From a virus: DNA of 64,000 bases. The DNA lies in IMG/VR virus record IMGVR_UViG_3300025133_000022, positions 128,538-192,537 of that record; one strand, written 5' to 3'. The notes under the pieces were generated by a model that saw only the letters and a list, made by a program, of their open reading frames with translations, had not been told where the DNA came from and did not search any database. This document shows, piece by piece, positions 1 through 64,000 of the stretch. Both the position numbers and the translations under genes were made by a program. Each line of letters opens with the position of its first letter. The stretch's first letter is position 1.

Positions 1-45
1 TCCTAGGGGAAGCCACATATACAAACTTATATTTATGACTAACGA

Positions 46-645
46 TCATTTTAGTTTCCTTACCACCACTTCGATAGAATACTCTCCGCCACTATGAACG
101 TGAGGTGGGCTGTCTGGCCTCTCTTGCAAGGTTCTAGCACTCAGAACCTTGTAGTTCATGCCTGGAGCAAGGGGGGCGAGCTGCTGTCCAAGCCAATGGA
201 CCAGCCCTATCGTATGAGGTAGCTCATAAAAATCTAACAAATAAAACCGCTTATGGTCACCATTCCAACGACTTGGTAATGCCCGCTTCTTTTCATACAA
301 ATCTCGCTCAGGTACCATAATAATCATGTAACCACCTGGCTTAAGAATGCGCCACCAATTTTTCATTGCTGTTTCAGCATCTTCAATATGCTCAAGAAGA
401 TGACTTGCATGCACGTAGTCAAACTGCTCATCAGCAACATTTCTCATGAGAGTTGCGTCGCCCTGACCATGAATCATATCAAACATATATACTTCACCAC
501 CAGAATCAACAGGGTCAAAGCCACAGCCAATATCAATGCCCAAGCCTTGGCAATAGCTCTTAAAGAAGCCTTCGCGCTCTCTACGTGCATGAGCTTTTGT
601 AGTTTCGTGCGGTTCCCGATTAAAATGAAAGTTGTATTGGGTCAT
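46..645 (-). CDS. Class I SAM-dependent methyltransferase (Methyltransf_11-like), 199 aa
   Basis: Motif I GIDIGCG, then GDAT and the post-II motif QFDYVHASHLLEHI followed by WWRILKPGG. ATG (643-645) overlaps the TGA stop of the upstream GT9 gene (ATGA). Confidence 0.88.
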   Translation of the reverse strand: MTQYNFHFNREPHETTKAHARREREGFFKSYCQGLGIDIGCGFDPVDSGGEVYMFDMIHGQGDATLMRNVADEQFDYVHASHLLEHIEDAETAMKNWWRILKPGGYMIIMVPERDLYEKKRALPSRWNGDHKRFYLLDFYELPHTIGLVHWLGQQLAPLAPGMNYKVLSARTLQERPDSPPHVHSGGEYSIEVVVRKLK

Positions 646-1622
646 AATAGTCTCGTGTACTGATTAAAAATATCGTCTACCCTGATGTCCTTTAAGCATT
701 TGAGCCCAAAAGGGCAAACTCTATACCAGCAAGGACAACAGTCTAAATGTAGACTCTGAATAGGTACGTGTGTTGGGTAATGTTGTGTGCGCGCCTGGTG
801 TGGAATAGGTCCAAAGATAATAACACTCTTCGCACCTACGGCAGCAGCCACATGCATAGGCCCGCTATCCGGACCAACATACACATTGGCTTGCCTAATC
901 AAAGAAGCCATCTGCCTTACTGTCGTTTTACTATAGTTGACTACATTTGGATGATCCTTCCAGGTTTTGATTCGCTGATTGAAATCAAAAACCCAGAAGA
1001 TGGTTTGCTGCTGTTTTTCAGCAGCCATCTGCACAAGCTCAATATACTTTTCAGGAGGCCAAGACCTCCTGTGTTCTTCACTGTCTACATGTAAAGCTAC
1101 GACAGGGCCTGCATGCCCTGCACGAACCGCACCAGCCCAAGTAGCTTCAGCAGCCACTTCGTGATAGCAAGGTACTGGGTGCTGCAAGTAGGGGATACCT
1201 AGACGTTGCTTAAACCAGTCGATACGTCCCTGGGTGCCATGCACTTCAACATTCATGATGTTTTTGTTGGCATTGCCAACGTAATCATATCTGCTCTCAG
1301 TCAACTGACTGATATTCACATGCTCATCGATCCAAGGACAATGCCTAACAATATCATAATAGATGTCACCAGATTTACCCTTGCCTTTTCGATAGTAAGC
1401 TAAAGCTAAATGACAGTTGGGGAAAGTCTCTTTGATCTGTCGCAGAGACGGCAAAATCATAATCTGATCCCCCAGACCGCAAAGTTCCTGGACAACGCAT
1501 ATCCGTCCTTCTGGATGCTTACGTAAATAAGCCCACAAGTGTGGAGTGCGTTTAGGAACAGAAACAGCCTTGATGTCTCTACCCTTCCTTACCTTCTGCT
1601 TCTTAAGCAATGCGCGTCTCAT
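642..1622 (-). CDS. Glycosyltransferase family 9 (ADP-heptose heptosyltransferase-like, GT-B fold), copy 2
   Basis: N-terminal GLGDQIMILPSLRQIKETFP, central HVDSEEHRRSWP, C-terminal VGPDSGPMHVAAAVGAKSVIIFG and Cys cluster CCPCWYRVCPFGLKC. The ORF track starts at TTG 1661; ATG 1622 is preferred because AGGAGGG lies just upstream (1626-1632). Confidence 0.88.
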   Translation of the reverse strand: MRRALLKKQKVRKGRDIKAVSVPKRTPHLWAYLRKHPEGRICVVQELCGLGDQIMILPSLRQIKETFPNCHLALAYYRKGKGKSGDIYYDIVRHCPWIDEHVNISQLTESRYDYVGNANKNIMNVEVHGTQGRIDWFKQRLGIPYLQHPVPCYHEVAAEATWAGAVRAGHAGPVVALHVDSEEHRRSWPPEKYIELVQMAAEKQQQTIFWVFDFNQRIKTWKDHPNVVNYSKTTVRQMASLIRQANVYVGPDSGPMHVAAAVGAKSVIIFGPIPHQARTQHYPTHVPIQSLHLDCCPCWYRVCPFGLKCLKDIRVDDIFNQYTRLL

Positions 1623-2574
1623 AAGCCCTCCTGATCTCTGCAGCAACTGACTGAACTTCAATATTCTTCATGCACTTAATATCGTAGGGACACTTACTAT
1701 ACCAACAAGGTGCACAAGCTGCTCCAGAAGTAATAGCCTTATGAGAAGGGTAGTAGTTGATACGCGAACCAGGAGGAATGCTGCCAAACAGCACTACACT
1801 CTTGGTGCCCAGGGCACCAGCAATATGCATAGGTCCGCTATCCGGACCAACAAATATATCTGCACGCTGAATCCAAGCACCAAGCTCTCGAATCGAACAG
1901 CAACTGATATCTTTACAACTGTCAAATCTGTTCCATCTCTGATATTTTTGATTAAAATCAGCAATCAAAAATTTAATAGGAAGATCAGACAATTGCTCAA
2001 CAAGCTCCAAATATTTAGCTATAGGCCAACATCGTTTCTCTTCGTTGGATGCTGTGTGAAGAAGTACATAAAAGACCCCATTGTGAGGAACTGCTTCGCT
2101 AGATTCTACCTGGTAGAACGGACGCTTGGACTTGAGGCTTGAGAAACCAGCAGCCCTGGCAAATAAATCAATTCTGTTCAACTCGGGCAATCCAGAATGC
2201 TCATATCTTAGACATACAGAACTAACATTAAGAACAAAATCATAGCTGCCGCGCTGAACATATCTAGCGTCAACGATACTGTCAACAAAGGGTGCATTTC
2301 TTACTAGCTGGTGGTAAACACCACCACCAGTCGTATGCATATCAATTGCAAAAGTTAAACTCACCTTCGGAAAAGATTTTTTGATCTCACGCAGGACGGG
2401 AGTCAACATCAATACGTCACCAATCCCTCCAACCTTCCTAACAATACAAACTTTTGCATTAGGTTTCTTAAGCAAGAACTGAGCAAGACGAATCTTGCCT
2501 CCAGGACCTTGGGCCCGAGGTGTAGGCCTGGCAGTCCTTTTACTCAACAGTGATCGTCGAGCAATGGAACGCAT
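1603..2574 (-). CDS. Glycosyltransferase family 9 (ADP-heptose heptosyltransferase-like), copy 1
   Basis: GGIGDVLMLTPVLREIKKSFP, HTASNEEKRCWP, FVGPDSGPMHIAGALGTKSVVLFG, CAPCWYSKCPYDIKC. ATG 2572-2574 forms a TGATG overlap with the upstream tail gene (ORF track start 2586). Confidence 0.88.
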   Translation of the reverse strand: MRSIARRSLLSKRTARPTPRAQGPGGKIRLAQFLLKKPNAKVCIVRKVGGIGDVLMLTPVLREIKKSFPKVSLTFAIDMHTTGGGVYHQLVRNAPFVDSIVDARYVQRGSYDFVLNVSSVCLRYEHSGLPELNRIDLFARAAGFSSLKSKRPFYQVESSEAVPHNGVFYVLLHTASNEEKRCWPIAKYLELVEQLSDLPIKFLIADFNQKYQRWNRFDSCKDISCCSIRELGAWIQRADIFVGPDSGPMHIAGALGTKSVVLFGSIPPGSRINYYPSHKAITSGAACAPCWYSKCPYDIKCMKNIEVQSVAAEIRRAYETRIA

Positions 2575-4292
2575 CAGCGATACCAAACAACTTGAAGTGC
2601 AACAAGCCCAACGTCATCAGCCCAATCATCATCAGCATGAGCTACATCTCTGCTAACTTTAATATTAAGAAGACCTAGCGAACTACCAGTCAAAACAATT
2701 ACTGGCCATTCGAGCACAATTATATTATCAATATGAGCTATGTTGAGAAGTGTTGCGGTCTGGACCAGGGCAGCATCCCAACCTGGATCAATGAGTTGTT
2801 TATGAGCAATAGTAGAGGGAGTGCCAGTGCCAGTGCCCACTTGAACATTTATGGCAACCCCAGCCCCGCCTGGGTATGCACCGCCATTGGGGCCTAAAAG
2901 AAAAGAAGCAATAATTTTAACACGCCGTGGCGTGTCGTTGTTCTCGTCCAGCGGGATGGGTACGGTTGTATACGCGTTCTCTTGCACCTGATTGTCAAAG
3001 TTGCGCATCTGCACAACATAATCGCTCATCTCATATGTATCAAGAGAAGGTCCGCTATCAGCTGCAAACTTTAAAAATTCAGCAGCTCGAACAGTAGTAT
3101 GCCCAACCTCAAGTTCTTTAACAATACCATCTCTAGTGATTTGAGCATTGCCATCAGAGCCATCACTATTCTGATAATACAGCTCCACATCTGCACTAGT
3201 GCCATCTGGACGAGTGTTAAGACGCCCTACACCAGCAGACGCAGCAGGACCAACAGTACTAACTGCCATCTCAAGCCAAGTATCAGCTGCAAGAGAAGCT
3301 CCAGTAGAAGTCAGTTGTCCAGCAACCGTCGAGGTGCTATCAATCCACTCAAGCAAAGTGCCTAGAGGAGTGCTGGTATCATCTTTAACTCGAATGGCAC
3401 CAAACGAATTTGTAAGTTGTAAGTTCCCGGCAGTGCCAACAGCGCCACCGTCATAGCCATCCTGAAGCGTATCAACCAAAGTGCGTTGATCAAGCTTCCA
3501 GATAGCCTCTTCTAAGGAATCGCTATCTGCAATATCTGCGAGAGTACCACCATAAGCACTGTAATCTGGACTACTGTCAACTGAGCTATCCATACCAGTG
3601 AAGGTTTGAATAGCTGTCAGATCGGCAGGCAGGCCATCAACAACAGTCTGGTCAAGTGTAGTGTCAATAGTAATCTCACTAAGAGCGACAATCAAAGATA
3701 AAGCAGGGTACGAATTGGCATATGTGTTGCCTGTGCTAGGGAAGCCACTAAAGAATGCCCCAACAGCATCCAGGGCCTGACTTACTGAATAAGATAGGTT
3801 GGGTAACCCATCGCCATCAAGAGTGTAGTTGGGCCCCATAGTGTCATACGCAATCTGCTTCAAATCTAAAACATTGCTCTGAATTAAAGACCGAAGTTCA
3901 GTATCATCATATTCATCAGAATCTAATGCTTGTTGGATTTCATTCTCCAACCTGGCAATCTCAGCAAGGAGGACATCAATAGTCTCCTTGACCGTGCGAG
4001 CGCGCGCCTGATCTTCTGTCCAATATGCTTCAGCATCTGCTGCTGTCGCATGAATGCTTGTATAGATAACATTGCCAGACAAACCGTAATCAAGCGCATT
4101 AAGGTCTTGCTCGCTGCTTAAAACCTGGACTAATTCCTTGTAGACTGTATTGAGCTGATATACAATCGCAGCAATATCTTTTCTCACATTGTCTGCAAAG
4201 GCTGCTCGCTCAACTTCAGTACGCATGCGCCCAGTGTTTGTACCACTGCGTTGAACAAGAGATTGGAGTTCGTCAGTTAGTTTACCGGCCAT
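2574..4292 (-). CDS. Putative tail fibre/appendage protein, 572 aa
   Basis: Last structural-type gene of the tail module. It has N-terminal helical/coiled-coil segments (LLAEIARLENEIQQAL), an acidic Asp/Ser/Thr/Gly-rich middle and a beta-strand-rich C-terminus. Function inferred from position and composition. Confidence 0.45.
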   Translation of the reverse strand: MAGKLTDELQSLVQRSGTNTGRMRTEVERAAFADNVRKDIAAIVYQLNTVYKELVQVLSSEQDLNALDYGLSGNVIYTSIHATAADAEAYWTEDQARARTVKETIDVLLAEIARLENEIQQALDSDEYDDTELRSLIQSNVLDLKQIAYDTMGPNYTLDGDGLPNLSYSVSQALDAVGAFFSGFPSTGNTYANSYPALSLIVALSEITIDTTLDQTVVDGLPADLTAIQTFTGMDSSVDSSPDYSAYGGTLADIADSDSLEEAIWKLDQRTLVDTLQDGYDGGAVGTAGNLQLTNSFGAIRVKDDTSTPLGTLLEWIDSTSTVAGQLTSTGASLAADTWLEMAVSTVGPAASAGVGRLNTRPDGTSADVELYYQNSDGSDGNAQITRDGIVKELEVGHTTVRAAEFLKFAADSGPSLDTYEMSDYVVQMRNFDNQVQENAYTTVPIPLDENNDTPRRVKIIASFLLGPNGGAYPGGAGVAINVQVGTGTGTPSTIAHKQLIDPGWDAALVQTATLLNIAHIDNIIVLEWPVIVLTGSSLGLLNIKVSRDVAHADDDWADDVGLVALQVVWYR

Positions 4293-6301
4293 TAAATTAC
4301 TCTCACTTTAAAAGAATCGATTCGTGGAGTCTGTCCCTCATCACTTGTACTAAGCAGGGCCTTCACGTATAGCTGATTGGTTTCACTAGACTGCACAGTC
4401 CAACTTGGACTATATTGCTCATCCAACCAAGAAGCATCGGTTTTGTCAACCTTAACTTTAATGTACCAGTTCTCGTCTCCATCTTCAACAGTGAACATTC
4501 CGTAATACAAAGAGTCACCTGGCTCCGAATAAGCAAATTCCTCAGGAGATCTGTAAACCATCAATTTGCCAAAATACTGATCTGCCCCTTGGTATATTTC
4601 CTCACCAGAGAAGCTATCAGGATACACATAGCCTTCAACAAGATATCTGTGATTGTATGGATAAAGTGGGTCAGCTCGCTCTAAGGCATCAACAGAGGTG
4701 AGACCTGCGCTCACCTCTGCCCAGTTGCTATCTGAAGTAGCAAAAACCGTATAGCCAGACGGCAAAAACACAAGCCCACTCACGAGGGAGCCATTAATAT
4801 GCGCACTGGTGTCACCAAGATCCAAGTACCTGCCATCAGGATCGTCAACATATAAAGTTGTGCTGTACTGCTGAGTGCTCTCTTCAAAGACCCAGCCAGC
4901 CGCAACACCAAGAACCTCTGCGTACCGATCGACAGGTACGTTGCGCTTAATTACAAAGCTGTTAACAGGGACATAGTTGGTCCAGTCAGCTAATACATAG
5001 GTATTGAGCACTGCTTCCGTTTGAAAATCTACATCCTCCATACCATCTACTGCTTCAAGAATAGCTCCGCTAGCAATAGAATCGTCTATAAAGCTTAAAC
5101 TTTGGTCAGATGTTCCGTCACCAAAAGAAATAAAATTACCAGAATCGGCATCATGCGAAACGCCTACCCAATCTTCACCATCTTGAGAAAGGTAAAAACT
5201 TACAGAAGTGTTATCAGGTTCCGCTACACACGCACTCATAGTTGCCTTAGTGAAAAATACCGGATTGCCTGTATCATCAATGACATCATAAGGACCGCAA
5301 ACAAGAGTGCTGCGACGACTAGGTTTAAAACCATCAGCATACATCTTGATAGAATCTAATGAAAAGATATACATGTAGCTGTTCTTGTTAGGACTTGTAC
5401 TATCGGCAGCATCCTTAGAAAAAGTCAACTGAATTTTCCTAACACCATCAAGTCCAATTTGGTACGACATCTCAGAAGTAGCCTGTTGTTCAACAGGCTC
5501 AAGAGCTGACCAGCTACTACCATCAAGACTATAAAAACAGCTACTAGTCATTTTCTTATTGACAGACACTGGCAAGCCATTAATTCTTAAATCACCCACA
5601 TAGGTGGGTTCAGGCAGTTCGAGCGTTATTACCAACGTTACGCGTGCCTGCTGTTCCTTAGTATAAACGATGTACTCCCAAAGAGTACCATCGTCTTTCT
5701 TGAGAGAGCTGATTGGGCTGCTCGCTCGCACGCCAACTATATTGGCAGTACCAGCACTAGTAGCATTCAGTTTCAATTTGTCCAAATCTACAGGAGTGTA
5801 GCCTGTTCGACCTAATGTAGTGTACCCAGCCTCAACCGTAGCATTGCTTAGACTATGATTGACATAAACTTGAGTATCGAAAGTCTCCTCAACGCCAACT
5901 GTGAAAGCATCAGCAGCACCATTCAAAAGCAAAAGGTTATCAAGTCTCGACTCTGTTTGATCAAGCAATCGACCAACCCGACGAGCAGTGCCGTAAAAAC
6001 CCTTATGCGAATCTTCAAGCTGCTGAATGAGATTATCAAGACGCTCACTAAGAGTTGTGGCGTCATCCCACATAGCAATTCTATTGGTGTTCTCAACACC
6101 AGCACTGCTTATGCCTTTAAACCTGGGTCTTTCTAAATCAAACCCACTTACGCCAACAATGTCTACAGTTGGGTAAGCTTGCTTTTCCTTAAAGAAAAGC
6201 TGGTTAAGCTCAGCGTCAGTGGGGCTGCGTTGGTTTTCGCTTATAAAGCGCTGTACTGCACGACGCCTAAGCGTCTTGCTGTAAGATTCTGAAATTGGCA
6301 T
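4292..6301 (-). CDS. Baseplate-periphery/fibre-anchoring virion protein, paralogue 3 (~670 aa)
   Basis: Shares architecture and motifs with the two upstream genes (helical N-terminus, LxLEL jelly-roll-like segment, C-terminal TPRIDSFKVRV). TGATG overlap at 6301 suggests the ATG start. Confidence 0.5.
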   Translation of the reverse strand: MPISESYSKTLRRRAVQRFISENQRSPTDAELNQLFFKEKQAYPTVDIVGVSGFDLERPRFKGISSAGVENTNRIAMWDDATTLSERLDNLIQQLEDSHKGFYGTARRVGRLLDQTESRLDNLLLLNGAADAFTVGVEETFDTQVYVNHSLSNATVEAGYTTLGRTGYTPVDLDKLKLNATSAGTANIVGVRASSPISSLKKDDGTLWEYIVYTKEQQARVTLVITLELPEPTYVGDLRINGLPVSVNKKMTSSCFYSLDGSSWSALEPVEQQATSEMSYQIGLDGVRKIQLTFSKDAADSTSPNKNSYMYIFSLDSIKMYADGFKPSRRSTLVCGPYDVIDDTGNPVFFTKATMSACVAEPDNTSVSFYLSQDGEDWVGVSHDADSGNFISFGDGTSDQSLSFIDDSIASGAILEAVDGMEDVDFQTEAVLNTYVLADWTNYVPVNSFVIKRNVPVDRYAEVLGVAAGWVFEESTQQYSTTLYVDDPDGRYLDLGDTSAHINGSLVSGLVFLPSGYTVFATSDSNWAEVSAGLTSVDALERADPLYPYNHRYLVEGYVYPDSFSGEEIYQGADQYFGKLMVYRSPEEFAYSEPGDSLYYGMFTVEDGDENWYIKVKVDKTDASWLDEQYSPSWTVQSSETNQLYVKALLSTSDEGQTPRIDSFKVRVI

Positions 6302-9270
6302 CAAGTAAACCTAAAAGCAAAAAGGTTGAACAGGGGAGTAAAATAATCTCGAAGGCTTTGCAAACTGGTTTCACCATCTTGTTTTGCCCAAATGACTTTT
6401 ACTAATCTATTGATCTGCTTTAAGCCCTCTGTTCGGACTTCCACAGAATTAGTCGAGCGATCATATGAATATCTTTTGATTTCACGACCTATATTATACG
6501 CCACTTTATGAGAGCTTGCTTTGTATTGCACTGTCGCGTTTGACTGAAGATCACTACCACCATAAAAAACTCCATTGCGATAGTCTACAGAATATTTGTT
6601 TTGAGGTTCAAATTCGGGATCTTGATAATAGTAATAGATACTAATACCTCCATCAAGAACGCCACCAACACCTACCCAGACAGTTACACTACCATCTGAA
6701 TCGACATGATAGTCGCCGGTACTAACAACAGCACTGGCCAAAGACTTCTTATTGGAAAAGAATGCAGTATCACTAAACAGTACTTCAAACCCTTCATACC
6801 AGAGAGCACCTGCCGCAAGCTTGAAAGTAACAATGCCAGCAGTGTCCTCGGTTAAAGCCGTAACTTCCTTATCCATAGTGACTAGACCAAGAAACTCAGT
6901 TTTCCCATCTTGGAAAACAACTTCCTCAGGATCTCCATCAGCATCAAACATACTGTCAGACACAAGCAAACTGCCCTTGACAACGTAATCATAAGACAAA
7001 GTTAATGCATCAGAAGCGGTACCAATACTCGCGTTGCGAGTTTCGAATACGCCAGTCAGCGGATTTATCCGCTTAGATAAACTGCCACCCACAGTGTCGG
7101 TAGCTTCTTTGGCTTGAAAAGCCGATGAAGATATACGAAGCCCCCATGGACGTACGCTTTCTTCAGAATAAACAATATCAAAATTATCCTGAGATAATTC
7201 CTGGCCCGCCTGATGTGGAAAGGTTGCACGCACAGTATCGGAATCAAATTCGCTATTTAACCACAAAATGCCATTCACGCTATCTAACATGTAGCCATTA
7301 GAAGTAATAAGCAAGTCCGTTCTGCTAGTCACTTCAACGTAAGTCACTCCATTAGAACTTGTCAAACTAAAGGAATCGTCCTCAATATTTGTTACGCCAA
7401 GGTCAATAACCTTTTTGTCCCTGGGTAGTAGTTTAGTTATACGCCCACTAGACCGAGGGTGGTAGGTAATATCAATATTGTCCTTGTCAGGATCAAACAG
7501 CAATTCCATCCGATGGTAAAAACCATCAGCCCTCTCCTCAAACAACATACGCTCTTCTTCGAAAACAGCTGCAACCCGAGCGCCATCAGCAAGATCGCTG
7601 CTGAAAATCAATTCAGTAAAATCATCAGAAAAGCTCCACTCATTAGCGCCAACAACACTGTCGTCCTCTTGGTAAGTGTATTCAACTCGATTGACATACA
7701 CAAACATTTGGTTTGGTCTCAAACCACTTTCAACCACAGGGAAAGGCAACTCAATTCGACTAGTTGTACCTGTACCAGTACCAAGAAGAACTCTACGTAA
7801 TTTACCACCACGCCTCGCAATGCGTGGCTGCATAACAAAGACATCGCCACGAGCAGGCGTTTCAGGTAAAGCAAATGTAGCAGGACTCTTAAAGCGACTA
7901 GCAGGTCTCATGAAATGATTCACTTCTCTCAAGCCACTAGCAACGGGAAGAAAGCTAGCAGCATTTGCTAATGCGTCGTCATCCCTAGAAAGCGCAAGAC
8001 GCCACAACGCAGTAGTCTCAGTTCCCTCCATAAGGACACTTTGACCAATCCCGTCATCAACATTTTCTAATTGTACCCAACTCTCACCACCATCAAAACT
8101 CATTTCTACAAGCGCATCAAAAAGTTCAGGAGCCGGCGGCCAAACACTGACAACAGGAATCGCTGCATACAGGCCATTGCGAATATCGCGCTCAACAGAA
8201 TTGATGCCACCCTGACTGCTATATTTAAACTTATTAACTGCAATGTTCTCTAACCCCACAGCATACCTGCGACGACTAGTAGCACTACCATTGTTGCTAG
8301 CAACTTTAATCAAGTAGTTGTAACTTTGCTTAAGTTTAATAGTAATAGTTTTTGTCTGAACAGGAAGAAAACTCAAACTCCATTCGCTATCGTTTCCTGC
8401 AGACTTAACTGCCAAACGATCAGGGTCCAAACTACCAGCAAGATCTCTAATGCCAACAGTACTACCCGCACTTGTAAAGATAATGTCCTCAACAGCAAAG
8501 CTGTAGGACTGTCCAATATTCAGAGGAGTCAATGTGATGTTGTTCACAACATCAACCTTGCTCAACTCAAGAACAAGACTCAATTCAAGCGGACCACTAT
8601 CTAATCTTTCGTATTCAAACCAATTGTTAACATCGCCATTTATTGCATACTCAGGAGAAATGTTGTTCGTAGTCACAGCCTCGTCAGAATTGCCTGACTG
8701 ACCATTGGACCCACTGCCGATAGCAATGCTTTTTACAGACAGACTCTGCCTGCTCGAGACAGGCAGAGTTAGCACCCCCTGAGCAGTGTCAGCATAGCAA
8801 CTATCAGTGCTGGTGAATTTAGTGTCTAAATTATCTAAATTCAAGAAGTGCTCGCTCAAAACAAACCTAGCTTCCTCTCCATTCCAGAGAGCGAGAGTTG
8901 CTCGCTTCTGTCTAATGCGTTTCATTTTCCCTAGCAAATCCGTCAAAACGTATTGTTCGCTATTGTAATGATCAACAAAAAGCTGAGTAAGTTTTCGAAG
9001 TTTAGAAAGCGACACCTTCATCTGGTAAACGTACTGACTGTAAAACTCGTCATAGTTATCATATTCTGGATAATCTCCAGGACGCAGTTCTTGAAGTTTG
9101 TAATCAAGATCAAGAAGACGCTCAAGCAATACAACTGCCCTAGCCTCAATAAGAAGTTTGTCTTCGTGAGTTTGTGCTGCTCTTCTCAGAACGATAAACT
9201 CGCCAAGAAAATCTTTCAAAGCCTCCACTTCGGCAAGATAGCTTTGACTGACAGTTGAATTAATTGACAT
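6301..9270 (-). CDS. Baseplate-periphery/fibre-anchoring virion protein, paralogue 2 (~990 aa)
   Basis: Long ORF in the tail module with a carbohydrate-binding/discoidin-like segment (YAINGDVNNWFEY...LSLVLEL) and C-terminal FTPLFNLFAFRF. ATG 9270 or GTG 9276 start. Confidence 0.5.
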   Translation of the reverse strand: MSINSTVSQSYLAEVEALKDFLGEFIVLRRAAQTHEDKLLIEARAVVLLERLLDLDYKLQELRPGDYPEYDNYDEFYSQYVYQMKVSLSKLRKLTQLFVDHYNSEQYVLTDLLGKMKRIRQKRATLALWNGEEARFVLSEHFLNLDNLDTKFTSTDSCYADTAQGVLTLPVSSRQSLSVKSIAIGSGSNGQSGNSDEAVTTNNISPEYAINGDVNNWFEYERLDSGPLELSLVLELSKVDVVNNITLTPLNIGQSYSFAVEDIIFTSAGSTVGIRDLAGSLDPDRLAVKSAGNDSEWSLSFLPVQTKTITIKLKQSYNYLIKVASNNGSATSRRRYAVGLENIAVNKFKYSSQGGINSVERDIRNGLYAAIPVVSVWPPAPELFDALVEMSFDGGESWVQLENVDDGIGQSVLMEGTETTALWRLALSRDDDALANAASFLPVASGLREVNHFMRPASRFKSPATFALPETPARGDVFVMQPRIARRGGKLRRVLLGTGTGTTSRIELPFPVVESGLRPNQMFVYVNRVEYTYQEDDSVVGANEWSFSDDFTELIFSSDLADGARVAAVFEEERMLFEERADGFYHRMELLFDPDKDNIDITYHPRSSGRITKLLPRDKKVIDLGVTNIEDDSFSLTSSNGVTYVEVTSRTDLLITSNGYMLDSVNGILWLNSEFDSDTVRATFPHQAGQELSQDNFDIVYSEESVRPWGLRISSSAFQAKEATDTVGGSLSKRINPLTGVFETRNASIGTASDALTLSYDYVVKGSLLVSDSMFDADGDPEEVVFQDGKTEFLGLVTMDKEVTALTEDTAGIVTFKLAAGALWYEGFEVLFSDTAFFSNKKSLASAVVSTGDYHVDSDGSVTVWVGVGGVLDGGISIYYYYQDPEFEPQNKYSVDYRNGVFYGGSDLQSNATVQYKASSHKVAYNIGREIKRYSYDRSTNSVEVRTEGLKQINRLVKVIWAKQDGETSLQSLRDYFTPLFNLFAFRFT

Positions 9271-11380
9271 GTTCACGAACCTTTAGGAAGTAAGACAGCA
9301 GAACGGGTGTCAGATACGGATTTACACTGTCTGCACGGCTAACAATCACTGTCTGAATCGTACCAGAAGCAGCCTTAAGCCTTCTGCCAAACACTACTCT
9401 GCCACGCTTCAAATTCACCCCAGGCCTTCTGCTGAGTTGCTGATTCCTTAACACCCTGTAGTCTACATAGTAGATTTTTGTACTATCAAGATTCGTAAAG
9501 CGAATCTTAAAGAGACCAGCTTTGGCCTTAGTATACAATGTATTCCATTGTCGATCACGCGGCCACTCTGTTAGCCAAGTCGCACCACGATTAAGAGAAA
9601 CTTCATAATCAATACCAAGGGTAAGTAAGTCAGATTCTTTGTAGACACTGAGAGGCGCATCCTGTTCTGCCTCTAAGTACACATATGGGGCAACCTTAAA
9701 ATCATTAGAGTGTAGAAGCGAATAGCCATCTACATCCAAAGGCTTAAGAATCAAATTCTGACTGTCAGCGACATACCACTCTTCTGAAGAAAAGCTATTA
9801 AGCATCCCGTCCTTGCCTGGACCAGCAATGCTAACAATCCTATCAGTATTCTTGACGGCCACACCTCTGTCGTCAAACCCATGACCGTCTTCAAAATACA
9901 TAAAATGCCAATAACCAATCCAGTTTCCTGCTGTCCAGTTGGTTTTGTTCTTGACATTCCATCGCAAATCCGGAAACAGTTTAACTTTGGCTTCATTGTC
10001 AAAGAGAGGTAAAAACTCTCTTTGTGTTCGTCTGGCGTCAGGAATGGGAATCAAATCATAAAGCGCCCGGCCACCTTCAGGGGTTGTTAAATTAATACCA
10101 AGGTATCGTTCCAACAAAACCTCTCCCTCATTTAAGAAGAAAGTAGTACCATAGGTTTTGCGCTCATTAGAAATCTGAATAGTTTCAACCTGATCACTAA
10201 AACTACAGCCAACAGGTCCTGTAGTTTTGACAGGCTGACTGCGAAAAACTCCAAGATTCTCATACTGGCGCAAAGCGCAACGCACACTCTCCAAAGAAAA
10301 GTCATATACTCTGCCTTGAATTTCAGAATTGTTTTCAGTTAGTAACTGACTCCATCCGGCACCACGTAAAATCTTATTTAACTCACGAACACGAAGGTCG
10401 CCAGTATCGTAGTGGGTTCGTGTCACAGGGGCATACTGCGTAAACTTCACCTTCATATATTTAGTTCGAATAGGCTCAAACAGCACAGTAAGCTCAACTT
10501 CATTAGCAAGCTCAACTTCAGTGAGCTCAACTTCTTCGCCGGCTTCGTTAAGGTAAGTAATAGCCTGAATGTACACAGTGCTGTGTCCCAGCGGACGTAC
10601 ATTCAGCATATTAACAAGCTGCATGCTTGCAAATTCTAACAACAAAGTGCAGTAGCTAGAAGTGTGATTGTATTTACGACTAGTCTTATCATAATCAGTC
10701 CTCACAACCACATGACGAAAAACCCTGTCTTCTCGAAGAAGATTGTTTGGAGAGTTACTAACAACAGGTTTTGTGGTGTCACCCACATCAGTTTCTTCTC
10801 CAACGAGAACAACATTAATAATTGGAACCTGAACCTCAGTTCTTAATGGCAGAGTTACACCAGTGCCAGAAATTACATCTGCAATGTTATCTGCCTGAAA
10901 TGGCAAGCCGGTTTTGTAATCAACAAGCCAGTCTTGATTGTCATATGCCAAACCAGCGTCTTGAACACGCACAAATGAATTGTAATGAACCTGACTGTAC
11001 CTACCATTAATCTTAACTTCCTCTTCTGTTGTGTAGGCGTCAAGCGCCAGTGCCTCGCGTTGCAAATCATCTAGAATAGCAAAATTCTTTCTACTGCTGA
11101 GCTTGATCTCTGCTTCAAGTCCTTCACCAGTACTAGCCGCAGCACTAATCTGCATTTTTGTATCACGAATGTAATCCGCCCAAATTCTAGCATCAAGAGG
11201 AGAGCCAGGGTTAACAGGCGGGAAAGCAGGCTCAAGTCCACGCAAAGCCAGCACCGCTTTAGTGCGACGCTGAGCTTCAGCTTGGCTAAATTGAACATGT
11301 TGCTCATCAAGAGCGCGGCGTTCAGCCGCAGCACGTACATACTTACCAGAATCAAATGCTTCTTTTACTTGGATGGGCAT
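9260..11380 (-). CDS. Baseplate-periphery/fibre-anchoring virion protein, paralogue 1, 706 aa
   Basis: Segments CTLLLEF..LVNMLNV and FEPIRTKYMKVKFTQ, and C-terminal LTPVLLSYFLKV, match the two downstream genes. GGAG RBS present. Confidence 0.5.
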   Translation of the reverse strand: MPIQVKEAFDSGKYVRAAAERRALDEQHVQFSQAEAQRRTKAVLALRGLEPAFPPVNPGSPLDARIWADYIRDTKMQISAAASTGEGLEAEIKLSSRKNFAILDDLQREALALDAYTTEEEVKINGRYSQVHYNSFVRVQDAGLAYDNQDWLVDYKTGLPFQADNIADVISGTGVTLPLRTEVQVPIINVVLVGEETDVGDTTKPVVSNSPNNLLREDRVFRHVVVRTDYDKTSRKYNHTSSYCTLLLEFASMQLVNMLNVRPLGHSTVYIQAITYLNEAGEEVELTEVELANEVELTVLFEPIRTKYMKVKFTQYAPVTRTHYDTGDLRVRELNKILRGAGWSQLLTENNSEIQGRVYDFSLESVRCALRQYENLGVFRSQPVKTTGPVGCSFSDQVETIQISNERKTYGTTFFLNEGEVLLERYLGINLTTPEGGRALYDLIPIPDARRTQREFLPLFDNEAKVKLFPDLRWNVKNKTNWTAGNWIGYWHFMYFEDGHGFDDRGVAVKNTDRIVSIAGPGKDGMLNSFSSEEWYVADSQNLILKPLDVDGYSLLHSNDFKVAPYVYLEAEQDAPLSVYKESDLLTLGIDYEVSLNRGATWLTEWPRDRQWNTLYTKAKAGLFKIRFTNLDSTKIYYVDYRVLRNQQLSRRPGVNLKRGRVVFGRRLKAASGTIQTVIVSRADSVNPYLTPVLLSYFLKVREHVN

Positions 11381-11382
11381 AC

Positions 11383-11835
11383 TTACTCCAATTTAAGATC
11401 AATAAAAAACCTACGAGCAAGCGCACCGGGTGGAGTCTCGAACTCCACAGTAAACGTAGCACTATCACCAGCATTAAGATCAATAAATGGAATCTTGGTT
11501 CTGTAAGTACCACCAGCGCTTCTAGTAACATATCCAATAAAGGTACTATCGTTTTGGGGAAGAGTTAATTTTAGCCCACCCTGAGCAACAAGACCCAGAT
11601 CAGTTTTACTACCCCAAGTCATAAGATCTTGATAATCAGTATGAGGTGGATAATCTGCAGGATTATCTACATCTCCAACACTAGTTGCCGGAACAATATA
11701 CATCCCAAGACCAGTGAGATCACTGTCGCCTAGATTAGTGACAGTGATCTGGACCACAGTTCCATTTAGAACCTCTGGATCATAAATAGTTTCACCATCA
11801 GAGGTGCGAACGAAAATCAAATCTTGAGCACTCAT
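11383..11835 (-). CDS. Small beta-sandwich virion protein, 150 aa
   Basis: Beta-rich (VVQITVTNLG, ATFTVEFETPPG), ATGA overlap with the upstream gene, located in the tail module. Confidence 0.45.
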   Translation of the reverse strand: MSAQDLIFVRTSDGETIYDPEVLNGTVVQITVTNLGDSDLTGLGMYIVPATSVGDVDNPADYPPHTDYQDLMTWGSKTDLGLVAQGGLKLTLPQNDSTFIGYVTRSAGGTYRTKIPFIDLNAGDSATFTVEFETPPGALARRFFIDLKLE

Positions 11836-13952
11836 GATGCCACCTTTACTGCAATACTGTGAGTTCGAGGGTACAGGATAGTTTGACCTCGAACTTGTTC
11901 TTCAACTCGTACGGTGTAGTATACCACTTCACCAGCAACAATGTCTTGATCAGCGTAGCTCATGGTAGCTGGCGTTGAAGAGCCAGCTACGCTGTAGACC
12001 TCCACCCACTCACCTACAGGATTGGTGCGTTTGTAAAGCCTGTAGGTGAGGTTCCTTCCTTCCCAGGTCCACTCAAGGTCTACGCGTTGCGTTACCGTAC
12101 TCCACCCACTCAGGTCCACTTTAGGACACTGCCACTCAATGACAGGAAGACAACTACTGTCTAAGTGTTGGACAAGTAGTTTTTCTGCTTTTGATTTTGG
12201 CAATACTCCTCCGTAGTCATTTCGAAGGCTCAGGGGAGCCTTCAGCACAACGACTTTGTTTTTTGGAACCTCTTGCCCTTCCTCTCCGTACATGACTGCG
12301 CTTTGTAAAATGCGCGGGTTCGCCAGTAAAGCTTCTTTAAGTGTGTCTGGGCGCAAAGAACCACCTTTAGCTCTTACGTCATAGAGGGTCATGTCTTCCT
12401 TATCGTCTAGATTCAAAAGAACTACTTCAGCCAAGATTCCATATGCTTTGCTATTGCTGTAGCCAGCAACATAATTATCCACAAATGTCTCAGTTTCAAC
12501 ATCAGAAATATATTTAGAACCAATTATACTATTTGCATTATAATTACCATCAGCATCTAAAAGTTGTAAATTTTCATGACCAAACCCTAGGGCTTGACTG
12601 CATTCTAAAATCACACCGTTCTGATCTACTACAAGATGATGAATTGCCTGATCGTCTGGATCGACATCGGGAACCATATAGAAAACGATCATCTTGCCTA
12701 ACACACTCTTATTAAAGAGAGGATTGAGATTGTACCCAACGTATTCGTAATCGTCTGCTTTGTAATAGTATTGAGCAGCAAGCTGATAGCTTGGGTGCAT
12801 TTTTGTAGATAGGGCTACAAATCCACCCTCATTATCCCAGCTTCGAATCTGGTCTGATTCATAAAATACATCAGTGTCACTATAGCGTGTGCCACCAAGA
12901 GCACTGTCAGTAGTAAGCACGCGCAGCAAATTGTTTTCAAAGTCACTAATAAACAACACAAGATGCAGTCCAGTGTCAGGGTCAATTGCAAGACCTCGAC
13001 GCGTACTCGAAAGCACACGTTCATTTACCCAAAGCATCCTTTCGTAAGGACTGTATATATATGGCTTATAAGGAGCATAGTTCTGTTGGTCATACTCAGG
13101 CACATAGTATCTTCGTACCGCGCCATTGGTGACAGTAGTAATGTCACCTGCACTAAATCTTAAATACCATGGATCTTCAGGGTCTCGGCCGCTAGGCAGA
13201 CGAGGCTGAATCAACGAATGTTCAGTTGGGCGGCTATACCAAGTACTACCGCTATTCAAATAGAAAGTGTAGCCGCTGGTGTTTCTCTCTTTGCTATACA
13301 CAGGATAGTCAAGAGTAAGGCGACCAGTGTCAAGATCAATATCTTGCCAGTCGGCCTCTTTGGTTACCACAACGGGTCCAAGTAAATTATGACTACTGTT
13401 GCCATCACTGTCAGTACAGGTGATGAAAAACAATGTGTACGCTCCAGTATCAGGGTCAAAGAAATTCCTAAAATTGGTATACAAATTACCACTTTCTAAA
13501 TCTAACAAATACCCACTATCAACTTTTTGCAAGTTGCCACGACTAACGACTTCTACCTGACAGCTAACAACACCTGCAGGTAATATATGCCGCCAAAACA
13601 ATGGTCGCTTTTTTCCTCGAACATCAACACCAAGCTTATTAGTAATAAGAATCTCAGAGTATTCGCTGGCCACAGCCGTAGCTGTCGTGGCAGCCCACTC
13701 TTTTCGAACCTCAGCGTTCTTGTCACTGTTTGCGACAATGCCATAGGTGCGGTTGGCGACCTGCAAGTGCCGCCAACTATCTAATTCAGGATTCTCAAGA
13801 TAGTCAAGAGCAACTGCCACTGGCTTGATGTCATCCAAGTACCGGAAACGTTCGACACGCTGGTGGACATGGCTAACCAATTCAAGAACAATGGTCTGAG
13901 CCTGATCGTAAGAACCGCCACTTGCAATCAACTCAAGTGTAATCTCAGCCAT
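11832..13952 (-). CDS. Tail/baseplate protein with C-terminal fibronectin type III-like domain, 706 aa
   Basis: C-terminal VDLEWTW...TYRLYKR...W...SYADQDIVAGEVVYYTVRVE is an FN3 pattern. AAGGAG RBS overlaps the upstream stop. Confidence 0.6.
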   Translation of the reverse strand: MAEITLELIASGGSYDQAQTIVLELVSHVHQRVERFRYLDDIKPVAVALDYLENPELDSWRHLQVANRTYGIVANSDKNAEVRKEWAATTATAVASEYSEILITNKLGVDVRGKKRPLFWRHILPAGVVSCQVEVVSRGNLQKVDSGYLLDLESGNLYTNFRNFFDPDTGAYTLFFITCTDSDGNSSHNLLGPVVVTKEADWQDIDLDTGRLTLDYPVYSKERNTSGYTFYLNSGSTWYSRPTEHSLIQPRLPSGRDPEDPWYLRFSAGDITTVTNGAVRRYYVPEYDQQNYAPYKPYIYSPYERMLWVNERVLSSTRRGLAIDPDTGLHLVLFISDFENNLLRVLTTDSALGGTRYSDTDVFYESDQIRSWDNEGGFVALSTKMHPSYQLAAQYYYKADDYEYVGYNLNPLFNKSVLGKMIVFYMVPDVDPDDQAIHHLVVDQNGVILECSQALGFGHENLQLLDADGNYNANSIIGSKYISDVETETFVDNYVAGYSNSKAYGILAEVVLLNLDDKEDMTLYDVRAKGGSLRPDTLKEALLANPRILQSAVMYGEEGQEVPKNKVVVLKAPLSLRNDYGGVLPKSKAEKLLVQHLDSSCLPVIEWQCPKVDLSGWSTVTQRVDLEWTWEGRNLTYRLYKRTNPVGEWVEVYSVAGSSTPATMSYADQDIVAGEVVYYTVRVEEQVRGQTILYPRTHSIAVKVAS

Positions 13953-13962
13953 TTAAAACTCC

Positions 13963-16194
13963 TTAAGGATTAATATCATATCCAGCAGTGCCAGCCGAAG
14001 CCACAATAAGCAAGATCTTGACATCAACAGCTATGCTGTCGACAGGGTCACCACTAGTAAAGAACCTTTCCCAATGGAACGCTTGTGATGCATTGCCTTC
14101 TGCAGAAATACAAATATGAATCTGATTGCCACTAGTAGTTCCGTCATCTCTTTGCAGGTAAGCTATAATTTTCTCACCTCCGCCATCTTCAGTACCAAAG
14201 CGCCCGGCGCCGCAAGTATACCACTTGTTAAGAAAACTAGCATGACTGCTTTTAACCTGAATCGTATAGCCTAGAATTGCATTCACTCCTTTCTCGTCAA
14301 CGTACTGATTGACTAAATAAGAAGGAATATCAATGTTTTGTTGCCAATGTTGCACATCGTCAATTTGAGACATTGCTGCATCAGCAGTAGCCTCAAAGGT
14401 CACGTCTTGTTGTGAAAAGTACAGGAACTGAACATTTGGACAAACCCAAGCATCGTTATCAACAGATCCGGTTGAAGTAGTTGTAGCATAAGCATAAGAA
14501 TGACTACCATCAGTATCGCCATTTTGATGAGAACCATTCTCTTCAATAGACCAAATTGGAAGCTGATCAGTGCTATAGGCACTCGCAAGAGGGCCAGCTA
14601 TGACACTGTCTTGAGCAATAGCACTATTAATAGCATCAACATGTCCAGCAAGAGCCTCAATCGACACAGCCGGCTTATTAATAACCCCAGTGCCAGCAGC
14701 ATGTGGATCACCAGTACTATACTCAACAAGTAAGCCGCCACGAATGGTTACATCTCCACCATCTGCGTCCAAGACAATGTCATCAGCAGCGACAATGTTA
14801 ACAGAACCTCCAGTAGACTCGAGGTTTAGCGAACCGGGAGCCTTGAGGTATCCGGCAGTACTTTGGTTGTAGAGTCTTGGACCAAGCAAATCACCAAAAT
14901 AAAGACTATAGCTAAGCCCACTACTGTCATAATATCCACCTGGACTAGCGCCAGACTTGCCAATTACCAAATGACCTCGTAAGACGTTCTCATCATTCCA
15001 GTCGTTTTCACTAGCATGATAACCATACCTGTGCAGATACTGAGGAGCATAGTTGCCTTCGATGTTAGATTTGGTAAAACCGCCCTGACTTCCCCAAGGG
15101 CCAACAGTCCAGTCAGTAATACTAGTTGCAGGAACCATTGGTTCTCCAAAGTTCCTATCATGTGCATGACGACTCTTTCTGCGAAGATCGTCAATAGCGG
15201 TTGTGATGTCAGTACCTACAGTAATAATACAAAAGATATCACCGCGATCAACTTCGGTAGTGATATCAACACTACCGATAGTTAAACTTGTCGGACTATC
15301 ATAAATGTATTCTGCACTGTCATAAACCTCACCAGTAGTCCAATTCTTCAGAAGAACAAACCCTTCCGGGATGAGCTCTCCAGAAGTATAAGTTGTAGTG
15401 ATTACTTGAGGAAGTGTAAGCTGTTCACCATAATTAGGGTCTGCGTCACTCAAAGATGTAGAACTCATATCAACATCAAACTGCGCATGAGTAACTGTAG
15501 GAAGACTGATAGTTCTTCGACCTTGAGCATCTGGCGGAGAACTTATGGTACAGCCAGTCCCACCAGCAGATAGCTGATTGGGACCAGGAATGACATTAAA
15601 ACGCCCCCCTTCGTAATTTGGCCCACCAAACCAGCTGTCGCGACTAATGGCATATGTGACAGTGCCAGGATCAATAGTATCAGTAGCTTGAGTAGTGTAA
15701 ACACGCCCAAGACCATCTACGTAATAGTCACCCACAGTAATCATAGCGCCAACAGCCTTGAGGTTCTCAAAGGCTTCTCCAGTACCGCTTTTAGTAAAGC
15801 TCACACTTGCAGTGCTCCTCGGAGGGTATCTAAGAGAAAATTCAGTAACATTTGAAGGTACCGGTTCGGTAATTTCCAAATCATTACCAACAATCATTGG
15901 GTTAAGCGCACTAGCAGGTCCAACAAGCCTTGCTAAATTCACAATATCTAGAGAGCGCGTTTCAGCATTGCTGAGAACACTGCCACCAGAACGACCGTAC
16001 GCCATAGACAGCCGTGCACTTGTTGCACTGCTGTAAGGATAGGATTGACCATGAATATCGCCAACAGCTCTTTCAAGCTGTTGGCTTGCATTCTTTAATT
16101 GAGCAACAATACTATTTAGTTTTGCTGCTGAAGGAGTTTCACCTTCAACGAAGGTCGTAAATACGTTGACCCCTTGCTGTAATTTGTCAGCCAT
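13963..16194 (-). CDS. Putative tail fibre protein (~743 aa)
   Basis: N-terminal GETPSAAKLN followed by a short coiled coil (fibre-attachment-type start); Gly/Ser/Thr/Asp-rich body with short beta repeats (IVLDADGGDVTIRGG). TGATG overlap at 16194. Confidence 0.55.
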   Translation of the reverse strand: MADKLQQGVNVFTTFVEGETPSAAKLNSIVAQLKNASQQLERAVGDIHGQSYPYSSATSARLSMAYGRSGGSVLSNAETRSLDIVNLARLVGPASALNPMIVGNDLEITEPVPSNVTEFSLRYPPRSTASVSFTKSGTGEAFENLKAVGAMITVGDYYVDGLGRVYTTQATDTIDPGTVTYAISRDSWFGGPNYEGGRFNVIPGPNQLSAGGTGCTISSPPDAQGRRTISLPTVTHAQFDVDMSSTSLSDADPNYGEQLTLPQVITTTYTSGELIPEGFVLLKNWTTGEVYDSAEYIYDSPTSLTIGSVDITTEVDRGDIFCIITVGTDITTAIDDLRRKSRHAHDRNFGEPMVPATSITDWTVGPWGSQGGFTKSNIEGNYAPQYLHRYGYHASENDWNDENVLRGHLVIGKSGASPGGYYDSSGLSYSLYFGDLLGPRLYNQSTAGYLKAPGSLNLESTGGSVNIVAADDIVLDADGGDVTIRGGLLVEYSTGDPHAAGTGVINKPAVSIEALAGHVDAINSAIAQDSVIAGPLASAYSTDQLPIWSIEENGSHQNGDTDGSHSYAYATTTSTGSVDNDAWVCPNVQFLYFSQQDVTFEATADAAMSQIDDVQHWQQNIDIPSYLVNQYVDEKGVNAILGYTIQVKSSHASFLNKWYTCGAGRFGTEDGGGEKIIAYLQRDDGTTSGNQIHICISAEGNASQAFHWERFFTSGDPVDSIAVDVKILLIVASAGTAGYDINP

Positions 16195-18644
16195 CAAACG
16201 GCTCCTTGTAAGCTAAACTGGTTAATTCCAGATGCTGCGGGATTAATTGTAATGAAATTTGCACCATCAAGCCCAGCACCTATATTGAAATCTTCAGTAA
16301 TAAAAGTCCATCCATACGGAATTGGCAAAGCACCACTGCTGTCTACGCCAGTCAGAGTGTTTGGTAATTGCAAACGCAAACGCACATCATTTGACGTGAT
16401 GAGTCTACCCGTATATGGATCACGACCGTAAGCACCACAACGTACCTCGCTTGGTGCAATGATAACATAAGCACCTAGATTTGTTTCATCATCCGCTGGA
16501 TCTGGAACTCCCAACAGCCTGTTTTCAAAAACAAGGGTGTTGCCTTGCACAGCAGTGGGCCGCACAGGCATATAAGCTCCAGCATTACCAGTAATAGGAT
16601 GCTGAGCATCAAGTGTATATTCATAAAGAATTACACGAGCACCTCTCTTAAGAGCACTATCCCACTCTACGGCTTCTTGTTGAAACAACCAAGCAGGTTG
16701 AGTGCCAGAAATCCAACTAGCACTAGGGTTAACCTCAAGAAAGAAACGCACGTAAGGTTCACTATTGCCATCGTACTGTAGTTCTGCCCACCTGACAGGA
16801 AGGCTTCTACGAACTCCAGAAGAATCCTGCAAAAGCAAAGTCCCTTTATTGTAGTCATCAGTATGCTTCATGTACACATCAGCATAACCCAAGCCATGAG
16901 GTTCTGTTGCGCTTCCAAGCGCAACCACATCAACCCTATTGCCAACAGTTCCCAGCACAGGATCATGCTTCAGAATTTGAAACACCCACACTTCGCTTGG
17001 CACAACAGTAGTAGTAAAGTTCACAGTCATATGCGTGTCTGCACCGACATGTTCTGTTTTCGTAACTTCCATAATGGCGTCATCATTGCTATATGGAGCA
17101 TTGTAAAAACAACTAACTTGTCCAGCAGTATTACTTTCGGCAGTATAGCTGCTTAAGCTTCCATTCAGCTGTCCAGTCCCACTCTTGATGTAAATAGTCA
17201 AATCAACATCTTCTACAGGGTTTCCAGCAGCATCGAAACCAGTGGCAGTCAGTTTGCTAACATCTGTTCCATAATAAACAGGTCCAAATAGATTTGCGCC
17301 AATAAGCGGACTATCACTGGTAAGAATAACTTCAGCTAAATTCGAATCTTGACTAACTATCTGTACGATATTATTGGCTTTAGTATTGCGTAGAGCACGA
17401 ACATCAAGCCAAGTGCTATGATTAGCTGTGCGCAAATTATAGTCGGTGACCTCGTAGTCAACACGGGGGACTGCTTTGTATTTTACATACCAGGCATCAG
17501 TAGTGTGCAGACCATGCTGTCTGTCACTAACAATAGTACCCTTGGTGTGGTCTTGAGCAATTGTGTTATTGAACCCACGCACACAATTAGTAAAAGCATC
17601 GCGTGTTTTGCCAAGGTAATAAATTTCTTCACTACCAATAACAACAACACCCTGCTCGGGGTAACTGTCTAAATTTTCACTAATGGTAATTCGAATTTCA
17701 ACATCATAAGCTTCTACCGTTTCCGCAAGCACAAGCGAAGGAGCTTGGTATCCTCCGGTGTTTATAGTACCTAAATCATAGTTGACGCTAAAATGCTTAT
17801 CAACAGGAGAGCTAAAGTTCAAAGAAGGCTGCTCTTCCCATGTGGTTATGTTTCCAGACGAATCGATAGAAACCAATTCAACAGAGCCTTGAGATAAAGG
17901 GAAATACTGAAGAAAAAGCGGACGACCCTCACGAAGACCATCATATTGATGCTCCCAGCTTTCCAAAATATCATCCACGGTACTATATTCTGCCCCCACC
18001 TGAATGCTCATGTCTTGGTTAAAATACAAGACTCCATCTTCAACAAGCATCTCTCGTTTACGTATTTCGACCTGACTCCAATCAGCAGGCAAGCCGTCAT
18101 TTAATTCAAGTCGGGCACCATTGGTAAGAGCACCGGTAAAAGCAGACACAAGTCTGGCTTCTCTAATACTAGAGATTTCATAAGTATCTAAGCGCTTGTA
18201 AAGTGCTGCACTGACGCTGTTGTGCACAGCGTCAGTGCGCAAGCGCAATGCAGTTCTACCATTCACGTCCCAATCTGCTGATTCTGAATAGGAGTAGTCT
18301 GAATAGAGATTTCGATAATCCCAATAGACACTAAAACCACCAACCGAATATCGAGGCGTCCAGCTAAGATCGTCGCCTAGAGGCATATGAACAATGCTGT
18401 CATACTGAATGCCATCAAGCACGCCGCTTTGCCAATGCGTCAATTTAGTACCATCAAGAAGACCAACTGCGTGACCTCCTACGTGCGTCAAGTATCTGGT
18501 GTTGTTGCGAGTGCTAGATGAACTTGTTCTTCTGTTCCATACCCAGCCTTCAATATTTTCTGACTGAATGCCAGTCAGAGGGACTGCTTTGTCAGAAGTA
18601 GACACATAGTTGTCAACCTCAAGCACAATCTCTTGATAATCCAT
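16194..18644 (-). CDS. Tail/baseplate protein with bacterial Ig-like (Big_1/invasin-type) domain, 816 aa
   Basis: SKLTATGFDAAGNPVEDVDLTI...AESNTAGQVSCFY is a Big_1 pattern. GSEEIYY...FTNCVRGFNNTIAQDHTKG resembles a small module recurrent in phage tail proteins. Confidence 0.6.
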   Translation of the reverse strand: MDYQEIVLEVDNYVSTSDKAVPLTGIQSENIEGWVWNRRTSSSSTRNNTRYLTHVGGHAVGLLDGTKLTHWQSGVLDGIQYDSIVHMPLGDDLSWTPRYSVGGFSVYWDYRNLYSDYSYSESADWDVNGRTALRLRTDAVHNSVSAALYKRLDTYEISSIREARLVSAFTGALTNGARLELNDGLPADWSQVEIRKREMLVEDGVLYFNQDMSIQVGAEYSTVDDILESWEHQYDGLREGRPLFLQYFPLSQGSVELVSIDSSGNITTWEEQPSLNFSSPVDKHFSVNYDLGTINTGGYQAPSLVLAETVEAYDVEIRITISENLDSYPEQGVVVIGSEEIYYLGKTRDAFTNCVRGFNNTIAQDHTKGTIVSDRQHGLHTTDAWYVKYKAVPRVDYEVTDYNLRTANHSTWLDVRALRNTKANNIVQIVSQDSNLAEVILTSDSPLIGANLFGPVYYGTDVSKLTATGFDAAGNPVEDVDLTIYIKSGTGQLNGSLSSYTAESNTAGQVSCFYNAPYSNDDAIMEVTKTEHVGADTHMTVNFTTTVVPSEVWVFQILKHDPVLGTVGNRVDVVALGSATEPHGLGYADVYMKHTDDYNKGTLLLQDSSGVRRSLPVRWAELQYDGNSEPYVRFFLEVNPSASWISGTQPAWLFQQEAVEWDSALKRGARVILYEYTLDAQHPITGNAGAYMPVRPTAVQGNTLVFENRLLGVPDPADDETNLGAYVIIAPSEVRCGAYGRDPYTGRLITSNDVRLRLQLPNTLTGVDSSGALPIPYGWTFITEDFNIGAGLDGANFITINPAASGINQFSLQGAV

Positions 18645-19516
18645 TACTCACCCCAGCCAAGCGGGTGTGCAGCAAGAACTTGATTCCACAGCAACCCCCC
18701 ATTGCTATTTAGCAGCAAAGGCTCGAGCTCGCCAGTTTCATCAGAAACTAAAAAGTTTTTGGTTTCGTAATCCAAATCAACATCATTAGCAAACTGCACA
18801 CGTATTGGTTGCCAATAAACTCTATGCGGAAACTCACCATAACGATAATATGCAGTGCCAGCTTGAACATCGTAGCTAATGACAACGCCTTCGTCATAGT
18901 CAATCCAATAGTCACCAGATTCAGTAACCTGACCTTTAGTATCCTTCAAATCTTGGAATACAGAAAGGTTACTAAACCACATCTCCTTAATGTGTTTATC
19001 AGGCATAGCGTTTTGAAAGCTACCAAAAAGCTGCCTCGCGCTATGCATTTTAGTTGTGTTTCCAATTCTAAGATGATTCGATTTCAAATATTCATCATAG
19101 TCATCAAGCAAAGTTAAACTAAAATACAGGCTGCCAGTAAAGGCAGCCACTATATCCTCAAGCCACTTGTTTTCTAAAAGAGAGACCTCGAAATCAAGCG
19201 CTTCGCTCTCATGATCATGATAGGCTCGCAGCCAGGTGCTAGTAACCTCCACATGCGGATCTAGAGCCACGGGTAAGTCTTCTGAATCAAGCACAAGTTC
19301 GATATCAAAAACAGGAAGTTCAAACTCTCCTGCCTTTCTGTTCGTATGTCTAATTAAGCTCTGCCCAGAAGGATCAGAGGGGTCTCGCGCCTCAAGCAAC
19401 AAGCGTCGTCTATAATCAGACAAAAGTTCCTCGGGGAACCTCTCCAAACCATGCCTGAGGCCCAGCTCATCAAGACCCACAGGCATCAAAGTCTCTTCAG
19501 GTGTATATGTACCCAT
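18644..19516 (-). CDS. Baseplate wedge-associated protein (P2 gpI/T4 gp7-like N-terminus), 290 aa
   Basis: N-terminal LDELGLRHGLERFPEELLSDYRRRLL resembles the LD..G...GL.R..GE....YR.R wedge motif; lies downstream of baseplate J. Confidence 0.5.
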   Translation of the reverse strand: MGTYTPEETLMPVGLDELGLRHGLERFPEELLSDYRRRLLLEARDPSDPSGQSLIRHTNRKAGEFELPVFDIELVLDSEDLPVALDPHVEVTSTWLRAYHDHESEALDFEVSLLENKWLEDIVAAFTGSLYFSLTLLDDYDEYLKSNHLRIGNTTKMHSARQLFGSFQNAMPDKHIKEMWFSNLSVFQDLKDTKGQVTESGDYWIDYDEGVVISYDVQAGTAYYRYGEFPHRVYWQPIRVQFANDVDLDYETKNFLVSDETGELEPLLLNSNGGLLWNQVLAAHPLGWGE

Positions 19517-21114
19517 CAGTAACTAACCTCCACTTGGCTATACTGAGAACGCAACAGCACTTGACCAAGCCGTACATCTGCAAGCCAGACATCTGCCACT
19601 TCTTCAAATAAATATACCTTGGTTGCGTCAGCTACTGCAACATATCCTTCTTTACTGAAAGACATACCTATTGGGTTCAACACAGTCGTATCAATTGTTC
19701 TTTGAGCAACCAAACGACTAGCCAGTACGGCAGTCGTACTTGTAGTAGTGTCTCTGGAAGTGACGGTTGTGCAACTGTACTCCCATTGACCCACCTGATC
19801 GTACTCAGTACTAAATCTAAAATCATTCCAGGTATTCTCAGCACGCTGAGCGTCTGGGTTGGGTGCAACGATCCAGGCTGCAGTTGTGCCCCAAGTGGTC
19901 TTATCTGTCTGCAAGTATTCAATCGTTGCGTCAGGTGCTAGACGCTTGATCTGGATCTTGACAATACCATTCCTATTGCGAACAAAATCAGTATAAACGA
20001 ATTCAGCATCTCCGAACTTTACTCGATGACGAAGAGGTACCAGCTCCAAATGGGTTCTCGGCGTTTCAACATCAGCGCTCTCTACATAGTCAAACGTCGA
20101 GAGCTCATGATCATAAACGTGCAACCTCCCCTGGGCATCCAAGACATACAGCTTGGATGTCTCATGATTGATCGCCAAATCAATTGCTGTGTACGGGTCT
20201 CCAGAAGAGTCCAAAAGGACTACTTCAGCCAGGATCTCAGTGTTGTCCGGAGCTACAATCGACGGCCGACGGTATTCTTCGCCAAGCTTCAACCGCTCTG
20301 AACTATATTCGACGTAAGAATACGTAATGCTATCAACTACCTGAGTAGATAGTGACAGTCTGAGCTGACCCTCAAAATCATCAAAAACAGCAGATCTGTA
20401 AGGATCTGTTTCAAAAGCGTTTTGCTGAGCAAACCAACTAACTATAGTGTCACCATCGAAACCTTCAAGAACAATCTCGGTAACAGTTTTAAAAATATTA
20501 CGTGTATAAAACACGCCATCATCAAGTATCCGAATGTACTCTCTGCACTTCCTGTCGTTTTCGTCAGTGCCAGCAACCTGTACAACATGCCTGCCAGTGT
20601 ACTCTCTGTCTTGAGTAGCATTAGATCGGCTATAAAAAGTACTGTTTTCTACTACAATGCAAAGCCTTTCTGGCTTTGGTGGATCAGTTGTGACGTGCGG
20701 AGAATTGCTGTTCCAAACTTGAAAAGTTGAGTAAGAGAAATCTGTCACCTCAAGAAGACGATCTGGTGGCGCATGCAGAAATTCAACAACTTCTGCAACT
20801 CGACTACAAGTATAATCAACATTACTATCGGTCCCAACTACAGTTGGATACGAATATTTAGACACGCCAGGACTTGTGCTGGTTTTCGGATATAAATCTT
20901 CATCACTCAAACCAAAAGCCCAAATTCTACCTACACCCAGATATTTCTTAAGGAGTCTAAAGTCTTGAGAAACATTAACACTGGTAATGGTTTGCTCTTC
21001 AAGCATCTCTGAGAAAGTACCAAAAAACCTTTGAGCTACGCTACTGGGGTCTCGTCTAGCCTTAGTCCAGAGAGGAAAGCTATTGGCAATTTGCTGTGTT
21101 CTAAAACCACTCAC
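19516..21114 (-). CDS. Baseplate wedge-associated protein, 532 aa
   Basis: Immediately follows baseplate J, GTG start with GAGG RBS, N-terminus TQQIANSFPLW. Assignment mainly by synteny. Confidence 0.45.
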   Translation of the reverse strand: MSGFRTQQIANSFPLWTKARRDPSSVAQRFFGTFSEMLEEQTITSVNVSQDFRLLKKYLGVGRIWAFGLSDEDLYPKTSTSPGVSKYSYPTVVGTDSNVDYTCSRVAEVVEFLHAPPDRLLEVTDFSYSTFQVWNSNSPHVTTDPPKPERLCIVVENSTFYSRSNATQDREYTGRHVVQVAGTDENDRKCREYIRILDDGVFYTRNIFKTVTEIVLEGFDGDTIVSWFAQQNAFETDPYRSAVFDDFEGQLRLSLSTQVVDSITYSYVEYSSERLKLGEEYRRPSIVAPDNTEILAEVVLLDSSGDPYTAIDLAINHETSKLYVLDAQGRLHVYDHELSTFDYVESADVETPRTHLELVPLRHRVKFGDAEFVYTDFVRNRNGIVKIQIKRLAPDATIEYLQTDKTTWGTTAAWIVAPNPDAQRAENTWNDFRFSTEYDQVGQWEYSCTTVTSRDTTTSTTAVLASRLVAQRTIDTTVLNPIGMSFSKEGYVAVADATKVYLFEEVADVWLADVRLGQVLLRSQYSQVEVSY

Positions 21115-21121
21115 TTAAACC

Positions 21122-22345
21122 TCACGTATAACGAATACTAAGAGTTCCTAAATCAGCATACTCATCTTCATCCATTGAGTAATACGAATTCTCTAAGATA
21201 TCTCTCTCTGTAGTAAGCCCACTGCTAGGACCTTTTCGAATATAAACAGTTTCAAAAACCTGCTCAGGCTTGCCAAGATTAGTAAACCTAATGGTTCCAC
21301 CAGCATAAACACTGAGTTCACGAGTGGCAGCTTTCAAATCTATAGTTCCGCCAATACCTTGACTGCGAAAATGGTTTCTAAGACCACGACGTACGCTGAG
21401 CTCAAACTGACGTTTTTGAGAAGTAGTAAGAGAACTAGTGGTCGCGACTTCCATCTCGATATCTAAAAATACACTAGTTGGTGCAACTGCACGAAGCAGT
21501 GCACCTGGACCTTGAATCTCATTCAAACGAGCCTGCACACCTCTAATCGTATTGTTGTTACTTTGATTCTCAGGACCAACAACAACAACACCTACAGTGC
21601 CAACACCAAAATAACCATTTATAATTCTTGTATCCAGCACCCCTGGTACACGTAAACTTTGTAAATGTAGTTTAGAATTGTTAGAACTAGCCAAAGTATC
21701 ATATCTTCGGCTTAGTCTAAAACGATAATTTCTGTCATGCTCTCTTGGGCGTCCATTCAAGATAGAATAAAAATTGGTCACCAAAAGGCCAGTGCCAGCA
21801 CTATAGCTAGAAAAGCTATGGTTGATTAGCATGCCACCACCAAGATTGCTATTGTTACCAGAAGCAACGGCTCGCACAGGTACAAAGCCTACAGACCTGC
21901 TAGCAAAGAGGGTAACATCTGCAGTGGTTCTGTATCTGATAGAAGCACCAAGGTCATTTTCATTCTCATTGGAAAAGATTTCGGTACCAGCAGGAATCGA
22001 AATATCAGCACTAGCGTTCACACTGCCAAAATCACCACTACTAACGTAGAAAGCTACATTCTGATCTCTTTTCTCCGAAAAAGAATAGGTTTCTGCAAAT
22101 CTAGGCAACCCCATATCTTGTCCAAGCTGATCAAGTTGCTGGCCTTTTGCAGTACTGATCTGATTAGCATAAAAAGCTTTGTTTGCATCATTCCGTGCAG
22201 CAAGAACTTGATCAACAAATACGCTAATAAGCGTATCTGTTTTGCTGTCAGCATCAAAATCAGTAATGCCAGTACGACGAGTAAGCTTGTCTCGGAAATC
22301 TCTAGCCAGCACTAAGCTGTTGGTTCTCTCAGGTAATATTGCCAT
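21122..22345 (-). CDS. Baseplate J-like (gpJ/gp6/gp47) wedge protein, 407 aa
   Basis: TGITDF, ISTAKGQQLDQLG, NGRPREHDRNYRFRL and VPGVLDTRIINGYFGVGTVGVVV are typical baseplate J motifs. Confidence 0.85.
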   Translation of the reverse strand: MAILPERTNSLVLARDFRDKLTRRTGITDFDADSKTDTLISVFVDQVLAARNDANKAFYANQISTAKGQQLDQLGQDMGLPRFAETYSFSEKRDQNVAFYVSSGDFGSVNASADISIPAGTEIFSNENENDLGASIRYRTTADVTLFASRSVGFVPVRAVASGNNSNLGGGMLINHSFSSYSAGTGLLVTNFYSILNGRPREHDRNYRFRLSRRYDTLASSNNSKLHLQSLRVPGVLDTRIINGYFGVGTVGVVVVGPENQSNNNTIRGVQARLNEIQGPGALLRAVAPTSVFLDIEMEVATTSSLTTSQKRQFELSVRRGLRNHFRSQGIGGTIDLKAATRELSVYAGGTIRFTNLGKPEQVFETVYIRKGPSSGLTTERDILENSYYSMDEDEYADLGTLSIRYT

Positions 22346-22776
22346 CAGTTTCTCAAACTCACTTTGTTGTCTGTAAGGCTGTAACTGATAACCAGTTGAG
22401 TTGCCTCTCTAGTACCCGTGGGTTGGACTTGTACAAATGCCGCAAGTTGCGTTTTGCTAATTGGAAACACTTGAACTGTAAGCTCGTTAGGAGAAAACAA
22501 CCCTCCTCGGACGAGCTCGTTAATAATAACAGTCTCCATTTCAGCTCCAACTTCAGGAGTGTTTGGACGTCCAGCAAATTGTTTTAAATCTGCCCCTAAC
22601 TGAGAATTATTTTTCCAATCGCCTTTCGTGCTTTGTAATTTGGCTTCAATCTTCTGCAAGGCAGACTGCAAATTCTCTTCAGAAGTATCTTTAAGATCTG
22701 TGTCACGAGAATCAAGCATAAAATCACCAGAATCAATCCAGCGAAAATCATTCATACGCCGTAGTTTAGTACTCAT
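22345..22776 (-). CDS. Baseplate wedge/sheath initiator (gp25/gpW-like), 143 aa
   Basis: Size, position directly before gpJ, and the pattern L.ST.GDW.....LGADL..F.G.PN. Confidence 0.7.
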   Translation of the reverse strand: MSTKLRRMNDFRWIDSGDFMLDSRDTDLKDTSEENLQSALQKIEAKLQSTKGDWKNNSQLGADLKQFAGRPNTPEVGAEMETVIINELVRGGLFSPNELTVQVFPISKTQLAAFVQVQPTGTREATQLVISYSLTDNKVSLRN

Positions 22777-23144
22777 TAGAAACCTGCCATGCTGGTAGCA
22801 ATAGCGGCTACCTGCTGAATGGTAGGGAGCTGCTCAAGGAGCGGAGGGACAATGATTTGATTTGGAAATGGTGTAGCCACAGTGCTTGGAATCATAGTCA
22901 GAGGCCAAGGAAGGTCTTGAATCATGCCGGCGTATTTCATATTGTGACTTAAGCCTTGAATATTTATTCTAGAAGGAGTGCCGCCAGACAGGGTTAAGCT
23001 ATCTTCCTTAACTCCAATAAAGCTTTTACCACCTACACCAATGCGCACTTCACCAGGGTCCCCAAGCAAACTGATGTGAGCTTCCACATCCCCAGTTTCG
23101 CTCCAATAACTCATGCGCCATGTTTTTTGCGGTCTCGTACTCAT
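22776..23144 (-). CDS. Putative baseplate spike/tip protein, 122 aa
   Basis: Short beta-strand repeats (EVRIGVGGKSFIGVKEDSLTLSGG) between hub and gp25-like genes; synteny-based. Confidence 0.4.
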   Translation of the reverse strand: MSTRPQKTWRMSYWSETGDVEAHISLLGDPGEVRIGVGGKSFIGVKEDSLTLSGGTPSRINIQGLSHNMKYAGMIQDLPWPLTMIPSTVATPFPNQIIVPPLLEQLPTIQQVAAIATSMAGF

Positions 23145-23569
23145 ATAAAACTCACTACGTCAAAGACACCAGTACCACTGCTATTTCGCAGCGGCTTAGT
23201 AGGCTCACCTAACAGCACAAGGCGTCCCTCTTCCGGTCGAAGTCCATTATACATGATTGTACCTCGAACACCTTCTAAAAGAACAGCATTTCCATGAGTC
23301 TTTAAAATCTCAGCTTCACTAGCCATAAAGGGGACATAGAATTTCCTTTTAGATCTTAAAGCTTGGACCTTAGCCACCATAGTGCCAGGCTCTCTTTTGA
23401 CAAGATGTGCAATTTCTGCAGGAACTCCATCCTTATCAAGTGCATCTGCATCATAAACCTGCAGTACCACTACCTCAATAACAGTACGCCCAAGTGCTTG
23501 AGGGCGCTTGGATAGCAATCTGTTTTGTCGAATTCGCTCCTGTAAGGCATTCCCTGGAATAACTGACAT
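23141..23569 (-). CDS. Putative spike-base (OB-fold-like) baseplate protein, 142 aa
   Basis: Directly downstream of the hub; beta-rich (IEVVVLQVY, MVAKVQAL). Synteny-based. Confidence 0.35.
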   Translation of the reverse strand: MSVIPGNALQERIRQNRLLSKRPQALGRTVIEVVVLQVYDADALDKDGVPAEIAHLVKREPGTMVAKVQALRSKRKFYVPFMASEAEILKTHGNAVLLEGVRGTIMYNGLRPEEGRLVLLGEPTKPLRNSSGTGVFDVVSFI

Positions 23570-26500
23570 TAGCTCTCCCCTGTTAATTCAGCATAAAGCT
23601 GTTTGTTTTGATTCCAGACATCACTGTTTGCATCAAAAGTTCTTTTCAAATGTTCGTTTCTGCGCCAAGCGTGCTTGCCGTAGAGTCTCCAAATATCTGT
23701 AAGATCTCTAGTGCCGTCTAAAGTATCTTCAACCCAGCGACCAAGATCGCCCTTGAAGTTATTCCAAATCATACTAGGGTCAGTTAAATTCACACCACTA
23801 ACAATTGGGTTCCCATTCTTCATAAGAGGGACAAGCATAATGGAGTCACCACGAAGAGCCTGCAAGAAGAGAATTGGACTGCCTAAAAGCCAAGTGAGTG
23901 ATGGAGTAAGCCTGTTTCCAGCGAAAACAGCTCCACCGGCACCCAATATACCCATGACCCCCATGGCTGTGCCACTTTGCATGCGCAAGAACTTAGGAAC
24001 AGTTTTCCCAGCAGCTCCAAATACCCAAGGAATACCCTTGAGAGCAAGAGCACCTGTAGCAACACCGAGAGCGCCGCCAGTAAACTGGGTCAAGCCCCTT
24101 TTGACACTTCCAAGCTCATCCTCAATCTCCCGAATCTCTTCTAAATCACTTTTTCCAGTCTTCGGATTAGCAAATGGATCAAATGGTCGCAATTCAGCAG
24201 CTCTTTCTTCCAGATATTTGCGATATTCTGTAGCTGCATGTGGGGTTCCTAAATCTAAGGCTCCTTGCAAGCTACTTGAATCGTTTCCAGCACCAAATCC
24301 AAGAACCCAGTCCAAGAACCGAAAGCGTGCACCTGGATCTGTAGCACCAAGACCTTCATACTGATCCTCAACATCTCTAACAGCCAGTGCAGCAACCTTG
24401 ATGGCTTCTAGAACTGGCCACGAACTAGTTTCATTAGCTATTACCATTGCAGATGGTTTTATCTCACTGATAAAACCAGTCTCATGACTGAACTGATGTA
24501 CAATCTGTTCGACTTCGAAAGGTCCTACCATGTCATTGTAACTATCAGACAAGATTCCAACATCCCAAGGACGAATTCTTGGATTACCAAGAATTACAAT
24601 CTCACCTCGATACATTTCTCGCATGGTGTGAAGCAAGGAACCAACACCATAACGCATAGCCATTTGGTATCCTCGCACATTGTAGCTTGGCTGTAATGGA
24701 AGGACCCTTAAGTCATGCTCCGGTATGAAAGCATGTGCTTTAAACATGGCGCTAGACGCCGGCGAATCTCCAAACTTTGCGTTTTCTTCAAAGTAAGTGA
24801 CATCAACAGCATTATGCACAGCATTTTCGCTACTCATTAAGCCATTCCAAACAATATCATGCTCACTAGTTACGCTATGGTAGCGTCTAAAAGGTTTGAA
24901 ACGCAGGTTCAATGCTCTTAGATACTCCTTCATCGCTCTAGGTGTATATGTCAGCTGAGACAAGCTGCTTTTTATTTTGTCAACATCAACAGGATCTGTC
25001 TCGTAAACTGTTCCCGTTGTGATTTCAACGGGAACAGACTGCTGTGTGGCAGGATCATTTACATAAACGGTATTTGTTACCATATCATTAGCGCTGTTGC
25101 GATCAACACTAGCAGCAACAATAGCCTCTTCATCTAGGTTCGCATCAAAATCTTCAAGAAGCAGACTTGTATAACCATCGTCAACAACATCACCATACAG
25201 TCTGCGATATTCATTCATGTCAACAGAGCTATTTCCAAGAACCTCATTTAAATCATTTGCTCTGCGAACAAACTCATTATCTCCTGGCTGACTCCAGTAG
25301 CGCTGACTTGGAACTCCAAAGAACATCGTATACCTAAACGCATGACCATAAGGTCTTGCAGCGTAAATCCAGCCTGGGTGCCGTAAGCTCATTTCATGAA
25401 AAACGTCCCAAATGGTTGTACTAATCAATCGAAAACTACAGGAAGCTGGCGCAACTCGCTTATCCAGTGCAGGTTTGTTGCCAAACCAACGTGCAGCTTG
25501 GTAGCCAAGTTCGTCATCTGTGACAAATGCACTAACACCAGTTTTTACCACCCACATCTTCATATCTTCCCAGACTTTTGTCCAAGACTTATCATAAATT
25601 TCCATATAGTCTTTTGGGTGTGGGGGAAACAGATTGTCATCTTGAGGACTGAGAAATAGCGAAACTTGCTTTTGTCGAAAATAAGCTTTAATCCTACCAA
25701 CAGAGGCATCGTAAAGCTCACTAAATGCCCAATCAAGACCAGCAAGAGGCAGGGCTGAAATAGAAACGCCACCAACCAGCAAAGGCGCGCGATACCAAAT
25801 ACCACCCCAGACTCTAGAGATAGGTTTGATACCAACAGAACGCAACAATCCAACGCTTTGGCCAGCAATTTGTTGCATTGGGTGACTCATCCACTGACCT
25901 TTAAGTACTAAGTTCGCTATTTCAGCATCTGCTTTAGCAAGAGCACGAGCTGCATCGTCAATAGAACCTACTGCAGCTCTTCGAATCGCATTTGCCTGAA
26001 TTCGCTGACTCTCTCTAACTAGCGCTCGACCGGCAGTGCCACCAGCATCACGCAAAGCCATTCCGCGTAAAGCCTGCTGGTTCTTAACAAGTCGACTAAC
26101 AGCCCTAATGTCTGCTTGCACAACTTTGTTTGCAACAGTAGTAGCAACACCAATACGCTTGCCAACAATATTGGTAAGGGCACTGCGATAAAACGCAGTG
26201 CCAGGCCCATTGACCCCAAGCGTACCAAGCCACTTGGATACCCAGCTGAAATTTTTCACACCTCTGGTAGCAACAGCTCCAGTTCTTGCCAGACCTGCAG
26301 CAGGACGCAGAAGGCGACCAACACCTGGAATCCTACCAAGAACTGCAGCACCACCAATAGCAAGAGTCGCCGTGATGATCGGATTGTTTAACATCCAGTC
26401 AGTGACCCTGTTCGTCGCTTTGAATGCGCCTAAGAAACCTTTGCGACTGTAATCAACGAAATCCAATCGAGCATCCTGACCCTCACCAACTTGATACAGT

Positions 26501-29500
26501 TGGCCAAACTCCCATCGCCCAAAATGCTGAAGTTCTGGCTCCAACATCATGGCTCCTAGGAGCTGGTGAGTAGTCGCAAATGCACGACTGTCGTTAGCCG
26601 CACTGGTTCCCTTTATGGCTTGCTGCAATTCGGTACCAAAGCTTTGAACAAGAATTTCTGCTCTATCTCCACCCTGATTCCAAGTGACGTCTACGACACG
26701 GCCGTTAATCAAAACTTCTAGCAGATCAGGATCATTGCTATAGCCAACTCTTAGCTGTACATTTAGTCCTGGTCGAAGAACCAAAGCGCCAAAAGGTTGG
26801 TCAAGAGCACTTCCCTCATTGACAGAATCTCCACTAAGCTTACTAGCTTCCCCTGGAATATTAATTTTGCTGGAATCTGAAAAATAGTCCAAATCTACAA
26901 CAGCATCACGCTTGGTGCCATCCAGAGTGCCAGCTACGTTTAGTAAACTAACGACAGCATGATCAGCAGGACTTTTTCTATTCTGCTCAACAGTAAAACT
27001 AGTTACGCCATTATAGCTGAAGAAATCATCAAAGTTGAGAAGCCGACTCTCAAACTCATCTTCTTCAACAAAGAAAAGCTTAAAGGTAGGATAAGCCCGA
27101 GACATTCTGCGCTTGCGACCGAAAATATCATTAGCACTATTCAAAGCCAGCTTGTTTAGCGACTCTTTATTGAACCTATGAGAAGGGTCGGATTCTCGCT
27201 CAACAAGTGTACCCCTTAACCTGTCTGCTAAATTCTCAGGAATTTCTTTCTGGTCAAGATAGCCACTACGACTACCAAACATCTGATCTACAGATGCTAC
27301 TGCATCCTGAAGCTCATTATATTGAGCCGCAGTAACACGACGCGGATACTGTACCCCGCCACCCTGACCAAAAGCACCTTCAAAATTACTTAAACGTACA
27401 TCTTCTACATGGACACTGGACAGAGCTTTGGCTTCTTCTATTGAGATTGACAATTCTGGTTTGGTTGAATCCTTCTCAGTCCCCATGCGTGCTTCTTCAG
27501 CTTCACTCTGCAATGCATCAACAGCATTAGTGATATTGCCAATATGCTCTGAAATCGCTTCGGTACTTTCAGGATTGGGATAAAACGGAAACCCTGTTGC
27601 GCCTTTTTTTCCAGTGTCCGTAGCCTCAGCATTGTAATACTGAGGTAAACTAATGCGATCGTCCGTAGCTGGCTCCTGTACGTACCTGTCACCACTAGGC
27701 TCATAGGAACCACCGCTCTCAATCTTCTTCATGGAGTTGTAGCAATTGCTAACAATATCACCCATAACATCTTGAATAGCAGTAATTACAGTTCTGTTGT
27801 GCGCATCTCCATCTTCATACATGTTCCACATATAAAAATCAGGAGGGCAAGCAGCAATATCTCCGTAATACGGATGATGCGGTAAGTCCATATCAGGTAA
27901 TGCGGGAGAGCCCTGAATGCGCGCTCGCTTGTTCACACGACTGAGCCCCTGAAGGCCAAACGCCTTCAGGACGTCATAATCATTAAGCAAATCACAAGCG
28001 TAGCGTGCAAACAAGCTTTTGAAATATTCAATCTTTTTACTTTCTAAACTGGCTTCTGCGTGCCAAATAAATGGTCCTCCAGGAGGCCAAATGCCCTCCT
28101 GCTTATTAAAAAAGAACCAATCCCAAGACGCTCCATCTGGTAGTAAGATAGGAACAGCAATCTGCCCTTTGGGAATGTCAGATGGCTGAGCAATACCGAT
28201 ATCTTGGTTTTCCTTACTAGCCTCACGAATATTGTCGCTTGTAGTACCACGCTCAGTCATAACGTACTTTGGCATATCGAAAAATCTATCAAACTGAAAA
28301 TCACCACAACTTGCAGCTGTTTTCTTAAGCTGCTCAGTCGTACTTGCAAAGACTGGAGAGCCACCCTCTCCAGCAACAGTACCAAGTATATCGCCAAAGA
28401 TAGTGCTACTCACATAGGACTTGAAACGCTCTTCTACAAGATCTCTAACTGGCAATTGCCACATATAATTGTTAGCAATATCAGTTAGAACGTCATCATG
28501 CATCTCAGCCCAAAAATCAGCGTAGATACCACGATCACTATCATTCCATTGGCCAAACTTAGTTTTTAACGCCTTGTCACCACCATTGACAACAGTTGCC
28601 CATATAAAACTTACAGGGCGCTCGACAATAGTGCCAAGAGCACCCCAGCCAACCAAACCACCAGCATAGCCTGCTCCAAAACCTGTCTGTAGTTTTTTCA
28701 AATCAACAGATGTCAAACCGTTCTGCGGATGCCACTGTAGCCAATTTTGATTTTCTACCAAGTGTTCTACAACAGCACCAGTCGCAAGCGACTCTTCTAG
28801 AGGTTTTGTTTGATTAGAAGAACTGGGTCCAGGATATGGATTAACAGCAGCAACAGTAGCTAAGTAGAGCTGATAGCCCTTGAAAAGATTTGGCTGCACA
28901 GGTAGCTCGTAGAGTTCGTCCTGCACAAAATCAATAGTATTCCCGCCTGCCTGCACTGTGCCATAAGCAAGTTGGTCGTCAGACTCAGCAAGAATAGCAC
29001 TAGCAGTCTGAATTGTCTTATGAATCATTGTCCAATAGTCAAGAATCTTCTCCATCGGAACTTTACCAAGAACTTGCGTATCTTGGCTTGCCTGAAGAAG
29101 AGCACTAATGTCAAATTCCTTAGGGGTAATGTTTTCATCCGGAACTGAAGAAGCTGTAGGGGCAGCTACAGGTCTGCCCTCCTTGGCCACTTGGGCGTAA
29201 GCTGCTCTCCAAGCATCGCCTTGATGCCCACCGGCACCACCGCTTTGCGGAACACCACCAAACACCTGGTCTAAGGGAACTGCGTTCAAATTAGAAAAGA
29301 TAGAGGATTCTGGCAAAGATGTGCCAGCACCAACAATATTGCCAATACTGTCTGGGCCATTAGCCAAAGAACTGAAGTCATCGCCAAAAATAATCCAGTC
29401 ATTATCACTCTTGTCTCTGTAAAGAGCCACATTATCATCTTCTACCAAGAGTGGCGATGTGACGTACGACAATTCGAACTGACCAAATTCATCCGACTCT

Positions 29501-32500
29501 TGGCGATATGTGTTAGCACCAGCAAGCTGAGCAATGAGTACTTGCTGAAGTAACTCAGCTGCCTCATCTTTGAAAGCTAATTTGTAAACTGCATTTAAAA
29601 CTTTAGAATATGCAACTTCTAAATCCTCTACTGCAGGAGCTGTACCATTAATAGCCTCACCAACGTAAGGGTTAGTTTCAGACAGTTCAATAGTATGACA
29701 ACTCATGCCAGGATGTCCTTGCACAGTCATACTGTTACTACGAGTAACCATAGCACGCCTAAGGACTTCGATATCTGCAATTACTGGCTCTTCACCAGCT
29801 TCCGTGACGTTGTTGTACGTAGCAATCTGAATGTCATCAGGAGAGAAAGTACCCAAGAGCCTAGTAACAAAACTATCCACAGCGACACACCAACTATCCG
29901 TAATGCCACGAAAGTTACGTGCATTCGCATGCAGCAACCCTCGCATCGCAAGCAGCACTTCAGTCTGCTTGCTGACACCTGCAAGTCTTTGTGTGCCACT
30001 ACCCTCGAAATCCACAGAGCAAAATTCGAAACTGTAAAACGGCTCAATGCTACCCAAATGCTGTTGGGTAGGAAACTCATACCCAAGAATAGGAATATTT
30101 GCCACTATGTGACGAAGACCGCCAGCAACAGCAGTGAGAACAGTAGGGTCAGAATAAAAGCCTTTTTCAAGTTGTTCTTCGTTTCCAGGCCCAACTAAAA
30201 GCTTGTGGTGCTTCCACCACACATTAGTAATCTTGCTGTCACGATCATAATACAGCCAACCGTCTCTCCAAAGATTGTCTAAGATCTGACCAACAGACTG
30301 AAGCTCTTCGTTGCTGATATTGCCTTCTTTTGCTTCTTCTGCAATGTCTTCCTTGACAGTTGTTTGAGTAGGAGTTGTGAAAGAAGGGCTGGCAGTTAGT
30401 TCATAACTTCCAGCAACACTGGTCTCCAAAGGACCACTTAAGTCCACGGGGACCATGCGACTAGAACGTTTCCAATCCTCTTTTAAAGCTGGAGTACCAG
30501 TCCATGGCGGATCAATACCTACTCCAAGATCTTCACTTTCCCAATATTCAAAATGAAGATGAGTTTGGTAATGCCAAACACTACTTCTCTCTCCACTTGG
30601 ATTGTCCCAGAAATTCTGATTAGAAGTTCTGGATATGTACTGATATCCATTAGAGCCAGAGGTCAGATATTCTTTTCTAGCTTCTACTATAGCATTGGCT
30701 TTAAATGCTTCATTCATAGGGCCACTACCACTCATCCAGCCAATGAGTGTTCCGGCAGGAATCTCCTCTGTGGCGTTAAGTGAATTCATTGCGGCTTCAG
30801 AAACACCACCAAGATGCATATACATACTCAGGTTGTTCCCATGAGACATTTGTATATAATTGCCCGCACTAGGAGCTTCGACATAATACCAAGCATTACG
30901 ATACTTGATAGATTTAACAAACGAGCCAACGGGGAACGTTTCCCCAAATTCTCTAGTGACATTCGCTCCTCGAAAATTAACTTCTGGAACGATAGCCTTG
31001 ATGCTGACTTCAAAATCTTCCTGATCGAAAGGCAACGAAGTAAGCTCTGTGTCATTCAAGTACGCAAGTTTCCAACTCCCACCACTAGAAGAATCCGTCA
31101 ATTGAATATGACTGACAGTACCTGCCTCAACAGCATAAATAGGCACTAAGACGTCTGGCTTATTTCGATCACGATCACCTGCACCAATGTCAGTACCCCA
31201 GTGCATACTTCCACCAGTTGGGCGGCCTGCCAAACGAGATCGAGTAGCTGCAGAACGCCAATGGACAGTATCTGTAACGCGCACTTCATCAACAGGCATG
31301 GGTACATCTTCGTTAGAGTAGCCTACTGGTGACACACGAGGACTGCCATCTTTACCGAGAGCGCTACTGAAACGTCTACGTACTTTAACTCTGTCTACAT
31401 GAAAAGTGTCAGTGGGATCAAAACGCAATTCCCAACCATCTACCTCAGTACCACCTGCGGACGGTAGCTTGTCCTTGGCAACACGTAACGTCTCTTTGTG
31501 CGCATCACTAATCATACCGGTCCACTCCGCTGGAAGCCTAACTTCCTTGTACGCAAAGAAGTGAAACAGTGCACCACCATGAACACTGTTCATCTTTGCA
31601 ACAATGCCATTTCTAAGGAGCTTCCATTCGCGATACAACTCTTCAGTACTTGCTGGAGGTCCAGAATGCAAACCAAAGGTATGTCTGTCATTGCGATACA
31701 AAACGGCACTAAACAGCGCTCCCCAAAGAGTGCTGGTTAGAATCTCTTTCTCAACATCAATAGAGAAAGCTTTCATAAGGGCATCTCGTTGCAACAGGTT
31801 GATATACCTAGTATAGATGCGTGATTGCGCTGGACGTTGAACAAATTCTGATTGAGCCATTTTGTCAGGCAAGGGGAGAAGATCAAAAATCTCCCCTTGG
31901 TGAAACTCTTCCATCTGTTCAATAGTCAATTCTTGACGATCTTGATACTGACCTTGAACAGCACTCCAAGAACGGATCTCATTATCAGAATTACCAAGCT
32001 TCGGCAGAATAGTGTGTTTTTGTTTTTTTTGACCAGCCTTCGCATCCCATCCAATAGTGGTTTCAATACCACTGCCTTTTGTATGCGAAGTCTCACCTGT
32101 AACTGGAAGCGTATGCCAATCTTTACGATAGAGCCAATTGTGAACATATGGAAAATAATTAAACCAAGTAAGATCTAATTGCATAATCCATGTGTCGCTG
32201 CTGCCCTGCATGGGCGCAACATTCAAACCAGTCATAGTAAACGCCATGGCCTGGCTGTAGGGCCAGTGTGGCACAATCGTTTCTCTAAGGAAACGATTTT
32301 CAACATAACAGAAAGGACTGTGTCTAAATTCAACAACCAGTCTATGCATATCTAAAACCATAGGACCTGTGAAGGGAATGGTGATGCTTACAGCCACCTG
32401 CCCATGTCCGCTTGGAACTTTGGTTGTCGCGCGCTGACGCAGTGCTCTCCACTGCCAAACCAAATCTTCAATCTGAATATCAATGTTCGTTGGCGGAACT

Positions 32501-32583
32501 ACGAGGTCAATGTCATTGATAACAAAAACATTCTTACGGTATCCGTAAGTCGGCTCGAATTGGTCCATGGTCTTGGTTGGCAT
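23569..32583 (-). CDS. Giant baseplate hub protein (gp27/gpD-like) with M23 metallopeptidase domain (~3004 aa)
   Basis: M23 zinc motifs HWGTD (31189-31203), YMHLG and HLHFE (HLH at 30553-30561). Hub-like segments LRPGLNVQLRVGYS, TIWDVFHEMSLRHPG and YRGEIVILGNPRIRPWD...FEVEQIVHQFSHETGFISEIKP. TGATG overlap at 32583. Confidence 0.75.
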   Translation of the reverse strand: MPTKTMDQFEPTYGYRKNVFVINDIDLVVPPTNIDIQIEDLVWQWRALRQRATTKVPSGHGQVAVSITIPFTGPMVLDMHRLVVEFRHSPFCYVENRFLRETIVPHWPYSQAMAFTMTGLNVAPMQGSSDTWIMQLDLTWFNYFPYVHNWLYRKDWHTLPVTGETSHTKGSGIETTIGWDAKAGQKKQKHTILPKLGNSDNEIRSWSAVQGQYQDRQELTIEQMEEFHQGEIFDLLPLPDKMAQSEFVQRPAQSRIYTRYINLLQRDALMKAFSIDVEKEILTSTLWGALFSAVLYRNDRHTFGLHSGPPASTEELYREWKLLRNGIVAKMNSVHGGALFHFFAYKEVRLPAEWTGMISDAHKETLRVAKDKLPSAGGTEVDGWELRFDPTDTFHVDRVKVRRRFSSALGKDGSPRVSPVGYSNEDVPMPVDEVRVTDTVHWRSAATRSRLAGRPTGGSMHWGTDIGAGDRDRNKPDVLVPIYAVEAGTVSHIQLTDSSSGGSWKLAYLNDTELTSLPFDQEDFEVSIKAIVPEVNFRGANVTREFGETFPVGSFVKSIKYRNAWYYVEAPSAGNYIQMSHGNNLSMYMHLGGVSEAAMNSLNATEEIPAGTLIGWMSGSGPMNEAFKANAIVEARKEYLTSGSNGYQYISRTSNQNFWDNPSGERSSVWHYQTHLHFEYWESEDLGVGIDPPWTGTPALKEDWKRSSRMVPVDLSGPLETSVAGSYELTASPSFTTPTQTTVKEDIAEEAKEGNISNEELQSVGQILDNLWRDGWLYYDRDSKITNVWWKHHKLLVGPGNEEQLEKGFYSDPTVLTAVAGGLRHIVANIPILGYEFPTQQHLGSIEPFYSFEFCSVDFEGSGTQRLAGVSKQTEVLLAMRGLLHANARNFRGITDSWCVAVDSFVTRLLGTFSPDDIQIATYNNVTEAGEEPVIADIEVLRRAMVTRSNSMTVQGHPGMSCHTIELSETNPYVGEAINGTAPAVEDLEVAYSKVLNAVYKLAFKDEAAELLQQVLIAQLAGANTYRQESDEFGQFELSYVTSPLLVEDDNVALYRDKSDNDWIIFGDDFSSLANGPDSIGNIVGAGTSLPESSIFSNLNAVPLDQVFGGVPQSGGAGGHQGDAWRAAYAQVAKEGRPVAAPTASSVPDENITPKEFDISALLQASQDTQVLGKVPMEKILDYWTMIHKTIQTASAILAESDDQLAYGTVQAGGNTIDFVQDELYELPVQPNLFKGYQLYLATVAAVNPYPGPSSSNQTKPLEESLATGAVVEHLVENQNWLQWHPQNGLTSVDLKKLQTGFGAGYAGGLVGWGALGTIVERPVSFIWATVVNGGDKALKTKFGQWNDSDRGIYADFWAEMHDDVLTDIANNYMWQLPVRDLVEERFKSYVSSTIFGDILGTVAGEGGSPVFASTTEQLKKTAASCGDFQFDRFFDMPKYVMTERGTTSDNIREASKENQDIGIAQPSDIPKGQIAVPILLPDGASWDWFFFNKQEGIWPPGGPFIWHAEASLESKKIEYFKSLFARYACDLLNDYDVLKAFGLQGLSRVNKRARIQGSPALPDMDLPHHPYYGDIAACPPDFYMWNMYEDGDAHNRTVITAIQDVMGDIVSNCYNSMKKIESGGSYEPSGDRYVQEPATDDRISLPQYYNAEATDTGKKGATGFPFYPNPESTEAISEHIGNITNAVDALQSEAEEARMGTEKDSTKPELSISIEEAKALSSVHVEDVRLSNFEGAFGQGGGVQYPRRVTAAQYNELQDAVASVDQMFGSRSGYLDQKEIPENLADRLRGTLVERESDPSHRFNKESLNKLALNSANDIFGRKRRMSRAYPTFKLFFVEEDEFESRLLNFDDFFSYNGVTSFTVEQNRKSPADHAVVSLLNVAGTLDGTKRDAVVDLDYFSDSSKINIPGEASKLSGDSVNEGSALDQPFGALVLRPGLNVQLRVGYSNDPDLLEVLINGRVVDVTWNQGGDRAEILVQSFGTELQQAIKGTSAANDSRAFATTHQLLGAMMLEPELQHFGRWEFGQLYQVGEGQDARLDFVDYSRKGFLGAFKATNRVTDWMLNNPIITATLAIGGAAVLGRIPGVGRLLRPAAGLARTGAVATRGVKNFSWVSKWLGTLGVNGPGTAFYRSALTNIVGKRIGVATTVANKVVQADIRAVSRLVKNQQALRGMALRDAGGTAGRALVRESQRIQANAIRRAAVGSIDDAARALAKADAEIANLVLKGQWMSHPMQQIAGQSVGLLRSVGIKPISRVWGGIWYRAPLLVGGVSISALPLAGLDWAFSELYDASVGRIKAYFRQKQVSLFLSPQDDNLFPPHPKDYMEIYDKSWTKVWEDMKMWVVKTGVSAFVTDDELGYQAARWFGNKPALDKRVAPASCSFRLISTTIWDVFHEMSLRHPGWIYAARPYGHAFRYTMFFGVPSQRYWSQPGDNEFVRRANDLNEVLGNSSVDMNEYRRLYGDVVDDGYTSLLLEDFDANLDEEAIVAASVDRNSANDMVTNTVYVNDPATQQSVPVEITTGTVYETDPVDVDKIKSSLSQLTYTPRAMKEYLRALNLRFKPFRRYHSVTSEHDIVWNGLMSSENAVHNAVDVTYFEENAKFGDSPASSAMFKAHAFIPEHDLRVLPLQPSYNVRGYQMAMRYGVGSLLHTMREMYRGEIVILGNPRIRPWDVGILSDSYNDMVGPFEVEQIVHQFSHETGFISEIKPSAMVIANETSSWPVLEAIKVAALAVRDVEDQYEGLGATDPGARFRFLDWVLGFGAGNDSSSLQGALDLGTPHAATEYRKYLEERAAELRPFDPFANPKTGKSDLEEIREIEDELGSVKRGLTQFTGGALGVATGALALKGIPWVFGAAGKTVPKFLRMQSGTAMGVMGILGAGGAVFAGNRLTPSLTWLLGSPILFLQALRGDSIMLVPLMKNGNPIVSGVNLTDPSMIWNNFKGDLGRWVEDTLDGTRDLTDIWRLYGKHAWRRNEHLKRTFDANSDVWNQNKQLYAELTGES

Positions 32584-35500
32584 CAATACTCTCCCATTAG
32601 TCGATCAGTATAAGATCTCGTGATTGGACGTCTAGTGTCATTAATTCTAACTGACCCAGCAGCATTACCTCCAGTCATCGCCCCTACGTACTTCATAGCT
32701 CCGTTGAGCCCGAATCCGTTTGGCAACACACCTTTGATTTGATAACTGCTTGGGCGCGACATATACGCACCACCACTATTGATTGGCCTGTCTATCATAC
32801 CATAATCACTTGACGGCCTGCCAAGACTTTCTGGCGCTATGTGACCTCCACTGTTTTTAAATAAACTTCCTTGAGCAATAGCATTGCTAACTTGAGGAGA
32901 GGTGTACTCTCCGGGTGCTGAAAGAGGAGTGGCAGCATAGCCTGGCGTGCCAATCGCACCCATTGCAAACATACTTGCAGCTGCACCCATTGCGATGGGC
33001 GCAGCCATCCTTTTGTCAAGCTTGTCTATGAGGTTGGTGATTTGCCCAAGCCCTTTAGAAAAACCAGCCATACCATGTTGAGGAGAATCACTAAACGCAG
33101 CCATACCAGCAGTTTCCATATTGGAGCCTGCTAGAGCTTGGATAAACATATTGGGACCAGCAGAAAAAGCATGCGACATAGCCTTAGCAGTGCCAGGCAT
33201 ATTGGTTCCGGCAGCTACAGCAGAGTTGGCCACCTTCAGAGACGCATCTACAAAATTGTCAATATTGACGCTAAGCGTCCTACCCTTCGTAATTTCAGCA
33301 GCCCACTGGCCGGTCCTGCCCTCCCCTACAATATCACCAACTTTAAAGCTGGTGTTCTGGTTATGAAAAATCTTATTCTTTAGAACATTGCGAAGCTCCT
33401 CAGCAGAATCTTGAGAAGGACTGGACATTAGCCGCTCAACGGCTCCACCCACCTCTTCGGCAAGAGGTACAAATACTTTCAGCTTCTTAGCCTTGAGAAG
33501 TACGTTCTCCTCAAGGGCACCAAGGATATCTCGATGCGCACGAATCTGATCAATATTGGCTCCATAGTTGCCAAGAGCCTCGTGCAACCCACGAAGACGA
33601 ACGTCCATCGCACCAGTTTGCTGCGAAATACCCATCTCCTTCATCATGTCTTGCACAATTTTATCATCTAGGCCCCCACCAAGAGTATCTCCATAAGAAA
33701 CCATACCCTTCTTGATAGCAGTACCCACACCGCCTTTAAGCACACGACTTTGAAGCTCCATAGCTAAACGCGCAGGATCCCCGACTTGTGCAGCAAGTCT
33801 CCTTCTCACTATTGCGCTAGTCTTGGGATCAAGCATCATGCTAAGTGCTGTATCACCATCCATATCCATGAATGCTTGAGGCGCAAGTCCAATGTCACCA
33901 GCTGCAGTAAGTACACGAGGCACAATCATGCGACCACCACCCTGCCCACCGGTAAATTGATCAATATTGTCAATCAGAGTGCGAAAAAACTTGCGATTAG
34001 CATCATTGCCTTTGTCACCAGTAGCTGCTGCAATATCGGCGAAGCTTTTAATATCTTTGCGAAAGATACTTTTCATGAACTCTTCACCTCGCATCTGCTT
34101 AAACTGCTGATCGCCAGCAGCATCCAAACCACTAAAAACCTGGAGTTGCGCTCCTTTGATTTTATTAAAAAAAGCATCAGTACCTTGAAGAGCACTAACT
34201 TCTCGTAGATCACGGAACACTTGGGACATAAAAACATTACCTGCAGAAATAAGAGGATGTCGTCCACTCACGCGAATAAGACCGCTGCCAAGCCTTTTGT
34301 TTCCTGCTTTATGTTCCATTCCTGTAAAGAACATGCGAGCACTCTCAGCCAATTGCTTACTGCTAGTGCCACCAGCTTTCTGACCATGAAGTTCGCTTAG
34401 CATCATGGTCGCGTCAGCAAATACAGCAGTGCCACCAGTACTTCTAAAAAGTTGGTTAGCTACACGACCCTGCTGGCGGCTAGTAAAGCCAGCGCCAGTA
34501 GTAAGGTTATAAGAACTAACTCTAGGAGAACTACTGCCCCGAACCTTGCCACGAGCAAGGTTCGCAATACTGGTACTCATAAGATCCAAAGCATTACTGC
34601 GCCAAGTCTTGAGACTTTCACGCAGAGGGTCACCACCTGTAGTAGCATGATCGGCCAAACGCTTTTGCAAACCACTCACAAGCTGACCATACGCAGCACT
34701 GACCTCTTTGCTTTGCCCTCCAGCAATTCGCACACTAGTCCCACTGCCAGCCTCATAGGCTTCCATGCCTGGCATATACATACTGCTAGATCCAAAAACA
34801 TCCTGAACGGCTCTGCCAATGTGCGCAGGAGCGTCACTAAAATCTAAAATGGCTCCTTGCTTCTGAGTACGCAACCAATCTGTCATCTGTCCAGTTGACC
34901 TGCCACCCTCAGTGAAAGCGTCACCAAACTGACTGTACTTGAGGCGCGTAGCACCTCTTTCGGTGAAAGCGTCTACAGCATTACGATGCCCAGTGACACT
35001 GCGCCCCATACCCATCATTTGCTCAGCGAGAGCATAGTGACGACCAAAGCCAATTTTATTAGTATAGATGCCAGCAACTGCGTCAACAGACTGCTCTTTG
35101 CTCATACCTAGCTGAAGCATGCGTTCGTATGCTGTCTGAGCGAATCTGCGTTCAAGACCAACACGCGCAGCACCCCAGTCTCCGGCGGATGGGCCAACTT
35201 GAACCGTGTCAATAAAACTAACAAGTCCGCGTCTCATCGCCGCAAGAGCATCAGCGCTTCCAGCACCAAGTCCACGAACCATCTTCTGAAGTTTCGCCTG
35301 GTCAATTCCGCCTTTACCAACACCTCCGCCCTCTGCCCCATGGTATACGCCAGCAAGCATCATTCCAATATTCTTAGCACCAACACCACGCTGCTGCATT
35401 AATTCAAATGCAGCTTGAGCGTAAATCTGATGTCCCTGCTTGCCTAGCATACCTCCACCAGCATCTGAAAGAGCCTGCGCTCGAGCACGCAATGTTTTGT

Positions 35501-37706
35501 GGTTTACGCCAAACATTTTTGCGGTTCCCGCTATTTGGTGTGTAAAACCAAAAGTACCTTTGCTAAACATGTCACTACTAATGTACGCAGCACCATACTT
35601 CATGTCTCCCAATCCAGAAAGTTCTGAAGCAAGCTCACCCAGCCTTTTGTCTTGTCTGTACAGACGGTCAATACCTGCTTGCCCGATATTCTCCATGTTG
35701 CCTTTAAAGCTAGCGCTAAACATTTTAAGAAAATCCATCTTTCTAATCTGTTGGCCACGAAAATAAATCATGTCTTTCTTGTAACTGATGCCAGTACGAT
35801 CTAAAGCAATATCAAGAGCTTCAGTAGCTGGATCCCGAGGTAAGTACTTTCTGCCGGAACCAGTCTCTCCAACATACAAATTCTGAGCCAATTCTTCTGG
35901 AGTGAATTTACCATTGCCTGCAAGAATGCGTGTCAATGTTTCACTAGCCGCATAAGCGTGTTTCTCTGGATTGAGAACAGAGAATTGAATAGGCTTACTT
36001 ACTCTGTGAGACACTCCAGTGACCCCCATGCCAGAATCACCATAAGACTTACTTAAATGACCAGCATTAGAAAAATCAACAACCATCATCTTGTTTAAAC
36101 CACCAGACGCATGAGAACCCCAACCCTGAGACACTTCACTAATGGCACGGTGTCGAAGCACTCCCGGACTGAGTTTACTCTCTCCAGGGCGAGTAAACTT
36201 ATTTCGAAGACGATCTAAAGAAACATCAGAAGCCTGCCCAACACCACCTAGGTAAGCACCCCCAAACGTACGAAGAGAATCAAGAGAGTAGCTACTTCGA
36301 CCAAGGACTTGCGCTTCACGCGCAGTGATAGGAAGCTGGTGTCTGTCGACAGCAAACTTGCCATACGCACTCTGAAGAGCGCTAAAGCCACTTTTCGCTC
36401 TAAGGCCTAGTACAGATCTACGCTCCTGCCCAAAGCCAGTAACAAGGCGCTTAGCGCCTACAGCACCACCCTCAAAATCACCTCCAGAACCAAGCTGAGC
36501 AATAAAACGCATCGCCTCACCAGAGTCCATTGCTCCAAAAGTATGCCCAAACACTGCATTCGCACCAAGTGCTATTTGTCGACGTATATGTCTTCCGATA
36601 TACCCAGAAGTCATAGCTGCACGATCAACGTGTTGAGTAGCCATGCCCATATTTTCCCTAAACGCCTTCCAGTCAACGCGTCCTTTCGCTGCACGAGAAC
36701 CAATGTCTTGAATAAGATAATCAGAAAAACTAGTCAATGCTCCGCCAGCCCTAAGCTGTCCAACCGTCATGTTTGCAGCATCAAGTCCTTGTTGCCTAAC
36801 AAGCTGGTGTGCGTTTTGAACATTCATGGCATGTTTTGGAGTCGAGTAAAGAGTGTTGAAACTCTGACCACTGCGAAACAATCCATGCTCGTGTAAGGGT
36901 ACGCTAGCTACCCATTGTCCACGATTCAAAATTTGTGCTTGCCTAAACTGCCTGCCGCCTTCAGTAAAAGAGGCAACACGCATTTTGTAATCACCTTGAG
37001 ACAGGTGGGCATTCAGACGCAAAGCCCTTCGTTCCCAAGGTTTGAGAGCTTCTTTAGCTTGCCTCCTGCTAAGTAAGGTTCCAACATCAATAGAATTGTA
37101 AGCAACACCGCCTTTTGGGATTGAAAAATTAGGAGACTGAAGCTGACCGCTGATGTTTCTAAATTCACTTAAATTCTCTTCCCATTTTAAAAGAGTCTCG
37201 GCAGAACCACTATCAAGAAGAGATCTAGTAACTTTCTCGGCAAACTCTTCTACAGAGTTTGGACTAGCCTCACTAAGCAAACGGCTAATCTCTCCTTTCA
37301 GAGAGCTAACGGCAGAAGCATTAAGACCACTAGCAGGATCTTCAAGTGTTACGGAAAGTGTCTGAAGAAGTGCATTGTGTTGCTCTACGGTGCCAATGAT
37401 TTTGCGTAACTCATCAGAATCACCAAGCCCTCTTTTAATTTTATCAACAACTTTGGCTGCACGCTCACTTCTGGCTTGTTGAGACTTTCGAGCTGCAAGG
37501 CCTTTGGCCTTGCCAATAGCCTGAGAAGGCGTAGCTTTAGAAAGAGGGTTGTTTAACGCCTCGTTTCTTTTAAGGTGTCTTTGCCCATGCCAAATACCAA
37601 CAGCTACAGGGCTTAACCCTACGGCAGTCTTAAGTAGCGAAACACCACTTTGAACAGTGGTGTCAGCATCTTCGTGAAACTGGTTAAAGCGATCATTAGT
37701 AGCCAC
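32583..37706 (-). CDS. Putative single-chain two-barrel (DPBB) RNA polymerase at the tape-measure locus; candidate virion RNAP, 1707 aa
   Basis: Ordered motifs: GLNKMMVVDF..YGDSG (beta DPBB first half, D557), IRKMDFLKMFSASFKGNMENI (beta K1065/K1073-like, K661/K668), NLARGKVRGS (beta' NLLGKRVDYS-like), RHP (R1149), AFMDMDGD (D1281/D1283/D1285; nt 33852-33866), TGAMDVRL (bridge-helix-like), LGALEENVLLK (trigger-loop-like). GTG start with GGAG RBS. Confidence 0.72.
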   Translation of the reverse strand: MATNDRFNQFHEDADTTVQSGVSLLKTAVGLSPVAVGIWHGQRHLKRNEALNNPLSKATPSQAIGKAKGLAARKSQQARSERAAKVVDKIKRGLGDSDELRKIIGTVEQHNALLQTLSVTLEDPASGLNASAVSSLKGEISRLLSEASPNSVEEFAEKVTRSLLDSGSAETLLKWEENLSEFRNISGQLQSPNFSIPKGGVAYNSIDVGTLLSRRQAKEALKPWERRALRLNAHLSQGDYKMRVASFTEGGRQFRQAQILNRGQWVASVPLHEHGLFRSGQSFNTLYSTPKHAMNVQNAHQLVRQQGLDAANMTVGQLRAGGALTSFSDYLIQDIGSRAAKGRVDWKAFRENMGMATQHVDRAAMTSGYIGRHIRRQIALGANAVFGHTFGAMDSGEAMRFIAQLGSGGDFEGGAVGAKRLVTGFGQERRSVLGLRAKSGFSALQSAYGKFAVDRHQLPITAREAQVLGRSSYSLDSLRTFGGAYLGGVGQASDVSLDRLRNKFTRPGESKLSPGVLRHRAISEVSQGWGSHASGGLNKMMVVDFSNAGHLSKSYGDSGMGVTGVSHRVSKPIQFSVLNPEKHAYAASETLTRILAGNGKFTPEELAQNLYVGETGSGRKYLPRDPATEALDIALDRTGISYKKDMIYFRGQQIRKMDFLKMFSASFKGNMENIGQAGIDRLYRQDKRLGELASELSGLGDMKYGAAYISSDMFSKGTFGFTHQIAGTAKMFGVNHKTLRARAQALSDAGGGMLGKQGHQIYAQAAFELMQQRGVGAKNIGMMLAGVYHGAEGGGVGKGGIDQAKLQKMVRGLGAGSADALAAMRRGLVSFIDTVQVGPSAGDWGAARVGLERRFAQTAYERMLQLGMSKEQSVDAVAGIYTNKIGFGRHYALAEQMMGMGRSVTGHRNAVDAFTERGATRLKYSQFGDAFTEGGRSTGQMTDWLRTQKQGAILDFSDAPAHIGRAVQDVFGSSSMYMPGMEAYEAGSGTSVRIAGGQSKEVSAAYGQLVSGLQKRLADHATTGGDPLRESLKTWRSNALDLMSTSIANLARGKVRGSSSPRVSSYNLTTGAGFTSRQQGRVANQLFRSTGGTAVFADATMMLSELHGQKAGGTSSKQLAESARMFFTGMEHKAGNKRLGSGLIRVSGRHPLISAGNVFMSQVFRDLREVSALQGTDAFFNKIKGAQLQVFSGLDAAGDQQFKQMRGEEFMKSIFRKDIKSFADIAAATGDKGNDANRKFFRTLIDNIDQFTGGQGGGRMIVPRVLTAAGDIGLAPQAFMDMDGDTALSMMLDPKTSAIVRRRLAAQVGDPARLAMELQSRVLKGGVGTAIKKGMVSYGDTLGGGLDDKIVQDMMKEMGISQQTGAMDVRLRGLHEALGNYGANIDQIRAHRDILGALEENVLLKAKKLKVFVPLAEEVGGAVERLMSSPSQDSAEELRNVLKNKIFHNQNTSFKVGDIVGEGRTGQWAAEITKGRTLSVNIDNFVDASLKVANSAVAAGTNMPGTAKAMSHAFSAGPNMFIQALAGSNMETAGMAAFSDSPQHGMAGFSKGLGQITNLIDKLDKRMAAPIAMGAAASMFAMGAIGTPGYAATPLSAPGEYTSPQVSNAIAQGSLFKNSGGHIAPESLGRPSSDYGMIDRPINSGGAYMSRPSSYQIKGVLPNGFGLNGAMKYVGAMTGGNAAGSVRINDTRRPITRSYTDRLMGEY

Positions 37707-40700
37707 TTAAGTATCTCTCCATTGCTGTGCCAATATCAATGGCACGGTTATCATTGTAATCAACTTGTACAGTACTCATCATACCTTTCCATGGTGCTAC
37801 ATGCCAACTGCCACGACTTCCTGCAGTGCCAGTCATTTGAGTAAGTCCTCTACTCATAGCAGAACCTATCGGAACCCCAGGTTTGTTTTGTTGTAAGAAA
37901 TCTGTACTCCCGTCTAGCATAGGTTGTTGCATGCTTTTCTTGAGCTGTTTTTCCCATAAGCCGTAATCCGACAGCTCTGCACCCATCCTGTCGACATATC
38001 TAACCTGAATATCACTCATGTCGACATCCTCATGCCAACCCACCCAATCTTCGGAAGGCATTGGCCCTTCTAGAGATCCAGCAACACGTGCTTCTTGAGC
38101 AGCTAAATGCGAATCGCTAATAGCGTTATCAGCACCAGCCCAAAGATTCTCATCTCCAGAATCCATTCGGCTCCAAATTGCCTTGTAAAGGTGTTGTTGG
38201 TCGGCGGGAACCATCTCCATAATACGATGACGATCTTTACCAGAAGCATGAGCGAAAGCATTGAAGAATTTTCTTTCACTATCAGGAAGTGTCCAGTACA
38301 TACTTAGAGAGCTCCCTTGAGGATTCACACCAGCACGAGTATTGGCTTGAGCCCAGCGGTACTGTGCTGCTGCACGAGAATCTCCAGAAAGTTCTGCCTG
38401 TTCGCGCAACCTTGCCCATTTTAGAAATTCTAATTTATCAAAGTACTCGTTTGCACTATCAGCCTTGTGTCTCCACAGAGGCTTACCTTCCCATCCCATC
38501 ATATTTAAAGTGCTGTTCATGGCTGGTCGAAACCAATCGCGCCATGGCTTATCCCAAAAAGCCATAGGTGTACCATATAGACGCTCGTACTCATACTGCT
38601 CAATAGCATCTCTGTCACTCATGAGTTTTTGCACGGGACGAAAGCCCATAGGTACGAGATATTCTCCTGGTGCTGTTACCCGACGTGCTGCTCGCTGTCC
38701 CGCAGCCCAAGCAGCTCGGGTTAATCCCGAGCCTGGTAGCCTGATAGCATTCTTGTGTAGTCTGTCATCACTAAATCCACTAACTTGCTCTGAGTGATTG
38801 CGATCCACTGCCTCCATGAAAGCAATTTGCTTCTCATTGTAAGCTCCCTCCATGCGCTGCTTGTACACAGCTTGCTTGTAAAGAGTGTATTCCTGAGAAA
38901 GTGGCGCTACGTCACTAAGGATGGCAAATCTAAATAAGGCGGGGTAAGCCTCTGGATCTACCCCTCGTAGTTCAGGGTGTAAGCCTGCATAGCCTGCACC
39001 TGGCAAGCGTCCTTCTCCCCATTCTATTGAGCGATATGGGTCTCCCCATTTGAACTTGTCTGGCAGCCAGCTAGGCATATTGTTGGCAAGCGGATTGCGA
39101 CGATCTATCTCGCTACGCATTCTAGGAAAGACGCGACGCAAAAATTCATTTGAAAACAATGCACCACCCATGTTCATCTCCCAGAAACGAACACGGCTGC
39201 TAGTCATCAAACTAGCATCTGCCAGCTGTTGGCTGTCAGCCGCCCAAACATCATCTCCAGTTAAGCCCTGCTGGATAACATTCTTAGCCCAGCCAGTCAT
39301 ACCTTCCAGCTCTCTGAATTGGTAAGACAAAAAACTCAATTGATTGGTAGCACTGTAAGGACTTGTCGGCACACCGTGATGAGCTCCCAAAGCTGTGGCT
39401 GGCTCAAAGCGCGACCCTTTGTACACATTTCCATACTCAAGCCCACCATCTTGTCCAGGACGAATCCATTCGCCTGCATGCATAACTCTTGCAGGCTTGA
39501 TTAGCCTGCCAATAGTACTTGAGAGCACACCGCCAATTATTGGCACGTCTGAAAACGCAGCATTACTTATGGGATAAGGTCTATCCCAATACTGCTGTGT
39601 TTCTAATTCATAAGTAAAGTTTTGACGAATCCACTTGCCTAGGGGACTTATCTTGTCCTCATCTGCACCCCAAACACCTTTCTCGCGCACTCTGTTCATC
39701 ATGAGAGAATACTGATGTGGTCTGTAATAGTCTGTTTCACCACCCTCGAATGGAGTGCCACCTGCTTCCCACCACCTACTTGATTTAACGGCAACCATTT
39801 TTCTGCCAGAATAGATGTCACGCAGATCGTCTGCAGTTTCCTTACTGCCTAACAGGCCACCAGTGAGAAGCTGATGTGTGCCAAAAATAGCAGCTCCGAC
39901 ACTTGCCCACTTGCCCAGCCGGCCTGCTGAACTGAATCCCATATCGCCAATTCGACGACGCAAAGCTTTGTCTGCACCGACATCTGCACCAAAGAAACTA
40001 TAGTAGGCTTGAGTACCAAAACCTTTGGCTTCCTTCTTAAGGCGAGCAACCAGGTTGGGGGTGTCTCCATACTTGGCGCTAATGTCGCGCAACCTACGCT
40101 CTAGCGCTTCGTTCATAGGGTTGCCTTGCCTGTAGGTGTCCAGCTGCTCTTCAGCCCTGTAGAATGCAGTATTGAGGTCTTGCATCATCTCTAAACGCTT
40201 GTTGTCATACACACTGGTGCGCAAGTGTTTCATCAAATCGCGTCGTTGCCGAAACCCTTCATGAGGTAGGTTGTTAGCCAAACCGCTAACATTTTTATAA
40301 TAGAGATCTCGCACATTGCTGTTTGCCAATTGTACCTGACGGACTTTGTCTGCCTGTAAATCTAATTTCAAGCGCCTAGGTCCAGCAGACTCAAGCATCG
40401 TCTGGGCTAGACTCATATTGCGACCAGGCAAACTAACACTGGTGGCCATAATGCCACCAGTTGCTAACAGCGCACCAGTTTCCCAATCGGTACTTCCAGG
40501 AGCGAAACCCTCAAGGGTCCGACGCAAATAATTGAAAGGGTTCAGTGCATTGGCACGAGCGACATCCATGCTGACAGCACCGGTTGCAACCCCTTGCATA
40601 ACGCCTTGATCAAACCCAGGAAGAATCATTTGGCCAAAGAAACTTGCAGCTGCAGCAAACATAGCCGTGCGCGGCTGCTTGGCCATCTTGCCAACAGCAT

Positions 40701-41796
40701 ACCCGACACCGGCGCTTACCGCCCCACTAGCAAGAATTTGCCCAGGCATTCCATATTGTCTTCGTACCCAATCTGCTTGGCTTGCCGCAAGTACAGTACT
40801 TCCAGCAAGTGCAGCCCTGCCTCCAAAACGCATAAACATTGAGGAAGCTGGACCTGGACGAACGCCAGGAGATACACCCAAAATACTTTTGAATGCCTTT
40901 CCACCAGACTCACCAAGGAACTGATCTGCCACACCTGAGACAAGACGATTAAATCTACCCATTTCAAATGCAGCCACACCTCGAATCATCGTAGTACGTC
41001 GAGCCAAATCACTTAAGTCTTTAAGGTCTCCAACCGAACTAGGAACTGGCATGAAGCTAGCTTGTTTTCTAACCCACTTTCCAGCAGCATCTTGCTTTGA
41101 GCCGAGAAGTACTTCTTTTTCATTGAAAGCATCATCAGCATACATATCTGCAGCAGCAAACATGCCAGTAGCAATTCTATTGACACCGCGCTCTTTAGTG
41201 AGTGGGTTGACAACTTCATGACTCATAGCCTGCAAAGATATGCTGTCACTTAATAATTTTCTATTGCCTCCAAGCCAATGCCCAGTACTTTCGTCTAGTC
41301 TTCCACCTAGCACGCTGTACAAGTTCCCACTGGAGCCACGTGGCTCAAACACCATGGCGTCAGCCAAGTGCTGAGAAGCTCCAAGCATGCCTTCAGTGAT
41401 TCCAGCTGCTGTCATGCCGGCACGATCAAGCCCAGTGGCGTACTTAAGCCAATTGTAAGTACTACTAGACTCAAGAGCTTCACGTCCCCAGACAGTAACG
41501 CCTTCCGTGCTGCCAGAACCAACCTTATACCCCATGGATGTAAATGGACTTAAGATCTCAGGAACACGAAAAGTATTTAAAATTTGGAACGGGCTCAGAT
41601 TCCCGCTAAGCCGAGAACGAGCCGCAATGTAGTCAATTGGACGCCGGCCATTCGACATAGGCTTAGTAGCTGCATACATAGCACCCGCACCAGCTGCAAC
41701 CGCAACCGCAAGCTTTGTCATCTGACTGCCAGCACTATTGTAAGGTTCTGTGGAGTCACCATTCCAGGTGACCCCACCATAAGACTTAAGGGCCAT
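37696..41796 (-). CDS. Tape measure/ejection protein candidate, 1366 aa
   Basis: First large gene after the tail chaperones; Ala/Gly-rich with several hydrophobic helices (about 39845-40820) and Trp/Tyr-studded helical segments. Confidence 0.6.
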   Translation of the reverse strand: MALKSYGGVTWNGDSTEPYNSAGSQMTKLAVAVAAGAGAMYAATKPMSNGRRPIDYIAARSRLSGNLSPFQILNTFRVPEILSPFTSMGYKVGSGSTEGVTVWGREALESSSTYNWLKYATGLDRAGMTAAGITEGMLGASQHLADAMVFEPRGSSGNLYSVLGGRLDESTGHWLGGNRKLLSDSISLQAMSHEVVNPLTKERGVNRIATGMFAAADMYADDAFNEKEVLLGSKQDAAGKWVRKQASFMPVPSSVGDLKDLSDLARRTTMIRGVAAFEMGRFNRLVSGVADQFLGESGGKAFKSILGVSPGVRPGPASSMFMRFGGRAALAGSTVLAASQADWVRRQYGMPGQILASGAVSAGVGYAVGKMAKQPRTAMFAAAASFFGQMILPGFDQGVMQGVATGAVSMDVARANALNPFNYLRRTLEGFAPGSTDWETGALLATGGIMATSVSLPGRNMSLAQTMLESAGPRRLKLDLQADKVRQVQLANSNVRDLYYKNVSGLANNLPHEGFRQRRDLMKHLRTSVYDNKRLEMMQDLNTAFYRAEEQLDTYRQGNPMNEALERRLRDISAKYGDTPNLVARLKKEAKGFGTQAYYSFFGADVGADKALRRRIGDMGFSSAGRLGKWASVGAAIFGTHQLLTGGLLGSKETADDLRDIYSGRKMVAVKSSRWWEAGGTPFEGGETDYYRPHQYSLMMNRVREKGVWGADEDKISPLGKWIRQNFTYELETQQYWDRPYPISNAAFSDVPIIGGVLSSTIGRLIKPARVMHAGEWIRPGQDGGLEYGNVYKGSRFEPATALGAHHGVPTSPYSATNQLSFLSYQFRELEGMTGWAKNVIQQGLTGDDVWAADSQQLADASLMTSSRVRFWEMNMGGALFSNEFLRRVFPRMRSEIDRRNPLANNMPSWLPDKFKWGDPYRSIEWGEGRLPGAGYAGLHPELRGVDPEAYPALFRFAILSDVAPLSQEYTLYKQAVYKQRMEGAYNEKQIAFMEAVDRNHSEQVSGFSDDRLHKNAIRLPGSGLTRAAWAAGQRAARRVTAPGEYLVPMGFRPVQKLMSDRDAIEQYEYERLYGTPMAFWDKPWRDWFRPAMNSTLNMMGWEGKPLWRHKADSANEYFDKLEFLKWARLREQAELSGDSRAAAQYRWAQANTRAGVNPQGSSLSMYWTLPDSERKFFNAFAHASGKDRHRIMEMVPADQQHLYKAIWSRMDSGDENLWAGADNAISDSHLAAQEARVAGSLEGPMPSEDWVGWHEDVDMSDIQVRYVDRMGAELSDYGLWEKQLKKSMQQPMLDGSTDFLQQNKPGVPIGSAMSRGLTQMTGTAGSRGSWHVAPWKGMMSTVQVDYNDNRAIDIGTAMERYLSGY

Positions 41797-42524
41797 TAGC
41801 GCCGCCTGTGTGGTCTTCTATTTGATTTGGCCTCGCTATCCATACTTTTCTGAATTTGTCTTAATTGAATATCTTTCAACTTCTTAGTTTGACGAGACTT
41901 CTTTTCCAACTCTGCGGGATGCATATCTAGCGCATGCTTTCTATCACCAAATTCATCTCGAAGTTCCATATTCTCGCGCTTCATCGCATCCACACTAGTA
42001 GACTTCTTCGTTTGAGCTGCTGCTTCTTCTGCGCTCATAATCTTACTGGTGTCAAGAGGTTGATACTCTCCTCTGTTTTGAAGGACAGCTTCAGCCTCTA
42101 CAAAGGTTCTCATTAGCTTTCTACGTGTCCAGCGCTCCAGTTCGTCAGGCTTGTAAGAAAAAGCCATAAGAACTACACGTTTAACAACCTCAAGAACCCC
42201 TGACTGATTGTATTGCGACCTAGCTGCCTCGATTTCATCACGCTCCTCTCCAGAACAATCTCCTGACAAGTACATAATCAAACGACCAATACTCATAAAG
42301 ATACCTGCAGGAAGATTGCCATTGATGGCACGAGAATCACCTACATAGCAACGGTCAAACACCTTGTCCCACAATTGATACTCATGCCATACACCTTGGT
42401 CGCGAAGCGTGCTGAACACTCGGTATTCTTTCATCGTGAGTAAACGCCACGTGAATGACTGTCCCTCTGGAAGGGACGTCATGTACATGTCATCGCTGTC
42501 AACAAGAAGGTCAATGTCCAGCAT
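41796..42524 (-). CDS. Tail assembly chaperone-like protein 2, 242 aa
   Basis: Between tube genes and tape measure; FTWRLLTMKEY pattern; own AAGGAGG RBS. Confidence 0.6.
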   Translation of the reverse strand: MLDIDLLVDSDDMYMTSLPEGQSFTWRLLTMKEYRVFSTLRDQGVWHEYQLWDKVFDRCYVGDSRAINGNLPAGIFMSIGRLIMYLSGDCSGEERDEIEAARSQYNQSGVLEVVKRVVLMAFSYKPDELERWTRRKLMRTFVEAEAVLQNRGEYQPLDTSKIMSAEEAAAQTKKSTSVDAMKRENMELRDEFGDRKHALDMHPAELEKKSRQTKKLKDIQLRQIQKSMDSEAKSNRRPHRRR

Positions 42525-42533
42525 ACAACCTCC

Positions 42534-43265
42534 TTAGAGCTGAGCAGTAATTACCATAGCTTGTTGTGGGGTGAGATGATAGCTGTGCAACATGACACTA
42601 CCGTAAAGAGTTGGGATCACACCACTGCGACTATTATAAAAGAATTCAATTTTCAGTTTGGGCCACAGTATGCATTGTTTGAGCACCTGCTCCATCATAA
42701 ATTCTTCAGGATCTTTGTTCATGCCCTCTAGCTGTGCTTGCTTTGCCATAGCTTGTTGGATTTTCTGGAATGCAGCACGACGGAGATAGGTGAAAACATA
42801 AACATCACCACGACCCAGAGCCACAACTTGTACTCCATCCTGACCAAAGTCTCGTTTCCATCGAGCAATAGCAGCTTCAGATGGGGCACCCTTCTGATCA
42901 AAAAGCATTTGCCGAACATGATCTTCAATAGCTATTTCTTCAGCAGGCGGGTCTTGTTCAGGAGCACGCTCAGCTTCTTGAGCAGCACGTTCAGCGGCAG
43001 CTGCACGCTGAATTGCAAGTTTCTCATCCATCTCTCTGTTAATACGATCGATTTCGTCTTCCACTTCTTGCTCCTCCATCTCGGTTCTTTCAGGAACCTC
43101 GCCTGCAAGCTTAATGCCCTTGGCTTCGGCTTGCTCAACGATTTCTTCGTTAAGGTCATCTATGTTTGCCAGAATCTGATCTGGAGTTGGTCCTGCTGTC
43201 TTTAAGCGACTAATCGCTCTAGCGTCTAGAGAAGGGGGATTTCCCCTAATGCGTCTACCTGCCAT
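42534..43265 (-). CDS. Tail assembly chaperone-like protein 1, 243 aa
   Basis: Acidic coiled-coil N-half; C-half IARWKRDFG..VYVFTYLRRAAF..EQVLKQCILWP; position after the tube genes. Confidence 0.6.
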   Translation of the reverse strand: MAGRRIRGNPPSLDARAISRLKTAGPTPDQILANIDDLNEEIVEQAEAKGIKLAGEVPERTEMEEQEVEDEIDRINREMDEKLAIQRAAAAERAAQEAERAPEQDPPAEEIAIEDHVRQMLFDQKGAPSEAAIARWKRDFGQDGVQVVALGRGDVYVFTYLRRAAFQKIQQAMAKQAQLEGMNKDPEEFMMEQVLKQCILWPKLKIEFFYNSRSGVIPTLYGSVMLHSYHLTPQQAMVITAQL

Positions 43266-43277
43266 ATTGTTTGCTCC

Positions 43278-43946
43278 TTAAAAGCTAATTGGTGAATTTG
43301 GGTCCTCGGGGTCAACGGGAAGACCCGAAGGACGGTTTCTAAGCGAGAATACATCTCGCGCAAAGAAGTCGTAAGCTTCTACGACAACATCTTCGTCAAT
43401 TCTAATCGCCTTTGACCTTCCTGTGAAGTGCACATCTACAAGAAGTACTGCAGTTTTACCCGCAGGACGCCCTGCGCTTTGCTGACCAAAAGCAATAGTT
43501 AAATCTACACCACCTGAAATATCAAATGGATTATGTGAATTAACAATCGGACTGAAAGTATTTTGTGTAAGTCCTGAGTTCCAATATTGAGATTTCATAC
43601 TCTCTACGAATGCTTGAGACTGTGCATAGTCACTCACCATTCCGGTTAAATCTGCACCAACTCCTGAAACGGGATCAGAGGCAACATCATCTGCTGCAGA
43701 ACCGCCAGTGCTCAATTCAATAGCTCTGAAAAGGTAATCTTGATGAACGTAATTAACCAGAAGGGTTCCAGATACAATTACCTGACCAGCAGCTACAGCA
43801 TCGTAATGCCTACTGCTGTAGCCATAGATTGGCATCTTGCTATCTCTTGCTTCGTAGCTAATACCAGCAGCTTCTAAAATTGGCATACTATTAACAGAAA
43901 CAATAACATTTGCTCCACAAAAATATTCAAAACCAAATGCTGCCAT
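43278..43946 (-). CDS. Tail tube-like protein 3 (probable tube initiator/baseplate-proximal), 222 aa
   Basis: EYFCGANV, GISYEARDSKMPIYGYSSRHYDAVAAGQVIVSGTL and EAYDFFARD parallel the major tube motifs. Confidence 0.7.
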   Translation of the reverse strand: MAAFGFEYFCGANVIVSVNSMPILEAAGISYEARDSKMPIYGYSSRHYDAVAAGQVIVSGTLLVNYVHQDYLFRAIELSTGGSAADDVASDPVSGVGADLTGMVSDYAQSQAFVESMKSQYWNSGLTQNTFSPIVNSHNPFDISGGVDLTIAFGQQSAGRPAGKTAVLLVDVHFTGRSKAIRIDEDVVVEAYDFFARDVFSLRNRPSGLPVDPEDPNSPISF

Positions 43947-44737
43947 CAGAATCCTCTCCCAGTGCCAGAATTAATTTGCGCTTGTGACGCTGGCACCCAA
44001 GCGTCACCAGCCTGAACGTGAAATCGATCTTCTTTGGGAATTAAAGCTTCATAAAGCTTCCTTTCTGATCGAAGATTGTCAAGGTAGGCCATCTCCTCTG
44101 CAGAAATGCCTCGATTTGTATATAAGCTGAAAGGCTTAAAATCACAAGCGATAAAACTGAAAGTCATTTCAGTCACAATATCATTAACACTAGTGACTTG
44201 ACCTTCATCAATAAATTCCACACCTTGAAGCATCCATCCTGCACCATCAGGAGTTTCCCCTTTGCTCTCATCATACAAAGGAGATACCTCACTAACATAC
44301 TGAATGGCTAAATTAAAAGGCCGAAGAAGAACGGCAAGACGATTTGTATAATCATAGTTGTTAAGGAAGCTACCAGTGCCAACCATATGTCGATCAATAG
44401 ACCAGCCAAGTGGGTCTTGAGTTCCGTATATCGACGCATAAGCATTCATCAACTCTCGAAGAGGGTGATCGTTTATAACTGTCATAATAATACTTCCAGC
44501 AATAGTGCGAACGCCACGCGCAAGACCTTTTATGCCTCTGTGCCCAAGAGCTCTTACCTGACCTTTGGCTTCATGAACAGAAACACTTACAGTGTGCACA
44601 GATTGAAGATGAATCAACTCTTCGGGTGCGTCAGGGAACCAAGCAAACGTATCTGCATCTGCACCAGAGTAACTGTACAGATATTTACTGTTCCGTCCTG
44701 GAGGATTGTAGCTAGGCAATGGACTAGAAAGGGACAT
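43946..44737 (-). CDS. Tail tube-like protein 2, 263 aa
   Basis: YSYSGADA, TVSVSVHEAKGQVRALG...LARGVRTIAGSII and TEMTFSFIACD parallel the major tube motifs. Confidence 0.7.
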   Translation of the reverse strand: MSLSSPLPSYNPPGRNSKYLYSYSGADADTFAWFPDAPEELIHLQSVHTVSVSVHEAKGQVRALGHRGIKGLARGVRTIAGSIIMTVINDHPLRELMNAYASIYGTQDPLGWSIDRHMVGTGSFLNNYDYTNRLAVLLRPFNLAIQYVSEVSPLYDESKGETPDGAGWMLQGVEFIDEGQVTSVNDIVTEMTFSFIACDFKPFSLYTNRGISAEEMAYLDNLRSERKLYEALIPKEDRFHVQAGDAWVPASQAQINSGTGRGF

Positions 44738-44751
44738 ATAGTGATCTCCTT

Positions 44752-44792
44752 AAAAAGAAAGTGGCCAGGCCTCCCCGATGAGACCTGACCAC
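44752..44792 (-). terminator. Intrinsic (rho-independent) terminator after the major tail tube gene
   Basis: Minus-strand RNA GUGGUCAGGUCUC-AUCGGG-GAGGCCUGGCCAC (13-bp stem with two G-U pairs) followed by UUUCUUUUU, then AAGGAG of the next gene. Confidence 0.8.
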
Positions 44793-44794
44793 AG

Positions 44795-44814
44795 TATAGC
44801 AGGTAGGTGCTATA
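44795..44814 (-). other. Second small hairpin just upstream of the tube terminator
   Basis: TATAGCA-CCTACC-TGCTATA on the minus strand: perfect 7-bp stem, 6-nt loop. Confidence 0.55.
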
Positions 44815-44822
44815 TTGAGCTA

Positions 44823-45497
44823 TCAAGTACCATCGGCACTTGAGAAAGCATTACTAAGGTGACCGTCAGAACCAATGTCCCAGCTGCCCATTCTCTGCCA
44901 AGGCAGAATAGTACGACAGACATAAGTCATTTGGTTCTCGATTACCATATCATCAATACTGAAACCGGAACCTTCGTTCAGAATCTCAACGCCATAAATG
45001 CGCATTTGAGCAGCATTTCCATACTCGTTTGCTGCCACAATCACCACATCGAATGGAGGTAGTTGATCAACATACCAGGCTTGATTAGCCGTGTATGAAG
45101 CAGAAACATCACTTGCGCTAAACGCAGTGGAGTCTAGTTCGTCAAGATTTAAATCAGTGATATTGTCATTCAAAGCGCCGCCATTGGCGACGTTGCTAAC
45201 GCTTGGGTAGATCTCATCATTATCTAGAATGACGCGCATAGCCGAAAACGGTCCATCCGTATCAAAAAGAATATGTTGGTCTAGCATGAGGGTGATTATG
45301 GTACCTGCGATACCGCGCTTGCCACGGGAAAACGAGAGAGGGTCAACTCGGCCCATCACGTAGATGGGCGCCTTCTCACGCTGAACAGCGTAAGAAATTG
45401 CCTGAAGCTGACCTATCGACACGCCTCCGATAACTGCACGGATATCCACTCCAGAAAAACTGGTGTAGGTACGACTAAGCTCTAGTGATGTAGCCAT
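44823..45497 (-). CDS. Major tail tube protein, 224 aa
   Basis: Follows the sheath; YTSFSGVDI, GQLQAISYAVQREKAPIYVMG..SFSRGKRGIAGTI, YGVEILNEGSGFSIDD; AGGAG RBS; followed by a terminator. Confidence 0.85.
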   Translation of the reverse strand: MATSLELSRTYTSFSGVDIRAVIGGVSIGQLQAISYAVQREKAPIYVMGRVDPLSFSRGKRGIAGTIITLMLDQHILFDTDGPFSAMRVILDNDEIYPSVSNVANGGALNDNITDLNLDELDSTAFSASDVSASYTANQAWYVDQLPPFDVVIVAANEYGNAAQMRIYGVEILNEGSGFSIDDMVIENQMTYVCRTILPWQRMGSWDIGSDGHLSNAFSSADGT

Positions 45498-45516
45498 TAT
45501 TGTCTCCTAATTGGAA

Positions 45517-47904
45517 TCAGAGTTCGCTCTCATCCGCCGCGAGAGAAGTCTCTACGGTAATGGATTCGATGCTGAACGGTGGAACCATGCGCAGCTTGAT
45601 AGTCAAGCGACCCATAATTCTATCTTCTCTGGTGTACTCAATCCTACTGGTAGCACCTTGATGCATGCCAGCTGTACGTTCCGAAACAATAAACCCATCA
45701 ATCGCCGCCTGAAGAGAAGCAAGATTTTGCGCACTGAATGCCTTGCCAATATAAGGCCTTGCAAGCGCACGAATGCCAGTAAGCATTCGGTTTACAGATC
45801 GAATAGTACTAAGACGAGTATAGTCAGAGTCTGGATGAGCAACGTTCTTCGCAGTAGTGAAGATCAGAGTCCCAGAAGTATCACGACGAATGCCAATGAT
45901 ACGTACTTGTGCCAGATCATTAATCTGGGTGCTGTGAACACGAGTAGGTTTCTGAACTTTTACAACCGTACCGTTCAAGCCAATTGGCTCTTCGTTTTCC
46001 GGCATGCCAGCAACTTTACCCAAAAAGGTAGCTGCGACAGAACCACGGTAAGAAGTTCCACCATCATATCCGTTAGTCAAAATAGGCCAGTCGTAAGTAA
46101 CAAAGAGGTGACGACCGATATCAACTACCGCTCCACCACTATCTTCGCGCTCATCAGCATCATTGATGCCATATGGCCAGTCGTTGCCATTCGGAAGGCT
46201 CGCGCCTTCAGTAAGGATGAAACCACCATATGCGTAACCGTCAGTAGTGTTGCCATTGTCTACCTGACCAGAACGATAACCATCACTAGTTACGCTCTCG
46301 CCAGAAATTAGGCGATGACCTAAAACACCAGAACCATTCTCTGAAGGGCTGTCAATGTAGACATCTGTGCCGTCATCAGTAAATTCAGGAAGAACGCCAA
46401 TCCAGTTCGCAATCTTTGCACGGGAATAGCCACTTGATGGCTCCTTAAAAGAAATTGCGCTGATGATTTGTGCCCAGTTGGTGCTAGCCACATGACAGAA
46501 AGTTGCAAGCTGATGTCCAAAGTTATCTTCACGAAGTTCAGAATCTTCACCTGCGGTAAATGCGGTGCTAACTGCAGTTGGAATACTGTCACCAGTAAGG
46601 TCCGCATGAGTCAAAATCGCACCACCTGTGCCACTAGCAAGATTGGCCTTTGCAACAGTAACGATCGCAGTAGCTGCATCACCACCAGAAGCTAAAAGCA
46701 GTGTGCTTGCAAGCACACCAGAACGAAGAGTTTTCAGTGCTAGCGCTGCATTGATTTGAATGACTGCTTCATCAGTAAACTCAGTACCATCATCGGTAAC
46801 AAGAATATCAATTCCAAAGTCAGTCTCAGTAATTGTGACGGTCGGCCCAGCCGAACCAGTAGCATCAATCTCAACAGTTACACCATTGCCACCCTTGCCA
46901 GTCTTAAGAGCAGTAACGACAAGATCGGTATTCAGGGTTAAAGTTGCCGCAACTGGTGTTGCTGTAACACCAGTGAAGTAATCTTCACAATCAGACATGT
47001 AGGTGTAGATGCTGCCTTTGTGGCGCAATTGCCAAACATAACCAAGTGCATCTTCAGCAGATCCTGCCTCGGGAATACCTTTCCAGTAGTAACCATACTT
47101 TTCAGCATCAGTACTACCAGTGCCCGCATAGGTTTTGTTAGTGTCATCACGAATATTATCATCGTCAACGAATACGTCAGTAGGAATAATCATATCCCCA
47201 TCGCGATAATCAAGAAGATGATAAGTGCTAGAAAGAGCAGCATAGCGTTCAGCGCGACTAACGGTCTGACCATCAGTGCCTTCAGTTGCAACAGCAGTGC
47301 TTGCAGTGGCAGTTCCGTCTTCAGACAGATCACCATCAGTGATTAAGCCGGCAAGATCAGCAGTTTCAACAGAGTCAAGTGTGCTAGCGTTTGTAAGATC
47401 ATCCTTGTCAAACAAAGTGAATAGATCGATACCAGAATCTTCAACAGTAACAACACCCTCATCAAGGACAAGGATTTCGCTAGAGTCATAGACCCAAGCT
47501 TCATCAGTTGAATCGTAAACCATATATCGATTGTTAGAACTGTCATTCTCAATGAACAGCTTATAGCGACCAAGAATATCGTCATCACGATATTCAGGTG
47601 TAATGGTCAGCGTGGCAGAATTGGAATCAGTAAAGACCCAAACTCCTTGCTGTCCACCACTGCGAATAATAGCCAGGTTGTCAGCGCCCTGGGCAACAGC
47701 CTCGTGTACAAACTTCAGAACTTCAGTACTAGTACCAAATTCTGCTTCTGCAAGAGCTACATTGGTAATAGTAAATACTTCGTTGGTGAGACCAGACTCG
47801 GCTGGACCAACAACTAAAATTCTGGGCTGCGAAGATGCATTCGGAATCTTGAACGCACCGTCGAGGTATGTCGCCTTGACGCCAGGAATACTCTCGTAAG
47901 GCAT
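45517..47904 (-). CDS. Contractile tail sheath protein, 795 aa
   Basis: N-terminal IPGVKATYLDG; C-terminal YTRLSTIRSVNRMLTGIRALARPYIG..IKLRMVPPFSIESITV sheath signature; AGGAGG RBS. Confidence 0.9.
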   Translation of the reverse strand: MPYESIPGVKATYLDGAFKIPNASSQPRILVVGPAESGLTNEVFTITNVALAEAEFGTSTEVLKFVHEAVAQGADNLAIIRSGGQQGVWVFTDSNSATLTITPEYRDDDILGRYKLFIENDSSNNRYMVYDSTDEAWVYDSSEILVLDEGVVTVEDSGIDLFTLFDKDDLTNASTLDSVETADLAGLITDGDLSEDGTATASTAVATEGTDGQTVSRAERYAALSSTYHLLDYRDGDMIIPTDVFVDDDNIRDDTNKTYAGTGSTDAEKYGYYWKGIPEAGSAEDALGYVWQLRHKGSIYTYMSDCEDYFTGVTATPVAATLTLNTDLVVTALKTGKGGNGVTVEIDATGSAGPTVTITETDFGIDILVTDDGTEFTDEAVIQINAALALKTLRSGVLASTLLLASGGDAATAIVTVAKANLASGTGGAILTHADLTGDSIPTAVSTAFTAGEDSELREDNFGHQLATFCHVASTNWAQIISAISFKEPSSGYSRAKIANWIGVLPEFTDDGTDVYIDSPSENGSGVLGHRLISGESVTSDGYRSGQVDNGNTTDGYAYGGFILTEGASLPNGNDWPYGINDADEREDSGGAVVDIGRHLFVTYDWPILTNGYDGGTSYRGSVAATFLGKVAGMPENEEPIGLNGTVVKVQKPTRVHSTQINDLAQVRIIGIRRDTSGTLIFTTAKNVAHPDSDYTRLSTIRSVNRMLTGIRALARPYIGKAFSAQNLASLQAAIDGFIVSERTAGMHQGATSRIEYTREDRIMGRLTIKLRMVPPFSIESITVETSLAADESEL

Positions 47905-47925
47905 TGGAAAACCTCCTGTTAGGGT

Positions 47926-48702
47926 TTAGTAGTTATTCAATTGGCTGGAAGATACACTTCCAGCATTAAGGGTAATGTGTTTAATCACAGATTCTGCCTT
48001 TACTCTGAACTCGTAAGTTCTGACAAAGACTCTAATTGGTCGAACATAAAGATGCTGTCCACTCGGGTTAGTGTACCAGTCAGACATGCGTTCTTGAAAG
48101 CGGAAACGGTCGGTTCCCTGCGCCAAAAAAGCCCAACTGTGGTTTACAAAAAGCCTTTCCAGCCAGATGGCTCTGCGATTTGCAAGCCGTGCACTCTTAG
48201 ACCAGCATTGAAATTCAACAACATGATCAAGAGGGCGTGACTCTACTTCTAAAAATTTATTTGGATGTTTTGGAGAGCGGATCTGGTAGTAGTGAGTAAA
48301 ACCTTGCTGTTGTCGACCAGTAGCCTTAGCATTCATGGAACCTGGTTTTCGACTAATCAACTTCCAAGCAACGACCTCTTCACCAAATCTATCTATTCTC
48401 TCAGCTGGATAGTCTTCGATAAGAGCGACTTGCTGAGTAGATATAACACCTTCTCTATGCTGTGCGTCTTCAATTAGTTCTGCGGCAATTCTAATGAATT
48501 TATCTAAATCCATTAGAGAGTTGTTAGGCAGGAACCTGCGCACATCAAAGCCAAACGGGTTGTCAAGCTTGGTGGGAGTTTCGTAACCATCAGGATCGCT
48601 AGATCCATAATCCAATGACACAACGGTACTGAACCCACTCTCTTCCAAAAGAGCAGAACTCACTTCTTCTACGATTCTACTGGTAGTGCTACTAAGGCTC
48701 AT
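47926..48702 (-). CDS. Tail terminator/completion-like protein, 258 aa
   Basis: Directly upstream of the sheath; DHVVEFQCWSKSARLANRRAIWLE pattern; synteny. Confidence 0.6.
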   Translation of the reverse strand: MSLSSTTSRIVEEVSSALLEESGFSTVVSLDYGSSDPDGYETPTKLDNPFGFDVRRFLPNNSLMDLDKFIRIAAELIEDAQHREGVISTQQVALIEDYPAERIDRFGEEVVAWKLISRKPGSMNAKATGRQQQGFTHYYQIRSPKHPNKFLEVESRPLDHVVEFQCWSKSARLANRRAIWLERLFVNHSWAFLAQGTDRFRFQERMSDWYTNPSGQHLYVRPIRVFVRTYEFRVKAESVIKHITLNAGSVSSSQLNNY

Positions 48703-49298
48703 TGTGGGTTGTCCGTTCTGATCGCATCGGCTTCTTTACAAAAAGCAGCAATAAACTCTACGCGACCATTATCAGATCGACGCTTAGCAAGCGTTTGCGG
48801 TTTGTAAATTGCTTCTCGAACATATGGTAGCTCAACCTCACCTTCTGTATCAAGTACAACTTCTACAATCTTGTCTCCATACTGTATGTTTGTGTCATAC
48901 CGAAAGAAAAAGATTTTGTAATCTGTTCTCATCTCACCTGGCGGCATGCGGAGAAATCTTTTTACAAATCCTCCATCAGAGCCAGCGTACATCCAGAAGG
49001 CCCAAGCCCAGCTTTCATCCCAAAGATAGCCTTCACCATAACAGTAGCTGCAATCAGGGTCAGCTTCAACAGTTGTTTGATTGTCAGAACATTTGCAGCG
49101 AGTTGGATATCCATCGCTATTTCGGCGCATATTGCGAATAAGTAAAAGATTCCCATGACGTGGGCCACCATCCTCCCCATAGAGGATGGCATCCATCTCT
49201 TCTCGAAGGTCAACCTCAGTACCAAGAGTGCTGAGGCTATGCACTGAACGCACAGTAGTGTTTCTGGTGTTACCAAACATTGAAGGTCGTCTACTCAT
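48699..49298 (-). CDS. Head-closure/neck protein with Zn-ribbon-like Cys motif, 199 aa
   Basis: RCKC...PDCSYCYGEGYLW; position between adaptor and terminator. Confidence 0.6.
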   Translation of the reverse strand: MSRRPSMFGNTRNTTVRSVHSLSTLGTEVDLREEMDAILYGEDGGPRHGNLLLIRNMRRNSDGYPTRCKCSDNQTTVEADPDCSYCYGEGYLWDESWAWAFWMYAGSDGGFVKRFLRMPPGEMRTDYKIFFFRYDTNIQYGDKIVEVVLDTEGEVELPYVREAIYKPQTLAKRRSDNGRVEFIAAFCKEADAIRTDNPQ

Positions 49299-50368
49299 GT
49301 ATTGCCTCTGAATGGCTGCCTATATCCAAGGCCGCGAAGTCGACCTGTATGAAAACCAAAACGGCCTCGTCGCCTACTAGAGCTTCTGACTTTCTTATTC
49401 GCACCTGGTTGTGGATACGAGTAACAATCGGGATTTTCCCACAGGCGACCAGTAATTCGTCTATCCGGATCATATGTGCCCTTTACAGCCATCGTAGGAG
49501 CAAAGCCTTGTCCAGGGACAATATTGCCACCAGCATTTACGACCCTCCACCACTCTTCTCTTTTTTCTCGAACATAATCGTAAATTCCATCTGGAATTTC
49601 ATCATTGCTTTTACCATCAGTTATTTTCAGGTCACCAAGAGCTTTTTTCTTTCCAGTAGTTGCACCAGCCTGAGATCCGTGACCTGGAATGTTGATGCAA
49701 CGCCAAACCGTATCAAAGACCACAAACTTAGTACGAGCAAGCTGAATGTTGCCCCAACTGCGAGTGTCAGCGCCATGAACAAAATCAGCTTCTTTGCTGC
49801 TGATGTGTGCCATCAGCGCCAAGGTACTATCTGGAATGTAATCAATCCATCGCCCCATCTCTAGTCGAATCAAATCTGGAGAAGCATAAAGCGGAGCATA
49901 CGTAGTTGCATACCCTAGTGTTGTGGCAGCAAGATACTCATCGCCATCCAAATTAGTAATACTGTCATCAAGCTGGATAACAACAAGCTGGTTGTTACTT
50001 AAATTCTGAGCAGTAGCGTTAAATCCTCGAGTAACATCAAATTCAAAAACTTCATAATCATCAGCACTGTTGATGGCACCTACCCAAAGATCATGCCATC
50101 TACCAGCGTCTGCAGCGTCGGGAACAGTGTAAGTGTAGGTGTAATAGCCTGTGGACAACTGTGTGGCCGTTAGAGGCCCAGCTAGAGCGCTTGTGTACAC
50201 CTGCGCGTCAGCTTCTTCTTCAATATCTGAAGATTCCACATCTTCATCATAGATGTAAATTACAGGAGTGCTATCTGGGTTAACCAAGCACCCTGCATCA
50301 TCAGTAAAAACGGCGCGCAGAATAATCTGACTGCCAGCTACAACTGCGCCTCTATGTTGATAAGACAT
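49295..50368 (-). CDS. Head-tail adaptor-like protein with N-terminal Ig-like domain, 357 aa
   Basis: N-terminal Ig-like strands (TGYYTYTYTVP..GRWHDLW); C-half with PLYAS and KKKALGDLKI neck-type motif; Arg-rich C-terminus. Confidence 0.55.
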   Translation of the reverse strand: MSYQHRGAVVAGSQIILRAVFTDDAGCLVNPDSTPVIYIYDEDVESSDIEEEADAQVYTSALAGPLTATQLSTGYYTYTYTVPDAADAGRWHDLWVGAINSADDYEVFEFDVTRGFNATAQNLSNNQLVVIQLDDSITNLDGDEYLAATTLGYATTYAPLYASPDLIRLEMGRWIDYIPDSTLALMAHISSKEADFVHGADTRSWGNIQLARTKFVVFDTVWRCINIPGHGSQAGATTGKKKALGDLKITDGKSNDEIPDGIYDYVREKREEWWRVVNAGGNIVPGQGFAPTMAVKGTYDPDRRITGRLWENPDCYSYPQPGANKKVRSSSRRRGRFGFHTGRLRGLGYRQPFRGNT

Positions 50369-50375
50369 CTATACC

Positions 50376-51494
50376 TCAGTATCTAATAGTCAATGTATCA
50401 CCTGAAACCGTCAGGCTTTTCTCAAGCTCTAGCGGCTCAAACGTGCCGCCGTAGTAGCCTTCTACAGGATACTTCCATATGGTAACAGAATCATCGGTTA
50501 TTGTAGCTGGATCCAAATCATCAGTAAAAACAACTGTAATGACTCTTTTGTCTGGATTTACATTGTACGATCCATCCAGCGGTGTCATGTAATCAACTTG
50601 GAAAGGAGTGCTCACGCTAGGCAGAACAGTAGAGGGAGGGCTGCTACTGGCTGGTGTACTAGGGCTGTCCGGTGCCTCTGTATAGCTACCATCATTCGTA
50701 GTAAAAGTTACAGAAGTGCTGGTAGCCATCCTTTCAATAGGCTCTACATTGACTGTCCAGCTATCACCAACCTGGAAATCAGATCCAGTAAACCGAACCT
50801 GAAGGCCTTCATCTAGAGTTCTGTATCTACGATTAGTAATGCGACCAGTAACAGCACTACCAGAGCCGGCGCTATCCCAATACCACTTGTACTCTGCAGT
50901 GCCAATATTGCCTGCAGTAGTGATCTCAACAACCATAATGTCAGCAGAAACACCTTCGTAGGTCCCGTACAGTGCAACAGCACCAGAGCCGACATTGCCT
51001 ACATCCGCTTCCACATCGAAAAGCGTTCGAGCACTGACTCCAGTGTCAGTACTATCAGGGTCTCCATTGACATAAAGAATGTACTCTGTGTCAGCAGCTA
51101 AAGTAGCTGCAAATTTTGGATCAACAGTTATCTTAACTTTATGTCCGTAACTGCCAGAAGTTTCGTCAGTTTCAGATGTAACGGTTCCGGCGTCAACTTC
51201 TGCATACGTGACAGTGTCGGTAGTATCCCAGTAAACTAATTCAAACTTGACGGGCACCAAGCCTTTGAAGCCTGGAGAACTAAGAAAATATTTGTTATTG
51301 CCGGTATCCTCATCAATCCAGATAGCGTTATCAGGACCGCTGGTTTGGTCACTGTCACTTCCGAAAAGAACAATAGAATCAGAAACAGATTTCAGGTCAA
51401 CACCCCGGTCGAAATAAACCTCAAGGGTTTCACCAACAGGAATTCCAGAATCTCCATCAGCAGGATAAACCCGCACAATAGAAGGGGTAGACAT
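50376..51494 (-). CDS. Virion protein with two SbsA/Big_5-type Ig-like domains, 372 aa
   Basis: N-terminal IVRVYPADGDSGIPVGETLEVYFDRGVD and C-terminal PLDGSYNVNPDKRVITVVFTDDLDPATI; central GNIGTAEYKW module; Pro/Ser linker. Confidence 0.7.
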   Translation of the reverse strand: MSTPSIVRVYPADGDSGIPVGETLEVYFDRGVDLKSVSDSIVLFGSDSDQTSGPDNAIWIDEDTGNNKYFLSSPGFKGLVPVKFELVYWDTTDTVTYAEVDAGTVTSETDETSGSYGHKVKITVDPKFAATLAADTEYILYVNGDPDSTDTGVSARTLFDVEADVGNVGSGAVALYGTYEGVSADIMVVEITTAGNIGTAEYKWYWDSAGSGSAVTGRITNRRYRTLDEGLQVRFTGSDFQVGDSWTVNVEPIERMATSTSVTFTTNDGSYTEAPDSPSTPASSSPPSTVLPSVSTPFQVDYMTPLDGSYNVNPDKRVITVVFTDDLDPATITDDSVTIWKYPVEGYYGGTFEPLELEKSLTVSGDTLTIRY

Positions 51495-51497
51495 GTA

Positions 51498-51719
51498 TCA
51501 CTCTCCAGACAGTATTAGTGCAGTTTCTGCTTTTAGCTTCTCTAGCTGCATGACATTTGGATCACGGCTAGCTGCAAGATCTATATATCCTAAAGAAACA
51601 GCAACCTGCTCCTCTCCTTCTTCGTCTTTTGCATTTGCCCACTCTGCTGAAGGTGGCATAGGCGCAACGGTTCTGCCCACCATATCCCAATCTTCAACAA
51701 CATCCTTAAACCAACTCAT
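51498..51719 (-). CDS. Small acidic hypothetical protein after the MCP, 73 aa
   Basis: AAAGGAGA RBS, fills the gap between the MCP hairpin and the Ig protein. Confidence 0.65.
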   Translation of the reverse strand: MSWFKDVVEDWDMVGRTVAPMPPSAEWANAKDEEGEEQVAVSLGYIDLAASRDPNVMQLEKLKAETALILSGE

Positions 51720-51763
51720 AGAAAATCTCCTTTGAGTCTATTGTACACGACTATACGAACGAA

Positions 51764-51789
51764 GGGGAGTCCTCATAAGAGGACTCCCC
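51764..51789. terminator. Perfect GC-rich hairpin after the major capsid gene (probable terminator or mRNA stabiliser)
   Basis: GGGGAGTCCTC-ATAA-GAGGACTCCCC, 11-bp perfect stem; only a weak U-rich tail (UUCGUUCGU) on the minus strand. Confidence 0.65.
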
Positions 51790-51821
51790 AAATTTAGTCG
51801 TTTAGAACTCTAAGCAGTCGC

Positions 51822-53126
51822 TCAGAGTACGTCTGCGGTTGGAGAGATCTCGCTATCTACATCCATAGAATGTACAGATACGGTTCCATCCCAATAGTTG
51901 CGTGCAAGTTTGACGTTCTTCATTACGCCTACACCCTGACCTTCATGAGCAACAGCAAAGCCATAACGTTCACGAAGCTTGATCTTCACAACATCTACAT
52001 TTTCATCACGCCATTCCACTTGAGTGAGTTCTTCATCAACAAGATGGAAACCAATGTTGCCACTGCTAAGAAGATAAATATCACCAAGTTGGGTAGCTGC
52101 ATCAAACGGTACAAGTGGGCTGACGATAACACGGAACGGCCATGGGAAATACCCTGGAACACTCATTGCGGAAGTCATACCATGTTCGCGACCGGAAATA
52201 CCGGTTGCAGTAGCGCCAGCAGCATTTCCACTAGCATTGATCTTGTTGCCAAGAGATGGGCCTTGAGCACCCATGGAGCCATTAGACCATGGGTCTAGTG
52301 GGCCAGGATTACCAGAGAACTTCTCAAAGTAACTTCCACCACCATGCGCAAGCATCATGTTGCGCATAACTGGATCTTGTAAGAATTGATAGAAGAAGAG
52401 TGGGTTAACTAGAAGTATGTCAGGCTGGAATCCCTCTTCAGCCATGTGTGCCAGAGCCTTAAAGAGGTCATCTACAGCAAGCGAACCGTTAGGTTGCATA
52501 TCTAGACCGCGACCGGTACAAACACCAAACATGCTGGTAGTAGGCGAACTGTTGTTGAACAGTTCGGTGCCAAGCTCCCGAAGGAAACTCATGGCTTTTT
52601 GTTCTTTGTGTCGCACGAGTGCAGCACCCATCAGACGAAGATTCATCGCCATGATGTCCCAGGTGCTGTAGCGAAGCGCTTCGTCAGTAAACGAAGCTGC
52701 AAGACCGGACTTGCCGATCCATGCAGTTTGCAGTGCGCCACCGAGCTGGAACATATTTTCTGGGTACGTACCGTGCTCTGCGATATCACCAGCGGTGATT
52801 GCGCCAACGGCACCAGCAAGAACTTGAGTGCTAAGGCCTTTGGCCATTACTCGGGTAAATAACCCGGTAATAACCATAAGCGGCTCAACAGGCTCGCGAA
52901 TCAGCACTTCCATAGAAGACTGAAGTATTGGTCGAATATTAGGAGTGCCCACAGCATCATTTTGATGACGCGGTGAAAGCATCTTGTACATATCTTCCCA
53001 CTCCATCTCAACGCCTTCGTCTTCTACGCGACCTTGAGTACGAAACAGATCAGCAACAAAGCGAGTCTGAGCCTTCTTGCTAGAAGGAAGATCAATGCTA
53101 CGGCCGTCTTTGAGTTCGAATTTCAT
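51822..53126 (-). CDS. Major capsid protein (HK97 fold), 434 aa
   Basis: Position after protease/decoration genes; IAEHGTYPE, GKSGLAASFTDEALRYSTWDIM and KLRERYGFAVAHEGQGV capsid-type motifs; AAAGGAG RBS. Confidence 0.88.
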   Translation of the reverse strand: MKFELKDGRSIDLPSSKKAQTRFVADLFRTQGRVEDEGVEMEWEDMYKMLSPRHQNDAVGTPNIRPILQSSMEVLIREPVEPLMVITGLFTRVMAKGLSTQVLAGAVGAITAGDIAEHGTYPENMFQLGGALQTAWIGKSGLAASFTDEALRYSTWDIMAMNLRLMGAALVRHKEQKAMSFLRELGTELFNNSSPTTSMFGVCTGRGLDMQPNGSLAVDDLFKALAHMAEEGFQPDILLVNPLFFYQFLQDPVMRNMMLAHGGGSYFEKFSGNPGPLDPWSNGSMGAQGPSLGNKINASGNAAGATATGISGREHGMTSAMSVPGYFPWPFRVIVSPLVPFDAATQLGDIYLLSSGNIGFHLVDEELTQVEWRDENVDVVKIKLRERYGFAVAHEGQGVGVMKNVKLARNYWDGTVSVHSMDVDSEISPTADVL

Positions 53127-53140
53127 CGTTGACTCCTTTT

Positions 53141-54532
53141 TCAGTTGACCTTGAGATTGATGATCGCGAGCTGATCTGCAACTTGTTCAGAAGTTGCAAG
53201 AGTAATTGCATCGCTATAACCGGCAGTTGCAGAACCGGGCATCTGAGAAACTGCACTCATGCCAGTAAGCTGGAATGCGGTTTTGACTTGCGCCAACAGA
53301 TCTTTTGGTTCCACATCGACGTCAATAAGACGACCAATGCTGCGGGTGTTACTAGTACCAAGTGCATCCTGGCTAGATGCCATTGCAACAAAGTTGGAAT
53401 GCTCATCATAGGAGAGGAAACTGCCTGGGTTTGGTTCGCCATCTAAGAAGACGTAACGGTCAGAAGCTGCGCCACCGGAAGCTGCTACTGCGTAGTAGTA
53501 GTATGTGACAATAAAGTCACCAGCGCCAGCCGATGCAGTTTCAAGAGCATCTTGGGTATCCCAAGCATCACCATGGATGAAAAGAGTACCAGTGCGAGTA
53601 TCTACATAGAAATCACCAGCAGAACTAATGAGACCAATGCTAGACTTTTCGGTTTCTAGAATGCCACTGACATCACAGCTAATTACAGTGCGTGTAGTGT
53701 TTTTCGCGATAAAGTCGTTGTCAAGCTGAATTGCATAAACATCCTTACCGTTTACAGCACTTGCCCAACGAGTTACATCGTCGAGTGCAGTCTCATGCCA
53801 TACTTGACCAGCTGTCGGCATCAGACCATCATTTGCCTGTGCGGTCACAACAGTGATTGCACTAAGGTCAAAAGTAGTAGTGTCAGAGCCAAGAGTACGG
53901 TGCGGAACTTTCATCTGAAGTTCAGTAAGGAACTGAATGAGATGCTGCTTGCTGTAGTTAGTGAATACTTGGTCGCCATCTTCAGGACGACCAGACCATA
54001 CGAATACATCGTATGCAGTAACACCCACTGCCTCAGAAATGAAGTACTCAATGACTTCACTGACGTCACCATCAGTTTGAGGATAGGTATTGCTGCTTGT
54101 AACCATGGCAGAAGCAGGCACAAGTCCACGATCGCAAAGAGCGATGGCAATCTCAGAAGCTTCATAAGCTGCACCAGCGCTACTGGCAACTGGTGCACCA
54201 GTAACAAGGTCTGTAACACCATAATCGTAATCGGTTGAAGTGTAAGTTAATACGTTCGTAGCAGAAGCAAAAGTATCAACAAGTGCAGCACGCAGACCAG
54301 CAGGAACAACCCTGTTCTGGCTATCAAGTGCAACAACTTTGCCAGAGCTGATGACAAAACCATCTTCGCCGGCATGCATATCAGTCTTAGTAAAAATAAT
54401 AGGGAGCCAAGCCGCAGGCTTCCACTCACCATATGGTGCGCTGACATCTCGTTGAACAACATTGTTTGGCGTAATACTGCCAAACACGTCCTCTCTGGTA
54501 CGGAACGAAGCGGAATGTCTATTGACAGTCAT
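53141..54532 (-). CDS. Capsid decoration/cement-like protein with large insertion, 463 aa
   Basis: Between protease and MCP; N-terminal FVISSGKVVALD..VPAG and C-terminal PGSFLSYDEHSNFV..IGRL..MPGSAT segments typical of this position. Confidence 0.6.
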   Translation of the reverse strand: MTVNRHSASFRTREDVFGSITPNNVVQRDVSAPYGEWKPAAWLPIIFTKTDMHAGEDGFVISSGKVVALDSQNRVVPAGLRAALVDTFASATNVLTYTSTDYDYGVTDLVTGAPVASSAGAAYEASEIAIALCDRGLVPASAMVTSSNTYPQTDGDVSEVIEYFISEAVGVTAYDVFVWSGRPEDGDQVFTNYSKQHLIQFLTELQMKVPHRTLGSDTTTFDLSAITVVTAQANDGLMPTAGQVWHETALDDVTRWASAVNGKDVYAIQLDNDFIAKNTTRTVISCDVSGILETEKSSIGLISSAGDFYVDTRTGTLFIHGDAWDTQDALETASAGAGDFIVTYYYYAVAASGGAASDRYVFLDGEPNPGSFLSYDEHSNFVAMASSQDALGTSNTRSIGRLIDVDVEPKDLLAQVKTAFQLTGMSAVSQMPGSATAGYSDAITLATSEQVADQLAIINLKVN

Positions 54533-56592
54533 TATTCATTCTCCTGAATGTGTGGGGTAATATCGAAGGTTCTTGGAACGTGTCCTCGTGCAATCTTTCC
54601 ATGAAGGAAGCGTATTGCAGCAAGTTCACCTTCTTCGTCTCGCAGTTTCTTGAAACAGGCGACAATCTTCTTTTCGTAGGCACCAAGCGTTTTGACAGAA
54701 TCTGCAATAGATTGAGAACTGCTTGCGCTCTCATCTTCCACAGGTTTGATATCTTCTATCGAAGGTGCTTTATTAGTATTATCTTGACCTATCTTTTCAG
54801 ACGTGTCAAGTGCGGTTAGCTTTTCTTTTAGCGAATCTACTTCAGCTTGCAAATTACTTGCAACTTCAAGAGACTGTAAGTAATCAGCTTTGAGCGCAGT
54901 TAGCTCAGATTTAAGTTTATCATTTTGCAAGTCTTCTGCAGACTGCTGACTGATACTAAAAATGTCAATGCGCTTAGCAAGTTCAGATTCAAATTCAGTT
55001 TTTTGATCTTCAGTAAGCCGTGCACGTTCTAAAACGTGACGTGCTGCCGTGAGATGATCTAAATCTGCAACCGGAAATGTTCGATCAGGACCAACAAATG
55101 CTTTTTCATCAAGTGCATCGGTTGCCTCAGAACTTAATGCCAAGTCGCCAAGTTCATGAGCAAAAGCTAATGTAAGCAAATACCAATCGAAATGTTGCAA
55201 ACTGTCAGCTTCCTCAGAATCGTCTTGAGTTCCTGGATCTGGGACATCTGCATCTTCAGCCTCTTCAACAACCTCTTCTTCATCACTTGTGAGTGCGGTT
55301 TTAAGAGCTGTCAAAGCATCTGTATCTGAAAGCAAATGCTGAATAAGTTCTGCAGAAGTAAGTGCTTGAACTTTAGCATCTGGTTCCATGTTGTCTTGAC
55401 TGCGCATGGCTTTGAATTCTTCAGAAGCCTCGCCTTTTTTGTCAAAACCATCTAGTGCACCGTTCACTATAGAGTCACGGAAACCTTTACTAGTAGAGAG
55501 ATCGTGAAGATCTCCATGAAAAGCAAAAACAGCTTCTGGAATCTTACTGTCATCACCATAGCGAATGCTCCAATCGTATTCACTATGAAGTGCATCATGA
55601 ACGCGAATTAGCCAAGTAGTCTCAAAATGAGATTTAGCAGCAATCGCATCATTCTGCTCTGCGGTAAGGGTATTATTCCAAAGGCCGCGCGCAATATCGC
55701 GCGCATCCATTGACTTTAGAGATTCGATGGTTTTTTGCAGATCAATAGTCTGTGTTGCCATAAGGTCTCCTATATCTACACTGGCATCAGTGAATGTAAC
55801 TTGTGATTTGCTATAACGTGCTGCGTCCTTAACAGGCGCAGCAAGCTCAACACAATCCCCAAACTCCATATTTGTTAACTGACTTAAATCATTTCCAGGC
55901 GTAGTTACGACAGAGGCTTCGCGTCCAGCGAAAACTCCAGTAAACATTACAACCGGTCGACCTTCGTCGTCAATAGAGCCGGGCAAATGGTCGCAAACAT
56001 CGCCAGTAGCCCAATCGCTACCGCAAAGTCCACAACAATATTTATCAGTATGAGATCCAGCGGAAAAAGTTAAATATCTACCATCCAAGAACTTCTCAAT
56101 AGCATCATTGTCACTAATGCGAGCCTTGGCGACCAGTTTGCCCATGCCGGGCCAACGATCGTTAGTAAGGAGATTGCGTTTGTACATCTCCTTGTAAATC
56201 TTTTGCACATTCCCACTGTCGAGAGTGCGTTTAAACGCCATGAAGTCCTGAGTACTATCGAAAAACTTCATAGCTTCTTGGTCATTGCTGACCCATTCGA
56301 CAGAAAAGATACGACCGAGGGGGTCGCTGCTTGTGTCATGGTTGCGCAAAATGGGTTTTGGATAAGGGACAGTCCATGTAGGAAGCCCAGCCACTTGTCC
56401 CTTCATACTGTAAAGACGATTATTAGTAAGACGATAAGAGCTACTGAGATCAAATGTAATGATCAGCCCCTTTTTCTTGCCGGTCTTAGTAGAGGTGGCA
56501 GCATCAAGCAGTTCTGTTTTTTGGACAGCAGACATATCTGTAATCTGCTGTCCAGGACGAATTTCATAAATGTCAGTAAGTTTTGTATGCAT
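54532..56592 (-). CDS. Prohead maturation protease fused to scaffold-like C-terminal region (~686 aa)
   Basis: PILRNHD (His) and RYLTFSAG (Ser) followed by CCGLCGSDW..CDH; EASVVTTPG; acidic linker; FVGPDRTFPV module; C-terminal coiled coil. TAATG overlap at 56592 preferred over ORF-track start 56613. Confidence 0.8.
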   Translation of the reverse strand: MHTKLTDIYEIRPGQQITDMSAVQKTELLDAATSTKTGKKKGLIITFDLSSSYRLTNNRLYSMKGQVAGLPTWTVPYPKPILRNHDTSSDPLGRIFSVEWVSNDQEAMKFFDSTQDFMAFKRTLDSGNVQKIYKEMYKRNLLTNDRWPGMGKLVAKARISDNDAIEKFLDGRYLTFSAGSHTDKYCCGLCGSDWATGDVCDHLPGSIDDEGRPVVMFTGVFAGREASVVTTPGNDLSQLTNMEFGDCVELAAPVKDAARYSKSQVTFTDASVDIGDLMATQTIDLQKTIESLKSMDARDIARGLWNNTLTAEQNDAIAAKSHFETTWLIRVHDALHSEYDWSIRYGDDSKIPEAVFAFHGDLHDLSTSKGFRDSIVNGALDGFDKKGEASEEFKAMRSQDNMEPDAKVQALTSAELIQHLLSDTDALTALKTALTSDEEEVVEEAEDADVPDPGTQDDSEEADSLQHFDWYLLTLAFAHELGDLALSSEATDALDEKAFVGPDRTFPVADLDHLTAARHVLERARLTEDQKTEFESELAKRIDIFSISQQSAEDLQNDKLKSELTALKADYLQSLEVASNLQAEVDSLKEKLTALDTSEKIGQDNTNKAPSIEDIKPVEDESASSSQSIADSVKTLGAYEKKIVACFKKLRDEEGELAAIRFLHGKIARGHVPRTFDITPHIQENE

Positions 56593-58352
56593 TATTTTCC
56601 TGTTAAGCGCCATGCCATCGTTTGGGCTAATGTTCCAAAATTAATTGCGTCATTGTTCAATTCGTCATAACGAGCCAAGACTTTGTCTTTCCATATCTGA
56701 ACTGTAGCAGGGTCTACTTCAGAACCGCAAGCAATAGTATAGGCAACTCCATTCAAATCTTCAATTAAAACATCTCTGTTAGTTTTAGTAGCTGATCTTG
56801 TTCCATGCTGATTGCTTGGTCTGCTTTTACTAGCGCTCGCCTTGCTAGCGCTCTTGCTTTTCGACTTAGTGCTTGGCGCACCTTTTTGAACTTTAGAAGT
56901 TTCTTTAGCTTGCTTTTCTTGATATTGCTGTTCCTTGCGAACAGCCTCTGGAGAAACATTGCTTGCTGGATGACTTGCGAGAGTCTGCCCTGCAGCAGAG
57001 CCAGGACTCATAGCCTTAACTAAAGCTGTAGGCTCTTCAAACCTTTTGTAAAAAGTATCTTCGTAATCTGCTTCGGTAAATGGCCTGTCGCCCAAGGCAT
57101 TGCGCGCCTCACCAAGAGTGCGCAAGTTGCCATGAAGCATTTGCAACTGTTGATTTTCATCAGCCCGACGCTCTTCCTTGTCGATAATGCCAAACTTAAC
57201 ATGAACCATCTGGTCTAGATCAAGGGGGTTAAATCCACCTTCAAGAAGCAATTCAGTAACAACATGAAATTCAAGGAATTGCTTAACTGCGCAGGTCATA
57301 GCTTCAACATCCATCATCATACCTTTAGACATGGTGCTAGCAGTGCTTCTATTGGCGCTGCCACCTTCTCCCATGTCTACAGCACTGGTACCCAGCGCAG
57401 CTAGTGCGCGATTCTTAAAGTGACCTACGTAAAAATCAATTCGAAGTGCACGACCTTCAGAGCCAACAGCAGTAATCTCATGCCTGTGGTCCGAAACATA
57501 AATACCACCTGCAGGCATGTATTCAATGGTTTGTTTCACGATGTCAGATTCTTTAACGCCATCAGGACCATAACGCTCTGGAAATGCGTCATTCCCAACC
57601 TTGTAGTGGAAAACAGGAAAGAGGTTTGCCTCAATTAGATCTTCAACATTCTCTTCAATGCGGCGCAACAATGCAATGTCATCAAGAGCGGGAAATAACT
57701 CTGGAGTACCAACAGTAAAGCCCGGTTTCTTGTTGTGATAAAAATGAACTACGTCGCGAGGTTGAAATTCCTTTTTGTTTCCATCTGGCATTTTCTGCAT
57801 GACTTTCTTAAATTCACCATTTGCCTTGGTTCTAAACTCTAAAGTTTCGAACGGGAGAATAAAGTATCCAGCAACAGGTTGAACTTCAGTGCCATTAATA
57901 TCAATTCTAATCTTGCCCATACTGCGTTTAAGATCACGTTTCTTTACCCACATGCAGTTACTAAATCTAAAGAGATCGTGAAATGTATCCCAAATTAGTT
58001 GTTGATATGGTTTGCCGGTCGCAATACTTTGAAACAGCATACGCTGTTCAATATAGCGAACAGCATCTTCGTTAGCTCCAACAAAACTCATGCCAGCACA
58101 CATTACGCGATGAACTTTTTTCTGAATTGACCTAAACATATACGAGTCAGTGTCTTGAGCAATTTGAATTTCGTCAAAATCATACTCAGGCCTAAACCAC
58201 TGGCCCCTATGTCGCTGAGAATATGAGTAGGTGCGATCAGTCACACGCTTAGGAGCAGGTGGAGTCATAGCTGCTTTCGCATCACTAATAGCTTTTGCAT
58301 TAGGCTTCTTGTCAATGCGACCAAGGAGCCCATCAATTAGTTGTGAGTACAT
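56592..58352 (-). CDS. Portal protein (~586 aa)
   Basis: Upstream of the protease; YFILPFETL, DVVHFYHNKKPGF..GTP, LFPVFHYKVG, ALGTSAVDMGEGGSANRSTA; basic C-terminal tail. Confidence 0.85.
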   Translation of the reverse strand: MYSQLIDGLLGRIDKKPNAKAISDAKAAMTPPAPKRVTDRTYSYSQRHRGQWFRPEYDFDEIQIAQDTDSYMFRSIQKKVHRVMCAGMSFVGANEDAVRYIEQRMLFQSIATGKPYQQLIWDTFHDLFRFSNCMWVKKRDLKRSMGKIRIDINGTEVQPVAGYFILPFETLEFRTKANGEFKKVMQKMPDGNKKEFQPRDVVHFYHNKKPGFTVGTPELFPALDDIALLRRIEENVEDLIEANLFPVFHYKVGNDAFPERYGPDGVKESDIVKQTIEYMPAGGIYVSDHRHEITAVGSEGRALRIDFYVGHFKNRALAALGTSAVDMGEGGSANRSTASTMSKGMMMDVEAMTCAVKQFLEFHVVTELLLEGGFNPLDLDQMVHVKFGIIDKEERRADENQQLQMLHGNLRTLGEARNALGDRPFTEADYEDTFYKRFEEPTALVKAMSPGSAAGQTLASHPASNVSPEAVRKEQQYQEKQAKETSKVQKGAPSTKSKSKSASKASASKSRPSNQHGTRSATKTNRDVLIEDLNGVAYTIACGSEVDPATVQIWKDKVLARYDELNNDAINFGTLAQTMAWRLTGK

Positions 58353-60106
58353 CAAACATTCCCTGATCTTTTAAGATCTGTAATCCATTTTTTCATGAGT
58401 GTTGATTGTGCATTTGTTCGCCCGGTGGCGCAAGTGTTGATTTCAGCTACTACCTCAGGCCCACGAGTAAGAACGATCTTATCTCTGTCACTATCGTATT
58501 CACTTTTTGTGTCTGGCACTAGTCCTTCTAAAATCTCTGGGTTATTTGCAAGATGCTCACACCAGTCTTCAACTGAGCCACCATACTGTGTGAAGAGCTT
58601 AATAATCATAATTACAAGAGTAATCATATCCTTGACGAATAAAATTAAACCCAAATTACTTAACGACAACCCTAAACTACCAGAAACCAACCCTTCTAAA
58701 GAACGCAAGGCAATGATAATTTTTCGCACAAGATCCATAATATAATTCTTGGCTTCCAAAACAGAAAGTGCCATTTTTCTAAATGGATTTGCCAAATGGA
58801 AGTTTGGCATCTTAAGTGCATCCGGCAATTTAGTGTTTGATGTGATCTCGAAACCAGTAGGAAAGCTAAAGCTAGATTCTGCCGCCTGAGCTTCGCTGCC
58901 ATCACGCTCTGATGTCGCGAGTGCTGGAATAGTCACACTGCCAATACCACTCTCCCCAACACCATCTACTTCAAGAGAAGTGACGCTTACGTCTTTAAAT
59001 CTGCTGTTTGTATTGGTTTTGACATCAGTGAATCCTGGGAACCCTTCACCAGTTGCTACACTCTTGACTGCTTTTGCTCGATCGGCAGTGCGCGCACCTA
59101 CAGCCGCAGCCATAGCGGCTGTCTTAGCAAGCTCGTCTTGCAGGTTGGCGATACTGATCAACGCAGCATACGCGCAGTCCAGCGGGGCAACAATGATACC
59201 GGCAATTTGTTGAAGTAAGGTTACAATTGCATCAAGAATCAACTTAAGTAGAGGCCCCAAAAGCACTGTCCAATCCAGCCTAATACTCAATTGAAAAGTT
59301 AAGTAGCTTTTAAGAAGCATCTTCAAGGCCATCAATATGGCCATTAAATCAGGAATGCATAAGAAGTTGAGCCCATTCAAGAGATCGCACAAATTTTCCA
59401 TAAGAGCATTGGGGTTAAACCAATGCTCAAACTGATCCAAGGCTGCATTGATGTCACCCAAGAGTCCTGCTAGCGGACTGAGCAAATCAATTGGCTGTAA
59501 TTGCCAGTCAAAGTTAATGCGCAAGTCACAGCCAAGACAGTCTTTCAGCCAATCGCCTATTTGAGCATTTCCAGGATCCCCATTAAGCAGTTCATTAAAG
59601 TCAGCATCGAACCCAACACTCCCCTCAGTTCCAACTTTAAAACTAGGTTGCGAAATATCAGGAATCTCCCCCTGCTCTGTGTCAGGACGATCTGGACGAT
59701 CTTCACCACTAGCAATCCATGCGAGGTCATTGTGACTGTCACTCCATGATTCTTGCTCATCGCTAGAATCATCAGACAGACCACTACCCTCCAGTCGAAA
59801 ACCAGGAGCTTCCCAACCGTCTGCGGTACCGCCCTGCCCGCTGGCACTACGTTGATTGCTCGCAGGAGCAGAAACACGCTTAGCGTTAGCTGTTCTACCC
59901 ATGGTTAGTGCTTTGTCAGAACTGCTAAGGATTTGATCCATAGCATTTAATGGACTTTGTGCGGTCGCTAGTATTGCTTGACGATCTGTAGACCTGAGTG
60001 CAGCCTTTTCGAATTGATCAATAATGAGTGTTAGATGCTCATACAGATGGGGGTTGTCATAGTTAATGGGCGGCAGACCTGGTAAGCTAGGCATCGTCGT
60101 CATCAT
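58352..60106 (-). CDS. Hypothetical protein with Cys-rich and hydrophobic helical segments, 584 aa
   Basis: WLKDCLGCDLR, LCIPDLMAILMALKMLL, WTVLLGPLLKLILDAIVTLL, LGLILFVKDMITLVIMIIKLF; start ambiguous (ATG 60106/60103/60094). Confidence 0.7.
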   Translation of the reverse strand: MMTTMPSLPGLPPINYDNPHLYEHLTLIIDQFEKAALRSTDRQAILATAQSPLNAMDQILSSSDKALTMGRTANAKRVSAPASNQRSASGQGGTADGWEAPGFRLEGSGLSDDSSDEQESWSDSHNDLAWIASGEDRPDRPDTEQGEIPDISQPSFKVGTEGSVGFDADFNELLNGDPGNAQIGDWLKDCLGCDLRINFDWQLQPIDLLSPLAGLLGDINAALDQFEHWFNPNALMENLCDLLNGLNFLCIPDLMAILMALKMLLKSYLTFQLSIRLDWTVLLGPLLKLILDAIVTLLQQIAGIIVAPLDCAYAALISIANLQDELAKTAAMAAAVGARTADRAKAVKSVATGEGFPGFTDVKTNTNSRFKDVSVTSLEVDGVGESGIGSVTIPALATSERDGSEAQAAESSFSFPTGFEITSNTKLPDALKMPNFHLANPFRKMALSVLEAKNYIMDLVRKIIIALRSLEGLVSGSLGLSLSNLGLILFVKDMITLVIMIIKLFTQYGGSVEDWCEHLANNPEILEGLVPDTKSEYDSDRDKIVLTRGPEVVAEINTCATGRTNAQSTLMKKWITDLKRSGNV

Positions 60107-60398
60107 CCTCTTCTAATTTAATCAAGTCTTTATAAACCTTAGACCCATCTTTAGTTTGATCGGAAAAAGCTTTGTACTCTTTGGCTCGCTGTCGTGCTTC
60201 GCTATCGTCTTCAAGGTTGATAGGATTGAAACCGTCAGGATCCACAAGATCCATAATTTGCTGAAGAATTGCAATAAAATCCTCTTTATGTACAAAGTCA
60301 CGACCAATCTTAGCAAACATTTTCAGATACTGTTGCTCTAGTTGAGCACCATCATCAGAAGAATCTTCTTCACGAGCAGCTCGAATTAAGAACCCCAT
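60087..60398 (-). CDS. Hypothetical acidic protein, 103 aa
   Basis: TAATG overlap with the upstream gene; ends in TAG; acidic termini. Confidence 0.65.
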   Translation of the reverse strand: MGFLIRAAREEDSSDDGAQLEQQYLKMFAKIGRDFVHKEDFIAILQQIMDLVDPDGFNPINLEDDSEARQRAKEYKAFSDQTKDGSKVYKDLIKLEEDDDDDA

Positions 60399-60895
60399 TA
60401 ATCATCTCCCCAATTCCCATTCGTGTAGTCGCTGGCTTCTTGGTCTTCGATTTGACGCTTAGCTTCCAAGCAGGTCTTGTACATAGAGTATGTTAGTGCG
60501 CTTGGCTTGATGCCGAACACAGCTTTGACTGCTCTTCGTAAAGCTTGTTTTTTTCTCAGGTCTACCTTAAATGCAATCTCAGCCTGCCCATCTGGGGCAG
60601 CCTGCTTGTCTATCCTGGCTCTAACAGATGCAATCCTGCTGCGTGTAGCAGCAATAGCATCTCTGGTTTCGTCAACTTTCTGTTCTATAACAGCTGCTTC
60701 TTCTGCTGTGATAGGTTTTGGCGCATCAGATTGAAAGAGTCTCTCCTCTACTTCTTTAATGCGCTCTTCAACAATTTTCAAATCATCTTCATCAAGCTTA
60801 AGTGCCTCGGCAACTTTGAGATCCTCGGGGGCGTAATCGGGACGATAGAGTGATTGTAAAATAGGCTCTAATTCCTTTGGAAGTCTCTTGCTCAT
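60398..60895 (-). CDS. Hypothetical coiled-coil protein (~165 aa)
   Basis: Heptad-like helices (IVEERIKEVEERL; IEQKVDETRDAIAATRSRIASVRARI); TGATG overlap. Confidence 0.7.
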   Translation of the reverse strand: MSKRLPKELEPILQSLYRPDYAPEDLKVAEALKLDEDDLKIVEERIKEVEERLFQSDAPKPITAEEAAVIEQKVDETRDAIAATRSRIASVRARIDKQAAPDGQAEIAFKVDLRKKQALRRAVKAVFGIKPSALTYSMYKTCLEAKRQIEDQEASDYTNGNWGDD

Positions 60896-61359
60896 CAAGC
60901 ACCAACTTTCTTTTCATAAAAACTAAGACGTACACGTTGGTTTTCACGTAACTGAGCTGCCTGACCTCCAGGACAATACACTCGCATCCAGATAGGGTGA
61001 AATGTATAAGTGTCTGCAGCCAGGGTGCTTCCGATATCAGGAAGTACTAAAGGCTCTCCAGATCTAATCTCATCCCATTCTGCTTCAGTGGGTCTGCGCT
61101 CACCATAAAGATACTTGATGCCCCAGCCAGTATCACCGAATTCACCTGAATCATTGTAGATATCCTGCTCATAGGAAAGCGTAAGATCAGTATAGTATGT
61201 GCTTGGATTGTCATTGCGCAGGTACACAAGTTGCTCATGAGCACCACCTAAACGCCCATCGGAAAAGGTCCTATGTGGACCTTGCCTGTTGGCCTCAGTG
61301 CCAACAATTGCTAAAGAGGCATAGGCCTCCTTATCGTCGTTAAAAAATCGCAATGCCAT
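60895..61359 (-). CDS. Small beta-sandwich virion-type protein, 154 aa
   Basis: GAGG RBS; beta-rich (EQLVYLRND, PIWMRVYCPGG). Confidence 0.6.
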   Translation of the reverse strand: MALRFFNDDKEAYASLAIVGTEANRQGPHRTFSDGRLGGAHEQLVYLRNDNPSTYYTDLTLSYEQDIYNDSGEFGDTGWGIKYLYGERRPTEAEWDEIRSGEPLVLPDIGSTLAADTYTFHPIWMRVYCPGGQAAQLRENQRVRLSFYEKKVGA

Positions 61360-61361
61360 AC

Positions 61362-62036
61362 TTACCTCGAAAAACTGTTGCCGCGACGGCTATTGAATCC
61401 ACGCTTGTGCGAGCGTCCATTACTTGCAAACATGGCACCGAAGCCAGCACCACCAAGCATTGCTCCGCTACGAAACATGTTGTGACGACCTTCAGTGCTG
61501 TGAAAGCCCCTAAGCCCCTTATGAACAACACCCTTGTGCTTGTTCCAAGCTCGACTCATTGGGCCCCATTGGGCGTTAGCCCCGATCTTGCTATCAATAC
61601 CAGCATAAACGCTATTGCTTATGTTCGCACCCTTCCTGCTAAAAGACCTGAAAGCCTTGCCAGCCACCATGCCTCCACCTGCACCCAAAGCAGCACCTTT
61701 GAGACGCTGACCTGGGTCAGCAGTCATGGCGCCAAGCATGCCACCGACAGCAGCGGCAGAACCATACCCCGCACTCCAAGAGGCAGCAGGGTTGACTCCA
61801 GATGTTATGCTTGGGGTTGCAGGCGCACGAGCACTCAACCCCCTAGGTGCTACTGCACTGATCCCTCGTGGAGTTCCAGTAACTCTTGGACGAGAGGGTG
61901 CACGAGCCGCTCTTCCGGGAACTGCTCTCATTCCGTAATCAGGAACACCTGTCCCTCTGGCAGCTTGAGCGCCTCTCATGCCGCGCATGACGCGACCTTC
62001 TTTAAGTGCAGCTTTTAACATTGGGTTAATTGCCAT
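61362..62036 (-). CDS. Highly basic Gly/Ala/Arg-rich protein with glycine-zipper segments, 224 aa
   Basis: About 34 Arg+Lys versus 5 Asp+Glu by manual count; TAATG overlap with the terminase stop; GGAG upstream. Confidence 0.7.
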   Translation of the reverse strand: MAINPMLKAALKEGRVMRGMRGAQAARGTGVPDYGMRAVPGRAARAPSRPRVTGTPRGISAVAPRGLSARAPATPSITSGVNPAASWSAGYGSAAAVGGMLGAMTADPGQRLKGAALGAGGGMVAGKAFRSFSRKGANISNSVYAGIDSKIGANAQWGPMSRAWNKHKGVVHKGLRGFHSTEGRHNMFRSGAMLGGAGFGAMFASNGRSHKRGFNSRRGNSFSR

Positions 62037-64000
62037 TACTTTCTCCTTCTCCGAATAGAGCGTCGTCTTTCTTTGCGTCTACTCACTACATGGGAGCTCA
62101 CACTTGAATCTCCCTCGTACAAGTGCTCAGTGTCATCACCGTATCCACGATAATCCTTCGCCTTATTCTTAAGCCATTCTCCTACAGAAAAGCCTTTTTT
62201 GTCCACTCTGTCTCGACCTCGTTGCTGTACTCTACCTTTTTGCTGCTGGTTGCGTTTTGCAGCATCAGCAGCAGTCTCACCCTCTCTCATTGTCTGAAGG
62301 AGTTCGATAGCTCCTGGAAAAGTAGTTTGCTGACGTTTAATTAAACCCAGAACTTCAGAACCAGGACTATCTTTACCACGCTCAGACTTGGCAGCACGTT
62401 CATCTAAATATTCTCTACTCATAGCCTTCGGTCGGCTGTGGGCCATGTTCCTTCCACTATAAAGACCATTTTCAAGTTGAATGCCAGCCAGTGCAAGCAT
62501 TAGTGCATCTAGTCTGTGATCGCCAACCCGATCGGACTCAGCCCCATACACCGGCTTGTTGGTAATATGAGACCTTCGCAAAACAACATAATTCAGCATC
62601 TGTTTGCGTAAATGGTCCTCGGTGCTTGGCATCCAAAAGATGCCATCTTCCATAACGCGCACAGCAAACTCAACCAAAAATTCCTTTCCTGTCTTGTGAA
62701 TCTTTGCGCCGTCAATGGGACTGCGCAACTCAACTTTAGAACTAAAGTTAAAAGACACAAGTCTATCTTTAATTTTAGCTGTCTCTACGTCACGGCGAGT
62801 AACCTTGGGTTGCATAGCTACCTGAGCGCTAAGGACTTTGAGATCTTCAATGATCGTATGCCCATAACCTTCATCAGCATAGATGTAGTCGGGTTTCCAT
62901 TTGTAATTTAAACGAACAACCTCTTCTTTCCATTTCATACTGCTAAATTCACTTGCCTGTACATTCACAATGTCCAAAGCTATGAACCGATGGGTCATTG
63001 GATCATACCCAACGACAACGAACTCGGTGCCAGCATTTTTGTTCCAGTCAATTCCAATACATTTAAACATCTTGCCGGGATCAAGTACACCAAGTTTCTT
63101 TCGCATGTATGCTTCGTCAATACAGCGTTTTATATCATAATCTTTCATCGCAGCATAGACATATGATGGTTTGAAAACACCATAGCTGGTATCAACGAAC
63201 AGAGCCATATACTCTTTATTAAAGTCCTCTTTGGAACCCTCTTTCTCATAAAGCTTTTTATTCTTATCCCACTGAGGAAGGACAGTTGAAGGAAGATGAT
63301 CTTCTTTAAAAGAGTCATCTTCTAGACACCATTCGTAAAATTTGGCACGCTTACCAATTGGAGTGCTGGTAGCAATAAGCATAACTTCACCGAGCGCATC
63401 GGTCAGAAGGATAGGAAGGACAACTTTATTCAAAGTCTCTTCCGGAATCATGTCCATTTCATCAAGATAAATAATATTAGCGTTACGCCCACGCATGGTA
63501 CCACCACCAGAACCATCGGCTTTGGTGGCAACACCAGAGACGAAGCCGTTAATTACAGCCCCATTATCCATATCCATATGAAAGTACGGGGTCTTAACAT
63601 AATAAGACCCACCTGACGCGGTCTTGATTCGTTTACTCAATTCGTAAGCTTCTTTGCGCTTAAGTAGTTTCTCCATCTCGTCAAAAATATTAAGCAGCTG
63701 AGACTGAAATGGAGTAACAACCATAATCTCTGGACCGGTCATAATCTTGTCGCCAGTCTTTTTATCGGTGCCGCGCTGTACCTCTCGATTGTACGCCAGG
63801 TACAATAGCTTCAATGCAATAATAAAAGTTTTACCACTACGACGACCTTCCCTGATGACTAATTTTTCACTAGTGCACCGAAGCTGTTCTTTCTGATATG
63901 AACGCAAATTCCATGTAGGGTCCGCATCGTCAAAACCGAACATCAAGGTCGCCCAAGCAACTGGGTCTATGGTACTTTTAAGCAGCAACTGGGCCCGTTC
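62036..64000 (-). CDS. terL: Terminase large subunit (5' end lies beyond the window)
   Basis: Walker A REGRRSGKT, Walker B IIYLDEMD, coupling motif ATSTPIG, RNase H-like CIGIDWN and DHRLDAL. The frame stays open to the window edge (ERAQLLLKSTIDP). Confidence 0.95.
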   Translation of the reverse strand, partial: ERAQLLLKSTIDPVAWATLMFGFDDADPTWNLRSYQKEQLRCTSEKLVIREGRRSGKTFIIALKLLYLAYNREVQRGTDKKTGDKIMTGPEIMVVTPFQSQLLNIFDEMEKLLKRKEAYELSKRIKTASGGSYYVKTPYFHMDMDNGAVINGFVSGVATKADGSGGGTMRGRNANIIYLDEMDMIPEETLNKVVLPILLTDALGEVMLIATSTPIGKRAKFYEWCLEDDSFKEDHLPSTVLPQWDKNKKLYEKEGSKEDFNKEYMALFVDTSYGVFKPSYVYAAMKDYDIKRCIDEAYMRKKLGVLDPGKMFKCIGIDWNKNAGTEFVVVGYDPMTHRFIALDIVNVQASEFSSMKWKEEVVRLNYKWKPDYIYADEGYGHTIIEDLKVLSAQVAMQPKVTRRDVETAKIKDRLVSFNFSSKVELRSPIDGAKIHKTGKEFLVEFAVRVMEDGIFWMPSTEDHLRKQMLNYVVLRRSHITNKPVYGAESDRVGDHRLDALMLALAGIQLENGLYSGRNMAHSRPKAMSREYLDERAAKSERGKDSPGSEVLGLIKRQQTTFPGAIELLQTMREGETAADAAKRNQQQKGRVQQRGRDRVDKKGFSVGEWLKNKAKDYRGYGDDTEHLYEGDSSVSSHVVSRRKERRRSIRRRRK

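Follow-up and report, generated by a model that had tools for sequence, protein, structure and literature searches.

Tail operon and the gene in its tape-measure slot

The window, i.e., the whole stretch of 64,000 nucleotides that was analysed, belongs to an uncultured, marine, contractile-tailed phage with a genome of 192 kb. As the earlier note had recognised, it contains a contractile-tail operon, with a PHROG tail sheath, tube paralogues, a hub and a baseplate wedge. The genes at the locus are the following (window coordinates):

51822..53126, minus strand: major capsid protein; tblastn (E 6e-34 to 4e-25) groups the phage with 0305phi8-36, ME3, MTATph1, KLEB27-3, Edson and WH1
45517..47904, minus strand: tail sheath, 795 aa (PHROG 16991, E 2e-32)
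43278..45497, minus strand: three tail-tube paralogues of 224, 263 and 222 aa, matching 0305phi8-36 gp140-142 and the KLEB27-3 tube genes
41796..43265, minus strand: two genes (243 and 242 aa) that by position correspond to the tail chaperone genes gp143/gp144; the 243-aa product has a match in ME3 gp33 (E 5e-9)
37696..41796, minus strand: 1366-aa homologue of the virion protein 0305phi8-36 gp145 / ME3 gp35, an alternative tape-measure candidate
32583..37706, minus strand: candidate two-barrel RNA polymerase (RNAP), 1707 aa, GTG start, in the slot of 0305phi8-36 gp146 / ME3 gp36; candidate virion RNAP or tape-measure fusion
23569..32586, minus strand: baseplate hub homologue, 3005 aa, gp147-like, with an M23 peptidase domain in homologues

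Judged from these sequence matches, the phage is 0305phi8-36/ME3-like. The ends of the RNAP ORF overlap the stop codon of the upstream gene and the start codon of the downstream gene, and the order sheath, tubes, chaperones, gp145 homologue, RNAP and hub is kept at every locus checked, including that of the distant P0105. For 0305phi8-36, Thomas et al. reportedly combined virion mass spectrometry with a tail-length argument in 2007. The protein in the slot of that phage, gp146, is annotated both as tape measure and, on mass-spectrometry evidence, as a virion protein; the tape-measure role was assigned to the slot from a correlation with tail length (PMC2147016). gp146 has no DxDxD motif and carries an exonuclease-like motif instead; the slot protein of MTATph1 also contains exonuclease-like motifs, and in both phages only the C-terminus is shared. 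Because gp146 is the sole slot occupant with stated mass-spectrometry evidence and is without DxDxD, virion status can be transferred to the 1707-aa protein only by position and by a weak C-terminal match. Proteins in the same slot of four cultured phages carry R-x-P followed by DxDxD, and these candidates (ME3 gp36, WH1 gp095, Edson 0920 and KLEB27-3 gp034) are unannotated. No paper was found on KLEB27-3 or WH1, whose 'structural protein' labels are annotation.

Residue conservation and predicted fold of the 1707-aa protein

The protein can be divided as follows (all on the minus strand; model residue 1 corresponds to residue 400):

36510..37706, minus: residues 1-399, the N-terminal region preceding the modelled core; a stretch close to its start is moderately hydrophobic
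35160..36509, minus: beta-like half with the lysine-donating barrel (DPBB-B), residues 400-849; model residues 1-450 are aligned with subunits of the beta/Rpb2 type (Z 8.4-12)
35703..35726, minus: lysine pair K661 and K668 (89/89) on strands of the beta-like half, candidate equivalents of two conserved beta lysines
33207..34991, minus: residues 906-1500, the beta'-like half, which comprises the catalytic barrel, helices resembling a clamp and the candidate bridge helix and trigger loop; model residues 507-1101 are aligned with subunits of the beta'/Rpb1 type (Z 6.5-8.5)
33831..34541, minus: putative catalytic double-psi barrel (DPBB-A) with insertions, residues about 1056-1292; free DPBB domains align to model residues 657-893
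34254..34262, minus: R1149-x-P1151 motif (R 88/89, P 89/89)
33852..33866, minus: DxDGD metal-binding loop D1281/D1283/D1285 (89/89), placed by the model between a helix and a strand
33483..33671, minus: candidate bridge helix (long; K1356, E1357, G1365, D1368), then candidate trigger-loop helix (E1400, K1405, K1407), residues about 1346-1408
32583..33044, minus: residues 1555-1707, a conserved C-terminal piece; it contains one hydrophobic helix (1567-1585), and the motif at its end is conserved

The ORF and every motif that the earlier note had read in it were located in the sequence, with K661-G669 at 35700-35726, G1053-S1058 at 34533-34550, R1149-P1151 at 34254-34262 and D1281-D1285 at 33852-33866. 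From composition, about 0.02 DxDGD motifs are expected by chance in a 1707-aa protein. DxDxD occurs at the equivalent place in all 89 members of the conservation set, which consists of full-length homologues of at least 1300 aa each with identity down to 19%; its second letter is Phe in 36 of the 89, as in the cellular DFDGD type. Residues Q466, G559, K661, K668, P1151, D1281, D1283, D1285 and E1400 are invariant, and R1149 (88/89), K1407 (88/89) and G1365 (87/89) nearly so; the catalytic residues are thus retained in 89 of 89 proteins though mean identity drops to ~20-30%. Of the motifs that had been taken as RNAP signatures, DxDGD (as DxDxD), RxP and the lysine pair of K..KG are conserved in the alignment. 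Two others fared less well: D557 had been equated with E. coli beta D814, but the column holds Asp in only 12 of 89 homologues and G559 is its sole invariant neighbour, so this pairing is unsupported and was rejected, while the fourth motif, although present, shows no more than moderate conservation.

Each homologue is a single ORF, with lengths of 1640-2480 aa; the family falls into about 110 clusters at 50% identity, and 74 of the 85 with at least 1600 aa have lengths of 1640-1790 aa. Three marine DNA sequencing runs contain the sequence, and no RNA run is among the matching runs listed. Pfam contains no family for it at E 0.1, Pfam RdRP (YonO / eukaryotic RdRP) included, and PHROG yields no match at E 0.01. 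PDB sequences, including gp96 and gp66, were matched neither by the protein nor by 14- and 50-sequence profiles; tblastn against GenBank phage records, gp96 included, found nothing, and a scan of GTDB genomes found no relative. Profile comparison with ME3 gp36 and the other same-slot proteins gave no significance, and the link to these proteins is hence drawn from position, motifs and structure matches in BFVD, where ME3 gp36 is among the best (E 8e-6). In an Atlas feature search, the 1366-aa protein gave no usable match; the RNAP matched unnamed viral clusters and, weakly, one tape-measure cluster (0.89, rank 17). A weak search for longer fused forms of 2989-5000 aa found none.

An AlphaFold model of residues 400-1500 (pLDDT 91.9, pTM 0.90) is globular alpha/beta with about 18% strand. 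Neither the narrow family length nor the compactly folded core is typical of a ruler. In the VIA structure search, ranks 1-17 are all two-barrel RNAPs; the matches comprise the single-chain QDE-1 (Z 9.3, rmsd 4.5, 409 aligned), RDR2 (Z 8.8), P74-26 gp62 (Z 8.8, 324 aligned) and, at rank 19, P23-45 gp96 (Z 6.7, 318 aligned). QDE-1, gp62 and gp96 align as whole chains to both halves of the model, which is consistent with a candidate active site in which the Asp triad would face the lysine pair at the barrel interface. For the beta-like half, beta subunits of cellular and poxviral enzymes are better matches (Z 10-12) than gp96 is, and the free DPBB domains 7dww, 7dvc, 7dbo and CDC48-N align to the part of the model that includes the DxDxD loop. 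Foldseek gave no PDB match at E 0.001, and the first 40 listed rows are RNAP beta-type chains at E 0.01-0.08. As the Z-scores are middling (6.5-12), the case for the fold lies in their agreement with one another and in domain order rather than in their individual height. The bridge helix and trigger loop are inferred from their order after DPBB-A rather than from residue-level alignment: a long helix at about 1346-1381 is followed by a helix with the invariant E1400, and beta'-type chains align through model residue 1101.

The single-chain beta-then-beta' order proposed in the earlier note is thus recovered at the domain level, in agreement with the conservation, and the model, with its RNAP-only top matches and aligned DPBB domains, does not show an all-helical tape measure. 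Taken together, the invariant residues and the RNAP-only matches in beta, beta' order lead us to regard the protein as a predicted single-chain two-barrel RNAP, which conservation and modelled fold strongly support, and very probably as an active one. The C-terminal piece weakly matches the C-terminus of gp146 (domain E 0.009, among 14 proteins) and is a candidate tail-assembly or membrane-anchoring segment.

A second RNAP, a hairpin cassette and the proposed role

Outside the window, the genome encodes a further polymerase:

genome 11957-15229: second RNAP in the early arm, gp64/QDE-1-like (Z 16.5 to RDR2, 15.4 to gp62, 15.4 to QDE-1)

It also matches 6vr4 (gp66) at Z 9.3, is without the hydrophobic conserved C-terminal piece of the tail-operon RNAP, and shares no sequence similarity with the latter; its profile found nothing in five cultured relatives. 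The longest contigs of its homologues P0124 and P0127 are equal in length to those of P0002 and P0006. A block of small genes at genome 7.5-12 kb leads into its gene. The intergenic regions of this block hold a cassette of hairpin, pyrimidine tract, TATGG and hairpin, present in seven copies on one strand (genome 7592-11803) and nowhere else in the 192 kb. Upstream of the second RNAP, the cassette recurs in three other genomes, i.e., in four genomes in all. From this arrangement we infer pre-early expression of the block and the second RNAP; the link between the tail-operon RNAP and the cassette is circumstantial.

Packaging into the virion and injection are favoured by the position in a late structural operon, the virion status of gp146, and the presence of a second RNAP with a marked block upstream. 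The tail-operon RNAP would be a late product, expressed together with the tail genes, and would become part of the virion; its most likely place is the tail tube, where it would either be the tape measure or accompany it and would be held by its conserved C-terminal piece. Upon sheath contraction it would be ejected into the host and fold there, perhaps anchored to the membrane by the C-terminal hydrophobic helix, and would then transcribe the cassette-marked small pre-early genes. By analogy with gp96 and gp64 of P23-45, the second, non-virion RNAP would take over early or middle transcription. We put the probability of this whole scheme at about 0.7, and consider it likely that the enzyme is a virion-borne starter polymerase.

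Whether it also serves as tape measure is a matter of even odds. The earlier note had described a stand-alone RNAP, a description that is not supported as given: the slot is the assigned tape measure of 0305phi8-36, and the C-terminal helix and tail weakly resemble the end of gp146, which makes a tape-measure fusion at least as likely. The protein is without a long ruler region, however, and a second tape-measure candidate lies directly upstream. In the rival reading, the role of tape measure falls to this 1366-aa protein, and the RNAP is a separate cargo of tail or head, loaded via its conserved C-terminal tag; the sole difference from our preferred scheme is the ruler role. We rate this rival somewhat below an even chance. 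The 1366-aa gene comes immediately after the chaperone pair, where a tape measure is usually encoded, the RNAP core takes up ~1100 of 1707 residues, the family length is narrow, the slot cargo of 0305phi8-36 and MTATph1 is unrelated apart from the C-terminus, and the weak search for fused forms was negative. Against this, the published tail-length correlation in 0305phi8-36 assigns the ruler to the RNAP slot, the 1366-aa protein is 50-67% conserved in relatives, unlike fast-evolving rulers, and has no tape-measure match, and P23-45 virions hold the RNAP domain within the full-length tape measure. It is an evenly balanced possibility that in contractile-tailed phages belonging to the 0305phi8-36/ME3 lineage an entire single-chain RNAP passes along the tail tube, either being the tape measure or travelling with it, and that the C-terminal piece acts as a loading tag for exchangeable enzyme cargo. 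Under this reading, the cargo would be RNAP here and in ME3, WH1, Edson and KLEB27-3, and exonuclease-like domains in 0305phi8-36 and MTATph1.

The remaining explanations concern what the protein does. An ordinary helical tape measure with chance motifs, as its position, Gly/Ala richness, weak Atlas match and want of a sequence-family match might suggest, is hardly credible and was rejected in view of the Asp triad and Lys pair conserved in 89/89, the confident alpha/beta model and the RNAP-only top structures. A virion-borne enzyme could have its main job outside gene expression, in pulling the DNA into the cell by transcription or in the synthesis of primers or other RNA species: where virion RNAPs are fused to large proteins, a coupling of DNA entry to transcription has been suggested (PMC10770324), the fold is common to the RNA-templated QDE-1 and RDR2, and the beta-side acidic residue is not conserved. 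We regard this as unlikely, since a starter polymerase would require just such a marked block ahead of a second RNAP, and the role considered here is in any case compatible with gene expression. The fold itself is silent on when and where the enzyme works, and a non-virion late RNAP serving late genes or replication priming, in the tail operon by coincidence, could equally display it. Such an enzyme appears quite improbable given that throughout the lineage its gene keeps the same place, flanked by virion genes and with start and stop codons overlapping, and given the hydrophobic conserved C-terminal piece common to slot occupants that are not RNAPs, and the separate RNAP without such termini already in the early arm; moreover, a late RNAP whose own gene belongs to a late operon would make for a circular scheme.

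In the literature searched, P23-45-like Thermus siphophages are the only phages for which virion RNAPs associated with the tail are described; no paper was found on a single-chain RNAP in the tape-measure slot of contractile-tailed phages, and a look through the RNAP survey table of PMC10770324 did not turn up the cultured-phage candidates (ME3, WH1 and 0305phi8-36 sought by name). The present protein would extend this design to contractile-tailed phages and define a sequence-orphan RNAP family missed by Pfam, PHROG and PDB sequence searches. The genome offers a full testable circuit of virion enzyme, marked pre-early block and second RNAP, and the idea can be tested because the cultured ME3, WH1, Edson and KLEB27-3 hold DxDxD proteins in the same slot. 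If it is true, tail-delivered RNAPs are a widespread unrecognised strategy of myoviruses, which raises the question how a contractile tail could store a globular enzyme of 120 kDa and let it pass.

Comparison with known systems

The crAss-like phi14:2 is a short-tailed phage, and its gp66 is not known to lie in a contractile-tail operon. Like the protein proposed here, gp66 (PDB 6vr4) is a large single-chain two-barrel RNAP delivered from the virion; however, 6vr4 is absent among the 50 listed structural matches of the 1707-aa RNAP model. The slot of the 1707-aa RNAP between a gp145 homologue and the hub and its weakly similar C-terminal piece are shared with 0305phi8-36 gp146, but the latter, with its exonuclease-like motif in place of DxDxD, represents a different slot cargo.

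YonO, 0305phi8-36 gp99, QDE-1 and RDR2 also combine both barrels in one chain (PMC7824862, PMC2147016), and QDE-1 (Z 9.3) and RDR2 (Z 8.8) align over the whole model. The phage enzymes YonO and gp99 are, however, not described as tail-operon proteins, and Pfam RdRP is unmatched here; the closer analogue of the YonO/QDE-1 group is the second RNAP of the genome (Z 15-16.5). With phiKZ and AR9 the phage has in common the jumbo-size myovirus type, virion and non-virion RNAPs and host-independent early transcription (PMC13282480), the last two as predicted here, but their enzymes are multi-subunit, with split beta/beta', and packed in the head, whereas a single tail-operon chain is found here.

In P23-45, gp96 is a virion RNAP fused to the tape measure and gp64 a non-virion RNAP (Chaban et al. 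2024, PMC10770324; PDB 8h2m/8h2n, 8f5m). That system differs in its long siphophage tail as opposed to a contractile one, in the size of gp96 (5002 aa with a long ruler region, versus 1707 aa that are mostly RNAP) and in the lack of sequence similarity between the two proteins. Furthermore, gp96 is described as clamp-less, whereas our model aligns with beta' chains in helices located between the two barrels and downstream of the trigger loop. Nevertheless, the tape-measure locus of both phages encodes a two-barrel RNAP that is a single chain and has a DxDGD loop, with a structural match over ~320 residues (Z 6.7 for gp96, 8.8 for gp62), and both phages possess a second single-chain RNAP in the early region together with a conserved motif confined to the surrounding gene block.

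Predicted fold and conservation of the 1707-aa protein

The phage genome is a single contig of 192.5 kb with a terminal overlap of about 535 bases and 24 tRNAs, and its DNA occurs in marine metagenomes. The window comprises its structural arm, in which the gene under study lies:

32583-37706, (-), RNAP gene, reading frame of 1707 aa

The encoded protein has no match in Pfam, PHROG, the PDB sequences or the GenBank phages. The earlier note had read it as a two-barrel RNA polymerase with beta-then-beta' order, and every motif quoted there was found where it had been placed. An AlphaFold2 model of residues 400-1500 (model residue 1 is protein residue 400), built on a 50-sequence alignment, is alpha/beta and confident (pLDDT 91.9, pTM 0.90), and the top 17 ranks of an exhaustive structural search are two-barrel RNA polymerases without exception. 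The model bears out the order, as residues 1-450 match beta-type subunits (Z 8.4-10.8, up to 12.0 in another search) and residues 507-1101 beta'-type subunits (Z 6.5-8.5). Both halves are spanned by the single-chain enzymes QDE-1 (Z 9.3, 409 residues, rmsd 4.5), RDR2 (Z 8.8), P74-26 gp62 (8.8) and P23-45 gp96 (6.7), while model residues 657-893, containing R-x-P and the Asp triad, match free double-psi barrels. Structural scores are middling; the first 40 Foldseek PDB matches listed are RNAP beta-type chains, none with E < 0.001.

A word search retrieved 13 homologues, and a profile of residues 400-1500 retrieved 112 clusters at 50% identity; conservation was counted over 89 sequences of at least 1300 aa, with identity to the query as low as 19%. 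The earlier note had named conservation of DxDGD as a check; a DxDxD is kept at the equivalent place in all 89, its second letter being Phe in 36. Invariant columns include K661, K668, P1151, D1281, D1283, D1285, E1400, G559 and Q466; R1149, K1407 and G1365 are near-invariant. The equivalence previously drawn for the Asp of the first motif was dropped, because this column varies among the homologues. The class of structure match, the order along the modelled chain and the invariant residues agree with one another, and computation shows a predicted single-chain two-barrel fold with intact catalytic residues.

The tail-operon slot and its occupants

The capsid protein groups the phage with 0305phi8-36, ME3, MTATph1, KLEB27-3, Edson and WH1. 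Its tail genes run from the sheath through three paralogous tube genes and two genes in the chaperone position to a 1366-aa gp145 homologue, followed by the RNAP gene and the hub (3005 aa). This order is conserved in every metagenomic locus read and in the cultured phages, and the computation shows the position of the RNAP gene in the tail operon to be fixed. In 0305phi8-36 the slot between gp145 and the hub is occupied by gp146, which its annotation places in the virion on mass-spectrometry evidence. Its tape-measure assignment came chiefly from tail length, and it could be aligned with its prophage counterpart over the last ~60 residues only (PMC2147016). It has no DxDxD; four other occupants carry R-x-P and DxDxD, each annotated as hypothetical or structural:

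21173-25984, ME3 gp36
19160-26707, Edson 0920
18275-25822, WH1 gp095
18100-25404, KLEB27-3 gp034

R-x-P and then DxDxD lie at 76-79% of the length in these four, and at 75% in the 1707-aa protein. Among the best BFVD matches of the model is ME3 gp36 (E 8e-6), recognised from the organism and from the lengths of its fragments (801 + 802); another (E 1e-7) is a 1258-aa half, for which length alone points to WH1 gp095.

At the C-terminus, the 1707-aa family has a hydrophobic helix and a conserved motif whose match to the end of gp146 is weak (domain E 0.009, 14 proteins compared). Among gp146, Edson, WH1, KLEB27-3 and MTATph1 CDS31, the C-termini match one another. From these sequences we infer that the conserved C-terminal end of the slot may be a tail-loading piece with exchangeable cargo. 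Exonuclease-like motifs replace DxDxD in gp146 (37624-45237) and MTATph1 CDS27 (30512-37868); a transposase apparently splits the MTATph1 slot gene, the shared C-terminal piece lying in CDS31. A 983-aa protein encoded where the structural arm begins (genome 2658-5609, (-)) combines a staphylococcal-nuclease domain (Pfam SNase, E 1e-16) with an N-terminal exonuclease-like motif; it is also conserved in relatives and is possibly a second ejected enzyme.

The second RNAP and its upstream gene block

11957-15229 of the genome, outside the window, (+), second RNAP, 1090 aa, with DxDGD and structural matches
7560-11830 of the genome, (+), cassette region, repeated in the small-gene block only
3500-9900, 5370-9860 and 5860-9430, cassette regions of three related genomes, repeats upstream of the second RNAP

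The second RNAP has no match in Pfam or PHROG. Its DxDGD is invariant in 21 homologues, and its model (pLDDT 86) matches RDR2 (Z 16.5), gp62 and QDE-1 (both 15.4), gp96 (10.8) and gp66 (9.3); this single-chain two-barrel enzyme is a candidate non-virion RNAP. It is preceded by a block of small genes that starts at the switch of transcription direction and contains an intergenic cassette of GC hairpin, pyrimidine tract, TATGG, second hairpin and ribosome-binding site. The cassette core occurs in seven copies, all on the plus strand at 7592-11803, and is absent elsewhere in the phage's genome. Three related genomes, with a second RNAP 38-66% identical, carry the same cassette upstream of that gene; its stems differ in sequence among them, yet pair. 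Such an architecture would fit a terminator or processing site better than a promoter. By computation, the genome is shown to encode a second RNAP behind a marked block of genes.

An identical 19-base near-palindrome occurs in three copies (genome 15227, 33528 and 67266), the one at 15227 directly 3' of the second RNAP stop. An elongation factor Tu homologue recognised by sequence (400 aa, genome 31366-32568, (+)) adjoins the 24-tRNA cluster, and one tRNA, at 67188-67260, has a CTA anticodon.

Possible polymerases were also seen in other phages. Transcription in the cultured cyanophage Ma-LMM01 of Microcystis has been attributed to the host RNAP. This phage may encode two RNAPs: gp064 (13812-18833, 1673 aa) and gp080 (27701-38389), both (-), each have a GDxDGD motif, in gp064 with R-x-P upstream, and gp064 adjoins the early cluster gp054-gp063 of PMC5780444. 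BFVD fragments matching the 1707-aa model (E 8e-5 and 2e-5) fit by length gp080 and a MaMV-DC gp064-sized protein. Acinetobacter phage ME3 has a second RNAP-like gene (4114-8849, (-)) split into 798 aa, matching the 1707-aa model in BFVD (E 5e-6), and ~375 aa with the DxDGD; the 254-aa endonuclease-like ORF between them is probably an intron. The best viral structure match to the 1707-aa model is a 'minor tail protein' of Siphoviridae sp. ctnpt50 (A0A8S5SD80, BFVD E 5.5e-8). The two-polymerase plan may recur there, because a separate RdRP-like protein of the same phage matches the second RNAP.

Proposed mechanism and comparison with known systems

We propose, with a probability of roughly 0.75, that the 1707-aa RNAP would be synthesised late, alongside the tail genes, loaded into the tail, ejected and then folded, and would transcribe the pre-early block. 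That the chain doubles as tape measure has about even odds, the upstream 1366-aa protein being the other candidate for the ruler.

In the literature searched, largely without subscription journals, no publication describing an enzyme of this kind from a contractile-tailed phage was found. A jumbo-phage survey names for 0305phi8-36 only the YonO-like gp99 (PMC7824862), and ME3, WH1 and 0305phi8-36 are all absent from the RNAP table of PMC10770324. By sequence, the 1707-aa protein is a member of neither the YonO/RdRP nor the gp66 family; by analogy it would work like P23-45 gp96, although it is not a sequence member of the gp96 family either. The virion RNAP of P23-45 is fused to the tape measure and transcribes a pre-early block, in which the gene for the non-virion RNAP lies and which carries promoter and terminator motifs of its own (PMC10770324). 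The phage studied here would follow the same plan, with an RNAP in the tail slot and a gene block leading to a second RNAP.
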